This document shows, one piece after another, positions 1 through 64,000 of a DNA stretch of 64,000 nucleotides (its first letter is position 1; each line of letters opens with the position of its first letter). Location: the NCBI GenBank assembly GCA_964638425.1, contig CAZWYM010000002.1, positions 2,547-66,546 of the forward strand, in the 5' to 3' direction. The notes beneath the pieces were generated by a model. It saw nothing but the letters and a program-made list of their open reading frames with translations, was not told where the DNA came from and ran no database searches. Source of the stretch: an uncultured Candidatus Saccharibacteria bacterium (GTDB lineage Bacteria > Patescibacteriota > Minisyncoccia > Phycocordibacterales > UBA918). The position numbers were made by a program, and so were the translations under genes.

Positions 1-562
1 CGTCTTTAACTCCTCCGAGTTCGAGTACAGTACGTACAGAACTTCCTGCAACGAGTCCACGGCCTGGTGCTGGCATAATCATTACCTCACTTGAAGAAAC
101 TTTAACGTTTACATCATGTGGAATATGCTGATGCTTGTTTAGTGGAATTTCGATAAGGTTCTTTCGCGCATTTCGTACCGCCTTTTCAATTGCAAGCTGT
201 GTGTCTCCAGCCTTTCCGATTCCTACTCCAACCTTGCCCTTTCGGTTACCAATCACAATCGCAACGCTAAAACTGAAGCGACGACCTCCGGCCATCACAC
301 GTGTTACACGTCGGATGCTGATAATTTTTTGATCGAATTCTGAACGTACACGTTCTTCTCTTCGAGGCGCTCGACGCGCTCGGCGTGGGTTTCGTCGACT
401 ATCTGCATCTGCACCACCACGATACGCACCCCGTCCGCTCGCTTCTGCCTTTACGGGAGTTGCCGCATCGCCAGCTGGTGCATCGGTAGTAGCGGTTGTT
501 TCTGCTACTACATCTGAAACTTCCGTTTCATTTATAGCTTCCTGCTGATTTGTTTCACTCAT
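1..562 (-). CDS. rpsE: 30S ribosomal protein S5, 3' end truncated by the window edge; N-terminal Ala/Thr-rich extension
   Basis: Hand translation of the minus strand from the ATG at 560-562 gives MSETNQQEAI...IISIRRVTRVMAGGRRFSFSVAIVIGNRKGKVGVGIGKAGDTQLAIEKAV, the S5 dsRBD/S5 motif. It sits next to rplR in the canonical spc order. Confidence 0.8.
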   Translation of the reverse strand, partial: MSETNQQEAINETEVSDVVAETTATTDAPAGDAATPVKAEASGRGAYRGGADADSRRNPRRARRAPRREERVRSEFDQKIISIRRVTRVMAGGRRFSFSVAIVIGNRKGKVGVGIGKAGDTQLAIEKAVRNARKNLIEIPLNKHQHIPHDVNVKVSSSEVMIMPAPGRGLVAGSSVRTVLELGGVKD

Positions 563-586
563 AGTATCTGTTATTTGTTTAATAAA

Positions 587-937
587 TTAAAATTCAAGAC
601 CTCCTTCACGCGCTCCTTCTGCGAGCGCAACAACTGCTCCTTGGTATCTGAAACCACCTCGGTCAAATACCACTTTGTTAATTCCCTTCTTTTTTGCTTC
701 AGTTGCAACAAGCTGTCCGATTTCCTTTGCTCGTTCAATCGCTGTCTTTGCCTTTGCCTTTCGTGTATCTGTCCCCACGAGCGTTACTCGCGCCTCATCG
801 TCAATGAGTTGTGCATACATGAAACGGTTGCTTCGAAAGACGGCAAGACGTGGGCATGCTGCAGTACCTTGTACCTTTGCACGAATACGTGCGTGGCGGC
901 GGGTTCGATTTGCTACTTTTTGTGATGTAATACTCAT
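587..937 (-). CDS. rplR: 50S ribosomal protein L18
   Basis: 116-aa ORF. The C-terminal ...KVVFDRGGFRYQGAVVALAEGAREGGLEF is typical of L18. Position is between S5 and L6. Confidence 0.9.
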   Translation of the reverse strand: MSITSQKVANRTRRHARIRAKVQGTAACPRLAVFRSNRFMYAQLIDDEARVTLVGTDTRKAKAKTAIERAKEIGQLVATEAKKKGINKVVFDRGGFRYQGAVVALAEGAREGGLEF

Positions 938-958
938 GATACGTTTCTAAGTGTCAGA

Positions 959-1495
959 CTATGCAACACCTTTCTTACCTTGCTTTCGAATAATATACTC
1001 ACCCTTGTAGTGAATACCCTTTCCTTTGTATGGTTCAGGCTTCTTCTTTTCGCGAATGTCAGCAGCAAATTGTCCAACAACTTCTTTGTCAATTCCTGTA
1101 ACCGTAATAACTCCCTTCTCTGCAGCAACCTGCACTCCCTCTGGAGCAATAAGCTCAACAGGGTGTGAGAAGCCAACTGCAAGTTTGATTTTATTCCCTT
1201 GTGCTTCAGCCTTATACCCAACTCCTTCAATTTCGAGAATCTTTGTGAAACCAACGGTCACTCCCGTTATCATGTTGTGTACATGTGCTGCGTATGTTCC
1301 CCAGAGTGCTTGTGAACTCTTTGTGTCCTTTGCTTTCGCAAGCGTGATTACTCCTCCATCAATCGTTATTGTAATATCACCCGTCACTGTCCGCGTGAGT
1401 TCACCCTTTGGTCCCTTAACCTTAAGTACACCATCAACAAGCGTCACTTCGACGTTTGCAGGGATCTGTACTGGTTGTTTTCCTAATCGACTCAT
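959..1495 (-). CDS. rplF: 50S ribosomal protein L6
   Basis: MSRLGKQPVQIPANVEVTL...KGKGIHYKGE matches the L6 family. Start trimmed to the internal ATG at 1493-1495. The track ORF starts further upstream and overlaps rpsH. Confidence 0.85.
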   Translation of the reverse strand: MSRLGKQPVQIPANVEVTLVDGVLKVKGPKGELTRTVTGDITITIDGGVITLAKAKDTKSSQALWGTYAAHVHNMITGVTVGFTKILEIEGVGYKAEAQGNKIKLAVGFSHPVELIAPEGVQVAAEKGVITVTGIDKEVVGQFAADIREKKKPEPYKGKGIHYKGEYIIRKQGKKGVA

Positions 1496-1505
1496 ATGTT
1501 TATAA

Positions 1506-1901
1506 TTACCAAATGATGAATAGCTCTTCTCCTCCAACGTTTTTCTCTCGCGCCTGTTCTCCGGTAAGAATACCTGCTGGAGTTGAAAGAATTCTCTTTC
1601 CTTTTCCAAACTTTACAGGGAATATTTCAGAAACACTGAGATAGAGCCTTCGACCTGGCTTTGAAACGCGCTGTACACCTTGAATTTGATGCACTCCGTC
1701 TCCGTCGTACTTGAGTGTAATATCAAGTGTCTTCTTCACCTTCTTTCCATGCTTATCAACTTCTCCAACAAAACCTGCTTCTGCAAGCTTGTCTGCAATT
1801 GCATGCTTGAGCTTTGAGTATGGAATACTCACCTTTCCTTTACGTACCATTCCTGCATTTTTGAGCTGAATGATGAAATCTCCTACTGGGTCGTTTACCA
1901 T
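1506..1901 (-). CDS. rpsH: 30S ribosomal protein S8
   Basis: 131 aa with MVNDPVGDFIIQLKNA and a C-terminal ...ILSTPAGILTGEQAREKNVGGEELFIIW, typical of S8. Confidence 0.9.
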   Translation of the reverse strand: MVNDPVGDFIIQLKNAGMVRKGKVSIPYSKLKHAIADKLAEAGFVGEVDKHGKKVKKTLDITLKYDGDGVHQIQGVQRVSKPGRRLYLSVSEIFPVKFGKGKRILSTPAGILTGEQAREKNVGGEELFIIW

Positions 1902-2080
1902 GATGATTTCTTAATACCTGGTATATGTCCTTCATGTGCTGCTTCACGGAAGCAAATACGGCACATGTCAAAGTCACGCATATAACCGCGCTTTCGTGCG
2001 CACTTAAAGCATCGACGTACTACCTGACTTTTGAATTTTGGCGTACGCATTGCACGCAAAATAACTGATTTTCTTGCCAA
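1895..2080 (-). CDS. rpsZ: 30S ribosomal protein S14 type Z (zinc-binding); apparent TTG start
   Basis: 61 aa ending ...CFKCARKRGYMRDFDMCRICFREAAHEGHIPGIKKSSW with a CxxC...CxxC zinc ribbon. The first codon is ttg. Overlaps rpsH by 7 nt. Confidence 0.85.
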   Translation of the reverse strand: MARKSVILRAMRTPKFKSQVVRRCFKCARKRGYMRDFDMCRICFREAAHEGHIPGIKKSSW

Positions 2081-2129
2081 TTTGATAGTTGGTTAGCCTC
2101 GGATACTCCTAGGCGTTGCTCATAATAAA

Positions 2130-2260
2130 TGTAACTGGTGAGCCGTTTCACTACGAATCAGTGACTACACTCTCCGTTCGCGGTACTCCCAAAGACTCGC
2201 TTTCCGTCACTTTTCTCATAGAAAAGTTTGATCGGCGCGTCTAGATTTACTCAAAATGAG
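2130..2260 (-). repeat. degenerate R1-like element 3' of the inserted gene 2380-2910
   Basis: ...ctccgttcgcggtactcccaaagactcgct-[acttttctc atag aaaagt]-ttgatcggcgcgtc; partial similarity only. Confidence 0.35.
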
Positions 2261-2330
2261 TAAAAACAAGAGAGTGTGCGAATATCGCTACAGGGAGGAA
2301 TATACCAAAATTAGGCTCTAAAGTCAATAA

Positions 2331-2363
2331 AAACCCCATTTCACAATTGTGAAATGGGGTTTA
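2331..2363. terminator. hairpin aaaccccatttcaca-attg-tgaaatggggttt 3' of gene 2380-2910
   Basis: Perfect 15-bp stem. Confidence 0.6.
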
Positions 2364-2379
2364 GGTTAGTGGAAAAGAA

Positions 2380-2910
2380 CTAGTGGCATATCTCAAACGC
2401 AATGCCGGTTCCGAAGTTCCAATATCCATTTTTCTTGTCCGGGCATGCAAGAAGCATTTTACATGCGTCAAATATAGTTGCGGTCAGGAAAGAGGGCCTA
2501 TTTTCAGCGGTTTTAATCGGTTTATGAAAAGCAACCACACTTTCAAGTCGTTGCCTTTTGAACTCATCCGGAGAAAATTTCTCCAAAATAAGACACGCTG
2601 CTTCGGCATTGAGCCTCGTCCACTTCATTTTTTCAGCTTTGGCACAGATATTCTCTGTCTCATGTTCACTGACAATGTGTGGGGACACTCTCAGAATCCC
2701 AATGTCGACAATTCGCCCTGAACTTGGAATAAAGTCTGGTGAGTTGAGAATACTTTTTGCAGATTCACTTAAAGTAATGCCATTTCGTTCAAGCCGGTCT
2801 ATCCAGTCAGGGCCTGATGTTCCGTCCGTAACGAAAGTTGCGAAAATTACATTAAATGCGTCCGATTCTAAGTACTGATTTCTATGTGTGCCTACAATGT
2901 CTGTGTTCAT
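2380..2910 (-). CDS. hypothetical protein (176 aa) inserted between rpsZ and rplE; no recognisable family
   Basis: Strong SD (aaggaggg) upstream of the ATG at 2908-2910. Flanked by perfect hairpins at 2331-2363 and 3057-3086 and by R1-family copies. Confidence 0.5.
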   Translation of the reverse strand: MNTDIVGTHRNQYLESDAFNVIFATFVTDGTSGPDWIDRLERNGITLSESAKSILNSPDFIPSSGRIVDIGILRVSPHIVSEHETENICAKAEKMKWTRLNAEAACLILEKFSPDEFKRQRLESVVAFHKPIKTAENRPSFLTATIFDACKMLLACPDKKNGYWNFGTGIAFEICH

Positions 2911-3056
2911 ACTTCCCTCCTTACCCTCATGGGGTTTCCAAATCCTCTAATCCGAGGCGGAACTGTGTGCTTTTTGAGCCACAGCACGATACCAAAGAAC
3001 CTACTTATGGCCATAATTTTAACATAAAATACTACGATGTCAAATTGCCACGCAAC

Positions 3057-3086
3057 TAAAATCCCGAGTATATAACTCGGGATTTT
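3057..3086. terminator. hairpin aaaatcccgagt-atataa-ctcgggatttta between rplE and gene 2380-2910
   Basis: Perfect 12-bp stem with A/T flanks. Confidence 0.6.
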
Positions 3087-3146
3087 ATAGAAAGTTTTAT
3101 CGTATTCAATTACTTAGTCTTCTTCTCTGATTCCTTTTGGAGGGGA

Positions 3147-3235
3147 AGGGTCAAGTTGCTAATTCGCTACGCTTATAAGTAAGCACTTCCTCCCCGGACT
3201 CGCCACTTTTGCATTAGTAATAGCAAAAGTATGGC
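3147..3235 (-). repeat. R1 structured-repeat copy H (sense on the minus strand, 3' of rplE)
   Basis: ttgctaattcgctacgcttataagtaagcacttcctccccggactcgcc-[acttttgc attagtaat agcaaaagt]-atggctccgtctc. Confidence 0.6.
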
Positions 3236-3289
3236 TCCGTCTCTTTCCATTGCCGAACGAGAAACTGTTCTCATTCTAAAAATAGTAAA

Positions 3290-3823
3290 CTATTTTTGCA
3301 ATGGCAAGCCAATATGTCGTAAGAATGCTTCTGCTTCCTTCTTTGTCTTTGCTGTTGTTACGATAGTGATTCCAAAACCAAACACATCTTTGATGTCTTC
3401 GTCAGCTGTTTCTGGGAAAATAGTATGTTCCTTAATACCAAGTGTGTAGTTCCCCATTTCATCGATAGCACTTACCTTGAGTCCTCGGAAGTCTCGTGTT
3501 TGTGGAAGTGAGAGATGAATGAGCTTGTGGAGGAAGTCGTGCATTCGTGGACCACGGAGTGTTGCTTGGTATCCAATGATTTCACCTTCACGAAGTTTGA
3601 ATGAAGCAATTGATTGCTTCGCTGGTCGCGGAGCTGCCTTTTGACCAGTAATTTGCGCAAGTCGATTCTGAATAAGCGCAATCTTTTGCTTATCTTGAAT
3701 TTTTCCAACACCAGTACCAACCACAACCTTCACGATGCGTGGCGCTTGCATTTTATTCGTGTATCCAAGCTCTCCCTTGAGTGCTTCGTACGTTCCGTTT
3801 AATGTTTCTTTCATTGATTTCAT
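3290..3823 (-). CDS. rplE: 50S ribosomal protein L5
   Basis: 177-aa ORF with L5-like sequence ...IVKVVVGTGVG...GNYTLGIKEHTIFPE. Lies between L24 and the S14 side of the cluster. Confidence 0.9.
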   Translation of the reverse strand: MKSMKETLNGTYEALKGELGYTNKMQAPRIVKVVVGTGVGKIQDKQKIALIQNRLAQITGQKAAPRPAKQSIASFKLREGEIIGYQATLRGPRMHDFLHKLIHLSLPQTRDFRGLKVSAIDEMGNYTLGIKEHTIFPETADEDIKDVFGFGITIVTTAKTKKEAEAFLRHIGLPLQK

Positions 3824-3853
3824 ACGACCAAAATTATTATCCTTGTATCCAAA

Positions 3854-4171
3854 CTATATCTTTACTCCTGAAGGGCGTGCGACACGTACCTTCTTTGCTG
3901 TTGCTCCTTCTCCCTCAACAACATATCCTACACGGACCGCCTTTCCTGTCTTTGCATCCTTAAGTGCAACGTTTGATGATGGGAATGGCATTGGCTTTGC
4001 AACAATTTGTCCTTGTGAACCTCGTCGCTTTGCTTTCTGGTGTCGGCTAACGATATTTACACCCTCAACAAGTACTTCATGCTTCTTTGGGAACGCACGA
4101 ATAACAGTACCGGTCTTCCCTCGGTCCTTTCCTGCTGTAACGATGATTGTATCTCCTTTTTTAATCTTCAT
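3854..4171 (-). CDS. rplX: 50S ribosomal protein L24
   Basis: 105 aa; MKIKKGDTIIVTAGKDRGKTGTV is the KOW motif. Confidence 0.9.
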   Translation of the reverse strand: MKIKKGDTIIVTAGKDRGKTGTVIRAFPKKHEVLVEGVNIVSRHQKAKRRGSQGQIVAKPMPFPSSNVALKDAKTGKAVRVGYVVEGEGATAKKVRVARPSGVKI

Positions 4172-4192
4172 ATATAAATAATTAGAATATGC

Positions 4193-4564
4193 TTAGACGA
4201 CCTCTGGTGCGAGCGACACGATTTTCTGATAGCCCGCCTCTCCTAATTCTCGAGGAATTGGACCAAACACACGGTTTGCCTTTGGTTCCTTTTTCTCCTT
4301 ATCAACGAGTACAACTGCATTATCATCGAAGCTTACGTATGAACCATCCTTTCGTCGGAATGCCTTTCTCTGTCGTACCACAACTCCGTAACAGATATCC
4401 TTCTTCTTTACTTGCTTTCGTGGTTCTGCTGTCTGGATTGAGAGAACAACGAGTTCACCGAGTTCTGCATATCGCTTCTTTGAACCTCCAAGCACCTTGA
4501 ACACTCGGCCTATCTTTCCTCCTGAATTGTCAGTTATTTTGACTATTGATTGTGGTTGAATCAT
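4193..4564 (-). CDS. rplN: 50S ribosomal protein L14
   Basis: 123 aa; MIQPQSIVKITDNSGGK...VVRQRKAFRRKDGS is typical of L14. Confidence 0.9.
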   Translation of the reverse strand: MIQPQSIVKITDNSGGKIGRVFKVLGGSKKRYAELGELVVLSIQTAEPRKQVKKKDICYGVVVRQRKAFRRKDGSYVSFDDNAVVLVDKEKKEPKANRVFGPIPRELGEAGYQKIVSLAPEVV

Positions 4565-4584
4565 ATAAAAATTTTATGAAGTGA

Positions 4585-4851
4585 TTAGCTCTTCACAAGT
4601 TCAAAGTGCTTTCTCTTTGAAAGCGGTCTTGTTTCTCTAATTTCGACCTTATCTCCCTCCTTTGCTGTATTTCCCTTGTCATCTACAAGAAACTTCTTTG
4701 TTCGTCGCATGAACTTCTTGTACTTTGGGTGCATAACGTAACGTTCAACAGCAACGGTGATGGTGTCCTGCATTTTTGTCGCGACAACGGTACCACGAAG
4801 GACCCGTCCATTCGAGAGTGTTGTTTCTGTTGTTGTTTTTTCTGTTGCCAT
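4585..4851 (-). CDS. rpsQ: 30S ribosomal protein S17
   Basis: 88 aa; LRGTVVATKMQDTITVAVERYVMHPKYKKF is typical of S17. Confidence 0.9.
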   Translation of the reverse strand: MATEKTTTETTLSNGRVLRGTVVATKMQDTITVAVERYVMHPKYKKFMRRTKKFLVDDKGNTAKEGDKVEIRETRPLSKRKHFELVKS

Positions 4852-4878
4852 AATAATATGTTTTATAAATACTACTTG

Positions 4879-5073
4879 TTATGCTGCCCTTGTTCGTGCG
4901 TTGAGCAGTGTGAGTGCTCGTGCAATCTCTCGACGTGTATCTCTCACTGCGTGCGAATTTCGCGCACCTGCTCCAGCTGTTCCGAAGCGCATCTTCTGTA
5001 GTTCGTCTCTCTTTTCTGCAATAAATGCGAGGAGATCGGCGTCGTTTTTTTGTTGTAATTCAGATATTTTCAT
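4879..5073 (-). CDS. rpmC: 50S ribosomal protein L29
   Basis: 64 aa; MKISELQQKNDADLLAFIAEKRDELQKMRF is typical of L29. Confidence 0.8.
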   Translation of the reverse strand: MKISELQQKNDADLLAFIAEKRDELQKMRFGTAGAGARNSHAVRDTRREIARALTLLNARTRAA

Positions 5074-5084
5074 ATTTGTATGTA

Positions 5085-5519
5085 TTACACTCGAGTTTCC
5101 TCACGAGTAACTACCTTCGCCTTGAGTGGGAGCTTTGCAGTTGCCTTTCTAAGCGCCTCTCGTGCGACAGCTTCGCTCACTCCATCGATTTCAAAGAGAA
5201 CACGTCCTGGTCGAACATCGAAGATAAAGTGATCAGGATCCCCCTTTCCTTTACCCATACCTACTTCTGCAGGCTTCTTTGTAACTGGCTTGTCTGGGAA
5301 GATACGAATCCAAATCTTGCCTGTCTTGCCAAGTGTTCGAGAAATAACACGTCGCGCAGCCTCAATTTGATTTGATTTCACTCGAGATTGTGTTTGTGCC
5401 TTAAGTCCGAATGCTCCAAAAGAAACAGTCGTACCTCGAGTCTCAGGTGCATTAAGTCGATCGACGTGCTTTCGATCTGTTTGCCACTTTCGGTGTTTTA
5501 CTTTTTTAGGAAATAACAT
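5085..5519 (-). CDS. rplP: 50S ribosomal protein L16
   Basis: 144 aa; [14 protein letters not shown]...GMGKGKG is typical of L16. Confidence 0.9.
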
Positions 5520-5530
5520 ACAAAATTTGA

Positions 5531-6253
5531 TTATGCGCTTCGGCTTCGGTTACGACGATCCGTTTGTGTTGCCTGCTCTTCAGCATTTGCCTTTCGGTCA
5601 GTGAAGATGTCGCCACGGTAAATCCATACTTTCACACCAATAGCTCCATACGGGAGTGTTGCAGTCTCACGTGCAAAATCAATATCTGCGCGGAGTGTCT
5701 GGAGAGGAATACGTCCTTTCTTAGTCTCTTCCTTTCGAGCCATTTCAGCACCACCGAGGCGTCCTGAGGCAATAATACGGACACCCTTCACGTCTCTGTT
5801 TGCCATTACCTTCTCTGCGGTCATCTTCATGACGCGTCGGAATGGCATACGCTTCTCGAGACCTTCAACAACCATTTGTCCAACGATTGAAGCACTCGTC
5901 TCTGGTGAACGTACTTCTTCAATATCAATTTTCACTTCTGGCTGAACCTCGAGTTTAAGCGTACGGAGGAGCATATCAATCTCCTTTTTGAGCTTTGTTG
6001 CTCCTTCACCACTTCGTCCAATGATGAGCCCTGGTCGTGATGAACTAATGATGATACGGAAAATCTTCTCGTTTCGTTCAATCTCAACATTAGCAATGTG
6101 CATGTTACGAAGCTTCTTCGTAAGATACTTTCGCACAGCGCCATCAGTACGGATATACTCCCGATATTTCTTAGGATCAGCAGCGAACCATCGTGACTTC
6201 CAGTCACGGATGACTCCGAGGCGTTGTACGTATGGGTGTGCGACGTGTGTCAT
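5531..6253 (-). CDS. rpsC: 30S ribosomal protein S3
   Basis: 240 aa with KH domain and S3 C-terminal motif ...RIIASGRLGGAEMARKEETKKGRIPLQTLRADIDFA. Confidence 0.9.
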   Translation of the reverse strand: MTHVAHPYVQRLGVIRDWKSRWFAADPKKYREYIRTDGAVRKYLTKKLRNMHIANVEIERNEKIFRIIISSSRPGLIIGRSGEGATKLKKEIDMLLRTLKLEVQPEVKIDIEEVRSPETSASIVGQMVVEGLEKRMPFRRVMKMTAEKVMANRDVKGVRIIASGRLGGAEMARKEETKKGRIPLQTLRADIDFARETATLPYGAIGVKVWIYRGDIFTDRKANAEEQATQTDRRNRSRSA

Positions 6254-6271
6254 GGTATTAAATAGTTAAAA

Positions 6272-6595
6272 TTATTTTGTTCCTAACTCAACAGTTATGT
6301 GACTGTTTCGCTTGTTAATTCGAGCTGCTGTTCCTCGAGCGCGTGGCATAAATCGCTTGAAGATAATACCCTTATCAACTGCAACTCGCTTTACGATAAG
6401 TGCTGCTGTATCTGCGCCCTGTGACTTTGCATTTGCCTCAGCTGATTTGATGAGTTTTGCAAATGGCTCAGAAGCTCGTTTGTTTACAAACTTCAATGTT
6501 TCAAGAGCATTTTTAACACTCTTTCCACGAACAAGGTCAGCAATAAGCCGTACTTTACGTGGTGACTGTCGATAGTTTTTTAGAAAAGCTTTCAT
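6272..6595 (-). CDS. rplV: 50S ribosomal protein L22
   Basis: 107 aa; ...SPRKVRLIADLVRGKSV...KRFMPRARGTAARINKRNSHITVEL. Confidence 0.9.
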   Translation of the reverse strand: MKAFLKNYRQSPRKVRLIADLVRGKSVKNALETLKFVNKRASEPFAKLIKSAEANAKSQGADTAALIVKRVAVDKGIIFKRFMPRARGTAARINKRNSHITVELGTK

Positions 6596-6615
6596 AATTC
6601 AAAATGTGGAACTGA

Positions 6616-6954
6616 CTATTTTTTATCACCTGAACTCTTTGCTGCCTTTGCTGCTGCAACTTCAGCCTCCTTTCGCTTTGTTTCAAGCTCCTTCTGCATC
6701 TTACCTCCGTGTCGAATAAACTTCTTCGTAGGAGAAAATTCACCAAGTCGGTGACCTACCATTTCTTCAACAACAAGGACTTCAACGTGCGTCTTGCCAT
6801 TATGTACACCGAACTTGAATCCAACCATTTCTGGTGAAATTACTGAAGCGCGATCCCACACTTTAACAACCGCAGTATCTGCTGGCTTCTTGTCTTGAAT
6901 TTTCTTCAAGATTTTTGGGTTGATATATGGTCCTTTATATAGTGATCGTGACAT
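6616..6954 (-). CDS. rpsS: 30S ribosomal protein S19 with a Lys/Ala-rich C-terminal extension
   Basis: 112 aa; ...FGVHNGKTHVEVLVVEEMVGHRLGEFSPTKKF... Confidence 0.9.
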   Translation of the reverse strand: MSRSLYKGPYINPKILKKIQDKKPADTAVVKVWDRASVISPEMVGFKFGVHNGKTHVEVLVVEEMVGHRLGEFSPTKKFIRHGGKMQKELETKRKEAEVAAAKAAKSSGDKK

Positions 6955-7278
6955 AAAACAATAAGGCGCAGTTTGCGCATAAAAAGGTTGCTCGATTTGA
7001 TAGAAAACACCCTTCCAACAAAGAAATCTGCTGGAAATGCGTGTTCTATGTGAGAACCTCGTGTAATAACAGGTAACGGCCAGTCTTAAACGAAGTGCCC
7101 ACAGAATCTACTAATTGCGTTGCATCACCTGCCAGGGATCTGCAATCGCGGAGGTTCTGGAACGAGGGCTATAGTACGCGAAACAAGAAAGATTGTCAAT
7201 GACTTACGCTCATACTTTCGCAGAAATAAAAAAAGAACCCGACATTGTCGAGTTCTGTATGCCCTAAGGGCGATTCGA

Positions 7279-8076
7279 TTAGGAACTTGGTGCTGATGTC
7301 CAGGAAATTGCCCTATGGATTGGCGCGCTGCTTTTGATTAGCTTTACGACGATTTCAGGACACTTCTGTGGATCATACTTCACAATAACCTTCTGGTTGG
7401 CTGAACCTGGAAAGGCGACCGCTCGAATTGACTTTGTAAGCGTCTTCTTCGATTTAGCAGCGTTTTCAAGAACTAAAGCAGTTATGTATGCTCCGAGGCT
7501 CGTCTGCTCTTCCTTTAAACCAATTGAAATAGCCCTATTATGAGTCGCCATTTCCAGAAAAGGGGTCAAATCAGGTTTTATAATTAAATGAAACTGTGGA
7601 TATGAATTTCTGGCAAATGTTTCTTTTGCCAGAAAACTAGCCGTGACACTTTCAGGAATTTTAATACTATCCTTGTGACATTTTGCAACCCGAGATGCTG
7701 AGGGGAACACAATGACGAGAAGAGCATAGCCGTGCATTACCTTTAACTGATTTTCAGAATAAGGGACGTACATGAGGTCTACATTCTTTTTCAACTTTGA
7801 GTCGATGTGAAATAAACTCAACATCTCATCTATTGAGTGCATGTCTTCGCCAAATATCTCTTTTGCACGCCAGATTGGTGTACGCATTGCCTCGATACGT
7901 GACGCTTGTTCCTGCTCGACCAGAGCAACCTTTTTTGCTCTGCGTGTCGCTAATTTCGTGACAACAGCTTGCTTAATCCGGCTTGCACCAGCCCTAACTT
8001 TTGAGCGTACAGCCCCCCGTTTTGTTGTTGATGAAGTATTTCCTGTTTCTTTACTTTCTGCTTGTAAGCCAAACAT
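7279..8076 (-). CDS. hypothetical protein (265 aa) with a basic N-terminal region
   Basis: Long ORF with an ATG start. Co-oriented with the ribosomal cluster inside the rpsS-rplB insertion. No family recognised. Confidence 0.45.
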   Translation of the reverse strand: MFGLQAESKETGNTSSTTKRGAVRSKVRAGASRIKQAVVTKLATRRAKKVALVEQEQASRIEAMRTPIWRAKEIFGEDMHSIDEMLSLFHIDSKLKKNVDLMYVPYSENQLKVMHGYALLVIVFPSASRVAKCHKDSIKIPESVTASFLAKETFARNSYPQFHLIIKPDLTPFLEMATHNRAISIGLKEEQTSLGAYITALVLENAAKSKKTLTKSIRAVAFPGSANQKVIVKYDPQKCPEIVVKLIKSSAPIHRAISWTSAPSS

Positions 8077-8126
8077 TTCCTTCTCCTTCTGTGTTAAAGA
8101 CCAAAATCAGCGATTATTATACATTA

Positions 8127-8156
8127 GCATGTGGTTTTGTCAAAAAAACCACATGC
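8127..8156 (-). terminator. hairpin gcatgtggtttt-gtcaaa-aaaaccacatgc downstream of the 8195-8980 gene; a third direct copy of gcatgtggttttgc lies at 8163-8176
   Basis: Perfect 12-bp stem read directly from the sequence. Confidence 0.5.
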
Positions 8157-8194
8157 ATTTCTGCATGTGGTTTTGCTTTAAAGCTAAGAACAAA

Positions 8195-8980
8195 TTACTT
8201 AGTATGCCTTTTTTGTATAAAAATGGCATACGGAGGCTTCTGCTTTTCTGGATTCGGGTCAAACCCCCCAAGGGTGCACATGAGCGGGGCTATGGTACTC
8301 GACTTGGGACCAAATCCTCCGTTTTGGTGAATAAACACCGGGACACCATTCTTGTGTGCAACACACACCATGAAATGATAGTCTGACATACCACTATTTT
8401 GATACATGTCTGCAAGATCTTCTGCTGACCAGACACTATGTTTTTCTCTTTTCCCTATTTCAAGAAATGAATTGCCTTCAGACTGCAGCTTCTTATTACG
8501 ACGATATAGCTGCCGGTGTTGCTTGGAAACTCGGCGGGAGTGATACACTTTTGAATAGTAAAATAGACAGAGTGTGTCGCCAACTTTGATACGTTGTCCT
8601 GTATACGTAGTCATCAGTCCTTCAAATATGAAGTGCCGATTACTTGTACATTCTATGAACACACCCGTTTTCAAGTAGTGGGCAAAAACTGAGCAGTTGG
8701 TCACATACTTGCCGTAGTAGTTATCAAGATATATACGTATCCGTTCTGAGAGCTCTTTGTCACTAATGTAACCCTGAACACTCGTAGTCGAATCACCACT
8801 TCCTTGTTCAAGGTTATATAACAAACTATGGCTCGTAATGTTTCTAGCCATACGCCGTCCTACCCTATTACCACGCGCATCACGTATATGACTTCCATTG
8901 GAAACCAACTTGTGCAACGCGTGATGCCCACCAACCTCCCTTGCTTCCGTCACTAACACAGAGACATTTTGTGAGTACAT
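8195..8980 (-). CDS. putative LRAT/NlpC-P60-superfamily (permuted papain-like) domain protein
   Basis: H-box-like GGHHALHKLVSNGSHI about 80 aa upstream of an NCSVFAHY motif, comparable to the HWAIYVGDGYVVH ... NCEHFV spacing of LRAT/HRASLS enzymes. Start placed at the ATG at 8978-8980, which follows an aaggaag SD; the track ORF starts at an upstream TTG. Confidence 0.4.
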   Translation of the reverse strand: MYSQNVSVLVTEAREVGGHHALHKLVSNGSHIRDARGNRVGRRMARNITSHSLLYNLEQGSGDSTTSVQGYISDKELSERIRIYLDNYYGKYVTNCSVFAHYLKTGVFIECTSNRHFIFEGLMTTYTGQRIKVGDTLCLFYYSKVYHSRRVSKQHRQLYRRNKKLQSEGNSFLEIGKREKHSVWSAEDLADMYQNSGMSDYHFMVCVAHKNGVPVFIHQNGGFGPKSSTIAPLMCTLGGFDPNPEKQKPPYAIFIQKRHTK

Positions 8981-9174
8981 TCTACTTCCTTTCAATGAAC
9001 AATATTGAAAATATTATAACATATATTTTGAATAAAGCAAAAATACCCCAAGCGGGGGGTATTTTCTTTATGCATGATTCTTTTAATATACAGCTTGGGT
9101 CTCAAAATCTATTTTGAATAAGATTTTGAGACAGACTCAGAAAATATAATCGCTACGCTCTTTATTTTCTGGCC

Positions 9175-9270
9175 ACATGGTTCCGTCTTGGTTCTCGATA
9201 CGTACCTACCTTGAGGCAGGTACTAGAGAATAAAAAATACCTCGCATATGCGAGGTATTTTTTATTCTAC
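9175..9270 (-). repeat. R2 repeat copy 1 (two tandem hairpins, one a 44-bp palindrome at 9226-9269)
   Basis: About 90% identical to 14679-14793 and 15015-15133: acatggttccgtcttggttctcgatacgtacct..aggcaggtactagagaataaaaaatacctcgcatatgcgaggtattttttattct. Confidence 0.85.
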
Positions 9271-9274
9271 CTAC

Positions 9275-9392
9275 TTCGTCACGAATTGCTAAATAAAATA
9301 GCCACCTTGCGGTGGCTATTTTATTAATCATTCGCGACCCCGCCTCGCGGTGCGCCTCATTTTGAATGAGGCTCACAACGCTCCGGCTTGGC
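9275..9392 (-). repeat. R1 structured-repeat copy G (sense on the minus strand), with an extra hairpin at 9291-9325
   Basis: Contains ...tcgcgaccccgcctcgcgg-[gcctcattttgaatgaggc]-caacgctccggc, homologous to copies C, D and E. Confidence 0.7.
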
Positions 9393-9427
9393 GGACTGAA
9401 AATACATATGTATTTCCCTAACGTCCG

Positions 9428-9617
9428 CCACCCATAATCTTTCCTGGCTTGCGACGGGAAACAATGAATGTGTTTGAGTACTTCTTTGGACTTCGTGTCT
9501 TTTGACCCTTTCCAGTTGGACGTCCTTGCTTTGTTCGAGCATGTCGGTGTCCTCGTGGTGCGCGTCCTTCTCCTCCTCCGTATGGATGGTCTACTGCGTT
9601 TCGTGCACTTCCTCGTG
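9428..9617 (-). pseudogene. duplicated 3' fragment of rplB (last ~62 codons plus stop and 7 nt), no start codon
   Basis: Identical to 15135-15324 except 2 mismatches in ataatct versus attattt. The plus-strand track ORFs 9468-9662 and 15175-15375 translate identically over this stretch. Confidence 0.85.
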
Positions 9618-9636
9618 GGTTCTGTGGTTACGTATT

Positions 9637-11601
9637 TTACTGTAACTTTGCATGCTTCTTGAGATATTCATCAACTGTAATCACAAACTCTGCATGACTC
9701 CACACAAGAGGATCTGTGGAGAGATGCTCTCCGGTATATGGATGAATCTGTTCGGGAAGAATACCACTTGTTGTTGCCCTATCGCATACCCATAGCAAAA
9801 TTTCATGTGCTTTTTCCAAATCTTTTTTTGTTTTTGCCAAACGTATATTGTACCGAGCAATCCAAAGAGTTGTAATGCACCATGCATTTGGAGGCGCGTC
9901 GTTGCTAGTCTTAAAATATCGGTCTCCTTCATATCGCATATACCCTCCAAACGTTGTTGGTACTTTTAGTTTTTCGGTCATGTTTGTAAATGCTAACTGC
10001 ATTTTCTGATCATAAACGTCTAACACCCCGAATACAACTAGTCCAAAGAGACTGCTTATATCAACTGTTCCATCATACACAAGTCCTTTTTTTTCATGGC
10101 GCAAAGACTTAATAAAAGTTCCTGATGAAACATCAAATAGATAGGTTAAAATAGCAATTTTTATATGTTCTGCAATATCTCTATAACGTTTTGCATTATC
10201 GCGTTTTCCTAGGACTGCAGAAAGATCCGCCGCAGCACAGAGCGCTCCATACACCGAAGCGGCTGTGTATGTAGAAGAACCATATTTTTCTTCCCAAAGA
10301 TCGTAAGAATCCTTCGGCAATCCAGTTTCAGACTCCCTATACGTACACATGAAATCGGCTGCTGGTTCAATGAATGAATTATAGAGTGACTCAATAAACT
10401 CTAGATCTTTTGCATATACATAATGCTCTCCAAGCATATACAAAACTGTTGCCGTTTCGTCTTCCTGAATCGGCAATTTGAAAACACCATTTTGCAGCCA
10501 CGGATGCCATGAACTACCAAGAACTCCATCGACACGATACTTATGCATGAGATAACCATCTGTTTCTAACCGATCAGACATAAATGAAAAAAACCGTTGC
10601 GTGACATCAATATGCCCCGCTCGATCAAGTGCACCTGCAGTTATTGCGGCGTCGCGTGGCCAGACGTAGCTATACGTATCTCTCCCTTGGTTTAGGATAT
10701 CAGAATCTGATGAAGCTATGATTCCACCTCGATTATCTGTATGCATACGCATAATTACCAACGATCTTTTATAAAGTTGCTGGATATTTTTTTCGAATAT
10801 AGATAAATTGCGTGGTTCTTTTTCAGTCCACGCCTCCCAATATCGTTCGGTTGAAATCACGATTTCTGATGGTTTTGACTCAAGGATATGTTCGTGAATT
10901 CCATGCGCGTCATGTATTGATTTTGCTGCAACAACCCAGTAATAACATTCTGCACTTTGAGAACCCTTTGCTTCAAAAGTAAGCCCTAGCACAGAATCCA
11001 CCGATCCGTGTTCTATAGGATTTCGAGAAAGTATCCCGTCTTCAGCATCTTTGTACGTCCCCTGTTTTCCTTCAATATTAAAAAGTCCGACGCTATAATC
11101 TATAAACGCTATGTCGTTTATAGTTGCATGAATAAGAAAAGTATTATGCCCCTTATAGTGAACGATAGAACGTACCCGAGGATCATAAAACGCGGTATCT
11201 CCCCGTCTTGACTCTGAGATCCTAAACTCTTGCCCAAAAAAAATCTTTATCTCACGATTATAGTCACGTTCGTTGGTGATGATGACCTTCCGCAAAAAAA
11301 TATTTTTTTCATTGTGTACCACATCAGTAAAATGCAATCGAATTCCTTGTGTAGAGTTATACGCATCAATATCGCTTGATCCGGAAAATTCTGTATAGTT
11401 GATGTTTATGTTCCACGAATCATCGCTAAGCCATTTAATAGTACCGTCCACCCAGACACCTATTCGATGCACATACGAACCGCTTGCTCCACTCACATGA
11501 TTTGAATGCCCAACAAATGGGAAATAGAAATCACGGACTTGTCCTCGTCCATCAAGGCCAATGAGTAGACTGCCGTTTCCAATCGTAATTGCTCGAGACA
11601 T
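9637..11601 (-). CDS. glycoside hydrolase family 15-like (glucoamylase/glucodextranase-type), N-terminal beta-sandwich plus (alpha/alpha)6 domain
   Basis: 654 aa; YSYVWPRDAA motif and GH15 architecture. Confidence 0.65.
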   Translation of the reverse strand: MSRAITIGNGSLLIGLDGRGQVRDFYFPFVGHSNHVSGASGSYVHRIGVWVDGTIKWLSDDSWNININYTEFSGSSDIDAYNSTQGIRLHFTDVVHNEKNIFLRKVIITNERDYNREIKIFFGQEFRISESRRGDTAFYDPRVRSIVHYKGHNTFLIHATINDIAFIDYSVGLFNIEGKQGTYKDAEDGILSRNPIEHGSVDSVLGLTFEAKGSQSAECYYWVVAAKSIHDAHGIHEHILESKPSEIVISTERYWEAWTEKEPRNLSIFEKNIQQLYKRSLVIMRMHTDNRGGIIASSDSDILNQGRDTYSYVWPRDAAITAGALDRAGHIDVTQRFFSFMSDRLETDGYLMHKYRVDGVLGSSWHPWLQNGVFKLPIQEDETATVLYMLGEHYVYAKDLEFIESLYNSFIEPAADFMCTYRESETGLPKDSYDLWEEKYGSSTYTAASVYGALCAAADLSAVLGKRDNAKRYRDIAEHIKIAILTYLFDVSSGTFIKSLRHEKKGLVYDGTVDISSLFGLVVFGVLDVYDQKMQLAFTNMTEKLKVPTTFGGYMRYEGDRYFKTSNDAPPNAWCITTLWIARYNIRLAKTKKDLEKAHEILLWVCDRATTSGILPEQIHPYTGEHLSTDPLVWSHAEFVITVDEYLKKHAKLQ

Positions 11602-11606
11602 GGTGC

Positions 11607-11975
11607 TTAAATGATATACAGCTGCAATCGTGAAGCAACAACAGCATGTGCAGTACGTGGTTTCTTTGATTTTCGGAGTGTTGATGCAAGTTCCACATCC
11701 TCGAGGACATGCTCAATCCAATCAGCAAAATCATTTTTTTCTTTTGAGACGTGATGTGCAAAAATTGATTCATCCATTGATTCAAGTGCGTCTTTGAGCT
11801 CAATAAGATTTGAAAGAATGCGACCGTCATTGACCCAAAAAGACTCTTCGAGTTTTGTATGTACGAGAGGTTTTTTTGTTTTTGGCGTCGATACTTTTTT
11901 GCGAGCCACTTTTTGCATAACTGTAGCTACTCTTGTAAGTGCTTTTTTTACTGGGGCTATTTTTTTTGTTTTCAT
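11607..11975 (-). CDS. hypothetical protein with a basic N-terminus (122 aa) inside the alpha-glucan cassette
   Basis: ORF tightly packed between the GH15 and GH57 genes, 6-nt and 22-nt gaps. Confidence 0.4.
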   Translation of the reverse strand: MKTKKIAPVKKALTRVATVMQKVARKKVSTPKTKKPLVHTKLEESFWVNDGRILSNLIELKDALESMDESIFAHHVSKEKNDFADWIEHVLEDVELASTLRKSKKPRTAHAVVASRLQLYII

Positions 11976-11996
11976 AAGAACTAAATGAACTGAGTG

Positions 11997-13331
11997 TTAA
12001 AACGTACGAGACCGCATACGTTTGCGAATAAGTTGGATGCGTACAAAGAGTTTTTGAATGATCGTGTGCAACCATCTCCACACACGAGCATATAGACTTT
12101 TTTCTACTAATTCCAACTTTTCTTTTTTCCTGCGCAAAGTTTGCGATACTCTTAATTGTAAATCACTTACGGCATTCATGAAAGCGATATACGCATCATA
12201 CGGGGATTCGTACGGACTAAAGTACGCATGGACATCTCCATCTTGGAACCATTTGGTACACATATAATAAAAATGATCTGAGGTTTGCAACTTTCTCCAT
12301 GTCTCAACCAGTGTTGTATCTCCAGTACGTAAGACGTTTGCTTCCATGGCATAAATTGTAGAAATAGCGTCTCGTTGAATATCATTACCTACCCAAGCAG
12401 TAAGATCTCGGTCAGTATCTGCCCAAGTCAGAATGTGTGGCACATCAAATTCACCAACATGGTCGTGTGCCTGCACTGTCTCACTCGCAGTCCTAAAACC
12501 CGTATCTCCGTGTGCAAGAATTTTTTCAGGGAGTGCGTCGAGGAAACGGAAAATTCCTGTATCTTCCCACTGATGTTCACCAAACGTCTCAAAGTCCATG
12601 AAAAGATTGATTGTTTGTCCGTCTCCATGATGTGCATGAAGCCATGTAGCATAGGTCTCTGCTCTGAGTGGATACCCTTCCCACCCTTTGTTGCCAAAGC
12701 GAAAGGCAATATCATCAGAAAGTTTATAGTTCTTTAGTAGAACTTTAAGAGTTGAGCACCCTTTTGGTTGATAGACATAATTTGGACTTCGCCATCCAAG
12801 AACAGGATCCCACCCTTCAGCCATAATACCGAGATACCCATTATCTTCACACCATTTTGCAAGTGCGTTCGTATATGAAAGTTCGGTGTTGCGAAATACC
12901 CGAGGTGTATATCCAAATAGTTTTTGAATTTTTTGCTTATGTAGTTCAACCTGACTTTCAAATTCGGATCGAGAATAAAAAAATGCGAGCGAATGATAGT
13001 AGGTATCGGCGAGTATCTCTACCCTTCCTGTTGCGACAAGAGCCTGAAATGCCTGAAGTACTTCAGGCATGTAGGTTTCAAACTGATCAAGTACCGTCCC
13101 AGAAAACGAAAGTGAAAAGCGAAATTCAGGATGCCTTGCAAGAAGTTCTCCAAGGATTTTGGTCGTAGGAATATAAGACTTTGCTGCCACTTTTCTAAGC
13201 ACTTTTTCATTATTAAGTTCAGTCTCGTCATTCGCATTAAAATATTCCGCATCATTTCCAATATCAAAAACCTTATACCGCTTAATTCGATGCGGTTGGT
13301 GAACATGGAAATAGGGGCAAATAGTAAGCAT
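11997..13331 (-). CDS. glycoside hydrolase family 57-like (alpha-amylase/branching-enzyme type)
   Basis: 444 aa; N-terminal ...ICPYFHVHQPHR (GH57 region-I HQP motif), overall GH57-like. Confidence 0.65.
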   Translation of the reverse strand: MLTICPYFHVHQPHRIKRYKVFDIGNDAEYFNANDETELNNEKVLRKVAAKSYIPTTKILGELLARHPEFRFSLSFSGTVLDQFETYMPEVLQAFQALVATGRVEILADTYYHSLAFFYSRSEFESQVELHKQKIQKLFGYTPRVFRNTELSYTNALAKWCEDNGYLGIMAEGWDPVLGWRSPNYVYQPKGCSTLKVLLKNYKLSDDIAFRFGNKGWEGYPLRAETYATWLHAHHGDGQTINLFMDFETFGEHQWEDTGIFRFLDALPEKILAHGDTGFRTASETVQAHDHVGEFDVPHILTWADTDRDLTAWVGNDIQRDAISTIYAMEANVLRTGDTTLVETWRKLQTSDHFYYMCTKWFQDGDVHAYFSPYESPYDAYIAFMNAVSDLQLRVSQTLRRKKEKLELVEKSLYARVWRWLHTIIQKLFVRIQLIRKRMRSRTF

Positions 13332-13339
13332 AAAATATA

Positions 13340-14557
13340 CTACCTCTTAAAGAACATCAAAGCCAATAATTTCCGGTAGAGAATTACTACCTTATCAGCT
13401 GCTCGTCGCCATGTAAGTCTATGTAGCTCCTTTCTTCCTTCATCAGCGAGTTGCTTATTCAAAACTGGATAGGCAAGCGCTGCAATAATTTTATTTGCCA
13501 TATCATCGATATCCCAAAAATCAACCTTAAGTGCATGTGTAAGCACTTCCGCAACGCCAGATTGCTTTGAAATCAGTACGGGGGTACCATGTTGTAGCGA
13601 TTCGAGAGGGACAAGTCCAAACGGCTCAGACACTGACGGCATAACAAGGAGATCTGCTGCCTGATACATCCGGTCACGGTCTTCGTCCCACAGCGCTCCT
13701 GCAAAAATAACATTTTTTGACAGCCCGAGAGTGCCAACCAAATGCATGATTTGATGTTCCATGTCTCCCCACCCAGAAATAACAAAGATGATGCTGGAAT
13801 CATAGTCTACAACTTTTCTCGCCGCATGTATAAAATAGTCGACACCTTTCTGAATCGTTATGCGACCGTTATAAAAAACTATTTTTTTTCCTTGGATTTT
13901 TAGTTCACTGAGCACTGGCGGAAAAACGGGCGGATCATACTGCTTGATTCCATTATGCACAACAGCTACCTTCTCCGGGTCAGTACCATACTTCTTAATG
14001 ACAAGATCTCTTGTGTAATTGCTAATTGCGACCACTGAGTCTGCCACATTGAACGCATATCGTTCTACAGCATAAATCTCAGAATCTACATTGTCGGAGC
14101 CAGCTTGATCAAATGATGTTGCATGCACATGGAGTACTAAAGGTTTCCCTGTTGCGAGTTTTGCAGCAACCCCAGCTAAATAGGATGTCCAGTCATGTGC
14201 ATGGATGATATCGAACTGTTCAAGAAACGCTATCTCATACGCCGCATCGGCATATCGATACACTTCATCTATTATTTTCCTAGAGAAACGTATCCGTTCA
14301 CCACTTGGTGAAAAATATTCTATAAACGACTGGGAGTGTTGGTAGGGGAGAAGTGATGAAGGAAATACGTGTATTTTTGCTGGAGTTTTGTTAGCGAAAA
14401 TAAATTTGTGACTACCGATTGTTGGCTGTTCGCGAGGCAACACAAAAATAATTTCGAGTCCAAGCTCTATGAGTTCCTCAGTAAGCCCGTGGCATGCCAC
14501 ACCGAGTCCTCCATTTTTCATGGGTGGATAATCCCATCCAAATGTCAATATTCTCAT
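13340..14557 (-). CDS. GT-B glycosyltransferase, glycogen/alpha-glucan synthase-like (GT4/GT5)
   Basis: 405 aa; MRILTFGWDYPPMKNGGLGVACHGLTEEL resembles the GlgA KxGGL-type N-terminus. C-terminal half is GT1-domain-like. Confidence 0.65.
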   Translation of the reverse strand: MRILTFGWDYPPMKNGGLGVACHGLTEELIELGLEIIFVLPREQPTIGSHKFIFANKTPAKIHVFPSSLLPYQHSQSFIEYFSPSGERIRFSRKIIDEVYRYADAAYEIAFLEQFDIIHAHDWTSYLAGVAAKLATGKPLVLHVHATSFDQAGSDNVDSEIYAVERYAFNVADSVVAISNYTRDLVIKKYGTDPEKVAVVHNGIKQYDPPVFPPVLSELKIQGKKIVFYNGRITIQKGVDYFIHAARKVVDYDSSIIFVISGWGDMEHQIMHLVGTLGLSKNVIFAGALWDEDRDRMYQAADLLVMPSVSEPFGLVPLESLQHGTPVLISKQSGVAEVLTHALKVDFWDIDDMANKIIAALAYPVLNKQLADEGRKELHRLTWRRAADKVVILYRKLLALMFFKR

Positions 14558-14678
14558 GTATATGTCAGAACATTCTGCACAAATAAGTTTTGCACAATGC
14601 TACTCAAATATTATTATACAGACAAATCGTTATATGAGAAATAATTGCATTCTGGCATACTGATAAGCAAAAACATGA

Positions 14679-14793
14679 CTCCGCTCCGTGCGACATGGTT
14701 CCGTCTTGGTTCTCGATACGTACCTGCCTCAAGGCAGGTACTAGAGAATAAAAAATACCTCGCATATGCGAGGTATTTTTTATTCTCTATCGA
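14679..14793 (-). repeat. R2 repeat copy 2 (46-bp perfect palindrome at 14744-14788)
   Basis: See R2 copy 1. Ends with tattctctatcga, which equals the last codons plus stop of rplB. Confidence 0.85.
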
Positions 14794-14799
14794 CCACGT

Positions 14800-14895
14800 C
14801 ACGAGTTACTAAATTCGCTTCGCTCATTAAGTACTCGCGACCCCACCTCGCTCGTTTTTGTCTCCTTATGGTCGACAAAACATCGCTCCGGTTTG
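14800..14895 (-). repeat. R1 structured-repeat copy C (sense on the minus strand)
   Basis: The reverse complement reads aaccggagcgatg-[ttttgtc gaccataaggaga gacaaaa]-aacgagcgag-gtggggtcgcgagta-cttaatgagcgaagcgaatttag. Confidence 0.8.
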
Positions 14896-15014
14896 TAAGC
14901 AGGTCGGGAGCAAAGCCTTTTGTATCTACCGACTTCGTCACTGGTTTCTAAGTAAAATAATTGCAGAGCAATCATTTCGCTAAGAACCATCGACCCCGAC
15001 TCACCTGTCGTACT

Positions 15015-15133
15015 CGCTCCGCTCCGTGCGACATGGTTCCGTCTTGGTTCTCGATACGTAACTGCCTCAAGGCAGTTACTAGAGAATAAAAAATACCTCA
15101 CACATGTGAGGTATTTTTTATTCTCTATCGAGA
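15015..15133 (-). repeat. R2 repeat copy 3, immediately 3' of rplB; its palindrome at 15081-15126 overlaps the rplB TAG stop at 15125-15127
   Basis: Same structure as copies 1 and 2, with compensatory substitutions: cctcGcaTatgCgagg becomes cctcAcaCatgTgagg, and gtacCtgcc..ggcagGtac becomes gtaActgcc..ggcagTtac. Confidence 0.85.
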
Positions 15134-15985
15134 ACCACCCATTATTTTTCCTGGCTTGCGACGGGAAACAATGAATGTGTTTGAGTACTTCTTTGGACTT
15201 CGTGTCTTTTGACCCTTTCCAGTTGGACGTCCTTGCTTTGTTCGAGCATGTCGGTGTCCTCGTGGTGCGCGTCCTTCTCCTCCTCCGTATGGATGGTCTA
15301 CTGCGTTTCGTGCACTTCCTCGTGTCTTTGGTCGCACACCTCGTTGTCGTGCGCGCCCTGCCTTACCGAGAGTAATCAAACGATATTCTTCGTTTGAAAC
15401 TTCACCGATAGTTGCCCAACAGGTGCTGAGAATTCGTCGAATTTCAGATGAAGGCATCTTCACGAGTGTGTACCCTGCGTCTTGTGCAACAACTTCAGCC
15501 TTATTTCCTGCAGACCGCGCGATTCGTGCACCTGCTCCTGGCTTAAGCTCGATTGCAAAAACAAAGGTACCTACTGGGATATTCCCAAGCGGTAGACGAT
15601 TTCCTGACTTTGGCTTTGCTGTTTCTGAAACAATAAATTCATCTCCCTTTACCATCCCCTTTGGTGCGAGAACGTATCTTCGTTCACCATCCTTAAAGAG
15701 AACGAGTGCGATGAATCCTGAACGGAATGGATCGTATTCAATTGATTCTACAATCGCAGGAATATCCTTTTTATTGTAGACAAAATCTACTTCACGGTAT
15801 GTACGCTTATGTCCACCTCCTCGGTAGAGATTTGTAGTACGTCCTGTGCTATTTCGTCCTCCAGTACTTCTTCGTCCTTGTGTAAGACTCTTGAGTGGGG
15901 CGTTTTTCTTTGTCGTGAGGACTTCTCGGTATGACACTACGGTCATTCCACGTCGTCCCGCTGATGTTGGTTTATATTTTTTCAC
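15125..15985 (-). CDS. rplB: 50S ribosomal protein L2; apparent GTG start
   Basis: 286 aa; ...GRNSTGRTTNLYRGGGHKRTYR...HPYGGGEGR... are L2 signatures. Confidence 0.9.
   Translation of the reverse strand: MKKYKPTSAGRRGMTVVSYREVLTTKKNAPLKSLTQGRRSTGGRNSTGRTTNLYRGGGHKRTYREVDFVYNKKDIPAIVESIEYDPFRSGFIALVLFKDGERRYVLAPKGMVKGDEFIVSETAKPKSGNRLPLGNIPVGTFVFAIELKPGAGARIARSAGNKAEVVAQDAGYTLVKMPSSEIRRILSTCWATIGEVSNEEYRLITLGKAGRARQRGVRPKTRGSARNAVDHPYGGGEGRAPRGHRHARTKQGRPTGKGQKTRSPKKYSNTFIVSRRKPGKIMGGSR
15135..15324 (-). repeat. native rplB 3' segment that forms the 190-bp direct repeat with 9428-9617
   Basis: Direct comparison of the two stretches. Confidence 0.9.
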
Positions 15986-16005
15986 GTTATTATCATTACT
16001 AACTA

Positions 16006-16377
16006 TTAAACCAACTCAATGCGATCTCCTTTTTTGAGATACACATACGCTTTTCGTAAACCGCTTTCCATCATATCTCGACCGCGTGAACGCGACATGG
16101 AGTGGCGAGGTTGTTTGTTCACAATGTGTACCCGAACTGGTGTCACATTATAAAGTGCTTTGATTGCATCACGTACTTCAAACTTTGTTGCCCCCTTCTT
16201 GATTTCAAATGTATACACATTCTTATCTGAGAGAAGAGCAGCTTTTTCTGTAATACGTGGCTTGATGATGACCGAAGTGACACTTGTGGTGTTGATTCGT
16301 GCAGGCTTTGAAGCCTTCACTACCGCAACATCAGCAGAGGTGTTTTCTGGGGTATCTTTCTTTCCAAAAATTCCCAT
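16006..16377 (-). CDS. rplW: 50S ribosomal protein L23
   Basis: 123 aa; ...KNVYTFEIKKGATKFEVRDAIKALYNVTPVRVHIVN. Confidence 0.85.
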   Translation of the reverse strand: MGIFGKKDTPENTSADVAVVKASKPARINTTSVTSVIIKPRITEKAALLSDKNVYTFEIKKGATKFEVRDAIKALYNVTPVRVHIVNKQPRHSMSRSRGRDMMESGLRKAYVYLKKGDRIELV

Positions 16378-16378
16378 A

Positions 16379-17113
16379 TTACTTATTGACCGTCATAGCC
16401 TTACGTGCCGTTTTGGTCACTACTCTCGTTTCAAGAATTTTGAGTGATTCCTCAGGCTTTGCGACTACAACATACTTATAGGTGAGTAATTCAACTGGAT
16501 TTACATCCTTAACATTCACTACGTGGATGTTACCGAAATTGCGGAAGCTTAATTCTGCATTCTCGTTTCGTCCATCAAGGATAACGAGTGTTGCATTTGT
16601 CTTCTTTGTTGCAATTTCTTTCTTCCCTGTTATTGCGCTCATAGAAGCAATAAACTTTTGCGCATCACTTGTCTTTGGCTTTGTAAAATCAAGTGTGTCG
16701 ACGAAGATGATAGCGTCATGAGCAAACTTTTGTGAAAGTACACAAGCGAGTGCCTTTGAACGCACGTTCTTGTTTATCTTTCGTGTATAGTCTCTCTCAT
16801 TTCGTGGTCCGTGAGCAACACCTCCTCCACTCCAAATTGGTGAACGAGATGAACCATGTCGAGCACGTCCTGTACCCTTTTGCTTCCATGGCTTTTTTCC
16901 TCCTCCGCGTACCTCGCTTCGGTTCTTAGTATGCGCTGTGTTTGAGCGGGCATTACCCTGCATACTTACCACAACGTCATGTACGAGGTCAGCATTCCAT
17001 GCAACTCCGAAGATTTTTTCTGAGAGCGCAATGTGAGAAACTTCTTTTCCTGCTTGCGAATATACATTCGCTTCAAGAGTGATAGGTGCTTTCGCTTTTA
17101 TTTTCTTTTCCAT
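16379..17113 (-). CDS. rplD: 50S ribosomal protein L4
   Basis: 244 aa; ...RGGGKKPWKQKGTGRARHGSSRSPIWSGGGVAHGP. Confidence 0.9.
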   Translation of the reverse strand: MEKKIKAKAPITLEANVYSQAGKEVSHIALSEKIFGVAWNADLVHDVVVSMQGNARSNTAHTKNRSEVRGGGKKPWKQKGTGRARHGSSRSPIWSGGGVAHGPRNERDYTRKINKNVRSKALACVLSQKFAHDAIIFVDTLDFTKPKTSDAQKFIASMSAITGKKEIATKKTNATLVILDGRNENAELSFRNFGNIHVVNVKDVNPVELLTYKYVVVAKPEESLKILETRVVTKTARKAMTVNK

Positions 17114-17116
17114 ATG

Positions 17117-17737
17117 CTATACGCTACGTACTTCTACTAAGGTTCCTCGTCGACCTGGTACCGCACCCCGTACGAGAAGAATGTTTTCTTCCTTATTGAC
17201 TGCGATAACCTTTAAATTTTTAACCGTGATTCGGTCAGCTCCCATACGTCCTGCCATACGTGTACCTTTGAATACACGCTGTGGTCCAGTTGCTCCAATA
17301 GAACCTGGTGTACGAAGCGTGTGCTTCATACCGTGACTTCCAGGACCTCCACGGAAACCGTGACGCTTAACTCCTCCCTGGAATCCCTTTCCTTTTGAGA
17401 TTGCTGAGACGAGTACGAGATCACCTTCTGCGAAGATTGATACGTCAATTGATGCATCTTTCTCGAGTGTTGGTAATGTCTCCTTTACTCCTGTACGTGC
17501 TCGGAACTCTACAACGTGCTTGAATGCACCGCCGAGGTGTCCTGTTTGTGCTTTGTTGACTCGATGAGCCTTTTGCTCACCTGAAGCAATCTGAACTGCT
17601 TCGTATCCATCCTTCTCCTTTGTCTTCACCTGCGTTACTTTCGCAGGAGTAACTCGGAGAATAGTCACTGGATGCGCTACACCCTGAGCATCAAATACTT
17701 GGGTCATGCGCTCTTTTGTTCCGAGTATAAACTTCAT
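17117..17737 (-). CDS. rplC: 50S ribosomal protein L3
   Basis: 206 aa; ...KGKGFQGGVKRHGFRGGPGSHG... Confidence 0.9.
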   Translation of the reverse strand: MKFILGTKERMTQVFDAQGVAHPVTILRVTPAKVTQVKTKEKDGYEAVQIASGEQKAHRVNKAQTGHLGGAFKHVVEFRARTGVKETLPTLEKDASIDVSIFAEGDLVLVSAISKGKGFQGGVKRHGFRGGPGSHGMKHTLRTPGSIGATGPQRVFKGTRMAGRMGADRITVKNLKVIAVNKEENILLVRGAVPGRRGTLVEVRSV

Positions 17738-17933
17738 CTAATTCGAAACTAACTAATAAATTGCTTTCATGACCGAGGTAATAACAAAACCGCGATTTTT
17801 ACATACGCAGACACAAGGTCCGCATATAAAAATCGCGGTTTTGTGCCCATTGGTCTCTCCCCTGTGGAGGTACGTAGGTCTTTAAAAAGCTAGGAGGAGT
17901 ATACCTTGATTTGCCAAAATTGCAAATTGGTCT

Positions 17934-18776
17934 TCATTTAATAAAAATTCCGGTGCGAAGTTCTTCCATTGCCATTTGAAGCTCTTCGTCAGTGTTCATG
18001 ACGATTGGACCAGCCCAGCTGATACTTTCATGAAGTGGCTTCCCTCCGATGAGGAGAAACCGTGCGCCGTCTTTGCCCCCTGCACAGGTGAAATCAAAAT
18101 CATTGGTAAGGAGACCAATCTCACCTTCCCCGAGCCACAGCTCTGTTCTATCGTCACGGACTGATACACGCCCCTCAAATACGTACACAAAAAATGTATC
18201 TTCTCGGTTTGTTGGTAACGAGAATTGCGTGCGTTCTCCGAGTGTTATGTCGAGATATGTCGGAGCTACCATAAGATCTTGGACAGGACCTTTAATACCG
18301 TGGTATTCACCCGCAATAACCCTCACTTCGCTCCCATCGCCATGCACCGTCTTAATCTCGGTACTCTTAATTTCTTGGTAGCGTGGTGCCATCATTTTGT
18401 GTGTTGCGGGAAGATTGACCCAAAGTTGGAAACCCTGAACCCCTTCTTCATGCACAACCGGCATCTCTTCATGAATAAGCCCACTTCCGGCAGTCATCCA
18501 CTGAACTTCGCCAGTCTTAATACTCCCTTCATTTCCCATACTGTCTTTATGGTGTACCTCTCCTTTCAATATATAGGTAACCGTTTCAATACCGCGGTGA
18601 GGGTGCTTAGGAAATCCGTGCATATACGCATCCGCGTCAGTGTTACTAAAATCATCAAAAAGGAGAAACGGGTCAAAGAGTTTTGCGAGTTCAGGTCCAC
18701 CAAATCCACGATTGAGATGTACTCCAGCACCTTCGAGAGTTGGTGTGGTTTTGTATGTCTTCAGTATTTTCCTCAT
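17934..18776 (-). CDS. pirin-family cupin protein (quercetin 2,3-dioxygenase-like), inserted between rplC and rpsJ
   Basis: 280 aa; GFPKHPHRGIETVTYILKGEVHHKDSMGN carries the pirin HxH...E...H metal site. Confidence 0.75.
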   Translation of the reverse strand: MRKILKTYKTTPTLEGAGVHLNRGFGGPELAKLFDPFLLFDDFSNTDADAYMHGFPKHPHRGIETVTYILKGEVHHKDSMGNEGSIKTGEVQWMTAGSGLIHEEMPVVHEEGVQGFQLWVNLPATHKMMAPRYQEIKSTEIKTVHGDGSEVRVIAGEYHGIKGPVQDLMVAPTYLDITLGERTQFSLPTNREDTFFVYVFEGRVSVRDDRTELWLGEGEIGLLTNDFDFTCAGGKDGARFLLIGGKPLHESISWAGPIVMNTDEELQMAMEELRTGIFIK

Positions 18777-18872
18777 AACAGTAGGACTACTATAGCAAAT
18801 ATTCTCACATTGAGTGCATTAAGCCCTTGTGGTATGCTCCGCGTAGATATATTTGTACCTGAGGAGGTCATC

Positions 18873-19136
18873 ATGCGTATTTCAAGATCAAGAATCATAC
18901 TCTTACTTGGTGCTGTCATGTCATCGACAATGACGATACCAATTTTTGAATTACAATTAGAAAGAGAAGCGACGCGAATGCGGTCATGTGGTATTAAACT
19001 ACCAAAACGACTTCATTCTGTTCCAAAAGCATTTCAAAACAGATTGCTCTCCCTTGGAAACAAGCGGAGACATTCGGGGCATCGTGAAAGTAATGCACGT
19101 ATGTCGACACGTGGTAAACGTGGCGGGCGTAGGTAA
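18873..19136 (+). CDS. small protein (87 aa) with an Arg/Lys-rich C-terminus
   Basis: Strong SD gaggagg at 18861-18867, 5 nt before the ATG at 18873. Followed by two intrinsic-terminator hairpins. Confidence 0.4.
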   Translation: MRISRSRIILLLGAVMSSTMTIPIFELQLEREATRMRSCGIKLPKRLHSVPKAFQNRLLSLGNKRRHSGHRESNARMSTRGKRGGRR

Positions 19137-19140
19137 TATA

Positions 19141-19169
19141 AAATCCGTACACAATGTGTACGGATTTTT
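19141..19169. terminator. hairpin aaatccgtacaca-atg-tgtacggattttt (bidirectional)
   Basis: Perfect 13-bp stem plus T tract, 3' of both rpsJ (-) and the small ORF (+). Confidence 0.6.
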
Positions 19170-19183
19170 GTGTGTTACACAAC

Positions 19184-19212
19184 AAAACCCGCAGGCGAAG
19201 CCTGCGGGTTTT
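19184..19212. terminator. hairpin aaaacccgcaggc-gaa-gcctgcgggtttt
   Basis: Perfect GC-rich stem flanked by A and T tracts. Confidence 0.65.
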
Positions 19213-19239
19213 GTATACACACTGATGACAACTAATAAC

Positions 19240-19602
19240 CTACATCATCTTCACGTCAATCGAAACTCCAGATGGAAGTGAAAGGTTTGTGAGTGCTTCA
19301 ATTACTTTTGCACCCGGATTCATAATATCGATAACACGCTTGTGCATTCGCATTTCGAACTGTTCTCGCGCATCCTTGTAGACGAATGACGAGCGGTTCA
19401 CCGTGTATTTCTTGATTTCTGTAGGAAGCGGGATAGGACCGATAACCTTTGCATCGAAACGCAACGCGGTATCAATTATCTGCTTCACAGAAGAATCGAG
19501 GATTTTGTGCTCATACGCACGCACTCGAATCCGGAGCTTCTGGATTTCTCCAGAAACATCTTTCTTCACTTTCTTTGGTTCAGCTTTTGCTTTAGTTGTC
19601 AT
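19240..19602 (-). CDS. rpsJ: 30S ribosomal protein S10
   Basis: 120 aa; ...KLRIRVRAYEHKILDSSVKQIIDTALRFDAKVIGPIPLPT. Confidence 0.9.
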   Translation of the reverse strand: MTTKAKAEPKKVKKDVSGEIQKLRIRVRAYEHKILDSSVKQIIDTALRFDAKVIGPIPLPTEIKKYTVNRSSFVYKDAREQFEMRMHKRVIDIMNPGAKVIEALTNLSLPSGVSIDVKMM

Positions 19603-19632
19603 AGTACTGTGTAATGCTTCTAAATAATAGTG

Positions 19633-20823
19633 TTAGGCAACAATCTTTGTTACCACTCCAGCTCCAACAGTTCGCCCTCCTTCACGGATAGCAAAGTTCT
19701 GTTGTTCTTCGAGTGCTACTGGAGCTACGAGCTTCACTTTGAATTTCGCAGTATCCCCTGGCATAACCATCTCTACACCTTCAGCAAGAGTAACTTCTCC
19801 TGTTACGTCAGTTGTACGGATATAGAATTGAGGCTTGTATCCAGTAAAGAATGGTGTGTGTCGTCCTCCTTCATCCTTTGAAAGTACGTATACTTCTGCT
19901 TCAAAGTCTGTGTGTGGAGTAACTGAGTTCTTTGCTGCAAGAACCTGACCTCGGTGTACATCTTCCTTCTTTGTACCACGGAGGAGGATACCTGCGTTGT
20001 CTCCAGCTTGTGCAGCGTCAAGTTGTTTGTTGAACATTTCAACTCCGGTAACAGTTGTTGCCATAGTATCCTTGATACCAACAATTTGAACTTCTTCACC
20101 AACCTTTACGCGCCCTCGTTCTACACGACCAGTTACCACGGTACCTCGTCCTTCAATTGAGAAGATGTCCTCAATAGGCATAAGGAATGGCTTGTCGAGA
20201 TCACGAACTGGCATTGGGAAGTATGAATCCATTGCATCAACGAGTTCGAGTACCTTTGTACCCCATTCGCTTGATGGATCTTCAAGTGCCTTAAGACCTG
20301 AACCCTTAATAACAGGAGCCTTCGCACCATCGAAGCCGTTCTTTGTGAGAAGTTCACGAAGTTCTTCTTCAACGAGCTCAATCATTTCAGCGTCGTCAAC
20401 CATATCGCACTTGTTAAGGAATACGATGATGTTTGGTACACCAACCTGCTTTGCAAGGAGAACGTGCTCACGTGTTTGTGGCATCGCTCCGTCTGTTGCA
20501 GCAACCACGAGAACAGCACCGTCCATCTGTGCGGCACCAGTAATCATGTTCTTGATGTAGTCTGCGTGTCCTGGCGCATCAATGTGTGCGTAGTGACGGT
20601 TTGGAGTCTCGTACTCAGAGTGTGAGAGAGAAATAGTAATACCTCGTGCCTTTTCTTCTGGTGCCTTATCGATGTCATCTACACCTTTAACTGATGCACC
20701 ATATCCATTTCCCTTAGCGTTAAGCACGGTAAGGATTGCAGCGGTGAGCGTTGTCTTTCCATGGTCTACGTGACCAATAGTTCCAACGTTTACGTGCGGC
20801 TTTGAACGATCAAATTCTGCCAT
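19633..20823 (-). CDS. tuf: elongation factor Tu (start trimmed to [26 protein letters not shown])
   Basis: [15 protein letters not shown] and NKCD GTPase motifs. 396 aa from the ATG at 20821-20823. Confidence 0.95.
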
Positions 20824-21174
20824 AGTATTAAAACTAACTATTAGATAATAATTCCGCACACTGCAATCCTCTTTCATAAAAAATAAAAGAAGCACGATGA
20901 GTACACACAGGGAAGGGCGCGAGAACGCTGCCTTACCTCTGATACTTATCGTTGCATGTCAAAAAGAGCAAAAACTCCCTCAATCAGAGTCCAAAGAGAC
21001 CTGACGCGGTGACCGCAATAGTACAAGAATGCCCATATTTTTGCAAGCGGGGCGGAGACCATCTTTCGGTGACTTGTGTTTTAAATATTATGTGGTACTG
21101 TCCACACAGAAACACACCTGTGCATTTGTCACTGTTCTTTATCAAACATTCCCTACGTAAAGGAGAAAAGCATC

Positions 21175-21570
21175 ATGCCTACTGAAATACATGAGAATTT
21201 TAGGCTTAAAATCGACACAATTTGTAAAGTACCAATATTTGTCACCCCTGTAGCTGACTCACTTGTTACCAAAAAGTGGGATGCCCATGGTCCTACCATT
21301 CATCTTCAAGTGGTTAATGAGGCGGGATCCCTCTTTCATGTAAGTGACTTAGAAAAGATGTGTCTCAATAGACAGGACTTGAAATGCATCCTCGATTTGT
21401 GTGAACGACGCCCACTCCTCCTCTGCAGGACCTTTCTTACCGGCGGGAATTCTGCATGCACACGATTTCATCGGAAGTATTGGCATATTGATGGTCAGGG
21501 ACTCATACATATATCGTTCATTCTTCATGAAGAGAAAGAACCTATACTCGAAGGCGACCCGCGCGCATAG
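21175..21570 (+). CDS. hypothetical protein (131 aa) inserted between fusA and tuf on the opposite strand
   Basis: SD aaaggagaaaag before the ATG at 21175. Followed by the terminator at 21588-21627. Confidence 0.4.
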   Translation: MPTEIHENFRLKIDTICKVPIFVTPVADSLVTKKWDAHGPTIHLQVVNEAGSLFHVSDLEKMCLNRQDLKCILDLCERRPLLLCRTFLTGGNSACTRFHRKYWHIDGQGLIHISFILHEEKEPILEGDPRA

Positions 21571-21587
21571 ACTATGTTCTTTTCACC

Positions 21588-21627
21588 AAAAACCCCATTT
21601 GCGGATGCAAATGGGGTTTTATTTTTT
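21588..21627 (+). terminator. hairpin aaaaccccatttgc-ggat-gcaaatggggtttt plus T tract
   Basis: Perfect stem followed by ttattttttc. Confidence 0.65.
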
Positions 21628-21649
21628 CTAGGCTTCCTCAATATCTTTC

Positions 21650-21745
21650 AGCGTCAGGTTTCTAAACTCACCACGTTCGTTAAGAACCTCCTGCCCGGCC
21701 TCACGGTTTCGTCTCCTTGCGGTCGACGAAACATCGTTCCGGCTT
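21650..21745 (-). repeat. R1 structured-repeat copy D (sense on the minus strand, 3' of fusA)
   Basis: The reverse complement reads agccggaacgatg-[tttcgtc gaccgcaaggaga gacgaaa]-ccgtgag-gccgggcaggaggtt-cttaacgaacgtggtgagtttagaaacctgacg. Confidence 0.8.
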
Positions 21746-21888
21746 TTGTCAAGGACTGAAGAAGCTTACGCTTCTTCTTCAATATCCTTCCCTCCTTACA
21801 GGAGCAGTACACCTTGTGGATATTTTGTTTCGTTAGGATTCACAAAATACCTCACAAGCTCGGTAAAAGATATATCGAAGCAATAACT

Positions 21889-21916
21889 AAAAATGCACCC
21901 TCTCGGGTGCATTTTT
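21889..21916 (-). terminator. hairpin aaaaatgcaccc-tctc-gggtgcattttt immediately 3' of fusA
   Basis: Perfect stem with A/T tracts, 3 nt from the fusA stop. Confidence 0.65.
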
Positions 21917-21918
21917 AG

Positions 21919-24096
21919 TTATTCTTCGGTTTCTATATCTTTTACCCCTCTCGCCTTCTTGATTTCGATTGCCACGTTTGGTGGTACAACATCGTAATGA
22001 TCAAATTCCATCGTCATGTTTGCTCGTCCTTCAGTCATTGAGCGAAGTGCTGTGGTATACCCAAACATTTCTGAAAGTGGCACTTTCGCATGAACTACAC
22101 GTACAAGGTCTCGGTCTTCCATACCCTCCACGAGTCCACGCTTTGAACTAATGTTTCCGTTTACGTCACCCATGAACTTCTCTGGGGTAGTAACCTCTAC
22201 CTTCATGATTGGTTCAAGGAGGACCGCACCTGCCTTTTGAGCTGCTTCCTTAAATGCATGAATACCTGCAAGACGGAATGCAATTTCGCTTGAGTCTACA
22301 TCGTGGTAGCTACCATCGAAGAGTTCGACTGAAACGTCCTCCATTTTGTACCCAGCCACAAATCCTCGTGCCATTGCCTCCTTACATCCCTTCATAACAG
22401 CTGGGATAAATTCGTTTGGAATAACTCCTCCCTTAATGTTATTAACGAATTCGAAGTGATCTTCACGAGTGATGTTTTTCGCAAGTGACTTTCCTTCTTC
22501 GAGTTCAAGCGGTTCAAGTGGTTTAATTCGAATCTTCACGTGACCGTACTGACCACGACCTCCTGATTGCTTAACATACTTGTATTCAGCTTCAGCTGAA
22601 TGTTGAATTGTTTCTCGGTATGCTACCTGTGGCTTACCTACGTTTGCTTCAACACCGAACTCTCGCTTCATTCGGTCTACGAGAATTTCGAGGTGAAGTT
22701 CACCCATACCTGCAATAATCGTTTCTCCAGTCTCTTCATCGCTCGAAATTTTGAATGTTGGGTCTTCATCTGAAAGCTTCTTCATAGCCATACCCATTTT
22801 TTCTTGGTCGTTCTTTGTCTTTGGCTCGATACGCATTGCAACCACTGGTTCAGGGAAGACAATTTGTTCAAGTGCAATTGGATGATTTTCATCACAGAGA
22901 GTGTGTGAAGTTTTTACATCCTTAAGACCTACTCCTGCAGCAATTTCACCAGCGTATACCTCTTCGACTTCTGTTCGTTTATCTGCCATGAGTCGTACGA
23001 TACGTCCGAGTCGCTCTTTCTGCCCTGTTGTTGAGTTGTAGATGTAGCTTCCTGCCTTCACTGTACCTGAGTACACACGGAAGAATGTAAGCTGTCCTAC
23101 GAATGGGTCTGTCTGGAGTTTAAATGCTAGCGCACAGAATGGTGATGCGTCATCAGCAATTCGAGTTTCTTCAACATCAGTGTCTGGATTCGTTCCCTTA
23201 ATAGCAGGGAGATCAACTGGAGATGGAAGGTAGTCAACAACGGCATCGAGTACACGTTGTACTCCCATGTTCTTGAGTGCAGAACCAGTCATCACAGGGA
23301 AAATTTTGTTTGCAATCACCGCCTTTCGAAGTGTCTTTTGAAGCTCTTCATAGCTTGGTTCAACACCTTCAAGATATGCATTCATTTGTGCATCGTCATG
23401 TTCCACAATTCGTTCAACAAGTTCACCGTGATACTTTTCTGCATCAGCACGAAGCTCATCTGGAATTTCAACTTCCACTACCTTCATTCCCATTTCTCCT
23501 TCAAATACATACGCCTTCATCTTGAGAAGGTCGACAACTCCCTTGAGGTTTTCTTCACTTCCCCATGGAATTTGGTATCGCACTGCCTTTGGAGAAAGGC
23601 GTGAAAGAATTGAAGCATATGAACGCTCAAAATCTGCTCCTGTTCGGTCCATCTTATTGATGAAACAAATTCGTGGAACTCCAGCTTCGTCAGCGTATCT
23701 CCAGTTTGTTTCTGATTGTGGCTCTACACCTGCTACTCCGTCGAATACGACGATAGCACCATCAAGCACGCGCATCGAACGCTTTACTTCTGCGGTAAAG
23801 TCGATGTGTCCAGGAGTATCGATGATGTTAAAAGTATATTTAAAATCATCATTATTTCGGTCTGCAATGAGTGATGGAGTCCAGTTACATGAAATCGCTG
23901 CAGCAGTAATAGTAATACCTCGTTCTCGTTCCTGCTCCATCCAGTCAGTTACGGTTGCGCCATCGTGCACCTCTCCGATTTTGTGACTCATTCCTGTATA
24001 AAAGAGTACGCGCTCAGAAGTTGTGGTTTTACCCGCGTCTACGTGAGCAACGATACCGAAGTTTCGAAGCTTATGAAGTGGAAATGCTCGTGCCAT
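21919..24096 (-). CDS. fusA: elongation factor G
   Basis: 725 aa; N-terminal AHVDAGKTTT..., DTPGHIDF and NKMDR G-domain motifs. Confidence 0.95.
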   Translation of the reverse strand: MARAFPLHKLRNFGIVAHVDAGKTTTSERVLFYTGMSHKIGEVHDGATVTDWMEQERERGITITAAAISCNWTPSLIADRNNDDFKYTFNIIDTPGHIDFTAEVKRSMRVLDGAIVVFDGVAGVEPQSETNWRYADEAGVPRICFINKMDRTGADFERSYASILSRLSPKAVRYQIPWGSEENLKGVVDLLKMKAYVFEGEMGMKVVEVEIPDELRADAEKYHGELVERIVEHDDAQMNAYLEGVEPSYEELQKTLRKAVIANKIFPVMTGSALKNMGVQRVLDAVVDYLPSPVDLPAIKGTNPDTDVEETRIADDASPFCALAFKLQTDPFVGQLTFFRVYSGTVKAGSYIYNSTTGQKERLGRIVRLMADKRTEVEEVYAGEIAAGVGLKDVKTSHTLCDENHPIALEQIVFPEPVVAMRIEPKTKNDQEKMGMAMKKLSDEDPTFKISSDEETGETIIAGMGELHLEILVDRMKREFGVEANVGKPQVAYRETIQHSAEAEYKYVKQSGGRGQYGHVKIRIKPLEPLELEEGKSLAKNITREDHFEFVNNIKGGVIPNEFIPAVMKGCKEAMARGFVAGYKMEDVSVELFDGSYHDVDSSEIAFRLAGIHAFKEAAQKAGAVLLEPIMKVEVTTPEKFMGDVNGNISSKRGLVEGMEDRDLVRVVHAKVPLSEMFGYTTALRSMTEGRANMTMEFDHYDVVPPNVAIEIKKARGVKDIETEE

Positions 24097-24276
24097 ATGT
24101 AATGTATTAATAAATTAAAATAAACTGAACCGGTGACTTCCCTAATTACTGTGAAAAACACAGGAGGGTCTGGGGCTAAGTGGCGTTACTATACGGTATT
24201 TACCTCTATTCGGCAATACGCATTGCTATTCAATTCTCCCTCTCACATGTCAATAAAAGCCGGCTATAATACATGC

Positions 24277-25281
24277 ATGAAATATACGTATGTTTCTTTC
24301 CTATTTCTAATGACTCTTTTCAGTCACACCGTCTCTGCAGAAGAATTAAATGCAGGGTTTGTTCAGGGTCTTTGGTATTCAAATGAGCACGTTTTCGTTG
24401 ACACCCCAACACGTGTCTACGTTGCGCTCCGAAACAACACCGAACACGACCTCACCGGAACGGTACTCTTTACCGATAATGGTAAGCGTATTGGATCATC
24501 GTATGTAAGTACCCTCTCGGGGAGACTTGTCGAGGCTTGGGTGGACTGGGTTCCGACCTACGGGGAACACAAAATAACCGCATATGTGAGTGATGCCGAA
24601 CTTCATGTTATTGGAAAAGGAAAGGAATCAATAGATATGACGAGTATCGTTGCGGAAGATACGCTTCTGGTTGATTATGATACCGACCATGATGGCATTG
24701 GAAATGAAACGGATACCGACGATGATAACGACACAGTATCTGATCTCGAAGAACAATCGCGAGGAACCAACCCCGTTGTCGCCAATCCGCAAGAAAAAAA
24801 GGCTGACGTTGCTGAAGAACCAGCCAAAGTAAACACGGTTCAGGCGGAACCTTCACCTTCAAACAACGAAACGTCCGGGCAAGGACTCGAACGATTTGTT
24901 GAAAACCCTACCGCAGACGCACTCCTGAGTGGTCTCACCTCAAAGGTAGAGCAAGCAAAGGAGTCCCTCGATACCTACCGCAAGGAACGTAATGAAGCAC
25001 AAGATACACCTTCGATAACTTCAGAAGAACCCGAAACGAAGCTGGGTACATACACAGAGAATGCCACCATTACTCGAACAAAAATTGAAACGAAGAATAG
25101 TTTCCTTAGTTCATTTGTGTCAGGAATGGCTGCGATCCTCCAAAAAATATACACCCTCTTCCTCTGGATACTCTCAAAAATACTTTCATCCCCTTCACTT
25201 CTTGAACTCGCTTTGCTGTTAAGCATTCTCTACACCCTGTACCGCGTCGCGCGCGGGTTTGGAAGACGACCAAATATGTAG
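24277..25281 (+). CDS. secreted/membrane-anchored protein with signal peptide, acidic DxDxDGxxN Ca-binding-like repeat and a C-terminal TM segment
   Basis: MKYTYVSFLFLMTLFSHTVSA signal peptide; DYDTDHDGIGNETDTDDDNDTVSD; hydrophobic C-terminus. The start is ambiguous (24247 or 24277). TATAAT at 24265-24270 sits 6 nt before 24277. Confidence 0.5.
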   Translation: MKYTYVSFLFLMTLFSHTVSAEELNAGFVQGLWYSNEHVFVDTPTRVYVALRNNTEHDLTGTVLFTDNGKRIGSSYVSTLSGRLVEAWVDWVPTYGEHKITAYVSDAELHVIGKGKESIDMTSIVAEDTLLVDYDTDHDGIGNETDTDDDNDTVSDLEEQSRGTNPVVANPQEKKADVAEEPAKVNTVQAEPSPSNNETSGQGLERFVENPTADALLSGLTSKVEQAKESLDTYRKERNEAQDTPSITSEEPETKLGTYTENATITRTKIETKNSFLSSFVSGMAAILQKIYTLFLWILSKILSSPSLLELALLLSILYTLYRVARGFGRRPNM

Positions 25282-25303
25282 CCTTATGCTACACTATTCG
25301 CCT

Positions 25304-25654
25304 ATGAATACATACAAAGGAAGCTGTCACTGCGGTGCGGTAACGTACACCGTGAATGCAGATATTGAAAACGCAATTGATTGCAACTGCTCACACTGTT
25401 CGCGTAAGGGAATGTTACTCAGTTTTATCCCAGGGGAAGAGTTTACTCTCCTATCAGGCGAGGAAAATCTCACTGATTATTTATTCAATAAGAAATACAT
25501 CCACCACCTTTTCTGTAAGACATGTGGTGTGCAATCATTTGCACGAAGTATGAATAGCGAGGGGAAGGAAACGATTGCGCTCAACGTGCGCACCCTCCAC
25601 GACTTTGATTTGGAAGCACTGACTCTAATCAAAGCAGACGGAAAACATTCGTAA
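25304..25654 (+). CDS. GFA-family zinc protein (glutathione-dependent formaldehyde-activating enzyme/CENP-V-like)
   Basis: MNTYKGSCHCGAVTYTV...DCNCSHCSRKG...FCKTCG cysteine motifs. Confidence 0.6.
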   Translation: MNTYKGSCHCGAVTYTVNADIENAIDCNCSHCSRKGMLLSFIPGEEFTLLSGEENLTDYLFNKKYIHHLFCKTCGVQSFARSMNSEGKETIALNVRTLHDFDLEALTLIKADGKHS

Positions 25655-25687
25655 TTGTAATCATCTAAAATTCAAAGAAATACCGCG

Positions 25688-25720
25688 TCCTTTGAGAGAC
25701 GCGGTATTTTCTAACCTGAA
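25688..25720. terminator. hairpin aaataccgcgtc-ctttgagag-acgcggtatttt (bidirectional)
   Basis: Perfect 12-bp stem between convergent genes. Confidence 0.6.
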
Positions 25721-26028
25721 ACTGAAAAGCCTGCCTTATGTGCGCCTGTTGCAATCACCTGTTTTGCACCATCTACATCAGACGCATATATTCGCAGTTC
25801 TTGAATAGATATATTATCTCGCACTGACAAGAGAAGACTTCCTTCACCTATTGTGATTTTTACCCGCCGCTGTCCTTTCGTATTGGGAAGTCCTGATTTT
25901 ATGAAGCCAACAGAAATTTTGGTGACGTACGCACTCCCATCTGCAATATCTGCAATTATTACAGCCGCAGGAATGCAGGTGGTGTGACTCCCACTAAACT
26001 TTCCGCCATTTCGTGAATGCTTTGACAT
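25711..26028 (-). CDS. hypothetical protein (105 aa), possibly beta-helical (bactofilin-like Gly/Val periodicity); weak call
   Basis: ORF with ATG but no clear SD. Overlaps the hairpin by a few nt. Confidence 0.3.
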   Translation of the reverse strand: MSKHSRNGGKFSGSHTTCIPAAVIIADIADGSAYVTKISVGFIKSGLPNTKGQRRVKITIGEGSLLLSVRDNISIQELRIYASDVDGAKQVIATGAHKAGFSVSG

Positions 26029-26142
26029 CGTTGCATTTTACACCACTGTTCTAAATACAATGAGTGCTAATAATAACCTTGCTTAAGAACTCGCTTTGGT
26101 AAATCACATTCTTGAGGAGAGAACGCGAAGAAAGCCCCGAAT

Positions 26143-26199
26143 TTTTGCGAGCCGTACTAGACGTACGGTGAACAAAAATTCGGGGCTTTCGACAAAGTT
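26143..26199 (-). terminator. long compound hairpin aaagccccgaatttttg ... acaaaaattcggggcttt enclosing ccgtac-tag-acgtacgg, about 120 nt 3' of rpsG
   Basis: Read directly; about 17-bp outer stem plus an inner palindrome. Confidence 0.5.
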
Positions 26200-26317
26200 A
26201 TCTTCCGAGAATGTGGTCTTTAGACGACAACTCGTGATATTTTTTCGCTTTGTCCTCAAAAATATCTACGAGTTCCTGTAAAAGTTTCGATATTGTCGCT
26301 ACGCTCTGTATCTCACT

Positions 26318-26791
26318 TTACCAGGCAAAATGGGCGAAAGCTCGGTTAGCCTCTGCCATCTTGTGTGTATCCTCTCGCTTCTTCACTGCTGCTCCTTCCT
26401 CACGTGCTGCGAGCATAAGCTCTGCTGCGAGTGACTTGAACATTGGTGTTCCCTTTTGCTTTCGTGCTGCTCCAATAATCCAACGGAGTGCAAGTGCGAG
26501 TCGTCGTTCTGGACGAACTTCACGTGGAACTTGGTAGTTTGCTCCACCAACTCGTCGTGAGCGGACTTCCATTTGTGGTCCCGCGTTACGGATTGCTGTT
26601 TCAAAAATCTCTACTGGGTCTCCACCTCCTTCCTTCGCGTTCTTAATTTCTTCAAATGCAGCGTATACAATCTTTCGCGCTGTCTCCTTCTGTCCATTTA
26701 CCATGATGTAGTTGATGAGACGTGACACATTTACTGAGTCATGTCGTTCATCTCCTCCTACTGGTGGTCGTCTTTTTATTGGTCGTCGCAT
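26318..26791 (-). CDS. rpsG: 30S ribosomal protein S7
   Basis: 157 aa; ...[24 protein letters not shown]... Confidence 0.9.
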
Positions 26792-26907
26792 ATATTTTTA
26801 TTGGTCGTCGCATATTGTGGCATTCTTTCGAATCCACTCTATAATCTTTAGCGACTATAAACTATTAATTAAATTAATTTTTGTTTGAGGCCTACTTTGT
26901 GTATAGT

Positions 26908-26942
26908 GACGTCGCATTTTCTTCTGTGTGAAGAAAATGCGA
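26908..26942 (-). terminator. hairpin gtcgcattttcttc-tgtgtg-aagaaaatgcgac between rpsL and rpsG (attenuator-like)
   Basis: Perfect 14-bp stem inside the 194-nt rpsL-rpsG spacer. Confidence 0.45.
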
Positions 26943-26985
26943 CGGACTCAGAAATTACAGTCGCTTGCGCTCGTTAATTTCTGGC

Positions 26986-27402
26986 CTATTTACCTGCTTT
27001 GGGCTTCTTCGCACCGTATCGTGATCGTGATACTCGTCGCTTATCTACACCTGTTGCGTCGTATTTTCCACGAACGATAGTGTAGTTAACACCGATGTCC
27101 TTCACACGTCCACCTCGTACAAGTACCACAGAGTGTTCCTGAAGGGTGTGTCCCTCACCTGGAATGTACGCGGTAATTTCCTGACCATTCGTGAGGCGTA
27201 CACGAGCAATCTTTCGAATAGCTGAGTTTGGCTTACGAGGAGTCTTTGTAGTTACACGAGTACACACACCACGCTTAAATGGTGAGTCATACTCGTTAGG
27301 ATGGTTAATGATCGAATTGAAACCAGAACGAAGCGCACCAGTTTTACTCTTGGTAGCGACGGTCTTTCGAGCCTTTTTTGTTAATTGATTGATTGTTGAC
27401 AT
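26986..27402 (-). CDS. rpsL: 30S ribosomal protein S12
   Basis: 138 aa; ...[53 protein letters not shown]... Confidence 0.95.
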
Positions 27403-27532
27403 TTCTTACGTAATTTATGTTCTCGAGATAGCGGAATGCTATTCACTAGAAAATCCGCTAAAACAGTGCCGATACTCTACTACAAGTAGCGAAATGTGCA
27501 AGTCCTTGGGAGGGCGAGTGCGCCTCAAACCC

Positions 27533-28159
27533 CTACACCATGAGGTGGTAAACCGTGAGCACCGCGGTAGAGAACGGTTGCCAAAGGATCTGCATAAAGA
27601 GGAATACGCAGAGGAAAAGCCCTAAAAACCCGAGGTTTTCCATGTATGTAGTAAACGCTCGATATTTATACTGAAGCCCCGTAGGGAGGAACGGAACAAT
27701 TATTTTTGAACCATCGAGGGGCGGGAATGGAATACTATTGAAAAGAGCCAAGAGAATATTGATAAATACAATATAGCTCGTCATTTCAACAAAAGATGCT
27801 GAAAGTCCGAGAACAGGGGCAAGTTTGATAATACCTGCAAAAATAAAGGCGAGGAGCAGATTGGCAAGAGGGCCTGCTGCAGCAACGATAGACTCCCCCC
27901 ATTTTGCATTCTGCAAATTGTACGGATTGTACGGAACTGGTTTAGCCCAACCGAATAGAAAATGCGCGCCAGTGAGGAAAAGTACTGCAGGAATAATCAC
28001 TGAACCAAGCGGGTCGAGGTGAATGAGTGGATTTGGGCTCAACCTTCCCGCCAATCGAGCAGTTGGGTCACCAAGCCAATTCGCAGCATACCCATGAGAC
28101 ACTTCATGCAACACAATTGAGAGAATGAGTATGATTATCGTAATGATGTCGGGAAGCAT
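27533..28159 (-). CDS. site-2 protease family (peptidase M50) membrane metalloprotease
   Basis: LHEVSHG (HExxH) and NSIPFPPLDGSK (LDG) motifs. Multiple TM helices. Confidence 0.7.
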   Translation of the reverse strand: MLPDIITIIILILSIVLHEVSHGYAANWLGDPTARLAGRLSPNPLIHLDPLGSVIIPAVLFLTGAHFLFGWAKPVPYNPYNLQNAKWGESIVAAAGPLANLLLAFIFAGIIKLAPVLGLSASFVEMTSYIVFINILLALFNSIPFPPLDGSKIIVPFLPTGLQYKYRAFTTYMENLGFLGLFLCVFLFMQILWQPFSTAVLTVYHLMV

Positions 28160-28176
28160 ATATTTTTAAAAAAAGA

Positions 28177-28371
28177 CTATTTATATTGAAAGAACAACAC
28201 AGTTGTAACAATGATGATACGAATAAACTCAATAGTAACTAGGGAGATGAACGTATACCCAATAAACGCGCTCAATCTCTTATAAAATCGGTCTGAAACG
28301 AGCCACCCCTTATATCCATATACGTCAGTATGAGATACATATTCTTTGATTCTACTGATGAGCTTTTGCAT
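28177..28371 (-). CDS. small hydrophobic protein (64 aa)
   Basis: ORF 18 nt upstream of the M50 gene. Weak call. Confidence 0.3.
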   Translation of the reverse strand: MQKLISRIKEYVSHTDVYGYKGWLVSDRFYKRLSAFIGYTFISLVTIEFIRIIIVTTVLFFQYK

Positions 28372-28503
28372 ATTTTTAGATATTTTTGATAACAGGAAAC
28401 CCTATTTACTTATATTCTACACGGATGCGAGGAAAAGCCAAAAACAAAACGTGGGTGGTGCTTCTTGCATATTAAGCTGGGTATGGTACGATAGCGCCCA
28501 CAT

Positions 28504-28746
28504 ATGGCACGAATCTGCGAAATAACAGGAAAGACATCTCAAGTCGGCGGACGGTACTCAAACCGTACTCGAGCAACACAATTTAACCCTTGTGGTAAAG
28601 TTCGACGCCAGCCAAATCTCCAAAAGAAGCGAATCTTTGTACCTGAAATTGGAAAAACTGTACTCGTTAATGTTTCAACAAAGGCACTTCGAACAATTGC
28701 AAAGAATGGTGCATTTGAAACACTCAAGAAAGCGGGTCTTATTTAA
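28504..28746 (+). CDS. rpmB: 50S ribosomal protein L28
   Basis: 80 aa; MARICEITGKTSQVGGRYSNRTRATQFNPCGK... Confidence 0.85.
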   Translation: MARICEITGKTSQVGGRYSNRTRATQFNPCGKVRRQPNLQKKRIFVPEIGKTVLVNVSTKALRTIAKNGAFETLKKAGLI

Positions 28747-29602
28747 ACCACACACGTACCCCATCTGATACTGAAAAAATACTGCCGTTATCGGCGGTAT
28801 TTTTTTGTACTATGTTTAACTGAGTGAAAAGATCGGTTACTTCTTTGTGAGGATGTCCGTATGTATTATCTTTCCCTACTGAAAAAATCCCATACATGGG
28901 CGCAACCGCACGCACAAATATTTCTGAAGAAGATGTCCGTGAACCGTGATGCCCTGCCTTAAGCACATCACTCTTGAGCGATGTGCTACTCACTTGCACG
29001 AGATATTCTTCAATACTCTGTGGTGAATCACCGGTAAATAGAAACTCGCTCTCTCCATACACGAGCTGACCAACGATAGATGAGGTATTACTCTCGAGTC
29101 CTCGAGGATCATGATCAGGAAATAAAATGTGAAATGTAGTACTGCCATTTGCACCTCTACCAAAATCAAAAACCTGCCCTCTCCGTGCATACACAATCTG
29201 TGCATGCTCATTGGTTACCTGTGACACAAACGCATCGAATGCAGGTGTGGCTCCAATATTTTCAGTCATGAGTATCGTGTGTACCCGGTAGCGTCTGAGG
29301 ACTTCAATGAGTCCACCAATATGATCGAGATCAGGGTGCGTTGCTACGACCATATCGATATCGCGGTCGAAAAAGCCCATCGACTGTTGGAGTCCTCGAA
29401 GCACCTGATTACTCTTACCTCCATCGATGAGTACTTGTGTTCCCGAAGGCGATTCAATAAAAATTGAGTCCCCCTGCCCTACATCAAAAAAAGTAACCTG
29501 AAGTAGCCCATCGGTTTCTTGCCCACGGAGAACGAGAGCCACTATCAAAACAATACCGAGAGTAACGAGTGCGAAAATACTCAGAATTTTCAGGCTCCGC
29601 AT
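28739..29602 (-). CDS. metallo-beta-lactamase-fold protein with an N-terminal TM helix, ComEC C-terminal-domain-like
   Basis: HPDLDHIGG (HxHxDH) motif. Lies downstream of the ComEC membrane-domain ORF on the same strand, separated from it by the SOD-like gene. Confidence 0.65.
   Translation of the reverse strand: MRSLKILSIFALVTLGIVLIVALVLRGQETDGLLQVTFFDVGQGDSIFIESPSGTQVLIDGGKSNQVLRGLQQSMGFFDRDIDMVVATHPDLDHIGGLIEVLRRYRVHTILMTENIGATPAFDAFVSQVTNEHAQIVYARRGQVFDFGRGANGSTTFHILFPDHDPRGLESNTSSIVGQLVYGESEFLFTGDSPQSIEEYLVQVSSTSLKSDVLKAGHHGSRTSSSEIFVRAVAPMYGIFSVGKDNTYGHPHKEVTDLFTQLNIVQKNTADNGSIFSVSDGVRVWFK
28774..28806. terminator. hairpin aaaaaatactgccg-ttat-cggcggtattttttt
   Basis: Perfect stem plus T tract after rpmB. 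Also 3' of the minus-strand MBL gene. Confidence 0.65.
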
Positions 29603-29693
29603 ACCCCTATTGTATCCTAATTTATTGATCGTGTGCGGTTGAGAAAACGAGTGGTATACTGTACTTTCATTTACTCATGATTTCATACATTTT

Positions 29694-30290
29694 ATGCACA
29701 CATACACTCCAAAAGCATTTACTCTCCCGGAACTTCCAGGGCTATCAGAAAAACAAATTAAAGCTCACTTAGGGCTTTATGAGGGTTATGTAAAACACGT
29801 TAATCTCCTTCGTGAACAAATCGCTGAATTAACAACTCTCGACAAAGAAAAATACGCATACGCGATAATGGAAACTCGACGACGACTCGGATTTGAGTTT
29901 AATGGTATGCGTATGCACGAGTACTACTTTACCCAACTAGAAGGTGGCGCGACTGCACTTAACGCTGAATCAGCATTTGGAAAATCGGTGAGCGAAAAGT
30001 ATGGTTCTGTAGAAAACTTCATTTCCCACTTCACACAAGTCGGAATGAGTCGAGGAATTGGATGGTCAGTACTCTACGCAGACCCGAGCGAGAACACTAT
30101 TCATACTGCATGGGTAGCTGATCATGAATTAGGACAGCTTGGAGGGTTACCTATCATCCTTGCAATGGATATGTGGGAGCATGCATTTATGGTTGATTAC
30201 CTTCCTGCAGAGAAGAAAAATTACATTGAAGCATTCTTGAAGAATCTTAACTGGAGTGTCGTTGAAAAAAGATTTGACACCACCGCATAA
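29694..30290 (+). CDS. Fe/Mn superoxide-dismutase-family protein with a divergent N-terminus
   Basis: C-terminal DMWEHAFMVDY and MHEYYF metal-ligand regions, 198 aa. The N-terminal HHxKHH motif is replaced by KAHLGLYEGYV. Confidence 0.6.
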   Translation: MHTYTPKAFTLPELPGLSEKQIKAHLGLYEGYVKHVNLLREQIAELTTLDKEKYAYAIMETRRRLGFEFNGMRMHEYYFTQLEGGATALNAESAFGKSVSEKYGSVENFISHFTQVGMSRGIGWSVLYADPSENTIHTAWVADHELGQLGGLPIILAMDMWEHAFMVDYLPAEKKNYIEAFLKNLNWSVVEKRFDTTA

Positions 30291-31916
30291 TTAACGAAAT
30301 GGAAGTGGGCCACGAATCCCCTCTGAAGTGCTTTGCACTTCAGAGGGGATTTCGGTACCTACTTCTTTTTCAGTAACAATCACCCAGTCATCATAGCCAT
30401 CAGCTACTTGAGTACCGGTGAGTCTTTTTTGAGTCTGCGACTTGAAGATACAAAACAACCCTACCGCAATCCCTGCATACAGACACAAGACAATCCAAAA
30501 TGGAAATGCATCTATCTGAAACGATGCAAACGGAAGCCTGCCAAAAAATTCAGCCACGGTAATGATGTATCCGAGTGTGAGGTATGCGACATACCCAACT
30601 CCCATTCCAAGGAATCCGGAAAATATGCCAACAACACCGGTGAGAAAAGTAAAAAACATAGCGATAGGAACCATCGGAAGAACGAGCACATTCACGAGCA
30701 CTGAAACGATAGAAAGTGTCCCCATTTGGAAAAGGAGGAGTGGTAAAACGAATATCTGTGTTGCGAGGGTTGCGGTAACAAATCCTCGTACTCCCAAAAA
30801 AGACGGGATGCGGGTGAGCTTTGATTCAAGAAAAGGAGAAAGCAAGATGAGTCCAAGCGTTGCGAGGAATGAGAGTTGGAAACCAGGATCGTGTACGAGG
30901 AGATATGGATTAAGCAGTAACATCCCGACTCCTGTAATCATAAGTGCACGGAGCACTGCATACACCCTTCCCGAGCTTCTCGCGACGATAAGCAACCCCG
31001 CCATAACGGAAGCACGTACAACCGTTGCAGACAAACCAACAAGTATCGCAAAGAGAATGATAATACCAATCCCCATTATCATGCGTACTTTGGGAACAAA
31101 TAAAAATGAGAGGGCGAACATTACCCCTTCAACAACGAGCATAATGTTGTACCCAGAGAGAACAACAATATGAATAATTCCTGTCTCCCGAAAAACATCT
31201 TCAAGGTCTTTACCAATTGCTCGCTTCACTCCGAGGAGTACTCCCTCACCCAAACCTGCTTGTGGCTCAGGAATTATTTCCTCAATCTCTTTTTCAAAAT
31301 AATCCTTTCCTTTAAATACATACCCAAGGAGCGTTCCTTGTTCTTCCTCAGTAATAGATATTTTTGCATATGAAACAACGTACTCCACACCGCGCGCCTT
31401 TAGAAAGCCAGGGTAATCAAAAACCCGACCCGTATCTGTGTCGAATGCTTTCGGGGGTTCAATGCTCCCCGTTACCGAAATGGTGTCGCCATACGAAACG
31501 TCCGTGGAGTACAGACTGAACCGATCAACGGAAACGAGGATGCGTTCTGATTCGTCACCACCTATATCAATTGGGTCAACATAGAGGTGAGCGGTTGTCT
31601 CTCGCACTTCTGGTTCACTCACAACGACTGCTTGGAAGGTATGTTGCTCTCCTGCATATTCTTGAAATGTCGATGGGGACATTTCACTCACCTGTAGCCG
31701 AAGCATGCCGAGTGCGCACGTGAGAGACATTACTCCCACAACAAAGAGAATCGATTGTGACCTAGGGGTACTCCCCCGCACCTGCCATGCAATGAAGCAC
31801 GCAAGCCCAATGACAGCGAGCGCGAGTATTTCGGGGAAGTTGATATTAAAAAATGAGCGGAAGAAAATACCGCTCGCAACGCCAACCCCGCCAATATAAA
31901 AAAGTATTCCCTGCAT
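30291..31916 (-). CDS. comEC: ComEC/Rec2 N-terminal part (DUF4131 plus competence channel domain), no MBL domain
   Basis: Polytopic membrane protein with a ComEC-like core. Start placed at the ATG 31914-31916; the track ORF begins at an upstream ttg. Confidence 0.7.
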   Translation of the reverse strand: MQGILFYIGGVGVASGIFFRSFFNINFPEILALAVIGLACFIAWQVRGSTPRSQSILFVVGVMSLTCALGMLRLQVSEMSPSTFQEYAGEQHTFQAVVVSEPEVRETTAHLYVDPIDIGGDESERILVSVDRFSLYSTDVSYGDTISVTGSIEPPKAFDTDTGRVFDYPGFLKARGVEYVVSYAKISITEEEQGTLLGYVFKGKDYFEKEIEEIIPEPQAGLGEGVLLGVKRAIGKDLEDVFRETGIIHIVVLSGYNIMLVVEGVMFALSFLFVPKVRMIMGIGIIILFAILVGLSATVVRASVMAGLLIVARSSGRVYAVLRALMITGVGMLLLNPYLLVHDPGFQLSFLATLGLILLSPFLESKLTRIPSFLGVRGFVTATLATQIFVLPLLLFQMGTLSIVSVLVNVLVLPMVPIAMFFTFLTGVVGIFSGFLGMGVGYVAYLTLGYIITVAEFFGRLPFASFQIDAFPFWIVLCLYAGIAVGLFCIFKSQTQKRLTGTQVADGYDDWVIVTEKEVGTEIPSEVQSTSEGIRGPLPFR

Positions 31917-31917
31917 A

Positions 31918-32610
31918 CTACTTTCGCCACTCAGCAATCAGTGCCGTTTCTTCTTCCTTTGAAAAAACTTTCTTATATTTTGATTTTTCACCTTTCACAC
32001 GAGCTTCGCATTCCGCCCATGTCGCATGCGATGCGACAACGCCAGACACGAGTGATACATATGCGTACGCCTTCCCCTTTTTAGACGAAGACGAAGAAAC
32101 CGCACGTGCCTTAGGCATACCTTTAAGGAACTCTGTGTACTCCATCTCGTTCCCCTGAAAGAGGGTTACCTTTTCCTTTCCCGCAAAGCCATTTGCAATC
32201 ATATCTACCCGCTCATTAAGAGCGATTCCTTGATGTGCGCGTACGTGCTCCCATGTTGTCGTATGCTTTTTTGAAACACGAAGGAGCTCTTCCCAGAGAT
32301 CTTTATTAAGAACCTCTTTCTTCTGCGTTGTCTGCCACCCATTTCGTTCCCACCCAAATACCCAGCCAGTGATGCCACGAATAACATATTGAGAATCTGT
32401 CTTTATCGTCACCTTTGATTTTTGGGAAAGCGCATCGAGTCCGCGAATCGCTGCAGTAAGTTCCATACGATTATTTGTGGTGTGCGTAGCAGAGTCACCA
32501 AGCTCGGTAACTATGCCATTCTTACCCTGCTCAAGAATAACCGTCCCCCACCCTCCAGGACCTGGGTTTCCGATTGCACTTCCATCACAATAGACTATTA
32601 CCTCGTTCAT
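31918..32610 (-). CDS. rnhA: ribonuclease HI with a C-terminal hybrid-binding (Cauli_VI-like) domain
   Basis: N-terminal VIVYCDGSAIGNPGPGGWGTV ... TDSQYVI ... VRAHQGIALNERVDMIAN is the RNase H fold. The C-terminal YAYVSLVSGVVASHATWAECEARVKGEKSKYKKVFSKEEE resembles an HBD. Confidence 0.75.
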   Translation of the reverse strand: MNEVIVYCDGSAIGNPGPGGWGTVILEQGKNGIVTELGDSATHTTNNRMELTAAIRGLDALSQKSKVTIKTDSQYVIRGITGWVFGWERNGWQTTQKKEVLNKDLWEELLRVSKKHTTTWEHVRAHQGIALNERVDMIANGFAGKEKVTLFQGNEMEYTEFLKGMPKARAVSSSSSKKGKAYAYVSLVSGVVASHATWAECEARVKGEKSKYKKVFSKEEETALIAEWRK

Positions 32611-32750
32611 TTACCTGAGTATACCACTCAAAGAAATTTGTATCAGCTGGTTAGACACGACAAATTGTGTTGCGTTTTTTAAAAAAAGTAGCATACTCGA
32701 ATATGGTTCCTCCGTGTGGGGGTGTTTTTTAAAAAGAGAGGAGATGTACC

Positions 32751-33296
32751 ATGAGTAACGAACCGTTATTACGTCGATTGGGGGTTGCAAAAACAAATGA
32801 CGCAAGGTGGCGCATATTTTTCGCAACAACGAATGTTTGCATCCAGGATAGAGTGTTGTACTGCATCCTCCAAAACAGTCAAGACAACGTGGAAAGATGG
32901 AGGGTATTTGATAACACATTCCATAAAGATTTGCAGGAGAAAGCCTTGATTGCAATTCTTATTGATGCAACATTTAGGGGTGACCTGAAACAAATGTGGC
33001 TAGTACATGAATGTGCATCACCTCCAGAACTAAAGGCACTTGCGCAAGCATACATCTATTTACTGGAACATCTTCCCGGTAACACAACTGATGAAAGCAT
33101 CAAATCTGAAAGTGCCCAAGAAAATGTGTTCACAAACGAAAATGTATTACATCGCGAAGCGAAATTTGCAAAAGTACTGAGTGATCCTACTGCATCTCCA
33201 AGTTCCTTATATGAAGTATTTTTTTACACGGTAAGCGATTCAAGAAAAAGGCAAGCATTTCTAAGAGCGCTCAAACAAAAGCCGGTAACAATGTAG
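32751..33296 (+). CDS. hypothetical protein (181 aa)
   Basis: SD gagaggag before the ATG at 32751. A terminator follows. Confidence 0.4.
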   Translation: MSNEPLLRRLGVAKTNDARWRIFFATTNVCIQDRVLYCILQNSQDNVERWRVFDNTFHKDLQEKALIAILIDATFRGDLKQMWLVHECASPPELKALAQAYIYLLEHLPGNTTDESIKSESAQENVFTNENVLHREAKFAKVLSDPTASPSSLYEVFFYTVSDSRKRQAFLRALKQKPVTM

Positions 33297-33303
33297 CTTC
33301 GAT

Positions 33304-33337
33304 CTCTCAACCGCATCACTCTGTGATGCGGTTTTTT
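33304..33337 (+). terminator. hairpin ccgcatcac-tctg-tgatgcgg plus T7; 34/34 identical to 34029-34062
   Basis: Exact repeat seen directly in the sequence. Confidence 0.7.
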
Positions 33338-33414
33338 ATTGACTTGAAAAAGCGCATATGGTTTCATTCAGAAAGCACTCATTCTTGTTCATCGAAAATT
33401 TAAGGAGAACTACC

Positions 33415-34020
33415 ATGCAGAGGAGTATTTTTGTGTTACTTATCTTGTACGCCCTATTACCTCGACTCACCTTAGCAGAGGACTTGTCTCAACCATGCAA
33501 CACTTTTAACCCAGAGGCACAAACTTTCACCCCGTGCATTCCTGGAAATGAAATTGATGTTCGTAATGTATCTCAAGAGCTTCGCGAGCAAGGAATCACT
33601 CCCGACTCAGAAATTTTTGCTTCTGTATTAAAAGGACATGAGTATGTTATTACAAATTTGCAAATGCAGTTATCTCTCAGTTACACACCGGAAACAGGCT
33701 TCCACACGACCGTTAAAACACCGCGAGCACTCGAATTGATTCACGATTATTTCTTTCTTATATTAAATAGTTTTGCAGTAATTTCAGGGCTTATCACAAC
33801 GAGTCGGTGGTGGATACGTCCATTCTCTCTTGGACTCAGTATCTTAGTACCAATTTTTGGAGTCATCCAATTTATACGCGGGTACTCACTGTATTGGTTC
33901 CCTGTTGTTCCAATCGCTCTTGTCTCAATTTGTCTTGAATTTATTGTGTACCTTATATCCAGAGAGAAAAGGCCGGAAATCATAAGTCTAGTATCAAAAA
34001 TCAGACTGATAAAATGGTAA
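33415..34020 (+). CDS. membrane protein with signal peptide and C-terminal TM helices (201 aa)
   Basis: SD taaggagaac before the ATG at 33415. Flanked by the identical hairpins. Confidence 0.45.
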   Translation: MQRSIFVLLILYALLPRLTLAEDLSQPCNTFNPEAQTFTPCIPGNEIDVRNVSQELREQGITPDSEIFASVLKGHEYVITNLQMQLSLSYTPETGFHTTVKTPRALELIHDYFFLILNSFAVISGLITTSRWWIRPFSLGLSILVPIFGVIQFIRGYSLYWFPVVPIALVSICLEFIVYLISREKRPEIISLVSKIRLIKW

Positions 34021-34028
34021 ATATTCTT

Positions 34029-34062
34029 CTCTCAACCGCATCACTCTGTGATGCGGTTTTTT
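34029..34062 (+). terminator. second identical copy of the ccgcatcactctgtgatgcggttttttt hairpin
   Basis: Exact repeat. Confidence 0.7.
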
Positions 34063-34077
34063 TAAATGATATCGACT

Positions 34078-34250
34078 AGCGTCAGGTTTGTAATTCGCTA
34101 CGCTCATATTCCGACTTACAGTCGCAGTACACCTTTCGCAGAAATTGCTCAAGGTCTTGCGAAGCTCAAAGTATTCGCTTCTCACCTCCCCGGTCTCATT
34201 CATTTCGCCATTATGAATAGGCGAAATATCATTCCGACTCATAGTCGATA
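34078..34250 (-). repeat. R1 structured-repeat copy F (longer variant, sense on the minus strand, 3' of recJ)
   Basis: cgtcaggtttgtaattcgctacgctcat ... ctcacctccccggtctc-[atttcgcc attatgaatag ggcgaaat]-atcattccgactcat. Confidence 0.65.
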
Positions 34251-34276
34251 TCATTTAAAAAATAAAACAATTCATT

Positions 34277-35998
34277 TTAAATGACATCGACTATGCGTAA
34301 TCTTGTCTCAAGTCTTCCCATAAAAAATGAACGCTCAATATGTGCAAGGAGGGTAACTGATTTCCCCGCCTCGGGGAGAACAGCAAAATCAGTCGGCAGT
34401 TTAAAAAAACAAATAGCATCAAACCGTTTGTTCTTTGTAATGATTTTAAGTTTTGTGTGATTTTTTGTTTTCCCAAAAATCGAAACATCTTGCGGAATCA
34501 CATCTTGTATTTCAAAAAGTGGCTTTGGGTTCCCAATACCAAATGGAGCGAGCGAATCGAGTGTTCGGAGAAGTCCGTCATCAACATCGTCCATGGTAAT
34601 TCGCGCGTCTATTGGTTGTCCCTGACTCGGAACAAACGCATCAGTCTTGAGTGATTCGTAAGCGGTAATGAGTGCTTCTGAAAGTGTGTGTATCCCCTCA
34701 TGACTCACCGAGAAACCTCCCGACGCGTGATGCCCCCCGAATGTGAGAAATGAGTCTGGGGTTGCCTCCATGAGTTCAACAATACTAATAGTCCCTTCAC
34801 TACGACAGGAACCTTTGATGATTCCTTTACCGTCGCGACCCCAGAGAAACGCGGGGCGATTAAATTCTTCCGCAAGAGAGTTCGCAACGAGTCCAACGAG
34901 TGACGGACGCCATTCTGGATTTCCCATGACAATGACGTGAGGGAGTTCTTCAAGAGCGCTCATCCGTTTCTTTGCCTCTTTAACCATACTTGCTACAACC
35001 CCCTTTCTTTCATTGTTAAGTTTTTCGAGATGGAGAACATGTCCTCCAGCCTCAACTTCGTCACGTGTGCGTAACATATGAAAAGCGTTCTCAGGAGTAT
35101 CCATGCGTGACGCTGCATTAATGCGTGGGGCGATGGTAAAACCGATATCATCTTCAGTGAGATGCCTCTGGCTACCACCCGCCTTTCGTAAAAGATGTTG
35201 CAACCCAGGTCGCCCAGACTTCCGCAACACCGACAAACCAAAACGAGCGAGGACCCGATTCTCGTTGGTGAGAGGAACCATATCGGCGACTGTTGCAAGG
35301 GCAACGAGGTCGAGCCACCACTTCTCCATACCATCCTTCAGTGTAATCTGCCCGCTTATTTTCCCTTTTTCAAGAATTGCCTGAACGAGCTTAAACGCAA
35401 CAGTTGTTCCACAAATACCATTAAACGGGTACGCATCATCTCGTTTTGGGTTGATGACAGCAAAGGCGGGAGGGAGCGTTTCACTCGGTTCGTGGTGATC
35501 GGTAACAATAACATCAATACCTAGTGCATTTGCAGCAGAAACAGCATCGTGGTCAGTAATCCCACAATCAACCGTAATAATGAGTGATGCGTTTCGCTCC
35601 TTAAACTGTGGAACGGAATCTGCATTAAATCCGTACCCTTCTTCATGTCGATGGGGAATATAATTTTCAAAATTTAGATACCCGATTGCAGTAAAGAAGT
35701 CATGGAGAAGTACTCCTCCAGGAATTCCATCACAATCATAATCGGTATAAATGACGATATGCTCGTCATTAAGAAACGCTCTCAAGATTCTTTCGGTCGC
35801 CTTCTCCATATCGGTAAGGAGAAAGGGGCTATGCAAATCTGTCTCATAGTTCGGAGCCATGAAAGCGCGCGCTCGTACTCCGTCGGTGATTCCTCTATTA
35901 AAGAGAAGTTGCTGTGTGAGTGGTGTGTACTCAGTAAGTTCTTGCGCAACAGACTCCGGGAGTGTTGGCGAGAGAGTGTATGTCCGCGATGTCGCCAT
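34277..35998 (-). CDS. recJ: single-stranded-DNA-specific exonuclease RecJ (DHH/DHHA1)
   Basis: 573 aa; DYDCDGI, DHH-type motifs and a C-terminal OB-like region. Confidence 0.8.
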   Translation of the reverse strand: MATSRTYTLSPTLPESVAQELTEYTPLTQQLLFNRGITDGVRARAFMAPNYETDLHSPFLLTDMEKATERILRAFLNDEHIVIYTDYDCDGIPGGVLLHDFFTAIGYLNFENYIPHRHEEGYGFNADSVPQFKERNASLIITVDCGITDHDAVSAANALGIDVIVTDHHEPSETLPPAFAVINPKRDDAYPFNGICGTTVAFKLVQAILEKGKISGQITLKDGMEKWWLDLVALATVADMVPLTNENRVLARFGLSVLRKSGRPGLQHLLRKAGGSQRHLTEDDIGFTIAPRINAASRMDTPENAFHMLRTRDEVEAGGHVLHLEKLNNERKGVVASMVKEAKKRMSALEELPHVIVMGNPEWRPSLVGLVANSLAEEFNRPAFLWGRDGKGIIKGSCRSEGTISIVELMEATPDSFLTFGGHHASGGFSVSHEGIHTLSEALITAYESLKTDAFVPSQGQPIDARITMDDVDDGLLRTLDSLAPFGIGNPKPLFEIQDVIPQDVSIFGKTKNHTKLKIITKNKRFDAICFFKLPTDFAVLPEAGKSVTLLAHIERSFFMGRLETRLRIVDVI

Positions 35999-36047
35999 AG
36001 TAAGCTCATTTTAGCACAGACGCCTCCGTCGCGGGAACTATGATAAA

Positions 36048-36467
36048 ATGACCGCTATGAATGATATTTTTGAAAAAATAATCACAGGGGAAATACCTGC
36101 GGATATTGTGTATGAGGACGATATTGTTATCGCCTTCCTAGATATTAGGCCAGTACGAAAGGGCCATACGCTCATTGTTCCTAAAGTGAAGTGTGAAAAT
36201 ATATTTGATGCGGAGCCTGAAGTGCTTGCACACATGATAACTACTGCACAAAAAATTGCCCGAACCCTCCCCAAAACTGTTGGCGCAAAGGGAGTAAACA
36301 TCCTCATGAATAACGGGCACGAAGCAGAGCAAGAAGTACCCCATGCTCACATGCACGTCATCCCCCGATTTGTAAAAGGAGAAGCGTTTGTTCCACCACA
36401 GCACGAAACGTATTCTGGTGAGGAGAGTTCGACACTCCGCGAAAAAATAAAATCAGCACTTGCGTAA
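36048..36467 (+). CDS. HIT-family (histidine triad) protein
   Basis: HAHMHVIPR histidine triad. Confidence 0.8.
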   Translation: MTAMNDIFEKIITGEIPADIVYEDDIVIAFLDIRPVRKGHTLIVPKVKCENIFDAEPEVLAHMITTAQKIARTLPKTVGAKGVNILMNNGHEAEQEVPHAHMHVIPRFVKGEAFVPPQHETYSGEESSTLREKIKSALA

Positions 36468-36480
36468 CAAGTGCTGATTT
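36442..36480. terminator. hairpin aaaatcagcacttg-cgtaa-caagtgctgatttt overlapping the HIT stop (bidirectional with NUDIX)
   Basis: Perfect 14-bp stem. Confidence 0.55.
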
Positions 36481-36486
36481 TATTTT

Positions 36487-36960
36487 TTAATTGGCAGTAG
36501 CGGGGGTATTCCAATCCATTTTCTCAATACTTACCCCATCATCGTTAAACCAAACTTTTCCAAATATTTTTTCTCCTTGAAGCGCTCTTGGTAGCCAGTG
36601 CGGGTCGTCCGCCCACATTTTTTCGTACGGAATATCTGTGTACGGAAACCATGCAGGTTTCATTTCTTCTGTCTCAACAGGATCTCCTTCCCATACCTTA
36701 ATGAAATAGGTGTGGACGATAAGGTGCTTACCGTCTTTAAAGATGAACTCCACAATTCCAACTTTTTCTAAGTCACACTCCTGAACCATGACCCCAGACT
36801 CCTCAGCGATTTCACGCACCATTCCAACTTCAACACTCTCATTTTCCTCAAGCTTACCTCCAAATCCATTCCAGTTTCCTTCTCCAAATCCACGCTTCTT
36901 CATAGCGAGACAAATTTCCTTTTCTTTAAGCAAAAATCCTAACGTAAGCACTTTTTTCAT
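36487..36960 (-). CDS. NUDIX hydrolase
   Basis: Perfect Nudix box G-KLEEN-E-SVEVGMV-RE-I-AEE-SGV. Confidence 0.75.
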   Translation of the reverse strand: MKKVLTLGFLLKEKEICLAMKKRGFGEGNWNGFGGKLEENESVEVGMVREIAEESGVMVQECDLEKVGIVEFIFKDGKHLIVHTYFIKVWEGDPVETEEMKPAWFPYTDIPYEKMWADDPHWLPRALQGEKIFGKVWFNDDGVSIEKMDWNTPATAN

Positions 36961-37137
36961 AATTGTATTTCCATATTTATAAAATAATGGATTTGAGGGC
37001 AGTTCGAGGTGAGAAGCGAATACTTGAAGCTTCGCAAGACCTTGAGCGAATTCTGCGAAAGGTGTACAGCTTCTGTAAGAAGAGAGCTCACTCGCGTCTC
37101 TTTAACTTCAAAGCAACAAAGAAATGCTTTACATGCA

Positions 37138-38271
37138 TTATTTTAAAAGTGCATCGATGCCTGGCAAGGTTCGCTTCTCCAAAAATTCAAGCATTGCTCC
37201 GCCTGCGGTTGAGATAAAGCCAAACGAATCTGAAAGTCCGAGTGACTCAATTGCTGCAACGGTGTCGCCTCCGCCAACAATAGAAAACGCGTCACTCTCT
37301 GCAATGAGCTTTGCACACGCTTTTGTTGCTCCATCATATCCCCCCTCATAATTTCCTAATGGACCATTCCAGAGAATCGTCTTCGCACTCTTAATGTACG
37401 GAGCAAGCATCTCAACAGATTGAAGCCCCACATCGAGAATCTTCTCATCTTTTGCAACATCCTCTACTGAAGCTTGCCGTGATGTGTCACCCTTTACCGC
37501 AACAACATCAGTCGGGAATAAAATATTATCTTTTTTAATGAGCGGGCTCTGCGACAAATCAACATCAGAAAGAAGTGATTCTCCAACTTCATATCCCTTT
37601 CCCTTCAAAAAATCATTTGCGAGTGCCCCGCCAATAAATGCATTCGTATACGAATGTGCGTACGCTTCAATAAGCGGAGCCTTTGTCTCAAATTTTGCTC
37701 CTCCCAAAATAAAGAGTGACGGATGTTCTGGAGAAAGAGCTTTTTGCAAACCATTGAACTCTTCCATGAAGGTAATTCCGGCAAAGCTTGGAAGAAATTT
37801 TGAGATACCTACAATTGAAGCGTGCGCTCGGTGTGAAACAGCAAAAGCATCATTTACGAAGAAGTCTGCATACGATGCGAGAGTTTGCGCAAATTTTTCA
37901 TCGTTTAATTCTTCTTCCTTATGTGAACGGACGTTCTCAAGGAGAATTGCTGACCCCTCTTTCATATGGGCAATCTTCCCAAGAACCTCTTCTCCTATTA
38001 CTCCCCCAACGTAGGTCACCGGGATATATTTTTCGAGAGAAGCAAGAAGTGGGAGCGTCGTGTTTTTTGGGTCTCTTCCAACATGGGTAAGGATAATAAC
38101 CCGTGCCCCACGTTCAATAAGGTACTTAATTGTTGGGATAGCGCGAATAACTCTAAAATCATTAGTGACCACCCCATCCTTAATAGGAACATCTAGCGAG
38201 ACCCGAACTAACACACGCATCCCGAAAATGTCGGTAAGCTCCTCCACTGAACGGAGTGTTGGGTTACTCAT
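37138..38271 (-). CDS. pgk: phosphoglycerate kinase
   Basis: 377 aa, PGK family throughout. Overlaps tpiA by 4 nt. Confidence 0.9.
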   Translation of the reverse strand: MSNPTLRSVEELTDIFGMRVLVRVSLDVPIKDGVVTNDFRVIRAIPTIKYLIERGARVIILTHVGRDPKNTTLPLLASLEKYIPVTYVGGVIGEEVLGKIAHMKEGSAILLENVRSHKEEELNDEKFAQTLASYADFFVNDAFAVSHRAHASIVGISKFLPSFAGITFMEEFNGLQKALSPEHPSLFILGGAKFETKAPLIEAYAHSYTNAFIGGALANDFLKGKGYEVGESLLSDVDLSQSPLIKKDNILFPTDVVAVKGDTSRQASVEDVAKDEKILDVGLQSVEMLAPYIKSAKTILWNGPLGNYEGGYDGATKACAKLIAESDAFSIVGGGDTVAAIESLGLSDSFGFISTAGGAMLEFLEKRTLPGIDALLK

Positions 38272-39038
38272 ATATTTTTTACCGATTTTACAATCTGAGT
38301 AAATTCACCAGCTCGAAGGCTCGCTCCCCCAACAAGGAAACCATCAATCATTCCTTGAGAAAATAATTCCCGTGAATTTTTTTCATTCACCGAACCTCCA
38401 TAAATAATACGAACCTTCTGAGCAAAGTTTCTCCCGTACATGTCTGAAAGAACCTTTTCAATAAAGAGTTTCATCTCATGAACATCTTCAGCGGTTGCTG
38501 TGTCCCCGGTTCCAATTGCCCAAATAGGCTCATACGCAATAACAATCTGTGCTAGTTTTGCTTTCGAAATATTTGCGAGCCCCTTTCTGATTTGCATCTC
38601 AATATGCGTGAGGTAGTGTCCTCCAGTATCGCGCTTAATTTCTCCAACACATACTACTCCCGTGAGTCCTGCCTTAATTGTTGCTACAAGCTTTTTATTT
38701 ATGACTTCATCGGTCTCACCATCCCTTCTTCGTTCTGAGTGACCAAGTATTATATGAGTAACACCAAAACTCTGGAGCATTGAATGTGAAATTTCACCAG
38801 TAAAGCTTCCGAGTTTTTCGTAATAGACGTTTTGCGCACCAAGAGCAAATGCGTTCCCGCCATTTCTAATTTTTGCCGCATGCTCAAGATATACATACGG
38901 GGGAGCGACAACTACTTCAACATCGGTAACTTTATTTAAGTGCTTCTTTAAGTCTGTTAAAAGTTTACTGCTCAAGGTCGCTGACTGTGGGTTCATTTTC
39001 CAGTTCCCAATAATGAGCGGTGGTATACCAATTTTCAT
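38268..39038 (-). CDS. tpiA: triosephosphate isomerase
   Basis: 256 aa, TIM family (...AYEPIWAIGTG..., GGASL). Confidence 0.9.
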   Translation of the reverse strand: MKIGIPPLIIGNWKMNPQSATLSSKLLTDLKKHLNKVTDVEVVVAPPYVYLEHAAKIRNGGNAFALGAQNVYYEKLGSFTGEISHSMLQSFGVTHIILGHSERRRDGETDEVINKKLVATIKAGLTGVVCVGEIKRDTGGHYLTHIEMQIRKGLANISKAKLAQIVIAYEPIWAIGTGDTATAEDVHEMKLFIEKVLSDMYGRNFAQKVRIIYGGSVNEKNSRELFSQGMIDGFLVGGASLRAGEFTQIVKSVKNI

Positions 39039-39167
39039 AATACCTTTATTTTATCATGTCAGTACAAAAACCACGATTTGATGGAGTGTGCTCATTCGTC
39101 CAGCGATTTGCCCTGAGGCAGAACAAATCGGGACATACATTCGCAATAGTCGCTACAGTTCCTTTGC

Positions 39168-40625
39168 TTATTCAATCTCGCGCCACTCGATGAATTCGTA
39201 GGTATCAGAAACGGTAGGGGTGAGCGGTGGCGGGTCTGCTACAAGTTTACGGTCGTATGAATTCGTTCGTGTATTAAAACCAGACGTAAAGACTCCTCCA
39301 GAAGTCCATTTCGTCCCCTCACGACCGTTCGAAACAATAGTTCCATTCACGGTAAGCGACGTTCGGGTTACATACGGATCGAGCGCATCGGGCAACCCTT
39401 GATTTCCTCCCGTTGAACTACAGTCATTTGTACAATAGTGATTTCTACCAAATCTACCGTTTTGAGCAACAAAAATCCCATTGAGTGTCAATGTTGCAGG
39501 GACCACAAGTCCCACAAGGACATCTTGTTCAGCAATTGCAAGAAGCCCTGAAGTTGCATTTGCATAGGTGATATTATCGTTGAGGATTATTGACGGACTT
39601 ACTCCTACAGTGTCGACATCTGCTGCTGCGATAGTAACTCTCCCTCTTACGACACCTTCTAGCCATACCTTATCTTCAACAAAGATAATTGAACAACTTG
39701 TTGGTATCACGTAGTTCGCAAGAAACGTACTTGCACTGATGACATGTCGCTCCTGGACCCATCCGGCCTCAGTGGTGTACCCCCAGTATAAAGTTGTCCC
39801 AGTCACTCGATACACATCGATGGTTCCATTTGTTTTAAACACTACTCGATACCCAGATGCACCTGACGGGCCAATGTATTGACCTCCACCTGACTGAGCT
39901 TTTACCTGCATTGCAGAAAGATCAACCGTTAAACCGGTAAAATTTATAGGAGTTGAGGGGAAATTCCAGAAACTACTGTTTGGTCCGCCACCATACACAC
40001 CATCTACGGTTGCTCCGGTTGCTCCAGGTGAACATGATATTGAACCGTCACACACCCAGTTTTCTTGCCCGCTCGTTACCGTTGAAAGGTTGGTACCATC
40101 CATTCGAATGACTCCATTTGAGTGGTACGGACCAATAATGGTTCTGTCAGCGCCTGCCCATACATTTGAATTAATGATATAGGCATACTCTGAAACGGTT
40201 GGTTGTGCGTACCTCCCATACACTGTTCGGGTTATATTAGGATTGTCATAGGTATGTCCTGTTGAGGTGATATCGATTGCGTACGCACTTCCGCATGCCG
40301 TAGAACTCGCTATAGAAAGTGAGAACTCTCCAATGTCTGTCCCCTCAGGATCTGTATATACGTGCACGTATGGACCTGCAGTTGTGGTTCCATTGGTCAC
40401 ATTTCCGGGGTAGTGTGCCAAAAACCACTTATAGTAATCAAGTCCAGCTTCAGCAATGTTGAGCGCTTGCTCTTTACTATATTTTGCTTTGGTAACATGC
40501 GACTGCGTTACCACATAGCCGACAAAGGCTGCAGTCATAGTAAAAAAGATTGCACCAAAGACAAGGACAAGGACAAGAAGATACCCTGATGCTTTCTGTT
40601 GTGTCGTTGGTTCCATACTATTCAT
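39168..40625 (-). CDS. large pilus-associated protein with N-terminal TM (PilX-like, no E+5)
   Basis: 485 aa; N-terminal ...ASGYLLVLVLVFGAIFF. Ends the pilB-pilC-pilin operon and overlaps the upstream prepilin gene by 8 nt. Confidence 0.45.
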   Translation of the reverse strand: MNSMEPTTQQKASGYLLVLVLVFGAIFFTMTAAFVGYVVTQSHVTKAKYSKEQALNIAEAGLDYYKWFLAHYPGNVTNGTTTAGPYVHVYTDPEGTDIGEFSLSIASSTACGSAYAIDITSTGHTYDNPNITRTVYGRYAQPTVSEYAYIINSNVWAGADRTIIGPYHSNGVIRMDGTNLSTVTSGQENWVCDGSISCSPGATGATVDGVYGGGPNSSFWNFPSTPINFTGLTVDLSAMQVKAQSGGGQYIGPSGASGYRVVFKTNGTIDVYRVTGTTLYWGYTTEAGWVQERHVISASTFLANYVIPTSCSIIFVEDKVWLEGVVRGRVTIAAADVDTVGVSPSIILNDNITYANATSGLLAIAEQDVLVGLVVPATLTLNGIFVAQNGRFGRNHYCTNDCSSTGGNQGLPDALDPYVTRTSLTVNGTIVSNGREGTKWTSGGVFTSGFNTRTNSYDRKLVADPPPLTPTVSDTYEFIEWREIE

Positions 40626-41235
40626 TTTTTAAGTTTCGAAGTGACGCACTCGACCGAAGCATGTACTGCCCAGGGTCGCGAATTGGATCTATATTTACAA
40701 TAACACTTACCTGCACGTATCGGATATCAGTCACTGTTGATGTCCCAGTCGCCGGCAAACCATTTTCATCATAGTATACAAAAATAGGAATGTTCTGGAG
40801 TTGATTCTGCACATATTCAGATATAGTCGATGTTGATTCAGGTGTTGAGGTGCTGTATACCGGTGGAGAACCAGTCGCATTAAATATTTTTTTATAGAGC
40901 GTCGTACTCGCAAGTGAGTACTCTACATACTCAACGCTATTATCCCGGTCAATATCACTATAAAAGCCCACTTTATTATTTTGCATAAGGACTAATGGAA
41001 ATGTTCCGCTATCAGAAAATGTCATTTCTCGGAGGTCACGCACCATAAGCTCTGTCCCTCTTCGCGCGTGGTCAATCTGATACGACTGCGCAAGTGTGTA
41101 GGCATTGAGTCGATAAAATGTTGCAATGGTATCAAAGAGTGCAAGCATGATTATGGTAAAAAGTGCCACAATGACGAGTGACTCGACGAGTGAGAAACCT
41201 CTTTGTATATTCATTTTTTGAAAAAGTGAATTCAT
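40618..41235 (-). CDS. type IV prepilin-like minor pilin (205 aa)
   Basis: Class III signal ...QRG|FSLVESLVIVAL with Glu at +5. Confidence 0.6.
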   Translation of the reverse strand: MNSLFQKMNIQRGFSLVESLVIVALFTIIMLALFDTIATFYRLNAYTLAQSYQIDHARRGTELMVRDLREMTFSDSGTFPLVLMQNNKVGFYSDIDRDNSVEYVEYSLASTTLYKKIFNATGSPPVYSTSTPESTSTISEYVQNQLQNIPIFVYYDENGLPATGTSTVTDIRYVQVSVIVNIDPIRDPGQYMLRSSASLRNLKNE

Positions 41236-41239
41236 ATAA

Positions 41240-43000
41240 TTAAGGTTCTACGAGAGTTACGGTGAGTGACTGTGCCCCCTCGATCGCGACTCCTGATATC
41301 GTCTGTGTTGTATAGCCGGAACGACTGACAGTCACATCGTAGTCAGTCGCTGAAGAGAGCCCTGAATTGAAAAATGTCTGACCACACGTGGACGCTGTTT
41401 TTGTTTGGTCATAACCACTGCGGGTTACACGAACACTCGCCCCAGAAACAGGCGCTCCGGTAATATCAACAACACTCACTCGAACGGAGTAGGTTGTTGA
41501 AGGAACAAGTGTCACGGTAAGTGTATCGCTCACAGATGGATTAAGTGAGAACGGATTCGACGGACATGCTTCGTAAATATTGTATGCGCTCGTTCCAAGA
41601 ATAAAGGTATACCCATCCCATTCAAGATCGTTAATCTGACTTAAGCCACTTCCATCAGTAGTATTACTTGCACTATATTTATAAATTGACTCAAGGGCGA
41701 GTGTTGTACCGATTGTCTTAGTTCCCTGCAAAGCAAACGGCACACTCCCAATGCTTGGCTCTGTGATGATGTAGTTAATTCTCCAATCATCAAGTTGTGG
41801 TGAGTTATTTGGATTAGTAGAAGTAAGATTGCCCCGCAAACCGAGTGACGGATACGTTCCAACACTTAATCCAGAGATATCAATAAACGCAGAAGTGAAG
41901 CCTGCGCTATTCCCCGGCAAATCACTATCCGGTACTAAAGTACAAGTGCTTGTTCCTGTAATACTGCACACTTGAACGCTCACTGAAGTACTTGCAAGTA
42001 TAAGCTGTGTCCAGGTAACGGTATCCCAAGACGTAATGACGCTCGGTGTTGTTGAAACGGACTGAACGCTCCCCGCGGGTACATACGAACCAGACCCTCC
42101 GGCAAGAATTGCTTCGTTTGAAAAGAGGACCATGTCTGAAATACTTGCAACCTTATTCGAATTTTGGAATAAGTCTTCAAAGTATCCATCAGTAGAGGGG
42201 CCGATGGTACGAACAAGGAGGTCACTCAATTCATCAATCTGAAAATTCATTGTGGACACGGCCCCTTCAAGTACTGCAACATGAGATGTGGTTGGGTTCG
42301 GGTTACTCGTTGTCGCTGAATACGTCTGGTCAGTTGAGTACCCTGCTTTCGTAACAGTGATTTGATAATTTGCAGCTGCTGGCGCTCCCGAAAACATAAC
42401 GACTCCATCAACATTAGTAAACCGTGAAGTATTAATCGTTGTTGTCGTGGTGTCGTTATAGATATGAACCTCGGCACCAGAAACTGCTTGCACGCTTGCA
42501 TCAAACACATTCACGGTTAATGTTCCCCCTCCTGCAGTTGATTCGACTCCTGTTGGGACAATATTTGATAGGAGGAAAATAGTACTCGTACCGTTTGGTG
42601 TTGGCCATGAATATTCAATCTTCACCTGCTTGTAGTCGGCAACAATTCCATTTGCATCTGACCCTCCAAGACCATCGTCAGGTGAATCAATGTACTGGAT
42701 GAGGACGCGTTCATGAAAGATTACTCCATTAAGTGACGTTGTCGCATTTTGTGGGATAGCCCCGTTAGGAATACCCCCATCTGTTCCTATGGCATCGTAT
42801 GAAAGTGAGCGGATGTATTCGAGTCGCTCATTGGCAAGTGTCACTGCGCTTGTTGATTGTTTCGATGAACTGATGAGTTTTAGTGCGAACTGGACTGAGG
42901 TGAGTAACCCACCAAATACGAGCGCAACGAGCGCTGCGGTTACTACTAATTCGATGAGTGAAAATCCTCCCGTACGTTTTTTGGGATTTCCATACACCAT
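41240..43000 (-). CDS. giant type IV prepilin-like protein (586 aa) with a Thr/Ser-rich globular region
   Basis: ...KRTGG|FSLIELVVTAALVAL prepilin leader with E+5. Confidence 0.6.
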   Translation of the reverse strand: MVYGNPKKRTGGFSLIELVVTAALVALVFGGLLTSVQFALKLISSSKQSTSAVTLANERLEYIRSLSYDAIGTDGGIPNGAIPQNATTSLNGVIFHERVLIQYIDSPDDGLGGSDANGIVADYKQVKIEYSWPTPNGTSTIFLLSNIVPTGVESTAGGGTLTVNVFDASVQAVSGAEVHIYNDTTTTTINTSRFTNVDGVVMFSGAPAAANYQITVTKAGYSTDQTYSATTSNPNPTTSHVAVLEGAVSTMNFQIDELSDLLVRTIGPSTDGYFEDLFQNSNKVASISDMVLFSNEAILAGGSGSYVPAGSVQSVSTTPSVITSWDTVTWTQLILASTSVSVQVCSITGTSTCTLVPDSDLPGNSAGFTSAFIDISGLSVGTYPSLGLRGNLTSTNPNNSPQLDDWRINYIITEPSIGSVPFALQGTKTIGTTLALESIYKYSASNTTDGSGLSQINDLEWDGYTFILGTSAYNIYEACPSNPFSLNPSVSDTLTVTLVPSTTYSVRVSVVDITGAPVSGASVRVTRSGYDQTKTASTCGQTFFNSGLSSATDYDVTVSRSGYTTQTISGVAIEGAQSLTVTLVEP

Positions 43001-43002
43001 AA

Positions 43003-44229
43003 CTAGATACTATCCGATATCGAATAAATAGGAGCTATCATCGCAAGTGCGAAGAATCCCACTCCCGCACCGATGAGCACCATGAGGATAGGTTCAATAA
43101 TCGTCGACAGGTCTTTTGTCTTCTGGTCAATTTCACTCTCATAGAACTGGGCCATCTCTTCGAGCATATGAGAAATTTGCCCTGTTTCTTCCCCTACCGC
43201 AATCATTTCACCCACGAGTACTGGATAAAAATTCGTCCGTTCGATGAAGATTTCTGAAAGCGGTGTTCCTTTTTCAACACGCACGGCTGCCTCACCCAAA
43301 ATATCTTTGTAATATACGTTCTGTATAACGTCTTGTGTGATTTTAATAGAACTAATCACATCAACTCCAGCTTTCAAAAGTGATGAGAGTGAGCGTGCTG
43401 TACGGGCTGCATTTACCTCGCGCACGATAGTTCCAATGACAGGGATGCGCGTAATAGTAAAGTGCGACACTCGCTTCCCAATTTTTGTTCGAAGGATGGC
43501 AGCAATACCTGTTACCGAAATAAAAATTCCAAGAAGAACGAGGATGGAATGTTCACTCATGAAGGTGCTTGTCCAAATGAGAATTTTTGTCGTCATCGGA
43601 AGCTCAATATTCATTTTCGTAAAGGTTCCTGTAATGGAAGGTACGACATAAATCATCATAAGGACGGCAATAATCATCATCACTCCAATAACGATAGATG
43701 GATAAATCATTGCACCCTTAATTTTCTTTTTAAGGGTTGAGTTCCGTTCCATCTGAATACTGAGTGTCTCAAGCGCGCTCGATAGTTGTCCTCCTTCCTC
43801 CCCTGCACGCACCATTGCTACATACAAATCGGAAAAAACTTTCGGGAATGCTGCGAGTGCTTCATTGAAAGGCTTTCCTTTATTAATATCTTCACGCACT
43901 CCTTGCATGATTTCCTTAAGCTTCGGATTTTTTGACTGTCGCTCAATAACCGAGAGTGCTCGTGTGAGCGGGAGGCCTGCCTTCATCATCGATGAAAGGT
44001 TGCGGGTAAAGGTAACAAGCTCATCAGACTTTACCCGACCGAGCATAGAATTAAGCTTCTCAAGTTTAATGAGATTGCTTATCGAAAAACTTTTTGCGTC
44101 GGTAACACTCGAAACGGTATGTCCATTCTTTCGGGCAATCTCGTACACCGCATAGCGATCTACAGCCTCAACGGTTTCAGTAACCTTGACGCCATCTTTG
44201 TTTAATCCTGTGTATGTAAAATTTGCCAT
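43003..44229 (-). CDS. pilC: type IV pilus platform protein PilC/GspF
   Basis: 408 aa, GspF-family polytopic protein. Confidence 0.8.
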   Translation of the reverse strand: MANFTYTGLNKDGVKVTETVEAVDRYAVYEIARKNGHTVSSVTDAKSFSISNLIKLEKLNSMLGRVKSDELVTFTRNLSSMMKAGLPLTRALSVIERQSKNPKLKEIMQGVREDINKGKPFNEALAAFPKVFSDLYVAMVRAGEEGGQLSSALETLSIQMERNSTLKKKIKGAMIYPSIVIGVMMIIAVLMMIYVVPSITGTFTKMNIELPMTTKILIWTSTFMSEHSILVLLGIFISVTGIAAILRTKIGKRVSHFTITRIPVIGTIVREVNAARTARSLSSLLKAGVDVISSIKITQDVIQNVYYKDILGEAAVRVEKGTPLSEIFIERTNFYPVLVGEMIAVGEETGQISHMLEEMAQFYESEIDQKTKDLSTIIEPILMVLIGAGVGFFALAMIAPIYSISDSI

Positions 44230-44249
44230 ATGGTTTTGACGCGCCTTCT

Positions 44250-46001
44250 CTATTCTGAAATGACGCGGAGTACTTCTTCAATACTTGTCTGCCCCAAAGC
44301 AGCCTTATAAATACCATCCTCTGCCATGGTGAGCATGCCCTCTTTCCGTGCCTGCGCCTCAATCGCATCGGCGGTGCCTGATGCGAGAATTATTTCCTTA
44401 ATGGTTGGTGACACGTGGAGCACCTCATGAATACCAATTCGTCCCTTGTAGCCGTCATCTGCATCCGCACCTGATTTTGGGCGATAGAATGGAATGCTAT
44501 TCCATGTCGCATTGCTCTTTACAATATTTTCTTTTTTGAGGTCCTCCAAAATACGCTCGAGGTCAAGGTGTTTTGCGAGGTCATCTCGCTCGTTTTGTGA
44601 AAGTGTATACGCTTCTTTGTCTTCAGTAATCCTGCGGACGAGTCGCTGCCCCACCGCAACCCGAAGTGTCGACACGAGAAGGAATTTTTCAACTCCCATA
44701 TCGAGGAGACGCGCAACCGTTGCTGATGAAGAATTCGTGTGCACCGTCGCGAGTACGTTATGTCCAGTGAGCGCAGCATTGATTGCAAGACTTGCTGTTT
44801 CTTGGTCTCGAATTTCTCCAACCATAATGATGTCTGGGTCTTGGCGCATGAGTGAGCGCAAACCGTTTGCAAAAGAGAACCCAATTTCAGGGCGCACTTG
44901 TGTTTGGTTCACTCGAGGCATCTGATATTCAATCGGGTCTTCGATGGTAGAAATATTTACCTCTGGGGTATTCAAAATATCGAGTACCGTGTAGAGCGTC
45001 GTTGTCTTTCCTGATCCTGTTGGTCCGGTCACTAAAATAATTCCGGTTGTCTGCTTTGTAGCTGCATGAATACGCTCGAGTGCTTGTCCGTGGAAACCAA
45101 GCCCTTCGAGAGTAAATCCCGAGCGCCCTTCACGAAGGAGGCGCATTACAATCTTTTCTCCAAAGAAAATCGGAAGTACTGAAACACGGAAAGAAACTTT
45201 CTGACCATCCATATCCATTTTGAAGCGCCCGTCTTGTGGGAGGCGCTTTTCATCAAGCTTTAGATTTGAGAGAACCTTGATACGCGCAGAAATAGTTGAT
45301 GCAGCATGTTTTGGAAGTGACATTGCATCATGGAGAATACCGTCTATGCGATAGCGAACGAGAAGCTCATTCTCCATTGGCTCAATGTGGATATCGGAAG
45401 CACCTTGAATAATTGCGTGGCGAAGGAGTGTATCAACAATACGTACAACAGGGAGATCTTCAGCCATCTTCTTAAGGTCCTCCTCTGAAGCTTCGTCCCC
45501 ATTTCCCTCTTCGATAATCTTGAGTGCTGATGATTCTTTAACAATCAAATCTCCAAACTCATCTTTAAGTGTTTTTTGGTATTGAAGAAGTGAACTCTTC
45601 ATCGATTCAGAATCAGTGAGTCGTGGGAGAATCTTTAATCCAACCTTCTTTTTAATGAAGTCAATCGCTGGAAGGTCTGCAGTATCGAGCATTGCAACCT
45701 CAAGCGCTCCGTCTGATTTTTTAAAAGCAATAATGTTGTGTGTGCGGGCGACTGGCTCAGGGATGAGAGAGAGAATATCAAATGGAATTTTGATATCTTT
45801 GAGTGAGAGAAATGGAACACCGAGCACGTATGATTCAACTCTTCGCAAATCATCTTCAGAAATAACTCCACTCGAAATGAGCGCCTCTGCAAGCGAGCGT
45901 TTCTCTTCCACCGCAACTATTTCGGCAGCATCAATATCCTTTCTAGATACGAGTCCAGAATCAATAACAAATCGTTTGAGTTGTGTATCTTGTATACGCA
46001 C
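44250..46001 (-). CDS. pilB: type IV pilus assembly ATPase PilB/GspE; apparent GTG start
   Basis: 583 aa; Walker A GPTGSGKTTT. GspE N-terminal domain. Confidence 0.85.
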   Translation of the reverse strand: MRIQDTQLKRFVIDSGLVSRKDIDAAEIVAVEEKRSLAEALISSGVISEDDLRRVESYVLGVPFLSLKDIKIPFDILSLIPEPVARTHNIIAFKKSDGALEVAMLDTADLPAIDFIKKKVGLKILPRLTDSESMKSSLLQYQKTLKDEFGDLIVKESSALKIIEEGNGDEASEEDLKKMAEDLPVVRIVDTLLRHAIIQGASDIHIEPMENELLVRYRIDGILHDAMSLPKHAASTISARIKVLSNLKLDEKRLPQDGRFKMDMDGQKVSFRVSVLPIFFGEKIVMRLLREGRSGFTLEGLGFHGQALERIHAATKQTTGIILVTGPTGSGKTTTLYTVLDILNTPEVNISTIEDPIEYQMPRVNQTQVRPEIGFSFANGLRSLMRQDPDIIMVGEIRDQETASLAINAALTGHNVLATVHTNSSSATVARLLDMGVEKFLLVSTLRVAVGQRLVRRITEDKEAYTLSQNERDDLAKHLDLERILEDLKKENIVKSNATWNSIPFYRPKSGADADDGYKGRIGIHEVLHVSPTIKEIILASGTADAIEAQARKEGMLTMAEDGIYKAALGQTSIEEVLRVISE

Positions 46002-46195
46002 AATAAAATCTCTTTCTGGAGCAATGTAGGCTGTGCGTCGTCTTCCGTAATGTCAAAATGCAACAACTCTCACTTCGAAAAATGCAATTTCATTTTCCTC
46101 TCTCCAAAATGTATACACACAGTATATCATCCACACTCTCGCAATAATATATCGAGATGTTTAGAATAAAATTTTTATAACTCCACAAAAAAAAT

Positions 46196-46226
46196 AAAAC
46201 CCGCAATGCATTGCATTGTGGGTTTT
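46196..46226 (-). terminator. hairpin aaaacccgcaatgc-att-gcattgtgggtttt 3' of the sleB-like gene
   Basis: Near-perfect stem with flanking A/T tracts. Confidence 0.55.
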
Positions 46227-46228
46227 AG

Positions 46229-46768
46229 TTAAGCGCGATCTTTATAAAAAATTTGTCCTTGTGTCAGTGTTTGCACACTCACCGTTGGTACAAGCTTTTT
46301 AAAGTAGGCATTTGGTTTGATCGTTTTTGCGTGGTACGAATGTGCGCCAAATGTCGGATCGTCCCAGACTCCCTTTTTATACTCAAGGAGATACTGATAC
46401 GCCTCCCCATAGATCTCACGGTAGAGCTTTCTATCTTTCGGCTCATTCGGGAGATTATCATCTACCCAGGAAAATAAGTATTTGCCTGAAGACTTACTTT
46501 GCTGATAGACAATAGCTTCTATGGTTTTGGGAAACCTCCTATCTTCAAGCCGATTGAAGACTACTGCTGTTACTGTACGCCAGCCATACTCTTTCTTATC
46601 ATTTGAATTAGCTGGTGGACGAAGCCCCCGAGCTTCATGGTAAATATTGAGGGACAGAACCTCCACATCATTAGGATTTATTTCTACTTCTTCAGTTTTA
46701 CTATAAAAAAACTTAAAAAGTGCTAAAATCACTATGATTAAAGCTATTCTTGTCTTAAAAGACTTCAT
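46229..46768 (-). CDS. cell-wall hydrolase SleB-family (Hydrolase_2) protein with signal peptide
   Basis: NIYHEARGL...AVVFNRLEDRRFPKTIEAIVYQ matches the IYfEARGE...VaqVilNRv..fP motif. Confidence 0.65.
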   Translation of the reverse strand: MKSFKTRIALIIVILALFKFFYSKTEEVEINPNDVEVLSLNIYHEARGLRPPANSNDKKEYGWRTVTAVVFNRLEDRRFPKTIEAIVYQQSKSSGKYLFSWVDDNLPNEPKDRKLYREIYGEAYQYLLEYKKGVWDDPTFGAHSYHAKTIKPNAYFKKLVPTVSVQTLTQGQIFYKDRA

Positions 46769-47187
46769 TTTTCACCTCTCAAAGAACAATAATGTCAATA
46801 TTATATCATTATTCCTAGTACTGTCAATTATATTACTTATTATACGTTGTATTTGCTCAAAATTGGGCGAAAAAGTACGCATTCTGCTCAATTTCTGGGT
46901 GTTTTGACATTTCCCAAAATCTACATATACTATAATATATGACTGAACGTCGGCTTTACCAGCCGGCATTTTTTAATTCAAAAAAGGCAACACGCCCTAT
47001 TTTGATTGAAACAGCATATATATTAGTAGCCATAATTGAGGAATACCTCAAAATATTGGCGAGCCGTGGATTTAGGTGCAGTTCAAGACGAAACAAGATT
47101 TTTGTACGAGCCTTACTCATTGTAAGGTGAGAAAGAAATCGAAGTTTCACCGCAGAAATGCGCTAAACGCACGACTCGCCCCTGATT

Positions 47188-48402
47188 ATGTTTGATTTAA
47201 AAGTTATACACTCCGTCCTAGACCAAATGGAAGATGAGCGAGGCATCAGCCGAGCGAAAATGATTGATGCAATTGAGCAAGCGCTTGCAACTGCATACAA
47301 AAAGGAATTCGGAAAACGAGGGCAAATTATTCGTGCCCACTTCGACCTTACTTCAGGTGACACTGTTTTTAACCAGATTAAGATTGTCGCTGATGATACA
47401 ACGGTCCGTGTTGAGGATCAGGTTGATCATGAACTTGAAGGTGACGAACGTCACGGAAGTGAAGCGCACGAAACTCCAACACTTGATGGTGACCTACGGG
47501 TTCGTTTTGATCCTGAGAAGCACATCCTTATCGAAACTGCTCGACTCATCAAGAAAGACGTTATGGTTGGTGATGAACTCGTGTTCCCTCTTGAACAGAA
47601 AGATGATTTTGGACGTATCGCAGCACAAACTGCAAAGCAAGTAATCATCCAAAAGATTCGAGAGGCAGAGAAAGAATCTGCGCTCAAAGAATTTGGACAG
47701 AAAGAAGGCGACATTATTATTGGTCACGTACAACGGTTTGAGCGAGGAAATCTCTACATCGACCTTGGTCGAGTTACAGGAGTAATGCCATACGACGAGC
47801 AAATCCCTGGAGAGCGTTTCCGACCAGGAGAGCGTGTTCGTGCACTTCTTGTCGCTGTAGAAGAAACGCCACGAGGAATTTTCCTTAAGCTTTCTCGTTC
47901 ACATCCTGACTTCCTTGCTAAACTCTTTGCAATCGAAGCGCCTGAACTTCAAAACGGTTCGGTTGAAATTAAAGCAATCGCTCGAGAAGCTGGTTCACGT
48001 TCAAAGGTTGCTGTCTTTGCACACGACTCACATATTGACCCAGTCGGTTCAATGGTGGGTCAACGCGGAGTACGCGTATCGACAGTAATGAGTGAACTCG
48101 GTGGAGAGAAAATTGATATTATCGAGTGGTCAGAAAGTCCACGTGACTTTATTGAGGATTCACTATCACCTGCACAAGTAATCGAAGTAAAGATTGTAAG
48201 TGAAGCTGGTGCAAAGACTGAGGATAACCGAGGTCATGCACTCGTCACGGTGGCAGCTGATCAGCAGTCACTCGCAATCGGACGAGGCGGACAGAATGTT
48301 CGTCTTGCAGCGAAGCTTACCGGTTGGAAAATTGACATTGTTTCAAGTGGCGAAGCAACACCAGCTGATGAAGCCGGGGCATCTTCGAAGGACGGAGAAT
48401 AA
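47188..48402 (+). CDS. nusA: transcription termination/antitermination factor NusA
   Basis: 404 aa; NusA N-terminal domain, S1 and KH regions. Confidence 0.85.
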   Translation: MFDLKVIHSVLDQMEDERGISRAKMIDAIEQALATAYKKEFGKRGQIIRAHFDLTSGDTVFNQIKIVADDTTVRVEDQVDHELEGDERHGSEAHETPTLDGDLRVRFDPEKHILIETARLIKKDVMVGDELVFPLEQKDDFGRIAAQTAKQVIIQKIREAEKESALKEFGQKEGDIIIGHVQRFERGNLYIDLGRVTGVMPYDEQIPGERFRPGERVRALLVAVEETPRGIFLKLSRSHPDFLAKLFAIEAPELQNGSVEIKAIAREAGSRSKVAVFAHDSHIDPVGSMVGQRGVRVSTVMSELGGEKIDIIEWSESPRDFIEDSLSPAQVIEVKIVSEAGAKTEDNRGHALVTVAADQQSLAIGRGGQNVRLAAKLTGWKIDIVSSGEATPADEAGASSKDGE

Positions 48403-48438
48403 TGCACGAGAACGATATTAGAAATATATAGATACACT

Positions 48439-48960
48439 ATGAATCTACTACACGATATCAAACCAGGTACACAAGAAGAAATGAACGTTATTGTTGAAAT
48501 CCCAAAGTTTTCTAAGAATAAGTACGAGATTGATAAAGAAACGGGGATTATCGCACTTGATCGTGTCATGCATACAGCACAAGACTACCCATTCGATTAT
48601 GGCTTTGTCCCGCAAACACTCTTCGATGATGGGGATGCGCTCGATGTGGTTCTCCTCACGACATACCCGCTTATGCCAGGAATTCTTGTTAAGGCACGTC
48701 CTGTTGCCATTATGGAGATGATTGATGGTGGAGACCGTGACGACAAGATTGTTGCTGTCCCAGTAAATGATCCACGATTTGCTGAAGTGCAAGACCTTGC
48801 TGACCTCAACAAGCACTTCATAAAGGAAATGGCTCACTTCTTTGAGACATACAAAAAAATTCAGAATAAAGAAGTTTCAGTTGGCGAATGGCACGGGAAA
48901 GATGCTGCAATGGCTGCATTCAAGAAAAGTGTCCAGATGTACACTGATAGCGCAAAATAA
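48439..48960 (+). CDS. ppa: inorganic pyrophosphatase (family I)
   Basis: 173 aa; ...IVEIPKFSKNKYEIDKETG...DGDALDVVLL... Confidence 0.9.
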   Translation: MNLLHDIKPGTQEEMNVIVEIPKFSKNKYEIDKETGIIALDRVMHTAQDYPFDYGFVPQTLFDDGDALDVVLLTTYPLMPGILVKARPVAIMEMIDGGDRDDKIVAVPVNDPRFAEVQDLADLNKHFIKEMAHFFETYKKIQNKEVSVGEWHGKDAAMAAFKKSVQMYTDSAK

Positions 48961-48984
48961 ACAAACCTCACTACACCTTGTGCA

Positions 48985-49018
48985 AAAACACCCGAGTCGA
49001 AACGACTCGGGTGTTTTA
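48985..49018 (+). terminator. hairpin aaaaacacccgagtcg-aa-acgactcgggtgtttt
   Basis: Perfect 15-bp stem plus T tract after ppa. Confidence 0.65.
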
Positions 49019-49060
49019 TACTAAAGGAGAAGCGAACATACACCGTTCTCCTTTTCAACA

Positions 49061-49684
49061 ATGCTCATTATGAAATTTTTACAATCACAACCTTTACATC
49101 TAACGTTTATTTTTATCGGGCTCTTTTTTGTTTACAGTACGGTGCTTGCACAAGATGCAACAACAAGCGAAGAGGCGATGCCTGCCGAAAACCGCACAGA
49201 GCGAATTGAAGAACGTACTGCTCTGAGAAACGAACGACGCACTACACTTCGTATTGAGCTACAAGAAAGAATCATTAACCTCACAAGTAATGTCACCGCT
49301 CGTCTTACTGCAGGAATACATCGAATGACCAATATCAGTGACCGTCTTAATAGTCGAATTGGTAAGATGAAATCAGCAGGAATAGATACAAGCGCTGCAG
49401 AAGCAAAACTTATTGAAGCAAACAATGCTCTCATTGGTGCACAGAATGCACTTCACGATATTGAACCCATTCGAAATGCGTTAACAAGCGATACGCCCAA
49501 AGAACGGTACCTAAAAATTCGAAGTGAGTTTCTTATTGTTCGTGAATATCTTATTCAGACAAGAACCCATCTCCAAGAGACGGTCACATTGCTTAAGGGG
49601 GCACAAGGTGGCTTTAGTCAGACAAGCACCACCAACGGAGTAGCAACGACTACAGCAACAACAAGTAACGCGAGCAACGAATAA
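49061..49684 (+). CDS. secreted coiled-coil protein (207 aa)
   Basis: Signal-peptide-like N-terminus. Start uncertain (49061 or 49070). Confidence 0.4.
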   Translation: MLIMKFLQSQPLHLTFIFIGLFFVYSTVLAQDATTSEEAMPAENRTERIEERTALRNERRTTLRIELQERIINLTSNVTARLTAGIHRMTNISDRLNSRIGKMKSAGIDTSAAEAKLIEANNALIGAQNALHDIEPIRNALTSDTPKERYLKIRSEFLIVREYLIQTRTHLQETVTLLKGAQGGFSQTSTTNGVATTTATTSNASNE

Positions 49685-49696
49685 CAAAAATAATTT

Positions 49697-50062
49697 ATGA
49701 ATGAAATGCAACAAAATGGAGAAGAAAAACCTCAATCACTTCTTATTCCTGCATCTCCGCACCACTTTCCCATCGGCCCCATCCTTGGTGTGCTTCTCAT
49801 TATGGTTGTTCTCTCTATAAGTGGGCTTTATATTTGGGGAAGTATGCTCAGCAAGGAGGCGCCACAGACAACCGAACCTCCGATTGTAAACCACGAACCA
49901 GAGACACCGCGAGCTATTGTTGATACACAAATACTCGAAACCTTAAGTCCCTCTGACGACCTTAATGCTATTGAAGCGGATATTTCGAGCACCAATTTAG
50001 ATTCACTCGATACCGACATCACTGCAATCGATACTGAGTTAAACGCTGCGCTCCCCGAATAG
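49697..50062 (+). CDS. hypothetical single-TM protein (121 aa)
   Basis: ORF with an ATG start, 13 nt after the preceding gene. Confidence 0.35.
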   Translation: MNEMQQNGEEKPQSLLIPASPHHFPIGPILGVLLIMVVLSISGLYIWGSMLSKEAPQTTEPPIVNHEPETPRAIVDTQILETLSPSDDLNAIEADISSTNLDSLDTDITAIDTELNAALPE

Positions 50063-50151
50063 TCTAACCACACCACCCTTCCCTTGATTGCTATACGCAT
50101 CAAGGGATTTTTGTTGCAAATATAACTATCCCATGTACACTAGTCACCGTT

Positions 50152-51288
50152 ATGCAAAAAGATATCTTAGAAAAAATTACTATAGAAAAAAAGCCAGGTT
50201 CCCTTGTTGTGATTACGGGTGAATTACCATTTTCAGAGCTCGAGAAACACCGAGAAGCTGCTGTTTCAGCAATTTCAAAGAATGTAGATATTGATGGTTT
50301 CCGAAAAGGTCATGTCCCGGAAATGATGCTTATTCGTAAAGTGGGTGAAATGGCGATTCTTACTGAAATGGCAGAACGAGCACTTTCACATTCATACCCA
50401 GAAATAGTTACCCACCACTCACTCGACATTATTGGATACCCACAAATTGGTATCACAAAACTCGCAAAGGATAACCCACTTGGTTTCACTATTAGTGTCG
50501 CTGTCGTACCTGAAACAACACTTCCTGACTACCAAATGATTGCAAAAGAAACGAACGCTGAAAAGGAATCAAAGGATGTTACCGACGAAGAAGTGACAAA
50601 TCAAATTACAGAAATCTTGCGACAAAAGGCAGCATATGAGCGTCTCCAAGAAAATGCAAAACAAAATGGAGAAACGCCTGTAGAGCATGTTCATTCAGAA
50701 GACTGTGACCATGATCATGAGCACACGCACGATGAGCCTATCGAAGATATCAAAGACCTCCCTCTCCCTGAGCTTACTGATGCATTCGTTGCAACGCTTG
50801 GAACTCCTGGTCAGTTTTCTACTGTTGAAGAATTCAAAAATAAAATCAAGGAACACATTACCCTCGAAAAAGCTCGTGACGTAGACTCACGACACCGCGC
50901 AAAAATAACTGACAGTATCGTAGAAAAAACAGTTGTTGAACTCCCGCAGGTAATGCTCGACGCAGAGATAAATCAAATGCTCGCACAAATGGAAGAAGAC
51001 CTAAAGCGAGCACAGCTCAGCATGGATGATTACCTTGGTCATATTAAGAAAACAAAGGAGGAACTTACAAAAGAATGGCTTCCGAGTGCTGAGAAGCGAG
51101 CAAAGCTCCAACTCGTACTCAACGAAATTGCAAAGAAAGAGCAGATAACTCCTGATGCAAGTATGGTTGACCATGAGGTATCTCACCTTCTTGAACAGTA
51201 TAAGGATGCTGATGAAAAACGGGTACGTGTGTATGTCACATCGGTACTCACCAACGAAGCAGTACTCAAGAAACTTGAAGAAATGTAA
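50152..51288 (+). CDS. tig: trigger factor (short form, no obvious PPIase domain)
   Basis: N-terminal ribosome-binding signature GFRKGHVP. Confidence 0.75.
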   Translation: MQKDILEKITIEKKPGSLVVITGELPFSELEKHREAAVSAISKNVDIDGFRKGHVPEMMLIRKVGEMAILTEMAERALSHSYPEIVTHHSLDIIGYPQIGITKLAKDNPLGFTISVAVVPETTLPDYQMIAKETNAEKESKDVTDEEVTNQITEILRQKAAYERLQENAKQNGETPVEHVHSEDCDHDHEHTHDEPIEDIKDLPLPELTDAFVATLGTPGQFSTVEEFKNKIKEHITLEKARDVDSRHRAKITDSIVEKTVVELPQVMLDAEINQMLAQMEEDLKRAQLSMDDYLGHIKKTKEELTKEWLPSAEKRAKLQLVLNEIAKKEQITPDASMVDHEVSHLLEQYKDADEKRVRVYVTSVLTNEAVLKKLEEM

Positions 51289-51292
51289 TATC

Positions 51293-51326
51293 AAAAAATC
51301 CGAGGCATATGCCTCGGATTTTTATT
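51293..51326. terminator. hairpin aaaaaatccgaggc-atat-gcctcggatttttatt (bidirectional)
   Basis: Perfect stem with flanking A and T tracts between convergent genes. Confidence 0.65.
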
Positions 51327-51339
51327 ATTTCAATCTACC

Positions 51340-51816
51340 TTATAAGGCGATTGAACCAGAAGAGTCTTTTTCAAGAGCCTCATCCTTTGTGGTGGTTACC
51401 TTACAGGTATCCTTTACCGTCTTCTTAAATGCGTCCCATGCCGCTTTTCTATCTTTTTTCAATTCAACATGTGCTGTTTTTTTATCTGCTTTCCATTCTT
51501 TCCATGCGGTAGCTACTCCAGACTTTTGTGCTGTTTTGTCAGTAAGTCCCCACGCTGCCTTCAAAGCAGTTTTTCGCTCGCCGAGTGCTGTGACAATAGC
51601 GGTATTAAAATCACCCCATCCACTAAGGATTGCGGTTTCTCTCGTTTCAATTGCAGTCTGCACACAACTTACATCTACTGATGTACTTGGGGTAGTGCTT
51701 GCGTTCTCGTGACCGTGCCCAGAGTGCGCTAAAGCAAATGAGCTTGAGAGCAATAGCATTGCTGCAAGTACTCCTGTATGTAATGCGACGTGAACTAACT
51801 TGGTTGTATTTGTCAT
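51340..51816 (-). CDS. secreted hypothetical protein (158 aa) inserted between tig and clpP
   Basis: Signal peptide MTNTTKLVHVALHTGVLAAMLLLSSSFALA. Confidence 0.4.
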   Translation of the reverse strand: MTNTTKLVHVALHTGVLAAMLLLSSSFALAHSGHGHENASTTPSTSVDVSCVQTAIETRETAILSGWGDFNTAIVTALGERKTALKAAWGLTDKTAQKSGVATAWKEWKADKKTAHVELKKDRKAAWDAFKKTVKDTCKVTTTKDEALEKDSSGSIAL

Positions 51817-51987
51817 GATTCTAAATATTACTAAATAAACACATCAAAAAGGTCGTCCCGTAGGGGACGACCTCCATTACTACTTTTATACCATACTTAC
51901 GTGTGCTTGGTGCTGACCAGTGTGGAAAAACATCACGCGGTGTCGTCACTGGAAACTCTCCCCCGGTTTTGGTACTATCATAAGCAT

Positions 51988-52590
51988 ATGCAATCAAAAG
52001 AATCACAAATAAATAGCTACCTCGTCCCAATGGTTATCGAAAAGACCCAGGCTGGAGAACGTGCTTTCGACATATTTTCTCGACTCCTCAAAGAACGTAT
52101 CATTTTCGTTACTGGAGGTATAGATGACCACATGGCAAATCTTATTGTTGCGCAACTTCTCTTCCTTGAAGCTGAAGACCCAAAAAAGGATATTTTCATG
52201 TATGTTAATTCCCCAGGAGGTTCTGTAAGTGCAGGACTTGGTATTGTCGACACTATGAATCACATCAAGCCTGATGTCGCTACTGTTTGTGTTGGTCTCG
52301 CTGCATCAATGGGTTCTATCATCCTCTCACAGGGAGCGAAAGGAAAGCGAAGTATCCTGCCTAATGCAGAAGTTATGATTCACCAACCATGGGGAGGAAC
52401 ACAGGGCCAAGCGACTGATATTGAAATTACCGCTCGCCATATTCTCCGTACACGAGATACCCTCAACAAAATGCTCGCTAAGGCAGCAGGTAAGCCACTT
52501 GCGCAAATTGAAAAAGACACTGACCGAGATTTCTTCATGACTGCTGAAGAAGCAAAGAAATATGGCTTAGTCGATACTATTCTAAAATAG
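51988..52590 (+). CDS. clpP: ATP-dependent Clp protease proteolytic subunit
   Basis: ...[18 protein letters not shown]...AASMGS...MIHQP... The Ser-His-Asp triad context is present. Start trimmed to the ATG at 51988. Confidence 0.9.
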
Positions 52591-52600
52591 TATCGACTAA

Positions 52601-52695
52601 GAGCCGGAGCGATGTGAACCCTATTAATAATGGGTGAACCAGCGAGGCCGGGGAGAAACCACTTATGAACGAAGTGAATTAGTGAGTTGACCCTG
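52601..52695 (+). ncRNA. R1 structured-repeat copy A (plus sense, 3' of clpP); putative ncRNA or 3'UTR element
   Basis: gagccggagcgatgtga-[accc tattaataat gggt]-gaaccagcgag-gccggggagaaacc-acttatgaacgaagtgaattag. It is flanked by the clpP stop-overlapping palindrome (52559-52600) and by the terminator at 52746-52775. Confidence 0.6.
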
Positions 52696-52745
52696 GTCGA
52701 TACCATCCTTAAGTAGTCTATGCCTTTTTAAGCTCAAACAACGTC

Positions 52746-52775
52746 CCTCTTCGGGACGTTGTTTTGTATTCGACA
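52746..52775 (+). terminator. hairpin aaacaacgtccc-tcttc-gggacgttgtttt
   Basis: Perfect stem plus T tract upstream of rny. Confidence 0.6.
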
Positions 52776-52859
52776 CACCCCTATTATTCTGTTACTGTAT
52801 GAAAGTCGACACAGAAATGAAAGACTTCGACATTGTCCACTATAAGTAATCAGAAAAGT

Positions 52860-54383
52860 ATGCCAATCGAAATGATTTTTGCCCTCGTGGCAGGAGTACT
52901 CGGCATCGCTTTAGGATATTATCTCAGATACATACACGCACTCAGTAAGAAAGAATCAATTGAAATCTCAATTAAAGAACGTGTTGTTGAAGCAGAAGAA
53001 AAGGCTATAAAGATAATTGAACGAGCAGAAGCAAAGTCCGAGACGCTCGAAAAAGAGAAAAAACAAGAGTTTAAAGAACTTGAAGAGAAGTTAGGAAAGA
53101 CCGAGGAACGACTTATCCGTAAGGAGGAACTACTCGATAAACGCCAGATTGACGTCGATTCACAAATTGAATCAGTTCGAGAGAAGATTGAGCAAATAAA
53201 AGACATCAAAACACGGCTCGATGAGCGGGAAAAGAGTATTGATGTACAAATCGAAACCGTTGCAGGCCTTTCAAAGGATGATGCATATGAACGACTCGTG
53301 AGTATCGTTGAAAAGGAGCGAGAACTCGATATTCTTGGACGACTCCAAAAACTGCAAGTTCGCGGTGACGAACAATTTGATGAACAAGCAAAAAATATCC
53401 TTACCTCAGCAATTCACCGCATTGGGAACACCCTTCGCGTTGATATCATGAGTTCAACCATTGAGCTCCCGAGTGATGAGATGAAAGGAAAAATTATTGG
53501 AAAGGAAGGAAGAAATGTCCGTGCATTTGAGCGCGCAACGGGAGTAGATGTACTCATTGATGATACTCCTGGGCACATTACCCTCTCATCATTTGACCCT
53601 GTTCGTCGAGAAATAGCTCGAGTTGCTCTCGAAACACTTCTCAGTGACGGGCGTATCCAGCCTGCGAAAATTGAAGAAGTTGTCGAAAAAGCACGAGCAG
53701 AGGTGGGCACCATCGTAAAGAAGATGGGAGAAAAGGCTGCGTATGAAGCAGGTGTTGCAAATCTACATCCAGATCTCGTGAAGATTCTTGGACGACTCCA
53801 CTTCCGCACAAGTTACGGACAGAATGTTCTCTGGCACTCTGTAGAAATGGCACACATTGCTGCCATCATTGCAGAAGAAATTGGTGCAGACGTTGCTGTC
53901 GCTCGCGCTGGCGCTCTCCTTCATGACATTGGTAAGACAGTGAGTCAGGAAGTACAGGGTACTCACGTAGAAATTGGTATCCGCATCCTCGAGAAATACG
54001 ATGTTGATGAAAAAGTCATCATCGCAATGCGTGCACACCACGAGGAATATCCATATGACACCCCTGAGTCAATCATCGTACAAGTAGCTGACGCTATTTC
54101 AGGAGGTCGCCCAGGTGCACGTCGTGATTCAATCGAGAATTACATTAAACGACTTAAAGAGCTTGAAGATCTTGCTCTCTCAATACCTGGTGTTGAGAAG
54201 GCGTTTGCCATCCAAGCAGGACGTGAGGTACGTGTCATCGTCAATCCAGAAAAGATAACCGACTTAGAAGCGCTCAATTTGGCGCGAAGTCTCGCAACCG
54301 ATATTGAGGAAAAGCTTAGATATCCTGGAGAAATTAAGGTGAATGTTATACGGGAATCTCGTGCTATAGAGTACGCCCGGTAA
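52860..54383 (+). CDS. rny: ribonuclease Y
   Basis: N-terminal TM, coiled coil, KH (GKIIGKEGRNVRAFE) and HD (LLHDIGK) domains. Start trimmed to the ATG at 52860. Confidence 0.8.
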   Translation: MPIEMIFALVAGVLGIALGYYLRYIHALSKKESIEISIKERVVEAEEKAIKIIERAEAKSETLEKEKKQEFKELEEKLGKTEERLIRKEELLDKRQIDVDSQIESVREKIEQIKDIKTRLDEREKSIDVQIETVAGLSKDDAYERLVSIVEKERELDILGRLQKLQVRGDEQFDEQAKNILTSAIHRIGNTLRVDIMSSTIELPSDEMKGKIIGKEGRNVRAFERATGVDVLIDDTPGHITLSSFDPVRREIARVALETLLSDGRIQPAKIEEVVEKARAEVGTIVKKMGEKAAYEAGVANLHPDLVKILGRLHFRTSYGQNVLWHSVEMAHIAAIIAEEIGADVAVARAGALLHDIGKTVSQEVQGTHVEIGIRILEKYDVDEKVIIAMRAHHEEYPYDTPESIIVQVADAISGGRPGARRDSIENYIKRLKELEDLALSIPGVEKAFAIQAGREVRVIVNPEKITDLEALNLARSLATDIEEKLRYPGEIKVNVIRESRAIEYAR

Positions 54384-54396
54384 GCCACCTAGCTTA

Positions 54397-54439
54397 AGAA
54401 TAAAGCGCTATTACTATAGGTAATAGCGCTTTATTCTTT
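54397..54439 (+). terminator. hairpin aagaataaagcgctattac-tatag-gtaatagcgctttattctt
   Basis: Perfect 19-bp stem after rny. Confidence 0.6.
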
Positions 54440-54640
54440 ATTCCTTACAGGAACCCTCCACTCATTGGATTTTATTCATTCTTCATAAAATCTCAATGAG
54501 TCTTGCGAAAGTGTCCCGCACTTTCTCACCTCGTATCTGAGCCCCTTTTGTGTTTACCTTAGAAATTTTTGCAGAGAAACTTCCATGCAAAGGGCGAGTG
54601 GAAAAAATTACAACACACATAATTACACTCCGGTAGTATA

Positions 54641-54668
54641 TTGCACAACTGAAACCGTACTATATAAT
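54641..54668 (+). promoter_or_regulatory. sigma70-like promoter TTGCAC-16-TATAAT upstream of hup
   Basis: -35 at 54641-54646, -10 at 54663-54668. The leader to hup would be about 140 nt. Confidence 0.4.
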
Positions 54669-54806
54669 TGTTTGTAGCCACATTTTGGCATCACGTGCAT
54701 TGCACAAGTAGGACTTACGCATTTGGACGCAGTTCCAAAAAAGAAATGCCCCAAACGCGCAAGTCCTAAAATCATTAATCGCCATTAGTACATCATTTCA
54801 TATACT

Positions 54807-55079
54807 ATGAACAAGGCAGACATAATTGATAAAGTACACGAGGTTGTAGGAGGAACTCGAGCAGATGCAGAACGAGCAGTTGAAACAGCGATCGATTGTA
54901 TCGTTGATTCTTTGAAGAAAGGAAAGGAAGTATCAATCGCAGGATTGGGTATTTTCTCTTCAAAGACTCGAAACGCTCGAACAGGACGTAACCCACGTAC
55001 TGGTGAATCAATCGATATCCCAGCTATGCGAGTTCCAAAGTTCCGTGCAGCAAAGGCACTTAAGGATGCAGTAAAATAA
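54807..55079 (+). CDS. hup: DNA-binding protein HU
   Basis: 90 aa; ...GLGIFSSKTRNARTGRNPRTGESIDIPAMRVPKFRAAKALKDAV. Confidence 0.85.
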   Translation: MNKADIIDKVHEVVGGTRADAERAVETAIDCIVDSLKKGKEVSIAGLGIFSSKTRNARTGRNPRTGESIDIPAMRVPKFRAAKALKDAVK

Positions 55080-55092
55080 ATCTCTCCTTTAT

Positions 55093-55128
55093 AAAAAATC
55101 CCGCAAGCAAATGCTTGCGGGATTTTTT
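55093..55128 (+). terminator. hairpin aaaaaatcccgcaagc-aaat-gcttgcgggatttttt
   Basis: Perfect stem plus T tract after hup. Confidence 0.7.
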
Positions 55129-55337
55129 ATATCCACATCTACTCCACATATTTCAATTTTTATAACTAGTGATACAATAATGGAGTAGCGGAGGTATTAA
55201 CTTGGTTTCATGTACACCAAGTCAACGTTACATACAAAGAGGTATAGAATGTTTAGTTCTATGTCTCACCACAACAAAAGCCCCACGCGAGGGGCTTTTG
55301 TGTTGTATAAAATTAGAAATTTTATACAACACAAAAG

Positions 55338-55430
55338 AAACGAGCGATGTGAGGGACTATTCATAATGTCCCGAACCAGCGAGTTCGGGTAGGTAAATCT
55401 TATGAGCGAAGCGAATTAGATTTGGACGCT
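55338..55430 (+). ncRNA. R1 structured-repeat copy B (plus sense, 3' of hup), sandwiched between two long hairpins
   Basis: aaacgagcgatgtga-[gggac tattcataat gtccc]-gaaccagcgag-ttcgggtaggtaaat-cttatgagcgaagcgaattag. Stem nucleotides are compensatory relative to copy A. Confidence 0.6.
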
Positions 55431-55616
55431 TTGTGTTTTAGAGTGATTCAATATCACTCTAAAACACAAAAGCCGACCTTGTCAGATGTTTTTCCGCAAA
55501 GCAGGAAAAAGATCAACAAGGTGTACCGTCCCTGTAAGGGAATTTTGTGTTGGGGGCTTGCGCAGGTAGACTCCCCTTGATACGCTCAACTAAGGTATAC
55601 ACTACGAGGAGTTCTT

Positions 55617-55832
55617 ATGGAAAACGCATGTGAAAATCCAGCACAATCTATTATTGATTGGATCAAAAGTCCTGAAGGAGAAAAACGATTTAAGGAAGCA
55701 ATGGCGGAAGTAAAGAAAGTGAGCACGGAGCTCAATGAAGCAAGGATGCTCACGCCAGAGCTACTCAACGCACCTATGGGTCCTCCAGGTGGCAGTTGGT
55801 CAAACTATTGGGCGGTCAGAAGAACCGCCTAG
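55617..55832 (+). CDS. small hypothetical protein (71 aa)
   Basis: SD aggag before the ATG. Terminator at 55840-55876. Confidence 0.35.
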   Translation: MENACENPAQSIIDWIKSPEGEKRFKEAMAEVKKVSTELNEARMLTPELLNAPMGPPGGSWSNYWAVRRTA

Positions 55833-55839
55833 CACTTAC

Positions 55840-55876
55840 AATCCCCTATCAAGAATTACTTGATAGGGGATTTTTT
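55840..55876 (+). terminator. hairpin aatcccctatcaag-aattact-tgataggggatttttt
   Basis: Perfect stem plus T tract. Confidence 0.65.
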
Positions 55877-56053
55877 AAATCGAAACTTACAGTTTCAGTA
55901 CACCTTGCGGGTACTTTGCTACATTACATTCGCAAAGATACCACGCAAGGTCTTCGATTCCTCAAGTACGATGCCCCGCGGAATCGTCCCGCTTTTTGAC
56001 CAATTTTAATTATGACTGAAAGGAATTAGAAAAATGGAAATACTCTTGTGGTG

Positions 56054-56130
56054 CTAATTCACTACGTTCATAAGAACGCTGGACGCGACTCGCAGGCCCA
56101 GAGGGTCCCCTGCTCCGTCGTTCGATTCCT
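56054..56130 (-). repeat. R1 structured-repeat copy I (sense on the minus strand, 3' of tRNA-Gly-UCC)
   Basis: The reverse complement ends ...cagcgttcttatgaacgtagtgaattagcac. The 5' end is degenerate and includes the inverted copy of the tRNA 3' end. Confidence 0.55.
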
Positions 56131-56153
56131 CTTGCTCGCTACAAATACGCAAC

Positions 56154-56187
56154 AACGCCGACACTTTCGTGTCGGCGTTGGCGTTTT
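56154..56187 (-). terminator. hairpin aacgccgacac-tttc-gtgtcggcgtt plus T tract, immediately 3' of tRNA-Gly
   Basis: Perfect 11-bp stem. Confidence 0.6.
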
Positions 56188-56189
56188 TG

Positions 56190-56260
56190 TGCGAGCAAGA
56201 GGAATCGAACCCCCATCCACTGCTTGGAAGGCAGTTGTTTTACCACTAAACTATGCTCGC
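56190..56260 (-). tRNA. tRNA-Gly (anticodon UCC), no encoded CCA
   Basis: Folded by hand: acceptor gcgagca/tgctcgc, D arm gttt/aaac, anticodon stem actgc/gcagt with loop cTTCCaa, T loop ttcgatt. Confidence 0.8.
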
Positions 56261-56345
56261 GGTATTGATAAGTCCCGTACTTATCCCGGATGATTCTATC
56301 ATAAACCGTTCCTCAATTAAAGCCCATGTTACAATCAGAGTCGAT

Positions 56346-57497
56346 ATGGGAATTTTTGACATTTTTACCAACTTTTTAACGAGTGTATTCATTGGGTATC
56401 TCGCATTTACCAATACCCTCGCGGAGAAAATCGAATCGTACCTTCCAGAACAAGATGCGGTAGAAATTGCAACTGCTCCCGAAGTCCCTCCGGCTGAACA
56501 AACGCTCTCAAAGCTCACTGAGCTCTCTAAAACCCTTGCACACGGCGTCCCCCGCATACTCCTTGAGCATGCTGAGTACCAACGCGCAGCAATTTATGCG
56601 AGTACCCGTGATGATGAGCCTGTCGATCTTTCAGGAAAATCACTCGACGCTATCGTTCGTGACGCCCTCGTAAATATTTACTGCCAATACAAAACAGATA
56701 GATACATCCGGACAACAACCGGTACTGGATTCTTTATAAATCAGAAAGGGGTCATCATTACCAATGCACACGTTGCTCAATTCCTACTCCTAAAAGACGC
56801 AAAGAGTTCTGTTAATGATGTTGAGTGTGTTATTCGTTCAGGCGAACCTGCAGAAGCAAAATATAATGCTGAGTTACTCTACATATCTCCAACATGGATT
56901 TTTGAGAACGCAGACCTTATCACCGACGAATCTCCACGAGGTACCGGAGAACGAGACTACGCACTACTCTATGTCTCAAAGACTCTCGATGGGTCACCTC
57001 TTCCTGCACACTTCCCCGTCATTCCTGTTGCAGTAGACCTTCTTTCACGAGAGAGCGCGGGCGCAAAAGTCCTTACTGCTGGATACCCTGCTGAGGCACT
57101 CATGCGAAACGGGGCTGATGCAAAACTTAATCCCGTTCTCGCTGCAACTACTGTAGGAACACTCTATACCTTCGGGAGTAACTACGCTGATATCTTTTCA
57201 ATCTCTGAATCACCGGTCGGCGAGCAAGGGGCTTCTGGTGGACCTATCGTGGCTGAGAAAGATTCTACTGCTATTGGCCTTATCGTAACAAAGGGTGACG
57301 AGGAGACCGAAGGAGCGCACAGCCTCAGAGCTCTCACCCTTTCATATATCAATAGAACAATGACTGAAGAGACAGGATTCTCACTCATACAAAATATGCA
57401 AGGCGATATTGCCTACCGTGCTGGTATCTTTAAAGAGGCAATGGTTCCCTTTCTCGCTCAAATCCTCGCAGACGAACTAAGTACAGGAAACGATTAA
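56346..57497 (+). CDS. trypsin-like (S1/S1C) serine protease with an N-terminal TM segment
   Basis: GTGFFI..TNAHV (His), GASGGPIV (Ser). Start placed at the ATG at 56346 so it does not overlap the tRNA. Confidence 0.6.
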   Translation: MGIFDIFTNFLTSVFIGYLAFTNTLAEKIESYLPEQDAVEIATAPEVPPAEQTLSKLTELSKTLAHGVPRILLEHAEYQRAAIYASTRDDEPVDLSGKSLDAIVRDALVNIYCQYKTDRYIRTTTGTGFFINQKGVIITNAHVAQFLLLKDAKSSVNDVECVIRSGEPAEAKYNAELLYISPTWIFENADLITDESPRGTGERDYALLYVSKTLDGSPLPAHFPVIPVAVDLLSRESAGAKVLTAGYPAEALMRNGADAKLNPVLAATTVGTLYTFGSNYADIFSISESPVGEQGASGGPIVAEKDSTAIGLIVTKGDEETEGAHSLRALTLSYINRTMTEETGFSLIQNMQGDIAYRAGIFKEAMVPFLAQILADELSTGND

Positions 57498-57528
57498 AAA
57501 AACCGCACGCAGAGCGTGCGGTTTTTTT
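57496..57528. terminator. hairpin aaaaaaaccgcacgc-aga-gcgtgcggttttttt (bidirectional)
   Basis: Perfect stem with A7/T7 flanks. Confidence 0.7.
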
Positions 57529-57544
57529 AATCGTTGGTCATATA

Positions 57545-58906
57545 TTATCCTTCAAATATTGGAGTTGCTACTGGGGCTTCCGAAACTTCCTCTGTACTCG
57601 TTGCGGACTCTTCGGGTTGCGCTTGCTCTTCGGTTGGATTCTCTTCAGTATTTTCAGACTCACTCTTAACACGAATGTGTTGCGTCATTGCTTCAATATC
57701 AGTTGCAAGAGCACGTGCTTCTATAAGGTATGATTCTGCTTCTTCCACACGAGGTACTGAGAGCGTCGTTGATGCGTTTGTAAGGAGACCATCGATCTGG
57801 AGAAGCCCTTCTGCAACCTTGTCATGAAGTCCATCATCTCCTTCCATTGCCTCAATTCTGAGACCTACCTCAGTCGCAATATTTCCTATTTCACTGTATT
57901 CCTTTTGAGCGAGTACTACTCGTTCCTCTGTACTGAGTATGACAGGTACTAGGGTTTCTAGTGTTACTGATTCTCGAATATCAATATCCGTCATAAATAC
58001 AATAAGTTTTTGGATGAGACCAAGCGTTGTTGTTAAGTCAGTAACGGCTGCCTCAGCTTCACCTTCATGCTTCCCTTTTGCTTCAAGGATGAGTCGATCA
58101 ATATCACTCAATCTTCGCTCAATATCATGAATTTCCTCACTGCTTGCAGAAAGTTTAATAGTTTCAAACAATTCATACACTCGTGTTGTCTCTAGCTCAA
58201 CCTTAGCAACAAGTCCATCAAAGGACGGCGCACTAGTCTCTTGGTTCGAAACAACCTCCTCTCGAGCCTCATTCACCACAGTTAGGAGTCCTTCGATGAG
58301 AGAAGCGTTCTCAGTACTTTCTTCTCCACCAAGCACCGCTGATTGCACCTCGAGTGACGAATTGAATGCAATCTCAGCGATTGCAGCTCCATCAGCATCC
58401 TGCGCACGAAGTTCACTGAGTCCGTGTTGCACAGCTTGCGTATGTTCCTTCACTGTCGCTGCAAGTTGTGTTTTTACCTCTTCGGTAAGCTTCCCTTCAC
58501 TTGAAAGTACTCGAGCCTCTGCAATACGACGTTCCATTAATTTTGTATCAAATTCAATCTTCTCATATGGAGTTGACGCAAGTTTTTCTTGGATAGCTTC
58601 ATTAAAGCCAGTCTTCACAAGATAGAGTGGGTCACCTGGAACAGACTTTTCAGCGATAAATGGAGCAATAATTAAAATAGCAACAAGAAGTCCTCCTGCA
58701 ATACGCGCATGAAATGCATTAAAATGAACCGCAATAAAAGATTCTGAAGGGATACTTTCGCGAAGGTCAGCTTGCGTCAAAATTTGCTTTGGAAGTGGAT
58801 GATACTCCATGTACGACAAAACACGTTCACGAAGCTCGCGTCGTTCAGAAACTTTCAGGTTTATTTTTTCTGCGTATTTTTTTAAATCAGTATCAAAAGA
58901 TTTCAT
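57545..58906 (-). CDS. putative anti-sigma factor (cytoplasmic N-domain, single TM, acidic extracytoplasmic domain)
   Basis: Overlaps the upstream ECF sigma gene by 4 nt. Membrane topology inferred from the hydrophobic segment LLVAILIIAPFIA. Confidence 0.45.
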   Translation of the reverse strand: MKSFDTDLKKYAEKINLKVSERRELRERVLSYMEYHPLPKQILTQADLRESIPSESFIAVHFNAFHARIAGGLLVAILIIAPFIAEKSVPGDPLYLVKTGFNEAIQEKLASTPYEKIEFDTKLMERRIAEARVLSSEGKLTEEVKTQLAATVKEHTQAVQHGLSELRAQDADGAAIAEIAFNSSLEVQSAVLGGEESTENASLIEGLLTVVNEAREEVVSNQETSAPSFDGLVAKVELETTRVYELFETIKLSASSEEIHDIERRLSDIDRLILEAKGKHEGEAEAAVTDLTTTLGLIQKLIVFMTDIDIRESVTLETLVPVILSTEERVVLAQKEYSEIGNIATEVGLRIEAMEGDDGLHDKVAEGLLQIDGLLTNASTTLSVPRVEEAESYLIEARALATDIEAMTQHIRVKSESENTEENPTEEQAQPEESATSTEEVSEAPVATPIFEG

Positions 58907-59559
58907 ATATTTGAATTCAACCGCCTGTTCTCTGCTTCATCCTCTGCCTTCTGAATTGTTTCCTTAAGGATTTTCAGTCCGCGATGGATGCGTACCGAGA
59001 CAACGTTCTCGGACTCCTCGATGAGTCCGCTTATCTCCTTTGGTCCCAATCCATCTACAAATCTGAGGATGAGGACTTCTCGGTAGACGAGAGGTAGCTC
59101 TTTCATAAGTTCGCTTGCCTTTTCTGCATCGAGTGCAAAGGTAAGCTCCTCAATACCGCCTCCATGAAGCTCGGGAAATGATCCTTCATCAGTCCCCTCT
59201 TCTGCAAGCAACGTGTCGAGAGAAAACTCCTTTCTCCTGCGGTACTCGTCAATAACAAGGTTGTTCATGACCTTGTAGAGAAATGGTTTGTACGAATCAA
59301 TCTCATGTCCTGCTCGTAGATAACTCCACGCCTTCGTAAAGGTGTCATGCACAATCTCTACTGCCCGTTCTCGGTCAGAGAGTCTGTATATTGCATGACG
59401 AAACAATGCATTAGAATATTCGTCAAATGCTTTCAAAAAACGCTCCTCGTGGCCTTCCACGATAGAGGCATTACCTGCTTTCCTTTTTGCCTTTTTTGGA
59501 TCTGTGGCCATGTGGAAACCATTATAAGCGATGACGGTCAAAAAACCCACTTCTTTCAT
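58903..59559 (-). CDS. ECF-type RNA polymerase sigma-70 family factor
   Basis: 218 aa, sigma-70 region 2/4-like (..FTKAWSYL.., C-terminal HTH). Confidence 0.65.
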   Translation of the reverse strand: MKEVGFLTVIAYNGFHMATDPKKAKRKAGNASIVEGHEERFLKAFDEYSNALFRHAIYRLSDRERAVEIVHDTFTKAWSYLRAGHEIDSYKPFLYKVMNNLVIDEYRRRKEFSLDTLLAEEGTDEGSFPELHGGGIEELTFALDAEKASELMKELPLVYREVLILRFVDGLGPKEISGLIEESENVVSVRIHRGLKILKETIQKAEDEAENRRLNSNI

Positions 59560-59620
59560 GAATTAACATGTACATACCCCTAAATATATAAAGGGTACGG
59601 TTTTAAGCCGTATTTTATCT

Positions 59621-60541
59621 CTACAACCAGCGCGTACGGAGGAAATGAACAGTCCCCACAACTGCAGTTACGATAATGAGGAGAACAATCCAAAATCCAA
59701 ACGGATTATTTCCAAACGGGATAATGACATTCATACCAAAGAGCGATGAAACGAGGGTTGGTATGGTGAGGACAATCGTGAGAGCGGTGAGTGTTCTAAT
59801 GGTGCTGTTCAAATTTTGTGTAAGGATTGCCTCACTTGCACCTCGAATGTTTTGAATTGTCTTTAAAATTGCCTTTGATGAATCGACGAGCTGGTTGTAC
59901 CCAATGAGCAAGTCTTCGAGAAGTTCCAAATCTTCACTAAAAAGCTGAATGTAGTTACCTTTTGTAAGTTGGTGAAGCCAAGCATTCGTCGGTGTAAGCG
60001 CTGCGATAGTTTCGTTTAGTTCCTGCTCGAAAAACACAAGTCGCTGTATTTCATTAGCTCCAATAGTACGCACCTTACCCATGTCTCGGTATACCATTCT
60101 TCGGGTACGTGTAAGCTTCTTTTCGTATGTTCCCATGAGCTCCTCTAGGAATTCAAGAAATAGCTTTGTTTTTTGTGTAGTAGAAAAACTTCTCTTCCCT
60201 TGAATAAACTTGTTGAGAAATGGCACTTCCCTTTCAGCAATAGTAATGAGAAACGTCTTCCCGAGAACAATGAGGAGTGGTGCAGTATCAATATCAAAAT
60301 CTTTCACATCGTATGGATACCGTGTAAAGAAGTATGAAACACCATCCTCCTGTTCAAAGCGCGGTACCTCAAAAAAGTCTTTAATATCCTCAATAATTGA
60401 GTCATCAAGCTTGTATTTTTCAATAATACTTTGAAGTTCTTCCTCACTTGAAGCCACCATATGAGTCCAGCTATTTGGCTTTGAGCTCGGGAGTGTTTGG
60501 AGTTCACTCTCCTCTGTTTCTTTGTAGTAGTGCGTAATCAT
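59621..60541 (-). CDS. corA: CorA-family Mg2+/Co2+ transporter
   Basis: C-terminal two TM helices with FGMN (GMN signature). Confidence 0.75.
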   Translation of the reverse strand: MITHYYKETEESELQTLPSSKPNSWTHMVASSEEELQSIIEKYKLDDSIIEDIKDFFEVPRFEQEDGVSYFFTRYPYDVKDFDIDTAPLLIVLGKTFLITIAEREVPFLNKFIQGKRSFSTTQKTKLFLEFLEELMGTYEKKLTRTRRMVYRDMGKVRTIGANEIQRLVFFEQELNETIAALTPTNAWLHQLTKGNYIQLFSEDLELLEDLLIGYNQLVDSSKAILKTIQNIRGASEAILTQNLNSTIRTLTALTIVLTIPTLVSSLFGMNVIIPFGNNPFGFWIVLLIIVTAVVGTVHFLRTRWL

Positions 60542-60885
60542 TTGCGGATTATAACAGACTTGAGTTATTCAGTCTCGCATTTTTTGCATTAGGGTGGTAT
60601 TATCGTGGTCACGAAATGAGGAATTCCTGGTTTCGTAAGTGAGGAGGTGTATCTTCGCCTATTGGCTCGATACATTCCCTCCCCGCTCAAGGTGTGTGAA
60701 ATCGGGGTGTATGTTCCATACAACCCTTCTTCGCTCGGACATAGTGGTAGTGTACGCGGTTTGGGGTTCTTTAAGGTGTCTTTGTTACTGATTCTCGTCC
60801 TTGTCTGGGTCGGGGTGTAAGCAAGTAGCTTTCACCCCCGAGCTCAAAGATTAAATGCAAAATAATTTGCGCTTATCTTCTCGCT

Positions 60886-60956
60886 CGGGGTGTAGCATAG
60901 TGGTAGTGTACGCGGTTTGGGACCGTGTGGTCCGGGTTCGATTCCCGGCTCCCCGA
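60886..60956 (+). tRNA. tRNA-Pro (anticodon UGG); acceptor stem has one U-U mismatch; no encoded CCA
   Basis: Hand fold: cggggtg-ta-gcat-agtggta-gtgt-a-cgcgg-tTTGGga-ccgtg-tggt-ccggg-ttcgatt-cccgg-ctccccg-a. Confidence 0.6.
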
Positions 60957-61072
60957 CCCAGATCAGGACGAAGACACCTTAAAGAACCAACAATCTTGGA
61001 GATTGTTGCGGTTTTCGAAGAAAAGTGTGGTCCGGGTCTTGCGATAGTCACCCAGACTATCTCACCCGTTCT

Positions 61073-61126
61073 CCCCGACAAATACGAAAAGACCGCCAAC
61101 TGGCGGTCTTTTCGTATTTGTCGGGG
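61073..61126. terminator. very long perfect hairpin ccccgacaaatacgaaaagaccgcc-aac-ggcggtcttttcgtatttgtcgggg (25-bp stem)
   Basis: Read directly from the sequence. Confidence 0.55.
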
Positions 61127-61320
61127 AATCGAAAATGTCTGAGTATATCGCAACAAGCCTGTGGCGAAGTGAAAAGGGAAAGATTCCCAATGTATGTGGC
61201 TATTTCTATATTACTAGCCACATTACTAAGTAATGTCCTTTATAACAGTGACATTCTCAAAAATAGGAGTATTATCGTGCACAGATTTGTTTCTCAAATA
61301 TTTTGACTAAGGGGGATCTG

Positions 61321-61509
61321 ATGAAAATGAAATACTTTGTTTCATATGTTACCAAACATGGTGACGAACCTTATGTATTTCTAAACTCGACAATAGAAAC
61401 TGAGGGTGAAATATCAACTGCAGATATTCAGAATTTCGAAAAGAAAGTTCGTTCTATTCGAGCAATAGACAAAGCGCAGGTCCTATTCTTTAATAAGATA
61501 GCTGGCTAA
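61321..61509 (+). CDS. small hypothetical protein (62 aa)
   Basis: SD taaggggga 6 nt before the ATG at 61321. Followed by the terminator at 61524-61556. The track ORF starts at an upstream ttg. Confidence 0.35.
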   Translation: MKMKYFVSYVTKHGDEPYVFLNSTIETEGEISTADIQNFEKKVRSIRAIDKAQVLFFNKIAG

Positions 61510-61523
61510 AAGCCATACATTTC

Positions 61524-61556
61524 AAGCCTTTGTTCCATGTGGAACAAAGGCTTTTT
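61524..61556. terminator. hairpin aagcctttgttcca-tg-tggaacaaaggcttttt; its stem contains one GTTCCA-NN-TGGAAC repeat unit
   Basis: Perfect 14-bp stem. Confidence 0.6.
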
Positions 61557-61595
61557 GTTTCACGTGGAACAAAATATACCTGTTCCACGTGGAAT

Positions 61596-61991
61596 CTATT
61601 CAAAAACCACATTATCAAGCATATGCACCTGCGCAAACTTTCTACGTGGAACTAAACGTACGGTAAGAATATCAATCTGAAATTCCCCAGTATATTTCCT
61701 ATCTGCAAGCCATGATTGAATTGTATTCTTCAACCTCCTTATCTTCTCATTATGCACATTCTCCTCAGGTCGCCACGTTTCATGTGAAACAGCATACTTT
61801 AATTCCTGTGTTGTTTCATATGAAACGGTTTTTACCTCGATAAAGTGAATTTTTCTTGTTTCACGTGCAACAATATCAATTTCCCCGTATTTCTTAAGGT
61901 AATTTCGGTCAATAATTTCATACCCATTAGAAACAAGCCATTTTGCTCCCAGATCCTCACCAATTTTTCCTATTTCGTTATGTTTAGCCAT
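61596..61991 (-). CDS. YraN-family (UPF0102) putative endonuclease
   Basis: ...GEDLGAKWLVSNGYEIIDRNYLKKYGEIDIVARETRKIHFIEVKT matches the YraN core (GEDLA..G..I..RN.R...GEIDLIA....VFVEVK). Confidence 0.65.
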   Translation of the reverse strand: MAKHNEIGKIGEDLGAKWLVSNGYEIIDRNYLKKYGEIDIVARETRKIHFIEVKTVSYETTQELKYAVSHETWRPEENVHNEKIRRLKNTIQSWLADRKYTGEFQIDILTVRLVPRRKFAQVHMLDNVVFE

Positions 61992-62281
61992 GTCGCTTCA
62001 TGTGGAACTATATAACAGAAGATACATTCATGCCAGTGTTTCACGTGAAACAATAACAAATATAATATATTGCGATATAATCGTTGATCTGTATGTTATT
62101 AGCCATTTTTTAAGGACATATTTATTAAAATTTTTGTCCTTTATACACATATCAACTCGTTTATCCCCAGTTATCCACCATGTGGATTTCTAGTAGAGGA
62201 TTTGTCTTTTATGGGGTAGGGGGATCGAAAGCTTACTTGAACAAAATCGAAACCTGACGGTTACTAATAACCAGTACTTGG

Positions 62282-62375
62282 TGTCAGGTTTCTAAGTTCG
62301 TTACACTCACTAAGAACCTCCTACCCGACCTCGCGGTTTCGCCATAAATTATAGGCGAAACATCGCTCCGGTTCA
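62282..62375 (-). repeat. R1 structured-repeat copy E (sense on the minus strand, 3' of tRNA-Gly-GCC), with an extra 3' hairpin at 62249-62290
   Basis: The reverse complement reads aaccggagcgatg-[tttcgcc tataatttatg ggcgaaa]-ccgcgag-gtcgggtaggaggtt-cttagtgagtgtaacgaacttagaaacctgaca. Confidence 0.8.
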
Positions 62376-62383
62376 CAAAACTA

Positions 62384-62411
62384 AAAAACACTGCGTAGGC
62401 AGTGTTTTTCT
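62384..62411 (-). terminator. hairpin aaaaaacactgc-gtag-gcagtgtttttc 3' of tRNA-Gly-GCC
   Basis: Perfect stem with A/T tracts. Confidence 0.6.
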
Positions 62412-62421
62412 TTACGTTTTG

Positions 62422-62492
62422 TGCGGCCAGGGGTAATCGAAACCCCGACTAATCCTTGGCAAGGACTCGTTATACCACTTAACCATGGCCGC
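62422..62492 (-). tRNA. tRNA-Gly (anticodon GCC), no encoded CCA
   Basis: Hand fold: gcggcca-tg-gtta-agtggta-taac-g-agtcc-tTGCCaa-ggatt-agtc-ggggt-ttcgatt-acccc-tggccgc-a. Confidence 0.8.
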
Positions 62493-62699
62493 ATGTATTA
62501 CTTCCGGAAGAAGTGACTAGGATTATAGTATTTATATGAGGGGAGTGCAATGTGGAAGGAGGGACTCGTCCCGCTTTTTCTAATTCGTTTCACTCATAAG
62601 TGCCCCCTGCCCGGAGGGACTCGAATTCTACAAATTCTGTTCAGGTTGTATGAAATTTATTCAAAATTTCGACAACCACTTCGGGTCCCTACGCATACA

Positions 62700-62735
62700 A
62701 ATTGAAAAAGACCCCATGAAGGGGTCATTTTCAAT
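62700..62735 (-). terminator. hairpin attgaaaaagacccc-atga-aggggtcattttcaat 3' of tRNA-Arg
   Basis: Long stem read directly. Confidence 0.5.
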
Positions 62736-62738
62736 TTG

Positions 62739-62810
62739 TGCACCCGGAGGGACTCGAACCCCCGACGACTGATCCGAAGTCAGTAATGATATCCACTTCA
62801 CCACGGGTGC
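62739..62810 (-). tRNA. tRNA-Arg (anticodon UCG), no encoded CCA
   Basis: Hand fold: gcacccg-tg-gtga-agtggata-tcat-t-actga-cTTCGga-tcagt-cgtc-ggggg-ttcgagt-ccctc-cgggtgc-a. Confidence 0.75.
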
Positions 62811-62873
62811 GGTGACGACTGGGATATCATACGTTCAAGAAGGCGAAATTGCAACGATTTTCTGCTACAATCT

Positions 62874-64000
62874 ATGCATATGATTGTCCGAAGTGAAATA
62901 CCAAAAGAAGTCCAGCATGTTGCAGATACTCTCGAACATCGAGGTTTTGAGGCGTATCTCGTAGGTGGTTGTGTCCGCGACTTACTCATTGGGAAGACTC
63001 CGAAAGACTGGGACATCACTACTGATGCACATCCAACTGAAATCGAGAGCTTGTTTCCTGATACATATCTCAACAATGACTTTGGAACAGTGGGTGTTGT
63101 TAATAAGGAAACAGAGAATGAGGCACTTCGAATAGTTGAAGTAACACCATTTCGAACAGAATCAGAATATTCTGATTCACGTCGACCAGATTCAGTTTCA
63201 TTTGGAGTTTCTCTCGCAGAGGATTTGAAGCGAAGAGATTTTACAGTAAACGCCATCGCCTACCGACTTAAGGATGAAAAAATAGTAGATCTCTTTGAAG
63301 GGGAGGGGGATATTAAACACAGACGCCTTCGAGCGGTTGGTGAGGCTACTGAACGTTTTAAGGAAGATGCGCTTCGCATGATGCGTGCAGTACGTCTTGC
63401 AGTTGAACTTGATTTTGTTATTGAAGGGGAAACGATGCGTGCAATTTCTGAAAATAGCGCTAACTTAGAACGAATTTCAAAGGAGCGTATTCGAGACGAA
63501 TTCATTCGTATCTTGAATTCGAAACAACCAATGCAGGGGATTATTTTCTTAGAAAAGCTGGGTCTTCTTCAGTATATTGCCCCAGATTTACTCACAGGTA
63601 TTGGTGTTGAGCAAAATCAAGCGCATGCATACGATGTATATGAGCACTTACTCCGCACTATGCAACACGCAGCGGATAAGGATTGGGATTTTGATATACG
63701 ACTTGCTGGTCTCTTCCATGATGTATCGAAGCCACACACAAGGCGGTGGTCTGATGAGAAAAAAGATTGGACATTCCACGGACATGAGGTGGTAGGTGCA
63801 AAAATGACCAAGAAGGCACTCCAAGACTTAAAATTCCCCCGAGAGAAAATCGAGCGCGTAGTGAAGCTTGTTCGGTGGCACATGTTTTTTAGTGACCCTG
63901 ACCAAGTGAGCCTTTCTGCGGTACGAAGAACTATTTCGAATGTTGGAGAAGAAAACATCTGGGACCTACTCAAACTTCGAAGATGCGACCGTATCGGAAC
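62874..64000 (+). CDS. cca: CCA-adding tRNA nucleotidyltransferase with C-terminal HD domain (3' end beyond the window)
   Basis: ...RGFEAYLVGGCVRDLLIGKTPKDWDITTDA... polymerase-beta head, then ...LFHDVSKP... HD region. Absent from the ORF track because there is no stop in the window. Confidence 0.8.
   Translation, partial: MHMIVRSEIPKEVQHVADTLEHRGFEAYLVGGCVRDLLIGKTPKDWDITTDAHPTEIESLFPDTYLNNDFGTVGVVNKETENEALRIVEVTPFRTESEYSDSRRPDSVSFGVSLAEDLKRRDFTVNAIAYRLKDEKIVDLFEGEGDIKHRRLRAVGEATERFKEDALRMMRAVRLAVELDFVIEGETMRAISENSANLERISKERIRDEFIRILNSKQPMQGIIFLEKLGLLQYIAPDLLTGIGVEQNQAHAYDVYEHLLRTMQHAADKDWDFDIRLAGLFHDVSKPHTRRWSDEKKDWTFHGHEVVGAKMTKKALQDLKFPREKIERVVKLVRWHMFFSDPDQVSLSAVRRTISNVGEENIWDLLKLRRCDRIG

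What the first reader, a model, noticed from the sequence alone, without database searches (positions are those of the whole stretch)
52601..52695. Dispersed ~100-120-nt structured repeat family (R1) with a covarying hairpin, almost always placed just 3' of a gene in sense orientation
The family has conserved flanks around a variable, perfectly paired hairpin, and the stems differ between copies by compensatory changes that keep pairing. Copies are at 2130-2260 (degenerate), 3147-3235, 9275-9392, 14800-14895, 21650-21745, 34078-34250, 56054-56130 and 62282-62375 on the minus strand, and at 52601-52695 and 55338-55430 on the plus strand. Fragments lie at about 6990-7280, 14896-15000, 26040-26300 and 39100-39170. 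The sense consensus is (A)GCCGGAGCGATG-[hairpin, AT-rich loop often containing TAAT/ATAAT]-RAMCSNGCGAG-GYCGGG.AGG(A/T)...-CTTA(N~18)TTAG(AAACCTGACGCT). Hairpin examples are accc/gggt, gggac/gtccc, ttttgtc/gacaaaa, tttcgtc/gacgaaa, tttcgcc/ggcgaaa and atttcgcc/ggcgaaat. Every well-preserved copy lies immediately downstream of a gene on the same strand: clpP, hup, rplB, fusA, recJ, rplE, tRNA-Gly-UCC, tRNA-Gly-GCC, the rplB pseudo-fragment/GH15, and the orphan gene 2380-2910. There are no terminal inverted repeats, no conserved ORF and no associated transposase. I could not match the motif to any riboswitch, ribozyme or RNA family I know. The orientation bias and covariation point to an RNA-level function such as a 3'UTR stability or processing element, a 3'-derived sRNA, or a structured terminator module. 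An alternative is a mobile element that targets terminators.
Basis: seen in the sequence. Interest (0 to 1): 0.8.

Follow-up and report, generated by a model that had tools for sequence, protein, structure and literature searches.

The report
Structured RNA element copying gene ends
A folded RNA element of about 110 bases, absent from the RNA family database, sits behind tRNA and housekeeping genes of ultra-small (CPR/Patescibacteria) bacteria, and most well-preserved copies are framed by a reverse copy and a spare forward copy of the end of the gene they follow, which suggests a new kind of small mobile or intron-like element.

Summary
A covariance model finds 8 copies in the window, and 3 more degenerate ones are visible by eye. 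All 11 lie in the sense orientation behind a gene.

The same fold recurs in 110 copies from about 90 loci, almost all from Patescibacteria. In these, 92.9% of cells are paired against 68% in shuffles, and 30 of 31 pairs show compensatory changes. One G·U pair is conserved, so the structure is RNA on the sense strand. Rfam 15 has no match and the literature searches found no description.

- host 3' end (A);
- a hairpin;
- an inverted copy of that end (A');
- a three-way-junction core;
- a second direct copy of the host end (B).

A' and B form the closing helix P1. Of the 110 copies, 81 follow a same-strand tRNA and none an opposite-strand one. In about 25 tRNA cases B starts exactly at T-loop position C56.

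Two identical copies behind different tRNA-Ser genes, each with its own repeat, and a nested insertion both point to copying to new sites. Behind clpP, B kept the peptide LVD(T/V)ILK* in five lineages, with changes almost only at synonymous sites.

Best reading: a new, protein-less mobile RNA element. An intron-like reading is not excluded.

The parts
52588..52704 (+). R1 copy behind clpP. Three-way-junction core (about 52602-52692) plus P1 flanks. This is the copy in the finding.
   Evidence: cmsearch E=1.7e-6. The MFE fold gives P1, Pa/Pb/P2 and P3, z=-3.7.
52567..52590 (+). A: the last 8 codons of clpP (LVDTILK*). Forms the 5' arm of a 16-bp hairpin with A'.
52586..52601 (+). A': an inverted copy of the clpP end (AATAGTATCGACTAAG). 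Forms the 5' strand of P1.
52693..52716 (+). B: a second, in-frame copy of the clpP end (LVDTILK*) with 5 synonymous codon differences from A. Forms the 3' strand of P1 and is followed by the terminator at about 52735-52765.
55324..55440 (+). R1 copy behind hup and its terminator.
   Evidence: cmsearch E=0.03. Sequence.
55295..55337 (+). A (55295-55314), loop and A' (55318-55337): a 20-bp hairpin built on the T-run of the hup terminator.
55429..55443 (+). B: a diverged direct copy of the terminator T-run (CTTTGTGTTTTAGAG).
62270..62387 (-). R1 copy behind tRNA-Gly(GCC) at 62422-62492. The best-scoring window copy.
   Evidence: cmsearch E=1.2e-10; tRNA
62374..62423 (-). tRNA trailer A (62399-62423), apex CTAC and inverted copy A' (62374-62394): a terminator-like long hairpin directly 5' of the core.
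56054..56141 (-). Degenerate R1 core behind tRNA-Gly(UCC), preceded at 56121-56141 by a perfect 21-nt inverted copy of the tRNA 3' end (T54 to the 3' end; A = 56190-56209).
   Evidence: Not a model hit.
21640..21758 (-). R1 copy behind fusA (EF-G).
   Evidence: cmsearch E=1.5e-8
21746..21789 (-). Second version of the EF-G C-terminus (KDIEEEA*, 21766-21789) plus its inverted copy and hairpin (21746-21765).
21628..21648 (-). B: third version of the EF-G C-terminus (KDIEEA*), followed by a terminator. The gene's current end (KDIETEE*, 21919-21945) has its own terminator.
14787..14906 (-). R1 copy behind rplB.
   Evidence: cmsearch E=3.5e-8
14936..15047 (-). Degenerate second R1 copy in tandem, upstream of the previous one.
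   Evidence: cmsearch E=0.007; sequence
15017..15139 (-). A block: the rplB stop region plus a 115-nt terminator block.
   Evidence: the repeat finder D1
14679..14797 (-). B block: a second copy (96%) of the rplB stop region plus terminator block, directly after the core.
9267..9402 (-). R1 copy behind a 190-nt, 99% identical copy of the rplB 3' end (9414-9617). That copy ends in a different version of the last codons (GGGR*, 9418-9432).
   Evidence: cmsearch; blastn
9161..9277 (-). B: a stop-region-like segment plus a third copy of the terminator block.
3137..3256 (-). R1 copy behind rplE.
   Evidence: cmsearch E=5.3e-5; Pfam L5
3247..3307 (-). A (rplE end LPLQK*, 3290-3307), A'1 (3276-3286), a small hairpin, and A'2 (3247-3255).
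3110..3148 (-). B: an in-frame second version of the L5 C-terminus (LPLQKESEKKTK*). 4 of the 5 shared codons are changed synonymously.
34060..34294 (-). R1 copy behind recJ. It comprises A (IVDVI*, 34275-34294), A' (34241-34260), a core interrupted in P3 by an R2 repeat (34114-34188), and B (LVDII*, 34060-34079).
   Evidence: R2 (I1, D7). Not a model hit because of the insertion.
2130..2260 (-). Very degenerate R1-like copy behind ORF 2380-2910.
   Evidence: By eye only. Weak.

Best explanation
R1 is a previously undescribed, protein-less, non-autonomous mobile element whose active form is a structured RNA.

**Shown.**
- It lies in the sense orientation behind its host gene, so co-transcription is possible where no terminator intervenes.
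- It folds into a three-way junction. One arm is Pa, a GGA/GA internal loop, Pb and P2. The second is a long P3 ending in a GAGCGnnGCGA hairpin. The third is P1.
- P1, the closing helix, is not part of the conserved sequence. It forms between A', an inverted copy of the host gene's 3' end, and B, a direct copy of that end placed right after the conserved 3' terminus (G)UGAC.
- The host gene keeps a complete 3' end (A) upstream, so the insertion is harmless.
- In tRNA genes B begins exactly at C56 of the T-loop.
- Hosts include tRNAs, rpsR, rpsI, rplB, rplE, fusA, clpP, hup and recJ.

**Inferred.**
- New copies arise by copy-and-paste that depends on transcription. The likely route is template switching or reverse transcription of the element RNA onto host 3' ends, followed by recombination into the gene.
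- Fold-back copying at a terminator-like hairpin generates A'.
- The conserved fold is what the copying or processing machinery recognises.
- Spread between similar tRNA genes may need only homology between the flanking repeats.
For: - **Fold and covariation:**. One G·U pair is kept in 90 of 110 copies.
- **Not a known RNA family:**
- **Wide distribution in Patescibacteria MAGs:**
- **Orientation:** 81 to 0 behind tRNAs, with a modal gap of 32-34 nt. All 11 window copies are in sense.
- **Flank statistics:** an exact A:A' inverted repeat of at least 10 nt in 52 of 103 copies against 10 of 512 controls. A direct repeat A/B of at least 14 nt in 36 of 103 against 2 of 512.
- **Left edge of the repeat at T55|C56** in about 25 tRNA cases.
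- **Recent copying:** L107 holds two 100% identical elements behind tRNA-Ser(cga) and tRNA-Ser(tga), each with its own 19-nt repeat. L013 and L058, from the same MAG, share a similar P3 but have their own repeats.
- **Nested insertion** with a 43-nt repeat in L076, and tandem arrays in L112, L049 and L044.
- **Three stacked EF-G ends and a triplicated rplB terminator block** in the window.
- **clpP site filled or empty:** filled in the window, L123, L124, L211 and L213; empty in L127 and L215-L218.
- **About 10 copies in 64 kb** of a reduced genome.
- **Long palindrome** from the tRNA T54 through the trailer hairpin and back at 56121-56209.
- **Host gene identities:**
Against: - No reverse transcriptase, integrase or transposase is linked to the element. 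None is among the 40 window ORFs scanned. The one RT found next to a clpP gene (L215) does not recur in the other fetched loci or the window.
- Window copies are only about 80% alike, so there is no very recent burst here.
- The clpP insertion looks old and vertically kept, with compensatory changes in Pa and Pb. That argues for a function maintained in place rather than pure selfishness.
- No single known mechanism yields A - hairpin - A' - core - B. The fold-back and template-switch steps are conjecture.
- The repeat length varies from 8 to about 120 nt, unlike a transposase footprint.
Confidence: 0.5

Rival explanations
1. Intron-like element. The stretch from A through the core is removed from the transcript, by self-cleavage plus ligation or by host enzymes guided by A'. 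The gene body is then joined to B, which is the real 3' exon. A is a spare end that keeps unspliced RNA functional and stops ribosomes before the fold.
For: - Behind clpP, B keeps LVD(T/V)ILK* in five lineages whose clpP third-codon positions are about 47-50% diverged. There are at least 14 synonymous events against 1 non-synonymous (T to V, a natural variant), while only about 26% of random changes would be synonymous.
- The same pattern holds for rpsR in L070 (4 differences, all synonymous) and for window rplE, recJ and fusA.
- The core keeps its fold at this site through compensatory changes (Pa GCC/GGC to GGC/GCC or GUC/GAC).
- The core|B junction is exact.
- One guide, A', can pair with both A and B, so both junctions could be presented to one active site.
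- Patescibacteria are unusually rich in introns (PMC13011429).
Against: - A always carries its own stop codon or a complete tRNA 3' end, so splicing is not needed.
- In fusA and rplB a full intrinsic terminator lies between A and the core.
- In several tRNA copies B is incompatible with the upstream tRNA body (L111, L010).
- No known ribozyme or intron model matches.
- All contigs carrying the exact ClpP protein show the unspliced arrangement.
- The coding-like pattern in B could also arise if A or B came from another lineage's allele, or from selection on the element to match conserved target positions.
Confidence: 0.2
2. Host-useful 3' module. R1 is a cis-acting RNA that stabilises, processes or terminates the upstream transcript, or yields a 3'-derived small RNA. 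It spread passively by duplication and gene conversion between similar 3' ends.
For: - Strong purifying selection on the structure over long divergence.
- Constant position 32-34 nt behind tRNAs.
- Hosts are mostly translation-related or housekeeping genes, presumed highly expressed.
- A:A' hairpins resemble extended terminators, and L128 has such a hairpin without a core.
Against: - It is present behind only some tRNAs and differs between close relatives.
- Nested, tandem and degenerate copies exist.
- Copies sit downstream of complete terminators.
- Duplication of host ends is not needed for a stabiliser.
- Identical copies occur at non-homologous flanks.
Confidence: 0.15
3. DNA-level integrative element. 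A trans-acting site-specific recombinase integrates a small circular or folded single-stranded DNA that carries its own copy of the target. The recombinase could be a tyrosine integrase of the class that crosses over in the tRNA T-loop, or an integron-like enzyme acting on folded ssDNA. This is the same way genomic islands restore the tRNA 3' end.
For: - A direct repeat from the T-loop to the tRNA 3' end is the classic footprint of T-loop-class integrases (my own knowledge; Williams 2002).
- Tandem arrays at one site resemble tandem ssrA islands (PMC3146451, listed; abstract only).
- Two different versions of the gene end at protein-gene sites fit an element-borne copy.
Against: - No integrase was found.
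- Dozens of different targets would need a programmable enzyme.
- The conserved G·U pair and strict sense orientation point to RNA.
- At about 150 nt the element is too small for a double-stranded circle.
- In fresh copies both repeats equal the resident sequence.
- The attC R'/R'' boxes are absent from the consensus.
Confidence: 0.1

Closest known systems
Genomic islands and integrative elements that target tRNA or tmRNA genes (tyrosine integrases, T-loop sublocation)
   Same: Inserted at the 3' part of a tRNA gene. The gene stays intact. There is a direct repeat from the T-loop to the 3' end, and tandem arrays occur at one site.
   Different: R1 is about 110-170 nt with no integrase. It has many different targets, including stop-codon regions of protein genes. 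It carries an extra inverted copy of the target, an RNA fold with covariation and G·U, and strict orientation with transcription.
Group II class C introns, and IS elements that insert behind terminator or REP hairpins
   Same: Found just 3' of a hairpin at gene ends, in sense orientation. Pairing between element and flank defines the site.
   Different: R1 has no group II domains and no Rfam hit. It is 5-20 times smaller, has no RT ORF, and the host end is duplicated.
SINEs and retrozymes (non-autonomous retroelements with structured or tRNA-related RNA and variable target-site duplications)
   Same: Small and non-coding, with a structured RNA, a variable-length flanking direct repeat and dependence on host transcription.
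   Different: R1 has no hammerhead, poly-A or internal promoter. No partner RT is known. The repeat starts at a fixed structural position (C56), and an inverted target copy is present.
Bacterial small dispersed repeats (REP/BIME, ERIC, Correia, BOX, RUP, RPE, MITEs)
   Same: Short, intergenic, many copies, able to fold, and found at 3' ends of genes.
   Different: R1 has no conserved terminal inverted repeats, no fixed short target duplication and no RAYT or transposase partner. It is conserved across a whole superphylum with RNA-type covariation.
Group I introns of Patescibacteria tRNA genes (PMC13011429)
   Same: Same host group. An RNA element in tRNA genes, with a guide that pairs with the flanking exon sequence.
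   Different: R1 is not in the anticodon loop, has no P3-P9 core or G-binding site, and has no Rfam Intron_gpI hit. The host tRNA is complete upstream.
tRNA-like 3' tags of RNA replicons and the Neurospora Mauriceville retroplasmid (genomic-tag idea; my own knowledge)
   Same: A'·B can form an acceptor/T-arm-like minihelix with the 3' end of a tRNA. Retroplasmid RT is known to template-switch onto tRNAs.
   Different: Copies behind protein genes have no tRNA likeness. No RT is linked, and a CCA origin is not supported.

Membership tests
Any Rfam 15 family | Match at or above the family's gathering score | tested here: not met
   In the window and 15 loci only tRNA and LSU rRNA reach the gathering score. 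With E up to 10 there is no match on the two copies in 52400-55600.
MITE / IS-derived repeat | Conserved terminal inverted repeats | tested here: not met
   The ends of the conserved part (GAAAG-CCGG... and ...GUGAC) are not complementary. The flanking inverted pair A'/B differs at every locus and derives from the host gene.
MITE / IS-derived repeat | Short target-site duplication of fixed length | tested here: not met
   The direct repeat ranges from 8 to 43 nt, and to about 120 nt at rplB.
MITE / IS-derived repeat | Cognate transposase somewhere in the genome | not testable with these tools
   Only 64 kb of the genome is held. None of the 40 ORFs scanned is a transposase.
Group I / group II intron | Conserved catalytic core (P3-P9, or domains I-VI) | tested here: not met
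   No Rfam intron hit. The element is 89-140 nt with three helical arms.
Group I / group II intron | Interrupts the host gene so that splicing is required | tested here: not met
   ARAGORN finds a complete tRNA upstream of 81 copies. Protein genes keep their own stop codon in A.
Known small self-cleaving ribozymes (hammerhead, twister, twister-sister, pistol, hatchet, HDV-like, hairpin) | Family consensus core | tested here: not met
   No Rfam match even at E up to 10. By eye, CUGAUGA...GAAA is not conserved: the UGA/GAA seen in two copies is UUU/AAA in most.
Integron attC site | R''/R' boxes (RYYYAAC ... GTTRRRY) and a location in a cassette array next to intI | tested here: not met
   The consensus ends are GAAAGCCGG and GUGAC. 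Hosts are housekeeping genes and tRNAs.
tRNA-targeting integrative element | Direct repeat of the tRNA 3' part flanking the insert | tested here: met
   A repeat from C56 to about position 74 or beyond in about 25 loci.
tRNA-targeting integrative element | Element-encoded or linked integrase | tested here: not met
   The insert is about 110-170 nt with no ORF. No integrase is among the 40 scanned window ORFs.
Retroelement (SINE-like) | Partner reverse transcriptase | tested here: inconclusive
   One RVT_1 gene lies next to an empty clpP site (L215). tblastn finds it in no other fetched locus or the window. Whole genomes were not available.
Diversity-generating retroelement (TR/VR pair) | Differences between the two copies confined to adenines of one copy | tested here: not met
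   In the window clpP pair, the A bases at the differing positions include T, T, A and A, and the B bases C, C, T and G, so the differences are not confined to adenines of either copy.

The most novel reading that the evidence does not exclude
R1 is a minimal RNA-catalysed mobile intron. In this reading a roughly 100-nt ribozyme uses one guide (A') to dock either of two look-alike helices (A·A' or B·A') next to its (G)UGAC / GAAAG junction. It could then cut and rejoin RNA at the 5' edge of each helix, excise as a small (possibly circular) RNA, and reverse the reaction into any RNA carrying the guide's complement. That would explain the exact C56 junction, the duplicated host end, and the coding-type conservation of both A and B.
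Probability: 0.12. Interest if true: 0.97.

Novelty: categorically new. Interest (0 to 1): 0.85.

Why it matters
- **A new structured RNA family.** If confirmed, this is a widespread structured RNA in the Candidate Phyla Radiation, a large and poorly understood share of bacterial diversity.
- **A new insertion logic.** A protein-less element sits at the ends of tRNA and housekeeping genes and avoids harm by leaving the host a full copy of the displaced end.
- **Two routes, both notable.** One is RNA-mediated copy-and-paste in bacteria that lack group II introns. The other is a very small intron-like RNA.
- **Annotation.** The element explains pseudo-fragments of ribosomal protein and EF-G genes, duplicated tRNA 3' ends and duplicated terminators in CPR genomes, which otherwise look like assembly or annotation errors.
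- **Possible use.** A locus-matched (apparently re-templated) A' together with an exact junction could be of engineering interest.

Tried and rejected
1. **Known RNA families.** Rfam at gathering score and at E up to 10 gave nothing on the element.
2. **Phage or plasmid origin.** The viral-contig scan gave one hit in high-GC sequence without the rest of the element, judged to be chance.
3. **Linked enzyme.** Pfam on 40 window ORFs found no transposase, integrase or RT. The RT next to clpP in L215 is not found in the other fetched loci or the window.
4. **More clpP loci from metagenomes.** Only relatives of 83% identity or less were returned, and none had R1. The model also missed the divergent L123 and L124 copies under default filters.
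5. **RNA origin of the repeat via post-transcriptional CCA.** The repeat often ends N73-C(A). However, CPR tRNA genes without R1 also read N73-C-A, so this says nothing.
6. **Diversity-generating retroelement.** The differences are not adenine-specific.
7. **Other known systems.** Hammerhead, hairpin and HDV-like ribozymes, the group II D5 resemblance (GAGCCG...GCGAUG), attC sites, IS200/605 ends and TnpB/IscB guide RNAs, IS110 bridge RNA, T4 gene-60-type ribosome hopping and archaeal bulge-helix-bulge introns were each compared by eye with the consensus and anatomy. All were dropped because defining features are absent.
8. **Selection for B·A' pairing as the cause of the 3-periodic conservation of B.** Rejected, because mismatches at every third base leave no stable helix beyond 5-8 bp.
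9. **Literature.** Six successful searches found no description. The Patescibacteria tRNA intron paper concerns group I introns at position 35/36.
Full report

The sequence at 52601-52695 reads as the finding says. Eight copies align with a 57% mean column identity.

To avoid circularity I built the covariance model only from copies in other genomes (40 sequences). With filters off it finds eight window copies:
- 62270-62387(-)
- 21640-21758(-)
- 14787-14906(-)
- 9277-9391(-)
- 52588-52704(+)
- 3137-3256(-)
- 14936-15047(-)
- 55324-55440(+)

Three listed copies are visible only by eye. These are 34078-34250 (split by another repeat), 56054-56141 and 2130-2260 (both degenerate). The three 'fragments' are not model hits. 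By eye, 26040-26300 carries the P3-loop motif GAGCGTAGCGA, 39100-39170 only GTAGCGA, and 6990-7280 only a weak resemblance.

**2. Structure and covariation**

RNAalifold on the 40-sequence seed predicts 31 pairs, of which 24 have compensatory changes. On 110 model hits from 90 sources, 92.9% of cells are paired. This compares with 68.1% in column shuffles (0 of 500 reach it) and 30-44% when partners are slid by 1-3 columns. 30 of 31 pairs change on both sides.

The fold is a three-way junction with these arms:
- P1, the closing helix;
- a long P3, whose tip is a small GA-flanked hairpin GAGCGnnGCGA with C-G to U-A covariation.

P1 and Pa are joined by (G)AAAG and Pa and P3 by GGGG. P3 runs straight into P1.

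One G·U pair in P3 is kept in 90 of 110 copies, and another position alternates G-C and G-U. On the other strand these would be A·C mismatches, so the selected structure is RNA on the sense strand.

In the 18 hits that do not contain my search pattern, the conserved letters shrink to gaaag.cggAg ... cGAg.c.gGGtCg ... gtGacc. The invariance of CCGGAGCGATG in the larger set is therefore partly my own selection. Single-sequence MFE folds give the same junction (z from -2.3 to -6.2).

**3. Where else is it?**

Roughly 85-90 of these carry the whole element. Almost all are Patescibacteria MAGs (Saccharibacteria, Paceibacterota, Kaiserbacteria, Yanofskybacteria and others). A few are labelled Elusimicrobiota, Bdellovibrionales or Gammaproteobacteria; I did not verify those labels. 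The remaining hits are chance matches in high-GC genomes.

The window's own ClpP is 90-98% identical to proteins that sources name Pacebacteria, Minisyncoccia and Kaiserbacteria. No Rfam family matches in the window or in 15 of the loci. Six successful literature searches found no description. The one paper on Patescibacteria tRNA introns concerns group I introns in the anticodon loop.

**4.

Most well-preserved copies sit between copies of the 3' end of the gene they follow.

*tRNA genes (L019, L041, L028).* The tRNA is followed by a short hairpin, often with a CTGC apex. Next comes a stretch complementary to the tRNA T-arm (A'), then the core, then a repeat of the tRNA 3' end (B).

*Statistics over 103 copies.*
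- The 21 nt before the core have an exact inverted match of at least 10 nt in the upstream 142 nt in 52 cases, against 10 of 512 when partners are exchanged between loci.
- The sequence after the core has an exact direct match of at least 14 nt upstream in 36 cases, against 2 of 512.

*Repeat edges.* In about 25 tRNA cases the left edge of the direct repeat is exactly T55|C56. The tRNA reads ggTT|CGAATCC and the element reads GAC|CGAATCC. The right edge lies 1 to 25 nt past the discriminator.

*Position.* 81 of 110 copies have a same-strand tRNA within 400 nt upstream and none an opposite-strand one. The modal distance is 32-34 nt.

**5. The window copies show the same plan at protein genes**

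- **clpP.** A = 52567-52590 (LVDTILK*). A' = 52586-52601, forming a 16-bp hairpin with A. The core follows. B = 52693-52716 again encodes LVDTILK*, with 5 synonymous codon differences.
- **rplE.** A ends LPLQK*. B reads LPLQKESEKKTK*, with 4 of 5 shared codons changed synonymously.
- **recJ.** A is IVDVI* and B is LVDII*.
- **fusA.** The gene ends KDIETEE* with its own terminator. Then come an R2 repeat, a second end KDIEEEA* with a hairpin, the R1 core, a third end KDIEEA* and a terminator.
- **rplB.** The stop region plus a 115-nt terminator block occurs before and after two tandem R1 copies (96% identity). A third copy follows the R1 at 9267-9402. That R1 sits behind a 190-nt, 99% identical copy of the rplB 3' end whose last codons differ.
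- **hup.** The duplicated target is the T-run of the terminator.
- **tRNA-Gly(UCC).** The tRNA 3' end, trailer and a hairpin are followed by a perfect 21-nt inverted copy back to T54 (56121-56141).

Hosts in other genomes include rpsR (L050, L070), rpsI (L006, L016) and fusA (L120). The hosts are mostly translation-related or housekeeping genes, presumably highly expressed.

**6. Evidence that copies are made at new sites**

- L107 has two elements that are 100% identical over about 140 nt, including a 55-nt 5' leader with a hairpin. They lie behind tRNA-Ser(cga) and tRNA-Ser(tga), and each has its own 19-nt repeat from C56 to C74. Here A' was carried along unchanged.
- L013 and L058, from the same MAG, have near-identical P3 domains behind tRNA-Ala and tRNA-Ser, each with its own repeat of 22 and 24 nt.
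- In L076 a younger copy lies upstream of an older, diverged one. The 43-nt repeat spans the tRNA 3' end and trailer.
- Tandem pairs occur in L112, L049 and L044 and, from the hit list, in L015, L048 and L053.
- The clpP site is filled in the window, L123, L124, L211 and L213. It is empty in L127, L215/216, L217 and L218. L128 has only an 11-nt inverted copy of the gene end plus a terminator.
- More distant clpP loci (83% identity or less) have no R1.

**7. An unexpected pattern: B evolves like coding sequence**

The five filled clpP lineages differ at 47-50% of third codon positions across the whole gene, so they separated long ago. Their B copies read:
- CTGGTCGATACCATCCTTAAGTAG
- CTGGTAGATACTATTCTCAAATAA
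- CTAGTCGACGTGATTCTAAAATAA
- CTGGTGGACACCATTCTGAAATAA
- CTCGTTGACACTATTTTGAAATAA

All encode LVD(T/V)ILK*. At least 14 synonymous events are needed, against one non-synonymous change to a residue that occurs naturally in ClpP. Only about 26% of random changes would be synonymous.

Within each lineage A and B differ at 4-5 codons synonymously and at 0-1 non-synonymously. A' always matches its own A. The core at this site keeps its fold through compensatory changes (Pa GCC/GGC in the window, GGC/GCC in L123, GUC/GAC in L213).

L070 rpsR shows the same pattern (4 differences, all synonymous), while L050 has A = B over 24 nt.

There are three possible explanations:
- B is translated, meaning the element is removed from some transcripts.
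- The element excises often enough at the DNA level for B to be exposed to selection.
- One of the two copies was brought in from another lineage's allele.

In tRNA contexts B is not always kept. In L111 and L010, B is incompatible with the upstream tRNA. Removal therefore cannot be obligatory.

**8. How it most likely works**

*Shown:*
- a sense-strand RNA fold under selection;
- co-orientation with the host gene;
- a closing helix made from host-derived A' and B;
- an intact host 3' end upstream;
- an exact core|B junction at C56 in tRNAs;
- recent and nested copies.

*Inferred:* the element is a non-autonomous mobile RNA element that is copied onto the 3' ends of abundant transcripts or their genes. 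The hairpin-centred palindrome (A - apex - A') is the footprint expected from fold-back priming or strand switching at a terminator-like hairpin. The variable-length direct repeat is what overlapping template switches or target-primed copying leave behind. Spread between similar tRNA genes may need only the homology of the repeats.

I put this at 0.5. The intron-like variant gets 0.2. It is favoured by section 7 and disfavoured by terminators between A and the core, and by dispensable B copies. A host-useful 3' module gets 0.15 and a recombinase-driven DNA element 0.1.

No enzyme is identified. None of 40 window ORFs is an RT, integrase or transposase. The RT beside clpP in L215 is not found in the other fetched loci or the window. 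There is no real viral hit.

**9. Comparison with known systems**

R1 works most like tRNA-targeting integrative elements, in that the gene end is restored and the repeat starts in the T-loop. It also resembles terminator-seeking group IIC introns and SINE-like retroelements. It fails the defining tests of each:
- no integrase;
- no intron core;
- no RT or poly-A;
- no terminal inverted repeats or fixed duplication;
- no attC boxes;
- no ribozyme consensus.

The details are in the membership table. I therefore rate it as lying outside the known kinds. The caveat is that the machinery is unknown and the literature library searched is incomplete.

**10. Verdict**

The thing itself is a larger, host-end-capturing element found across Patescibacteria. 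Interest 0.85.

Noticed in passing
window 21794-21861(-), 34114-34188(-), 37006-37079(+), 55507-55539, 55885-55952; also L046, L213, L123: A second dispersed structured repeat (R2) with the conserved stretch AAGGTGTACTG-stem-TGTAA-stem and a covarying hairpin. It is inserted inside the P3 loop of R1 copies (window recJ copy, L213, L123) and also stands alone behind fusA. It may be a second mobile RNA element of the same genomes.
   Followed up: partly
window 9414-9617 vs 15121-15324: A 190-204 nt copy of the rplB 3' end (99% identity) sits right behind the GH15 gene (9637-11601), far from rplB. Only its last ~30 nt differ (GGGR* instead of GGSR*). This mosaic suggests recombination between R1-bearing 3' modules.
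   Followed up: partly
window 9125-9170, about 26284-26320, about 39140-39160: Solo copies or remnants of the R1 P3-tip hairpin. At 9125-9170 a short stem carries the loop GAGCGTAGCGA; 26284-26320 carries the same loop motif; 39140-39160 carries only GTAGCGA. None has the rest of the element. They are either remnants or an independent module.
   Followed up: no
window 33303-33337 and 34028-34062: Two 100% identical 35-nt terminator-like hairpins (TCTCTCAACCGCATCACTCTGTGATGCGGTTTTTT) flank ORF 33358-34020, which has no Pfam match. This hints that the gene is a recent insertion or cassette.
   Followed up: no
window 61527-62059: Four copies of a palindromic site, TGTTTCACGTG(G/A)AACA, around ORF 61596-61991 (UPF0102/NERD). 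It looks like a set of operator sites for a dimeric regulator.
   Followed up: no
L128/L130, just after clpP (locus 2103-2200): A clpP gene without R1 still has an 11-nt inverted copy of its own last codons (TTCTAAAATAA-GCTTCTGC-TTATTTTAGAA), followed by the same terminator that L124 carries inside its A'. It is either a remnant after loss of the core or a precursor state.
   Followed up: no
L215 192-878(-): A 228-aa reverse-transcriptase-domain gene (RVT_1) lies directly upstream of an R1-free clpP gene in a close relative. It is not found in any other fetched locus or the window.
   Followed up: partly
L123, about 2230-2560: The R1 copy behind clpP carries an insertion of about 300 nt in its P3 loop. 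This includes R2-like sequence, while the flanking P3 strands stay nearly identical to the window copy.
   Followed up: no
166 tRNA genes in the R1 loci: Many CPR tRNA genes, with or without R1 downstream, read discriminator-C-A instead of an encoded CCA or an unrelated trailer (for example CAC|AAA).
   Followed up: partly
L007, L076, L030, L013/L058/L079/L032: Full R1 elements occur in MAGs labelled Elusimicrobiota, Bdellovibrionales and Gammaproteobacteria. This reflects either mis-binning or mislabelling, or a distribution wider than Patescibacteria.
   Followed up: no

Follow-up and report, generated by a model that had tools for sequence, protein, structure and literature searches.

Introduction

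Several kinds of short or structured insertions are known from bacterial chromosomes. MITEs carry element-borne TIRs that are common to all copies, are flanked by a target-site duplication of fixed length and have a related transposase-encoding IS. REP/BIME repeats are imperfect palindromes of 20–40 nt with a conserved 5′ tetranucleotide and a RAYT gene. Like Correia, ERIC and RUP, they are abundant, transcribed and structured 3′-UTR repeats that form hairpins at mRNA ends, and all of these families are restricted to species or genera and have element-borne palindromes or TIRs. Islands that integrate into tRNA genes carry a tyrosine integrase gene, are specific for one tRNA, leave the tRNA gene intact and have its 3′ end repeated directly at either junction. 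A folded single strand of CTX phage, once integrated, gives the order site, spacer, inverted site, element, site; the arms of CTX and IMEX are element-borne, inverted and dif-like, and Xer recombines them with dif at one fixed target. Group IIC introns insert directionally at the 3′ ends of transcription units, beside hairpins. In rRNA intervening sequences, the loop of a hairpin gives way to a foreign stem-loop, which a long duplex closes. Outside bacteria, SINE/LINE elements are flanked by a variable-length, target-preserving duplication around a sense-strand, RNA-derived insert.

Here we describe R1, a strand-specific structured element of ~95–110 nt that is found across Patescibacteria and was analysed in a stretch of 64,000 nt (the window) from a Saccharibacteria bacterium. 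R1 shares features with each of the systems above, and its flanks are copies of whichever target it lies beside.

Results

Fold and distribution of R1

The window has a G+C content of 43% and is chromosomal, with the housekeeping genes tig, clpP, RNase Y, hup, fusA, tuf, rplB, recJ and nusA, type IV pilus genes and four tRNAs. A Logan contig was 100% identical to the window across 6.3 kb, and several metagenome contigs (L002–L010) were syntenic relatives at ~79% DNA identity. Close homologues of its RecJ bear the names Minisyncoccia, Paceibacterota or Kaiserbacteria, which places the source among the Patescibacteria. Searches with an HMM and then a covariance model found 11–12 copies of R1 in the 64 kb, so that R1 alone occupied ~2% of the window length. 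The orientation was that of the upstream gene or tRNA in 11/11 window copies, and copies that did not follow a tRNA lay between stop codon and terminator, which is a 3′-UTR position. The window and 8-kb samples of ~120 GTDB genomes together gave at least ~60 full-length copies. Among the matches listed, almost all hosts were Patescibacteria (Saccharibacteria, Paceibacteria, Nomurabacteria, Kaiserbacteria and others), and the distribution of R1 is wider than these matches.

R1 folds into two hairpin domains on a junction. Domain 1 consists of a 3-bp P1, a bulged G with a tandem G.A, a 3-bp P1b, an AU bulge and a variable P2 hairpin, the loop of which is often UAUUCNUAAUG. Domain 2 consists of a 3–4-bp P4, an AGG/GAC internal loop and P3, which has a bulged A and a conserved 20-nt tip, UUAUGARYGNARYGAAUUAG, with a U.U pair, a tandem G.A, two covarying pairs and a GNA triloop. 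In an alignment that the covariance model itself had fitted, 93.8% of the cells were paired compared to 33–41% with slid partners, two-sided changes were found at 26 of 27 pairs, and the covariation score was 0.381 against 0.03–0.06. R1 thus shows compensatory changes that preserve the helices on one strand, which is what is generally asked of a structured RNA. On the given strand, G.U pairs exceeded A.C by 53:24 and the unpaired GGA/GA purines were near-invariant, and the given strand is thus the folding strand. The RNA fold z against dinucleotide shuffles was −8.9 for the B region and −6.0 for the A region.

A search of the window and 14 loci against Rfam 15 at the gathering threshold passed only tRNAs, and at E-value thresholds in three regions R1 gave generic long-hairpin matches far below threshold. 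Neither search gave a group II (IIC) intron match for R1. Hammerhead, twister and hatchet were dropped because their conserved nucleotides or bulge geometry did not fit, as judged by eye, and because Rfam gave no match; K-turn, sarcin-ricin, tetraloop-receptor and Y-RNA were dropped likewise. No description of R1 was found in the literature, either by keyword or by the exact tip 20-mer. A megablast of positions 52000–58000 against a phage collection gave no match, and full R1 was absent from the IMG/VR contigs scanned. The tip 20-mer was present in 28 IMG/VR contigs, and a second R1-specific pattern gave 16 chance matches in IMG/VR, 0 of which were confirmed by the covariance model. The 20-nt tip was also seen within other scaffolds in Alphaproteobacteria and in viral contigs.

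Copies of the target on both sides of R1

In every well-preserved copy, the order is a – spacer – a′ – R1 – a″. The first part, a, is native sequence, namely a tRNA from the T-loop on, the last codons of recJ, clpP or rplB, or the T-tract of a terminator. The second part, a′, is a Watson–Crick complement of a, 5–22 nt long, and ends 2–6 nt before R1, and a″, which begins 0–6 nt past R1, repeats a in direct orientation over ~10 to >40 nt. This gives a′ two possible partners: a, with which it forms a long hairpin on the left, or a″, with which it forms a closing stem (P0) around R1. The plan recurs at dozens of loci with different targets. An earlier sequence-only reading of this DNA, which had reported direct repeats and hairpins around R1, missed both the inverted copy a′ and its closing stem with a″.

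Copy B is preceded by a terminator and followed by a second repeat, R2. The features of this locus are as follows.

55276..55299, plus strand: intrinsic terminator (aaaagcccc-acgcga-ggggctttt) belonging to a small conserved unit that lies downstream of hup; the T-tract of this terminator is what copy B has as target a
55295..55337, plus strand: left hairpin of copy B, with a at 55295–55313, loop at 55314–55318 and a′ at 55319–55337; 19/19 bp
55339..55431, plus strand: core of R1 copy B, from the covariance model (75 bits, E = 3e-16) and alignment, with P1 aac/gtt, tandem G.A, P2 gggac/gtccc, P4, and P3 with the conserved tip ttatgagcgaagcgaattag (55400–55419)
55428..55473, plus strand: right hairpin of copy B, with a″ (target core in direct orientation together with unrelated filler), loop and inverted copy; also the left junction of R2
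55474..55538, plus strand: R2, a hairpin followed by GTAC-N-CTGTAAG, between an inverted and a direct copy of one target
55543..55552, plus strand: fifth copy of the target core (ttttgtgttg), direct, immediately 3′ of R2

The left hairpin has the arms cttttgtgttgtataaaat (55295–55313) and attttatacaacacaaaag (55319–55337) around the loop tagaa. The right hairpin has the arms gctttgtgttttagagtg (55428–55445) and cactctaaaacacaaaagc (55455–55473), which form 16 perfect bp, a 1-nt bulge from an extra A in the right arm, and then 2 bp. Both hairpins had been noticed before, at positions that differ by 2–12 nt from ours (55283–55330 for the left one), and the stem on the right had been counted as 18 bp, a length that the bulged A interrupts. 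The arm ends that the two hairpins were said to share are indeed shared, and they are part of a larger arrangement. Across the 64 kb there are 11 sites with the 8-mer TTTGTGTT or its complement, and the five that fall inside 255 nt at this locus strictly alternate in direction (55297 +, 55328 −, 55430 +, 55463 −, 55544 +).

Only the outer 8–11 nt are common to the two hairpins, and these correspond to the T-tract of the upstream terminator (55291–55306); the inner 8 bp and the loops are unrelated to each other. The suggestion that one terminator hairpin had been split or duplicated therefore does not hold. Each hairpin is instead a junction composed of a target copy, unrelated self-complementary filler and an inverted target copy, and the right hairpin, as the left junction of R2, is as much a part of R2 as of R1. 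With X for the target core, the order is X (from 55295), X′ (to 55337), R1, X (from 55428), X′ (to 55473), R2, X (from 55543), and in both hairpins filler and loop separate X from X′. Alternating direct and inverted copies of this kind are the product of successive insertions at one target. R2 is a structured repeat different from R1 (a hairpin and GTAC-N-CTGTAAG). It has X′…X flanks at the tRNA-Gly and fusA loci too, and is nested inside R1 at recJ.

The other R1-related features of the window are as follows.

52566..52601, plus strand: left hairpin of copy A, with a at 52566–52581 (last clpP codons), loop ctaa and a′ at 52586–52601; 16/16 bp
52603..52694, plus strand: core of R1 copy A (covariance model 98 bits; the match, 52591–52700, takes in flanks)
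52694..52723, plus strand: a″ of copy A, a degenerate direct copy of the clpP end, containing ggtcgataccat (52695–52706), which is able to pair with a′
21633..21790, minus strand: copy D unit in the fusA region, with a at 21774–21790, a partial a′ at 21751–21764, R1 core at 21650–21743 and a″ at 21633–21649
~21795–21865, minus strand: R2 copy just upstream of copy D
34060..34293, minus strand: recJ insertion, the best-preserved non-tRNA case, with a at 34275–34293 (final 16 nt of recJ and the stop), a′ at 34242–34260, R1 with nested R2 at 34079–34241 and a″ at 34060–34078; the recJ terminator comes after a″
56036..56260, minus strand: tRNA-Gly(UCC) locus, with the tRNA at 56189–56260, a terminator, a′ at 56120–56140 and an R1 copy at 56036–56131
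55878..55963, minus strand: R2 copy at the tRNA-Gly(UCC) locus, with the flanks gaggaatcgaa (55953–55963) and tttcgatt (55878–55885)
62274..62384, minus strand: R1 copy 48 nt downstream of tRNA-Gly(GCC)
62577–62615: partial R1 copy downstream of tRNA-Arg
14791..15055, minus strand: two R1 copies downstream of rplB (14930–15055 and 14791–14904)
9271..9399, minus strand: R1 copy after a 204-nt duplicate of the rplB 3′ end (9414–9617)
3141..3253, minus strand: R1 copy in the 3′ region of gene 3290–3823

The imperfect direct repeats previously described around copies A and D were found again, displaced by 3–4 nt (3 nt at copy A). At copy A, they are tagtcgatactattc (52568–52582) and tggtcgataccatcc (52694–52708), and the ungapped similarity is longer, with 22/33 identical positions between 52565–52597 and 52691–52723. 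The clpP C-terminus at this copy is native sequence; the a:a′ hairpin is perfect (16/16) and a″ has drifted. At copy D, 21633–21649 and 21774–21790 are identical at 15/17 positions (17 nt with 2 mismatches). In the recJ copy, a and a″ are identical at 18/19 positions when read by eye, and a′ is a perfect 19-nt complement of a″. The core of the T-loop, tcgat, is contained in four non-tRNA targets, namely clpP, recJ and the two after rplB. No recognisable a, a′ or a″ was seen at the copies 3141–3253 and 62274–62384 or at several copies in L067, L113 and L118, which may reflect age or another route.

R1 had also been proposed to insert into terminator hairpins, a claim that we could not uphold. 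The "clpP stop palindrome" and the hairpin at the end of recJ are not ancestral terminators: the left arm of each is native coding sequence, and the right arm at recJ, which is a′, is absent from the empty sites of relatives.

Flank similarity compared to permuted controls

The 3′ flanks of 57 full-length R1 copies, from the window and from other Patescibacteria, were searched for direct repeats in the upstream 300 nt, and flanks permuted between loci served as controls. A score of at least 10 was reached by 51% of the copies and 3.4% of the controls, a score of at least 12 by 44% and 0.9%, and a score of at least 18 by 28% and 0%. Inverted repeats with a score of at least 8 were found for 30% of the copies and 4% of the controls. 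In L109 and L135, the direct repeats were at least 40 perfect nt within the 40-nt flank window, and the full repeat in L109 was 44 nt. The scores of the two copies in which repeats had first been noticed were lower, 11 for copy D and 8 for copy A, the latter being reached by 22% of the permuted controls and unexceptional alone. The flank repeat of copy A is supported by its position, by the extended similarity and by the orthologous locus L003.

These figures bear on the explanation that the flank similarities arose by chance in AT-rich intergenic DNA. The exact repeat of only 8 nt at copy A, with its score so often reached by controls, would fit such an explanation. The difference between 44% and 0.9% across the family, the fixed position of the repeats beside R1, the five alternating 8-mers at locus B and the empty recJ sites described below speak against it, and we counted the first and the last two of these as refuting it, leaving chance with hardly any probability at all. 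The flanks are duplicated target sequence, far above chance. The expectation of the sequence-only reading that they resemble target-site duplications, and that R1 is or was mobile, was supported by the excess over permuted controls and by empty sites in relatives.

R1 is short, non-coding, multi-copy, intergenic and repeat-flanked, as would be an ordinary MITE or a REP-like repeat that a transposase moves and that has conventional TIRs and a fixed target-site duplication. However, the inverted flanks of R1 are not element-borne but differ from locus to locus, each matching the local target, which already contradicts this explanation, and the direct repeats vary from ~10 to >40 nt. The ~100-nt two-domain structure is unlike the palindrome of REP/BIME, and the RNA-type covariation and deep conservation of R1 are unlike the species-specific MITE and REP families. 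The likeness to REP/BIME, Correia, ERIC and RUP lies in abundance, transcription and the formation of structured mRNA ends, whereas R1 occurs across the classes of a phylum and has target-derived flanks. Among 20 window proteins, no transposase-encoding IS, RAYT or Y1 transposase was seen; the Pfam families found were all of the housekeeping kind, and neither a transposase nor an integrase nor a reverse transcriptase was among them. Housekeeping functions likewise made up the 25 families most common in 150 ORFs located up to 2.5 kb from R1 copies, with no mobility enzyme. These results speak for a non-autonomous R1. An ordinary MITE or REP-like repeat is therefore a very improbable account, and R1 is more unusual than that, being uncatalogued, phylum-wide and strongly linked to tRNA T-loops.

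tRNA genes as targets

A co-oriented tRNA ended ≤200 nt upstream in 34 of the 57 R1 copies, with 14 amino-acid specificities represented, compared to a chance expectation of under 1% estimated from tRNA density. At these loci, a extends from the T-loop to the 3′ end of the tRNA, often together with trailer and terminator, and at ~20 of the 34 copies the repeat starts 17–21 nt before the tRNA end, in the T-loop. The direct copy a″ is perfect over 13 to at least 40 nt. Up to 22 nt of the 3′ part of the tRNA reappear in a′ as their reverse complement. In the tRNA-Gly(UCC) locus, the last 20 nt of a′ are the exact reverse complement of tRNA positions ~53–72. P0 at tRNA loci reproduces the acceptor/T-stem helix of the neighbouring tRNA, and at loci with a terminator between a and a′, the entire stretch a–trailer–terminator–trailer′–a′ is one long hairpin. 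In many a′ arms, a conserved CTGC-loop hairpin sits precisely where the acceptor part meets the T-stem part and splits the two. A degenerate tRNA duplicate, in which a′ would be a copy of the 5′ strands, was ruled out 7:1 at the G.U positions of the T-stem, where a′ complements the 3′ strand at 7 informative positions and matches the 5′ strand of the tRNA at 1.

There were departures from this arrangement. In a subtype (L090, L113 and L128), a′ measures only ~5 nt and the repeat starts just past the tRNA end instead of at the T-loop. The surviving direct repeat of L002, at 13 nt, is shorter than its a′, which has 20 nt. In L092 and L083, the 18 tRNA-derived nt of a″ are identical while the adjoining duplicated trailer has diverged, which implies selection or gene conversion and not recent insertion alone. 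The same tRNA species (Gly, Leu, Lys and Pro) carry R1 in distant lineages, which could mean that the units are ancient and were retained by vertical descent. A CCA that would mark an origin from mature tRNA was seen past a″ only in ambiguous form, in L094, and we make no claim from it.

The start of the tRNA duplications in the T-loop, which in the Williams 2002 classification is reportedly a classic integrase crossover site, raises the possibility that R1 units are miniature integrative elements of a site-specific recombinase. The direct repeats a and a″ would then be attL and attR cores and a′ the second arm of a folded attP, and the enzyme would be a tRNA-targeting tyrosine integrase or, as for CTX phage, Xer acting on a folded single-stranded hairpin. 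The TCGA-type palindromic cores of many targets would suit this explanation, as would the order X – spacer – X′ – element – X, which is the geometry of an integrated folded CTX strand and in which a stem of the inverted arms likewise encloses the element. As at tRNA islands, the 3′ end of the tRNA is repeated directly at both junctions and the gene is intact. The flanks, however, match 14 tRNA specificities and several protein-gene ends over up to at least 40 nt that include unique trailers, and are therefore not element-borne sites. Unlike in tRNA islands, the insert is only ~150–250 nt, there is an inverted copy, the repeat often continues past the tRNA into the terminator, and many tRNA species and non-tRNA targets are used. 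Unlike in CTX and IMEX, the arms of R1 are copies of whichever target was hit; no relation to Xer or dif was seen at the arms, and the match is one of geometry alone. The highly variable repeat length, the lack of an integrase family in the window or among the 25 commonest families near R1 copies and the absence of full R1 from the IMG/VR contigs also count against a recombinase, which we regard as improbable.

Presence and absence of R1 in relatives

Empty sites of the kind that the sequence-only reading had proposed to look for, with a single copy of the flank, were found at recJ. In L159, L160 and L161 (77–80% RecJ identity), the stop codon, an A-tract and the terminator are directly adjacent; these relatives have a single recJ end followed by the terminator, with neither a′ nor R1, arranged just as at the a″ copy of the window, where 19 nt of the recJ end stand on either side of the insertion. 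A purely RNA-level origin, in which the right end of the duplication would always be a transcript 3′ end, was ruled out, as the recJ duplication stops before the terminator.

The terminator downstream of hup (aaaagcccc...ggggcttttgtattg) and ~100 nt upstream of it are conserved in L002, L003 and L007 (~80% identity), which are without R1 and without both hairpins after this terminator. At tRNA-Gly(UCC), R1 and R2 are present in the window and in L002, and R2 alone in L003 and L007. At clpP, the window and L003 each carry R1, flanked by their own clpP codons (gtcgatac and gtagacat), and neither R1 copy has the other as its closest relative. The comparison supports insertion or loss of R1 within the time over which related species diverged.

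R1 could alternatively be a resident functional RNA module, an element of 3′ UTRs and tRNA trailers with tRNA-like ends, and not mobile DNA. It would act as a processing or stability signal or as a pairing switch in which a′ alternates between a and a decoy, a″; selection and gene conversion would shape the flanks, and presence and absence would reflect deletions. Such a role would be in line with the phylum-wide conservation of sequence and structure, the invariable sense-strand position within transcription units, and the P0 stem, which reproduces the acceptor/T helix of the adjacent tRNA and often bears a side hairpin where the tRNA body would be. The tRNA-derived nt of a″ that stay identical while the neighbouring trailer diverges, the perfect a:a′ hairpin (16/16) of copy A beside its drifted a″, and the recurrence after tRNA-Gly, -Leu, -Lys and -Pro in distant genomes point the same way. 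Selection for pairing would nevertheless leave unexplained the perfect duplications of at least 40 nt, comprising the trailer and the whole terminator, in L109 and L135. It would also not account for the recJ sites in which stop codon and terminator are adjacent exactly as in the a″ copy, for the same flank plan around the unrelated element R2, or for 11–12 copies per 64 kb beside unrelated genes. A resident module is compatible with domestication after insertion and competes mainly on origin; as an account of origin, we find it possible but rather doubtful.

Discussion

We favour the explanation, and consider it probable though far from certain, that a structured element was inserted together with one direct and one inverted copy of its target. 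R1 would have entered the 3′ ends of transcription units many times over, and the process would have left two copies of the target, one in direct and one in inverted orientation. Insertion into essential genes would be tolerated, since the end of the tRNA or of the reading frame is restored by the duplication.

A possible route can be reconstructed from the junctions only. R1 and R2 would be non-autonomous cargo moved as a single strand, either RNA/cDNA or ssDNA, and the cargo strand would enter at a staggered break whose 3′ overhang is long. Priming from the cargo's 3′ end across one overhang would give a″. The other overhang would fold back, often on the native terminator hairpin, and self-primed fill-in would give a′, which would then be joined to the cargo. 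A fold-back on the native terminator would leave a–trailer–terminator–trailer′–a′ as one long hairpin. This specific fold-back route is tentative and less likely than not. It has difficulties with the subtype that starts just after the tRNA, with the a′ of L002 that is longer than the repeat and with the preserved tRNA part of a″. The CTGC-loop hairpin that splits a′ is not predicted by a simple copying model.

In several respects, R1 resembles SINE/LINE elements. It is short, structured, non-coding, non-autonomous and strand-specific, is associated with tRNA-related sequences, and has a variable-length, target-preserving duplication around an insert that reads as sense-strand and RNA-derived. 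Unlike eukaryotic SINE/LINE elements, it has no poly-A or 3′ tail, resides in bacteria and has an extra inverted target copy at the 5′ junction, and unlike in SINEs, the tRNA-like part of the unit comes from the target and not from the element. No RT partner was seen in the window or among the 25 commonest families of the 150 neighbouring ORFs. With group IIC introns, R1 shares directional insertion at the 3′ ends of transcription units beside hairpins, whereas it lacks the intron domains (I–VI, including the catalytic domain V), is ~100 nt and duplicates its target. A published survey reported no group II introns in Patescibacteria (PMC13011429), and a reverse-transcriptase partner is therefore not obvious. 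The tRNA group I introns of that paper (PMC13011429) are anticodon-loop introns.

After insertion, the copies would be transcribed in 3′ UTRs and tRNA trailers, with at least part of the flanks under selection. The conservation of the tRNA part of a″, together with conservation across the phylum, argues that copies are functional after insertion. Possible roles are as 3′-end hairpins, as substrates of RNase III, P or Z, or as tRNA-like helices. By analogy with rRNA intervening sequences and tRNA-like 3′ structures, the duplex of R1 might be cleaved by RNase III, RNase P or RNase Z; unlike an intervening sequence, R1 is not inside a functional RNA.

Speculatively, R1, R2 and the CTGC-loop hairpin module might together represent an undescribed class of bacterial mobile RNA-like elements. 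Such elements would target tRNA T-loops and TCGAT sites at gene ends through a single-stranded intermediate and self-primed fold-back, and each copy would gain a closing helix equal to the acceptor/T-arm helix of its neighbour. The product would be a tRNA-mimicking RNA open to tRNA-processing enzymes, a bacterial counterpart of SINEs.

Repeats of the R1 type have practical consequences, as they break metagenome assemblies (one Logan contig stops within a copy) and can give spurious ORFs. The recurrence of the tip in Alphaproteobacteria and viral contigs points to a widespread RNA module with a putative partner. Patescibacteria have among the smallest bacterial genomes, and yet ~2% of the window is spent on R1. 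If the flank plan reflects the mechanism, DNA can be inserted into essential tRNA and protein genes without damage. If this is true, transcript ends would also acquire long hairpins and tRNA-like helices, which would probably affect termination, RNA stability and the processing of tRNAs.

Reuse of the R1 tip

The conserved 20-nt end of P3 in the structured repeat R1, its tip, is the exact 20-mer TTATRARYGNARYGAATTAG. Besides the window, loci L039-L158 and L011-L038 carry it. It was also found in at least three scaffolds other than R1, none of which had an entry in Rfam, and the 20-mer appears to be a module in its own right that is reused across scaffolds.

Examples of the R1 tip in the window and the non-R1 scaffolds that carry it
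3159-3178, tip
52663-52682, tip
55400-55419, tip
56054-56073, tip
62580-62599, tip
Scaffold 1, cccctctccc-N4-gggagaggg-stem-TIP-stem-ggtgagggg, Alphaproteobacteria/Sphingomonadales and some viral contigs
Scaffold 2, cgactttgttttc-TIP-gaaaacaagaagtactcttgtggtgcgac, Saccharibacteria/Paceibacteria, tandemly arranged in L136
Scaffold 3, tip on the antisense strand with start codons immediately adjoining, several Patescibacteria

Duplication and contig ends at R1

Comparison of positions 9161-9617, located 3′ of a glycoside hydrolase gene, with 14679-15324 showed that 204 nt from the 3′ end of rplB are present a second time, at 96% identity. The duplicated stretch also takes in the terminator, a hairpin, the inverted target copy a′ and the beginning of an R1. 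It could have arisen in one of two ways, by segmental duplication or through an R1 copy bringing its upstream flank along. In the same organism, a metagenome contig (L180, Logan SRR12762296) stops 162 nt past recJ, within the R1 insertion there, and therefore R1-type repeats break short-read assemblies.

A second repeat family and a candidate small RNA

The second structured repeat, R2, consists of a long hairpin followed by GTAC-N4-7-CTGTAAG and, as for R1, has target-derived inverted and direct flanks. One R2 copy is nested within an R1 copy, and the family had no Rfam match.

Copies of R2
21795-21865 (-), R2
34115-34190 (-), R2
37006-37079 (+), R2
55474-55538 (+), R2
55886-55952 (-), R2
Relative L003, approximately 3985-4060, R2
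Relative L007, R2

Downstream of hup, a unit of ~130 nt (55165-55299, +) is ~81% conserved in the relatives L002, L003 and L007. The sequence tgatacaat, which resembles a promoter, precedes this unit, and the unit has an intrinsic terminator. It contains no ORF, had no match in Rfam and is a candidate small RNA.

Hairpins associated with the insertions

In L003 (649-700), the clpP stop codon lies inside a separate 15-bp palindrome, ataatcttaaaataa/ttattttaagattat. The sequence of this site suggests that simple hairpins are a third type of inserted module, because the inverted clpP-end copy 5′ of R1 is apparently interrupted by a terminator-like hairpin. Separately, a perfect 27-bp palindrome (61072-61127) was observed just 3′ of tRNA-Pro (60885-60960).

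Many R1 copies are preceded, 10-20 nt upstream, by a conserved hairpin that is rich in GC and has the loop sequence CTGC (or CTAC), as at 62385-62415 (-) and in L053, L059, L109, L111 and L120. The hairpin is often positioned exactly between the acceptor-complement and T-stem-complement parts of a′, and together with a′, R1 and the direct target copy a″ it resembles a tRNA with the body cut down to a single arm.

Follow-up and report, generated by a model that had tools for sequence, protein, structure and literature searches.

Genomic setting of yraN

The DNA analysed here is a single stretch of 64,000 nucleotides, referred to in the following as the window, which represents a chromosomal setting with a ribosomal-protein operon, tRNAs and housekeeping genes. 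Its minus strand carries at 61596-61991 an open reading frame of 131 aa that the preliminary description had called YraN-like. This assignment is corroborated by homologues and by a match to Pfam PF02021 (E=1.6e-19; 70.4 bits versus a gathering cutoff of 23.6), and the gene (yraN, UPF0102) is predicted to encode a PD-(D/E)xK-type endonuclease-like protein. Among 2123 YraN homologues, the named ones belong to the Kaiserbacteria and Paceibacteria (Patescibacteria/CPR). For comparison, an alignment of YraN homologues was used to retrieve 80 loci, each including up to 10 kb of flank per side, from the species-level genomes of Paceibacteria, Kaiserbacteria, Nomurabacteria and their relatives.

Downstream of yraN, the region 57545-59559 (minus strand) encodes a sigma factor of the ECF type and, after it, a DUF5667 protein that may be its anti-sigma partner. 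Together with CorA, both proteins are conserved neighbours of yraN in 57-72 of 81 loci (the 80 relatives and the window), located at +2.5 to +5 kb in the relatives. A 62-aa open reading frame (61321-61509, plus strand), which is convergent with yraN, was considered as a partner gene and rejected, having no counterpart in the 80 relatives; at 61336-61351 it contains TTGTTTCATATGTTAC, a degenerate half copy of the parS motif described below, which encodes V-S-Y-V-T. Elsewhere in the window, the open reading frames 7279-8076 (minus strand), 8195-8995 (minus strand) and 33358-34020 (plus strand), of 220-266 aa, matched no Pfam family at E<=0.001.

Upstream of yraN, a 223-aa protein with an N-terminal helix-turn-helix (HTH) domain (HTH_23/HTH_17) and a C-terminal part that matched no family is encoded at about -1800 to -870 of the yraN start in 66 of the 80 relatives (e.g. 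L080:4514-5185); in some relatives the gene contains additional parS-like sites or has them nearby. The protein is not found in the window, where two tRNA genes take its place. The search for known RNA families in 61000-62900 returned these two tRNAs and nothing else. Just after tRNA-Gly(GCC), a perfect hairpin with an 11-bp stem and T-runs on both strands (62384-62409) resembles a bidirectional terminator. Furthermore, a conserved element of about 170 nt was detected at ~62200-62380 (minus strand; core ACCGTCAGGTTTCGAT at ~62246-62261). It recurs in about 17 relatives (L005, L008, L009, L012, L025, L042, L054, L057, L063, L064 and others), where it lies at -257 to -1240. In its closing helix, GCGGCCAGG...CCCCTGGCCGCA, the 3' arm is identical to the tRNA-Gly(GCC) 3' end, to which the 5' arm is antisense. 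The element has no Rfam match and may represent a structured RNA or a tRNA-derived repeat.

A palindrome array in and around yraN

The segment 61531-62052 holds eight full palindromes and one half site, and the remaining 63.5 kb contain a single near-match. All copies that the preliminary description had reported in and around yraN thus exist, and most of its coordinates were right, those of the copies at 61541, 61583 and 61997 being off by 9, 1 and 2 nt, respectively. The 14-mers lie at 61532-61545, 61557-61570, 61582-61595, 61777-61790, 61813-61826, 61858-61871, 61995-62008 and 62038-62051, and the half site ACGTGGAAC at 61644-61652. Exact matches to GTTYCANNTGRAAC number five, all within 61532-62051, versus 0.02 expected from dinucleotide-preserving shuffles, which bears out the earlier claim of a density far beyond chance. 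At one mismatch there are nine matches versus 1.1 expected, eight of them within 61532-62051 and one at 10118. The concern that the motif might be a genome-wide background repeat did not hold within the 64 kb, given the single near-match outside the array.

With one flanking base added on each side, the 14-mer reads TGTT-N-CACGTG-N-AACA, which is the canonical chromosomal parS. parS is a 16-bp centromere-like site recognised by dimers of the partitioning protein ParB (Spo0J), and its consensus is reportedly TGTTNCACGTGAAACA. We used the consensus TGTNNCACGTGAAACA in the form TGTTNCACGTGAAACA and counted mismatches against a form free in both arms, TGTTNCACGTGNAACA. Three copies match TGTTNCACGTGAAACA perfectly (61556-61571, 61857-61872 and 62037-62052), six are within two mismatches of TGTTNCACGTGNAACA, and the imperfect copies range from one to four mismatches. 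All sites of the 64 kb with at most two mismatches fall within 61531-62052.

Following the window from left to right, the first copy (TGTTCCATGTGGAACA, 61531-61546) forms the apex of a terminator-like hairpin with a 13-bp stem and a subsequent T-run (61524-61553), located between the convergent small open reading frame and yraN, so that the earlier placement of this copy in a terminator stem was correct. It differs from TGTTNCACGTGNAACA at one position and from parS2 of Pseudomonas aeruginosa by one base (PMC4368675). Copy 2 (TGTTTCACGTGGAACA, 61556-61571), one of the perfect matches, follows at a distance of 25 bp, and after another 25 bp copy 3 (TGTTCCACGTGGAATC, 61581-61596), in which the left arm and the core are perfect and two mismatches are located at the right end, touches the yraN stop codon.

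Within yraN, the right arm alone is intact in CTTTCTACGTGGAACT (61638-61653; codons V114-K118, VPRRK). It is followed by CGTTTCATGTGAAACA with two mismatches (61776-61791; V68-T72, VSHET), by the variant TGTTTCATATGAAACG with the core CATATG and retained dyad symmetry (61812-61827; V56-T60, VSYET) and by the perfect match TGTTTCACGTGCAACA (61857-61872; V41-T45, VARET). The peptides VARET, VSYET and VSHET are thus encoded by three intragenic copies as originally translated.

On the 5' side of the gene, a weak parS-like copy with four mismatches (CGCTTCATGTGGAACT, 61994-62009) is located 3 nt upstream of the yraN start codon and overlaps the predicted -10 hexamer. The outermost copy (TGTTTCACGTGAAACA, 62037-62052) in the 5' region of yraN is a perfect palindrome as well as a perfect consensus match and has a counterpart at this offset (about -60) in relatives.

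The perfect parS of P. aeruginosa, from which the first copy differs by one base, is TGTTCCACGTGGAACA, and its ParB binds sites with one or two mismatches, alteration of the CACGTG core lowering the affinity (PMC4368675). Several copies in the window show such core changes (CATGTG, CATATG), a point against the ParB-loading centromere proposed below.

Conservation of the array in relatives

Sites resembling parS with at most two mismatches were found in or adjoining yraN in all 80 loci, and a position matrix built from 388 sites in the relatives reproduces the parS consensus. The sites recur at particular offsets from the start codon, namely about -60, +116/119, +164/167, +197/200, +335/341 and +400 to +460. 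At the same threshold their density amounts to 4-6 per kb between -200 and +600 of yraN versus 0.01-0.02 per kb in about 1 Mb of flanking sequence, the latter being near the level expected by chance. On average a locus holds 4.8 sites across about 530 bp. Neighbouring sites are most often 25 bp apart, as are the three copies 3' of yraN in the window. The window, in which three sites are perfect, ranks at the top among the loci.

Most relatives possess a full site at VPREK (GTT CCA CGT GAA AAR; +335 to +341), the position at which the window has its half site. By this comparison, the half site at VPRRK is a parS that has decayed in the window genome.

Selection on the DNA sequence of the intragenic sites

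All four intragenic sites stand in the same reading frame, (T)GTT-NCA-CGT-GNA-ACA, which translates into V-[SAPT]-[RHY]-[EG]-T. Codon choice at these positions was compared across 81 genes with the codon usage of the same loci as background. At VSYET, a peptide whose conservation is partly ascertained, one of the two retrieval patterns having included VSY[EG], but whose codon choice is unaffected by the retrieval, the codons are GTT in 81 of 81 genes (background 0.28), TCA in 78 of 81 (0.24) and GAA in 75 of 75 (0.64). Similarly, VPREK is encoded with CCA in 68 of 69 genes (background 0.37) and CGT in 68 of 68 (0.27), and VARET with GCA in 48 of 59 (0.24). The p-values of these codon frequencies ignore phylogeny; the genes share 47-66% amino-acid identity and are randomised at other synonymous sites.

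The information content of third codon positions points in the same direction, with averages of 1.26 bits for the 20 motif codons, 0.47 bits for the remaining 110 and 0.81 bits for those non-motif codons in which the residue is conserved to 90% or more. Third-base identity is just 44-47% for invariant glycines and prolines in the rest of yraN. At the VSHET site (61776-61791) the residues vary (H/R/Y with 43% agreement, E/G with 56%, S/T), whereas the third bases are 85-99% identical. The alternative residues are those that the free N positions of parS permit, NCA giving S, A, P or T and GNA giving E or G. The VSYET site (61812-61827) is the one most conserved as DNA in the relatives and retains perfect dyad symmetry (TGTTTCAT/ATGAAACA) despite the tyrosine codon.

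Since synonymous positions are far more conserved in the motif codons, and at VSHET more so than the amino acids, the DNA itself has been selected; the intragenic sites are under selection at the DNA level. In the yraN orthologues the palindromes are preserved as nucleotide sequence, synonymous positions included, which goes beyond the mere peptide repeats that the preliminary description had named as the competing outcome.

The upstream element and its possible relation to a replication origin

Adjoining the outermost parS copy, positions 62053-62140 comprise the most AT-rich 88-bp stretch of the window (78% AT), which may serve in DNA unwinding, as the promoter region of yraN or as both. It is directly followed at 62141-62189 (plus strand) by tandem DnaA boxes, TTATACACA (62141), TTATCCCCA (62161) and TTATCCACC (62171), together with a weak inverted box at 62181-62189. 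Three of the boxes have at most one mismatch and lie inside 40 bp. The preliminary description had already raised an origin-type site, and origin-type features do indeed lie alongside the array.

In the relatives, equivalents of these boxes are located at -125 to -200 from the yraN start. DnaA boxes are enriched 23-fold between -200 and 0 when one mismatch is allowed and about 94-fold when perfect matches are counted, and 145 of 156 boxes share one orientation. The upstream layout is common to the relatives and consists, in this order, of two to four DnaA boxes of one orientation (TGTGGATAA-type, phased at about 10/20 bp), an inverted repeat, a TGnTATAAT-like -10 element, one or two parS sites and the ATG. 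The inverted repeat, AAGGACA-N17-24-TGTCCTT, stands beside the last DnaA box, its arms occupying 62112-62118 and 62135-62141 in the window and about -150 to -115 of the yraN start in the relatives, with conserved arms and a variable spacer length. It could be bound by another DNA-binding protein or belong to the promoter or unwinding region.

The unwinding modules of bacterial origins have been described as being composed of tandem DnaA boxes, a spacer, DnaA-trios and an AT-rich region (PMC8287927). Compared with this basal unwinding system, the element upstream of yraN is alike in its tandem boxes of one orientation with a phasing of about 10/20 bp, in directly flanking an AT-rich stretch and in a layout that is kept in relatives; it is unlike the system in that the window has no nearby dnaA or dnaN, no clear run of DnaA-trios and no change in the sign of the GC3 skew. 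Inspection of the sequence beside the boxes revealed no convincing DnaA-trio run. Neither the window nor the relatives' loci contain a DnaA homologue, and no dnaA or dnaN gene lies nearby.

A neighbourhood of dnaA and dnaN is usual for oriC but not obligatory. In favour of an origin, the bulk GC skew of the relatives shows a step from about 0 to +0.10 at yraN. On the plus strand of the window, opposite to yraN, nearly all 2-kb bins up to 62 kb have a negative skew, which is the same polarity as that downstream of yraN in the relatives. Gene orientation is likewise divergent within about 2 kb of the site. Evidence to the contrary comes from the GC3 skew resolved by gene strand (yraN strand, 10 kb per side), for which no inversion was observed. 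Its values are about +0.13 to +0.27 on the downstream side and about 0 to +0.12 on the upstream side; the skew drops in 45 of 51 loci and rarely turns negative.

Since DnaA boxes and an AT-rich stretch adjoin it, the array is probably located at or near a candidate replication origin. We do not claim an oriC, because the third-position skew by gene strand shows no change of sign, and a DnaA-regulated promoter is possible instead, because the TGnTATAAT-like -10 element of yraN lies in the same stretch. Whether 62053-62189 represents oriC, on the one hand, or a DnaA-regulated yraN promoter or DnaA-box cluster, on the other, appears about evenly balanced. Proximity to the origin is a usual property of parS.

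The presumed binding protein

Searches with regular expressions, tblastn and phmmer for genes encoding ParB, ParA and DnaA were negative for the 64-kb window and for up to 10 kb around yraN in the 80 relatives, which counts against the centromere reading given below. The ParB, ParA and DnaA queries of Bacillus subtilis were confirmed as strong Pfam matches. Pfam scans of the ParA- and ParB-sized open reading frames of the window likewise yielded no ParA or ParB, and the one open reading frame with 'GERR' turned out to be ribosomal protein L2. Our literature search for ParB or parS in Patescibacteria, or for a link between parS and yraN, returned nothing relevant.

We infer that ParB is present in the lineage, that it binds these sites and that they serve in segregation, the first of these because of the identity of the sites and the strong purifying selection on them. 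The preliminary description had remarked on the missing regulator gene in the vicinity; since ParB acts in trans and would be encoded elsewhere, no adjacent regulator gene is needed.

Alternative explanations

The earlier view of an array for a dimeric DNA-binding protein that is superimposed on coding sequence has held up, but not its labels 'operator', 'iteron' or 'recombination site', as the motif is canonical parS. An operator array through which a local transcription factor, either the upstream HTH protein or YraN itself, controls yraN nevertheless deserves consideration, taking into account that the copies flank and overlap the predicted promoter and start codon of yraN and that the gene for the 223-aa HTH protein lies just upstream in 66 of the 80 relatives. 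However, this gene is missing from the window, which has the most perfect sites of all loci, and operators do not normally run through the regulated gene and past its 3' end. Moreover, the motif is not just any palindrome but identical in sequence to the pan-bacterial parS. We therefore regard control by a local factor as quite improbable.

The sites might also be origin elements bound by the initiator, that is, divergent inverted DnaA boxes (with the half site GTTCCAC compared to TTATCCACA) or iterons. TCCAC is indeed common to the half site and the DnaA box, and genuine boxes with an AT-rich stretch are only 90 bp away. The presence of standard TTATCCACA boxes next door, 145 of 156 of them in one orientation, makes a second recognition sequence unnecessary, though, the overlapping inverted 7+7 layout is foreign to the organisation of DnaA boxes, and the full 16-mer equals parS. 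An initiator array of this kind seems very improbable.

The third explanation would regard the DNA symmetry as a by-product, devoid of a function of its own, of a V-x-x-E-T peptide repeat needed by YraN, and VxxET-like peptides are in fact conserved among the homologues. It is contradicted by synonymous positions that are conserved far above background, by a codon choice at the motif positions that departs from the background bias and by the VSHET site (61776-61791), which is more conserved as DNA than as amino acids. Five more copies are located outside the coding sequence, and the intergenic copies occur at the same offsets in relatives. A purely peptide-level origin is hence scarcely credible.

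The one copy at the apex of the terminator-like hairpin might point to palindromes that have clustered by chance, that are hairpin or terminator repeats of a generic kind or that represent a dispersed repeat of the REP type. The probability of this is practically negligible in view of five exact copies versus 0.02 from shuffles, a sole near-match elsewhere in the 64 kb and three to four in-frame copies inside a gene that are conserved in 80 species.

Comparison with known centromeres and related sites

In sequence the sites do not stand out from the parS family; what is unusual is their density, their placement in and around yraN and the class-wide in-frame dual coding. As in the chromosomal parS sets of B. 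subtilis, P. aeruginosa and most bacteria, the same 16-bp palindrome is present as a mix of three perfect copies and copies with one to three mismatches. In contrast to these model sets, which are spread over kilobases to hundreds of kilobases, the array packs eight to nine copies into about 0.5 kb, at distances of 25 bp in some cases. Its host gene is yraN instead of parB, no parAB operon was detected at distances of up to 10 kb, or of up to 62 kb to one side in the window, and its in-frame intragenic sites are conserved across the whole class. An intragenic placement as such is known from B. subtilis, in which parS is found inside spo0J.

Clustered centromeres occur in Caulobacter crescentus (about 7 parS), Corynebacterium glutamicum (10) and Myxococcus xanthus (about 24). 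They resemble the array in grouping several parS for one partition complex near the origin, but span several to tens of kilobases beside parAB, whereas the yraN array is about ten times more compact and built into one small gene. The centromeres of plasmids and prophages, such as sopC of F (12 repeats of 43 bp), parC of R1 and parS of P1, are non-coding arrays and share with the yraN array the dense arrangement of partition-protein sites within a few hundred base pairs. In density the yraN array is closer to a plasmid centromere than to the dispersed chromosomal sets of model bacteria. Their sequences and cognate proteins differ, however, and the yraN array is of the chromosomal type in a chromosomal setting.

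The Noc-binding sites (NBS) of Firmicutes, with the consensus ATTTCCCGGGAAAT, are bound by the ParB paralogue Noc and dispersed over the chromosome. They are palindromes of similar length for a protein of the ParB family, whereas the yraN sites have the core CACGTG or CATGTG/CATATG, never CCCGGG, and are clustered. No paper describing a yraN-embedded parS architecture was found in the literature search.

A putative compact centromere

Based on the sequence of the sites, their clustering, their conservation in the relatives and the selection on the DNA, the palindromes are very probably parS sites that form a compact ParB-loading centromere of about 0.5 kb in and around yraN. Its setting, directly beside DnaA boxes and the segment of the window that is richest in AT, is as expected for an origin-proximal centromere. 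According to the established ParABS model, in which clamp loading, sliding and the steps involving ParA and SMC are known, ParB encoded elsewhere in the genome would bind each parS through its helix-turn-helix domain, and the dimer would close as a CTP-dependent clamp and slide onto the flanking DNA. The many closely spaced loading sites would give rise to one dense partition complex, which ParA, and possibly SMC, would use to separate the sister chromosomes. Considering that parS copies overlap the promoter, the start codon and the terminator of yraN, we speculate that ParB occupancy might affect yraN expression.

A more far-reaching proposal is put forward tentatively, as a possibility against which we lean on balance. 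The centromere of the Paceibacteria might be a cassette of about 0.5 kb with five to nine parS in and around yraN, fused to a replication origin some 100 bp upstream that consists of the tandem DnaA boxes together with an AT-rich unwinding element. The sequence V-[SAPT]-[RHY]-[EG]-T, present four times, would then have been dictated by centromere function throughout the history of the whole class, and YraN might act at this module.

The parS element itself does not constitute a new kind of system. With its recognition, a palindrome array that had lacked an explanation becomes an identifiable functional element, a putative chromosome centromere. As a code for DNA-binding sites that has long been kept on top of a protein code, the yraN array is useful for studies of dual-coding constraint. 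It possibly also provides a sequence marker for the centromere, and perhaps the origin, in Paceibacteria assemblies, and thereby a landmark for chromosome organisation in a large uncultured group of ultra-small bacteria with almost no known cell biology.
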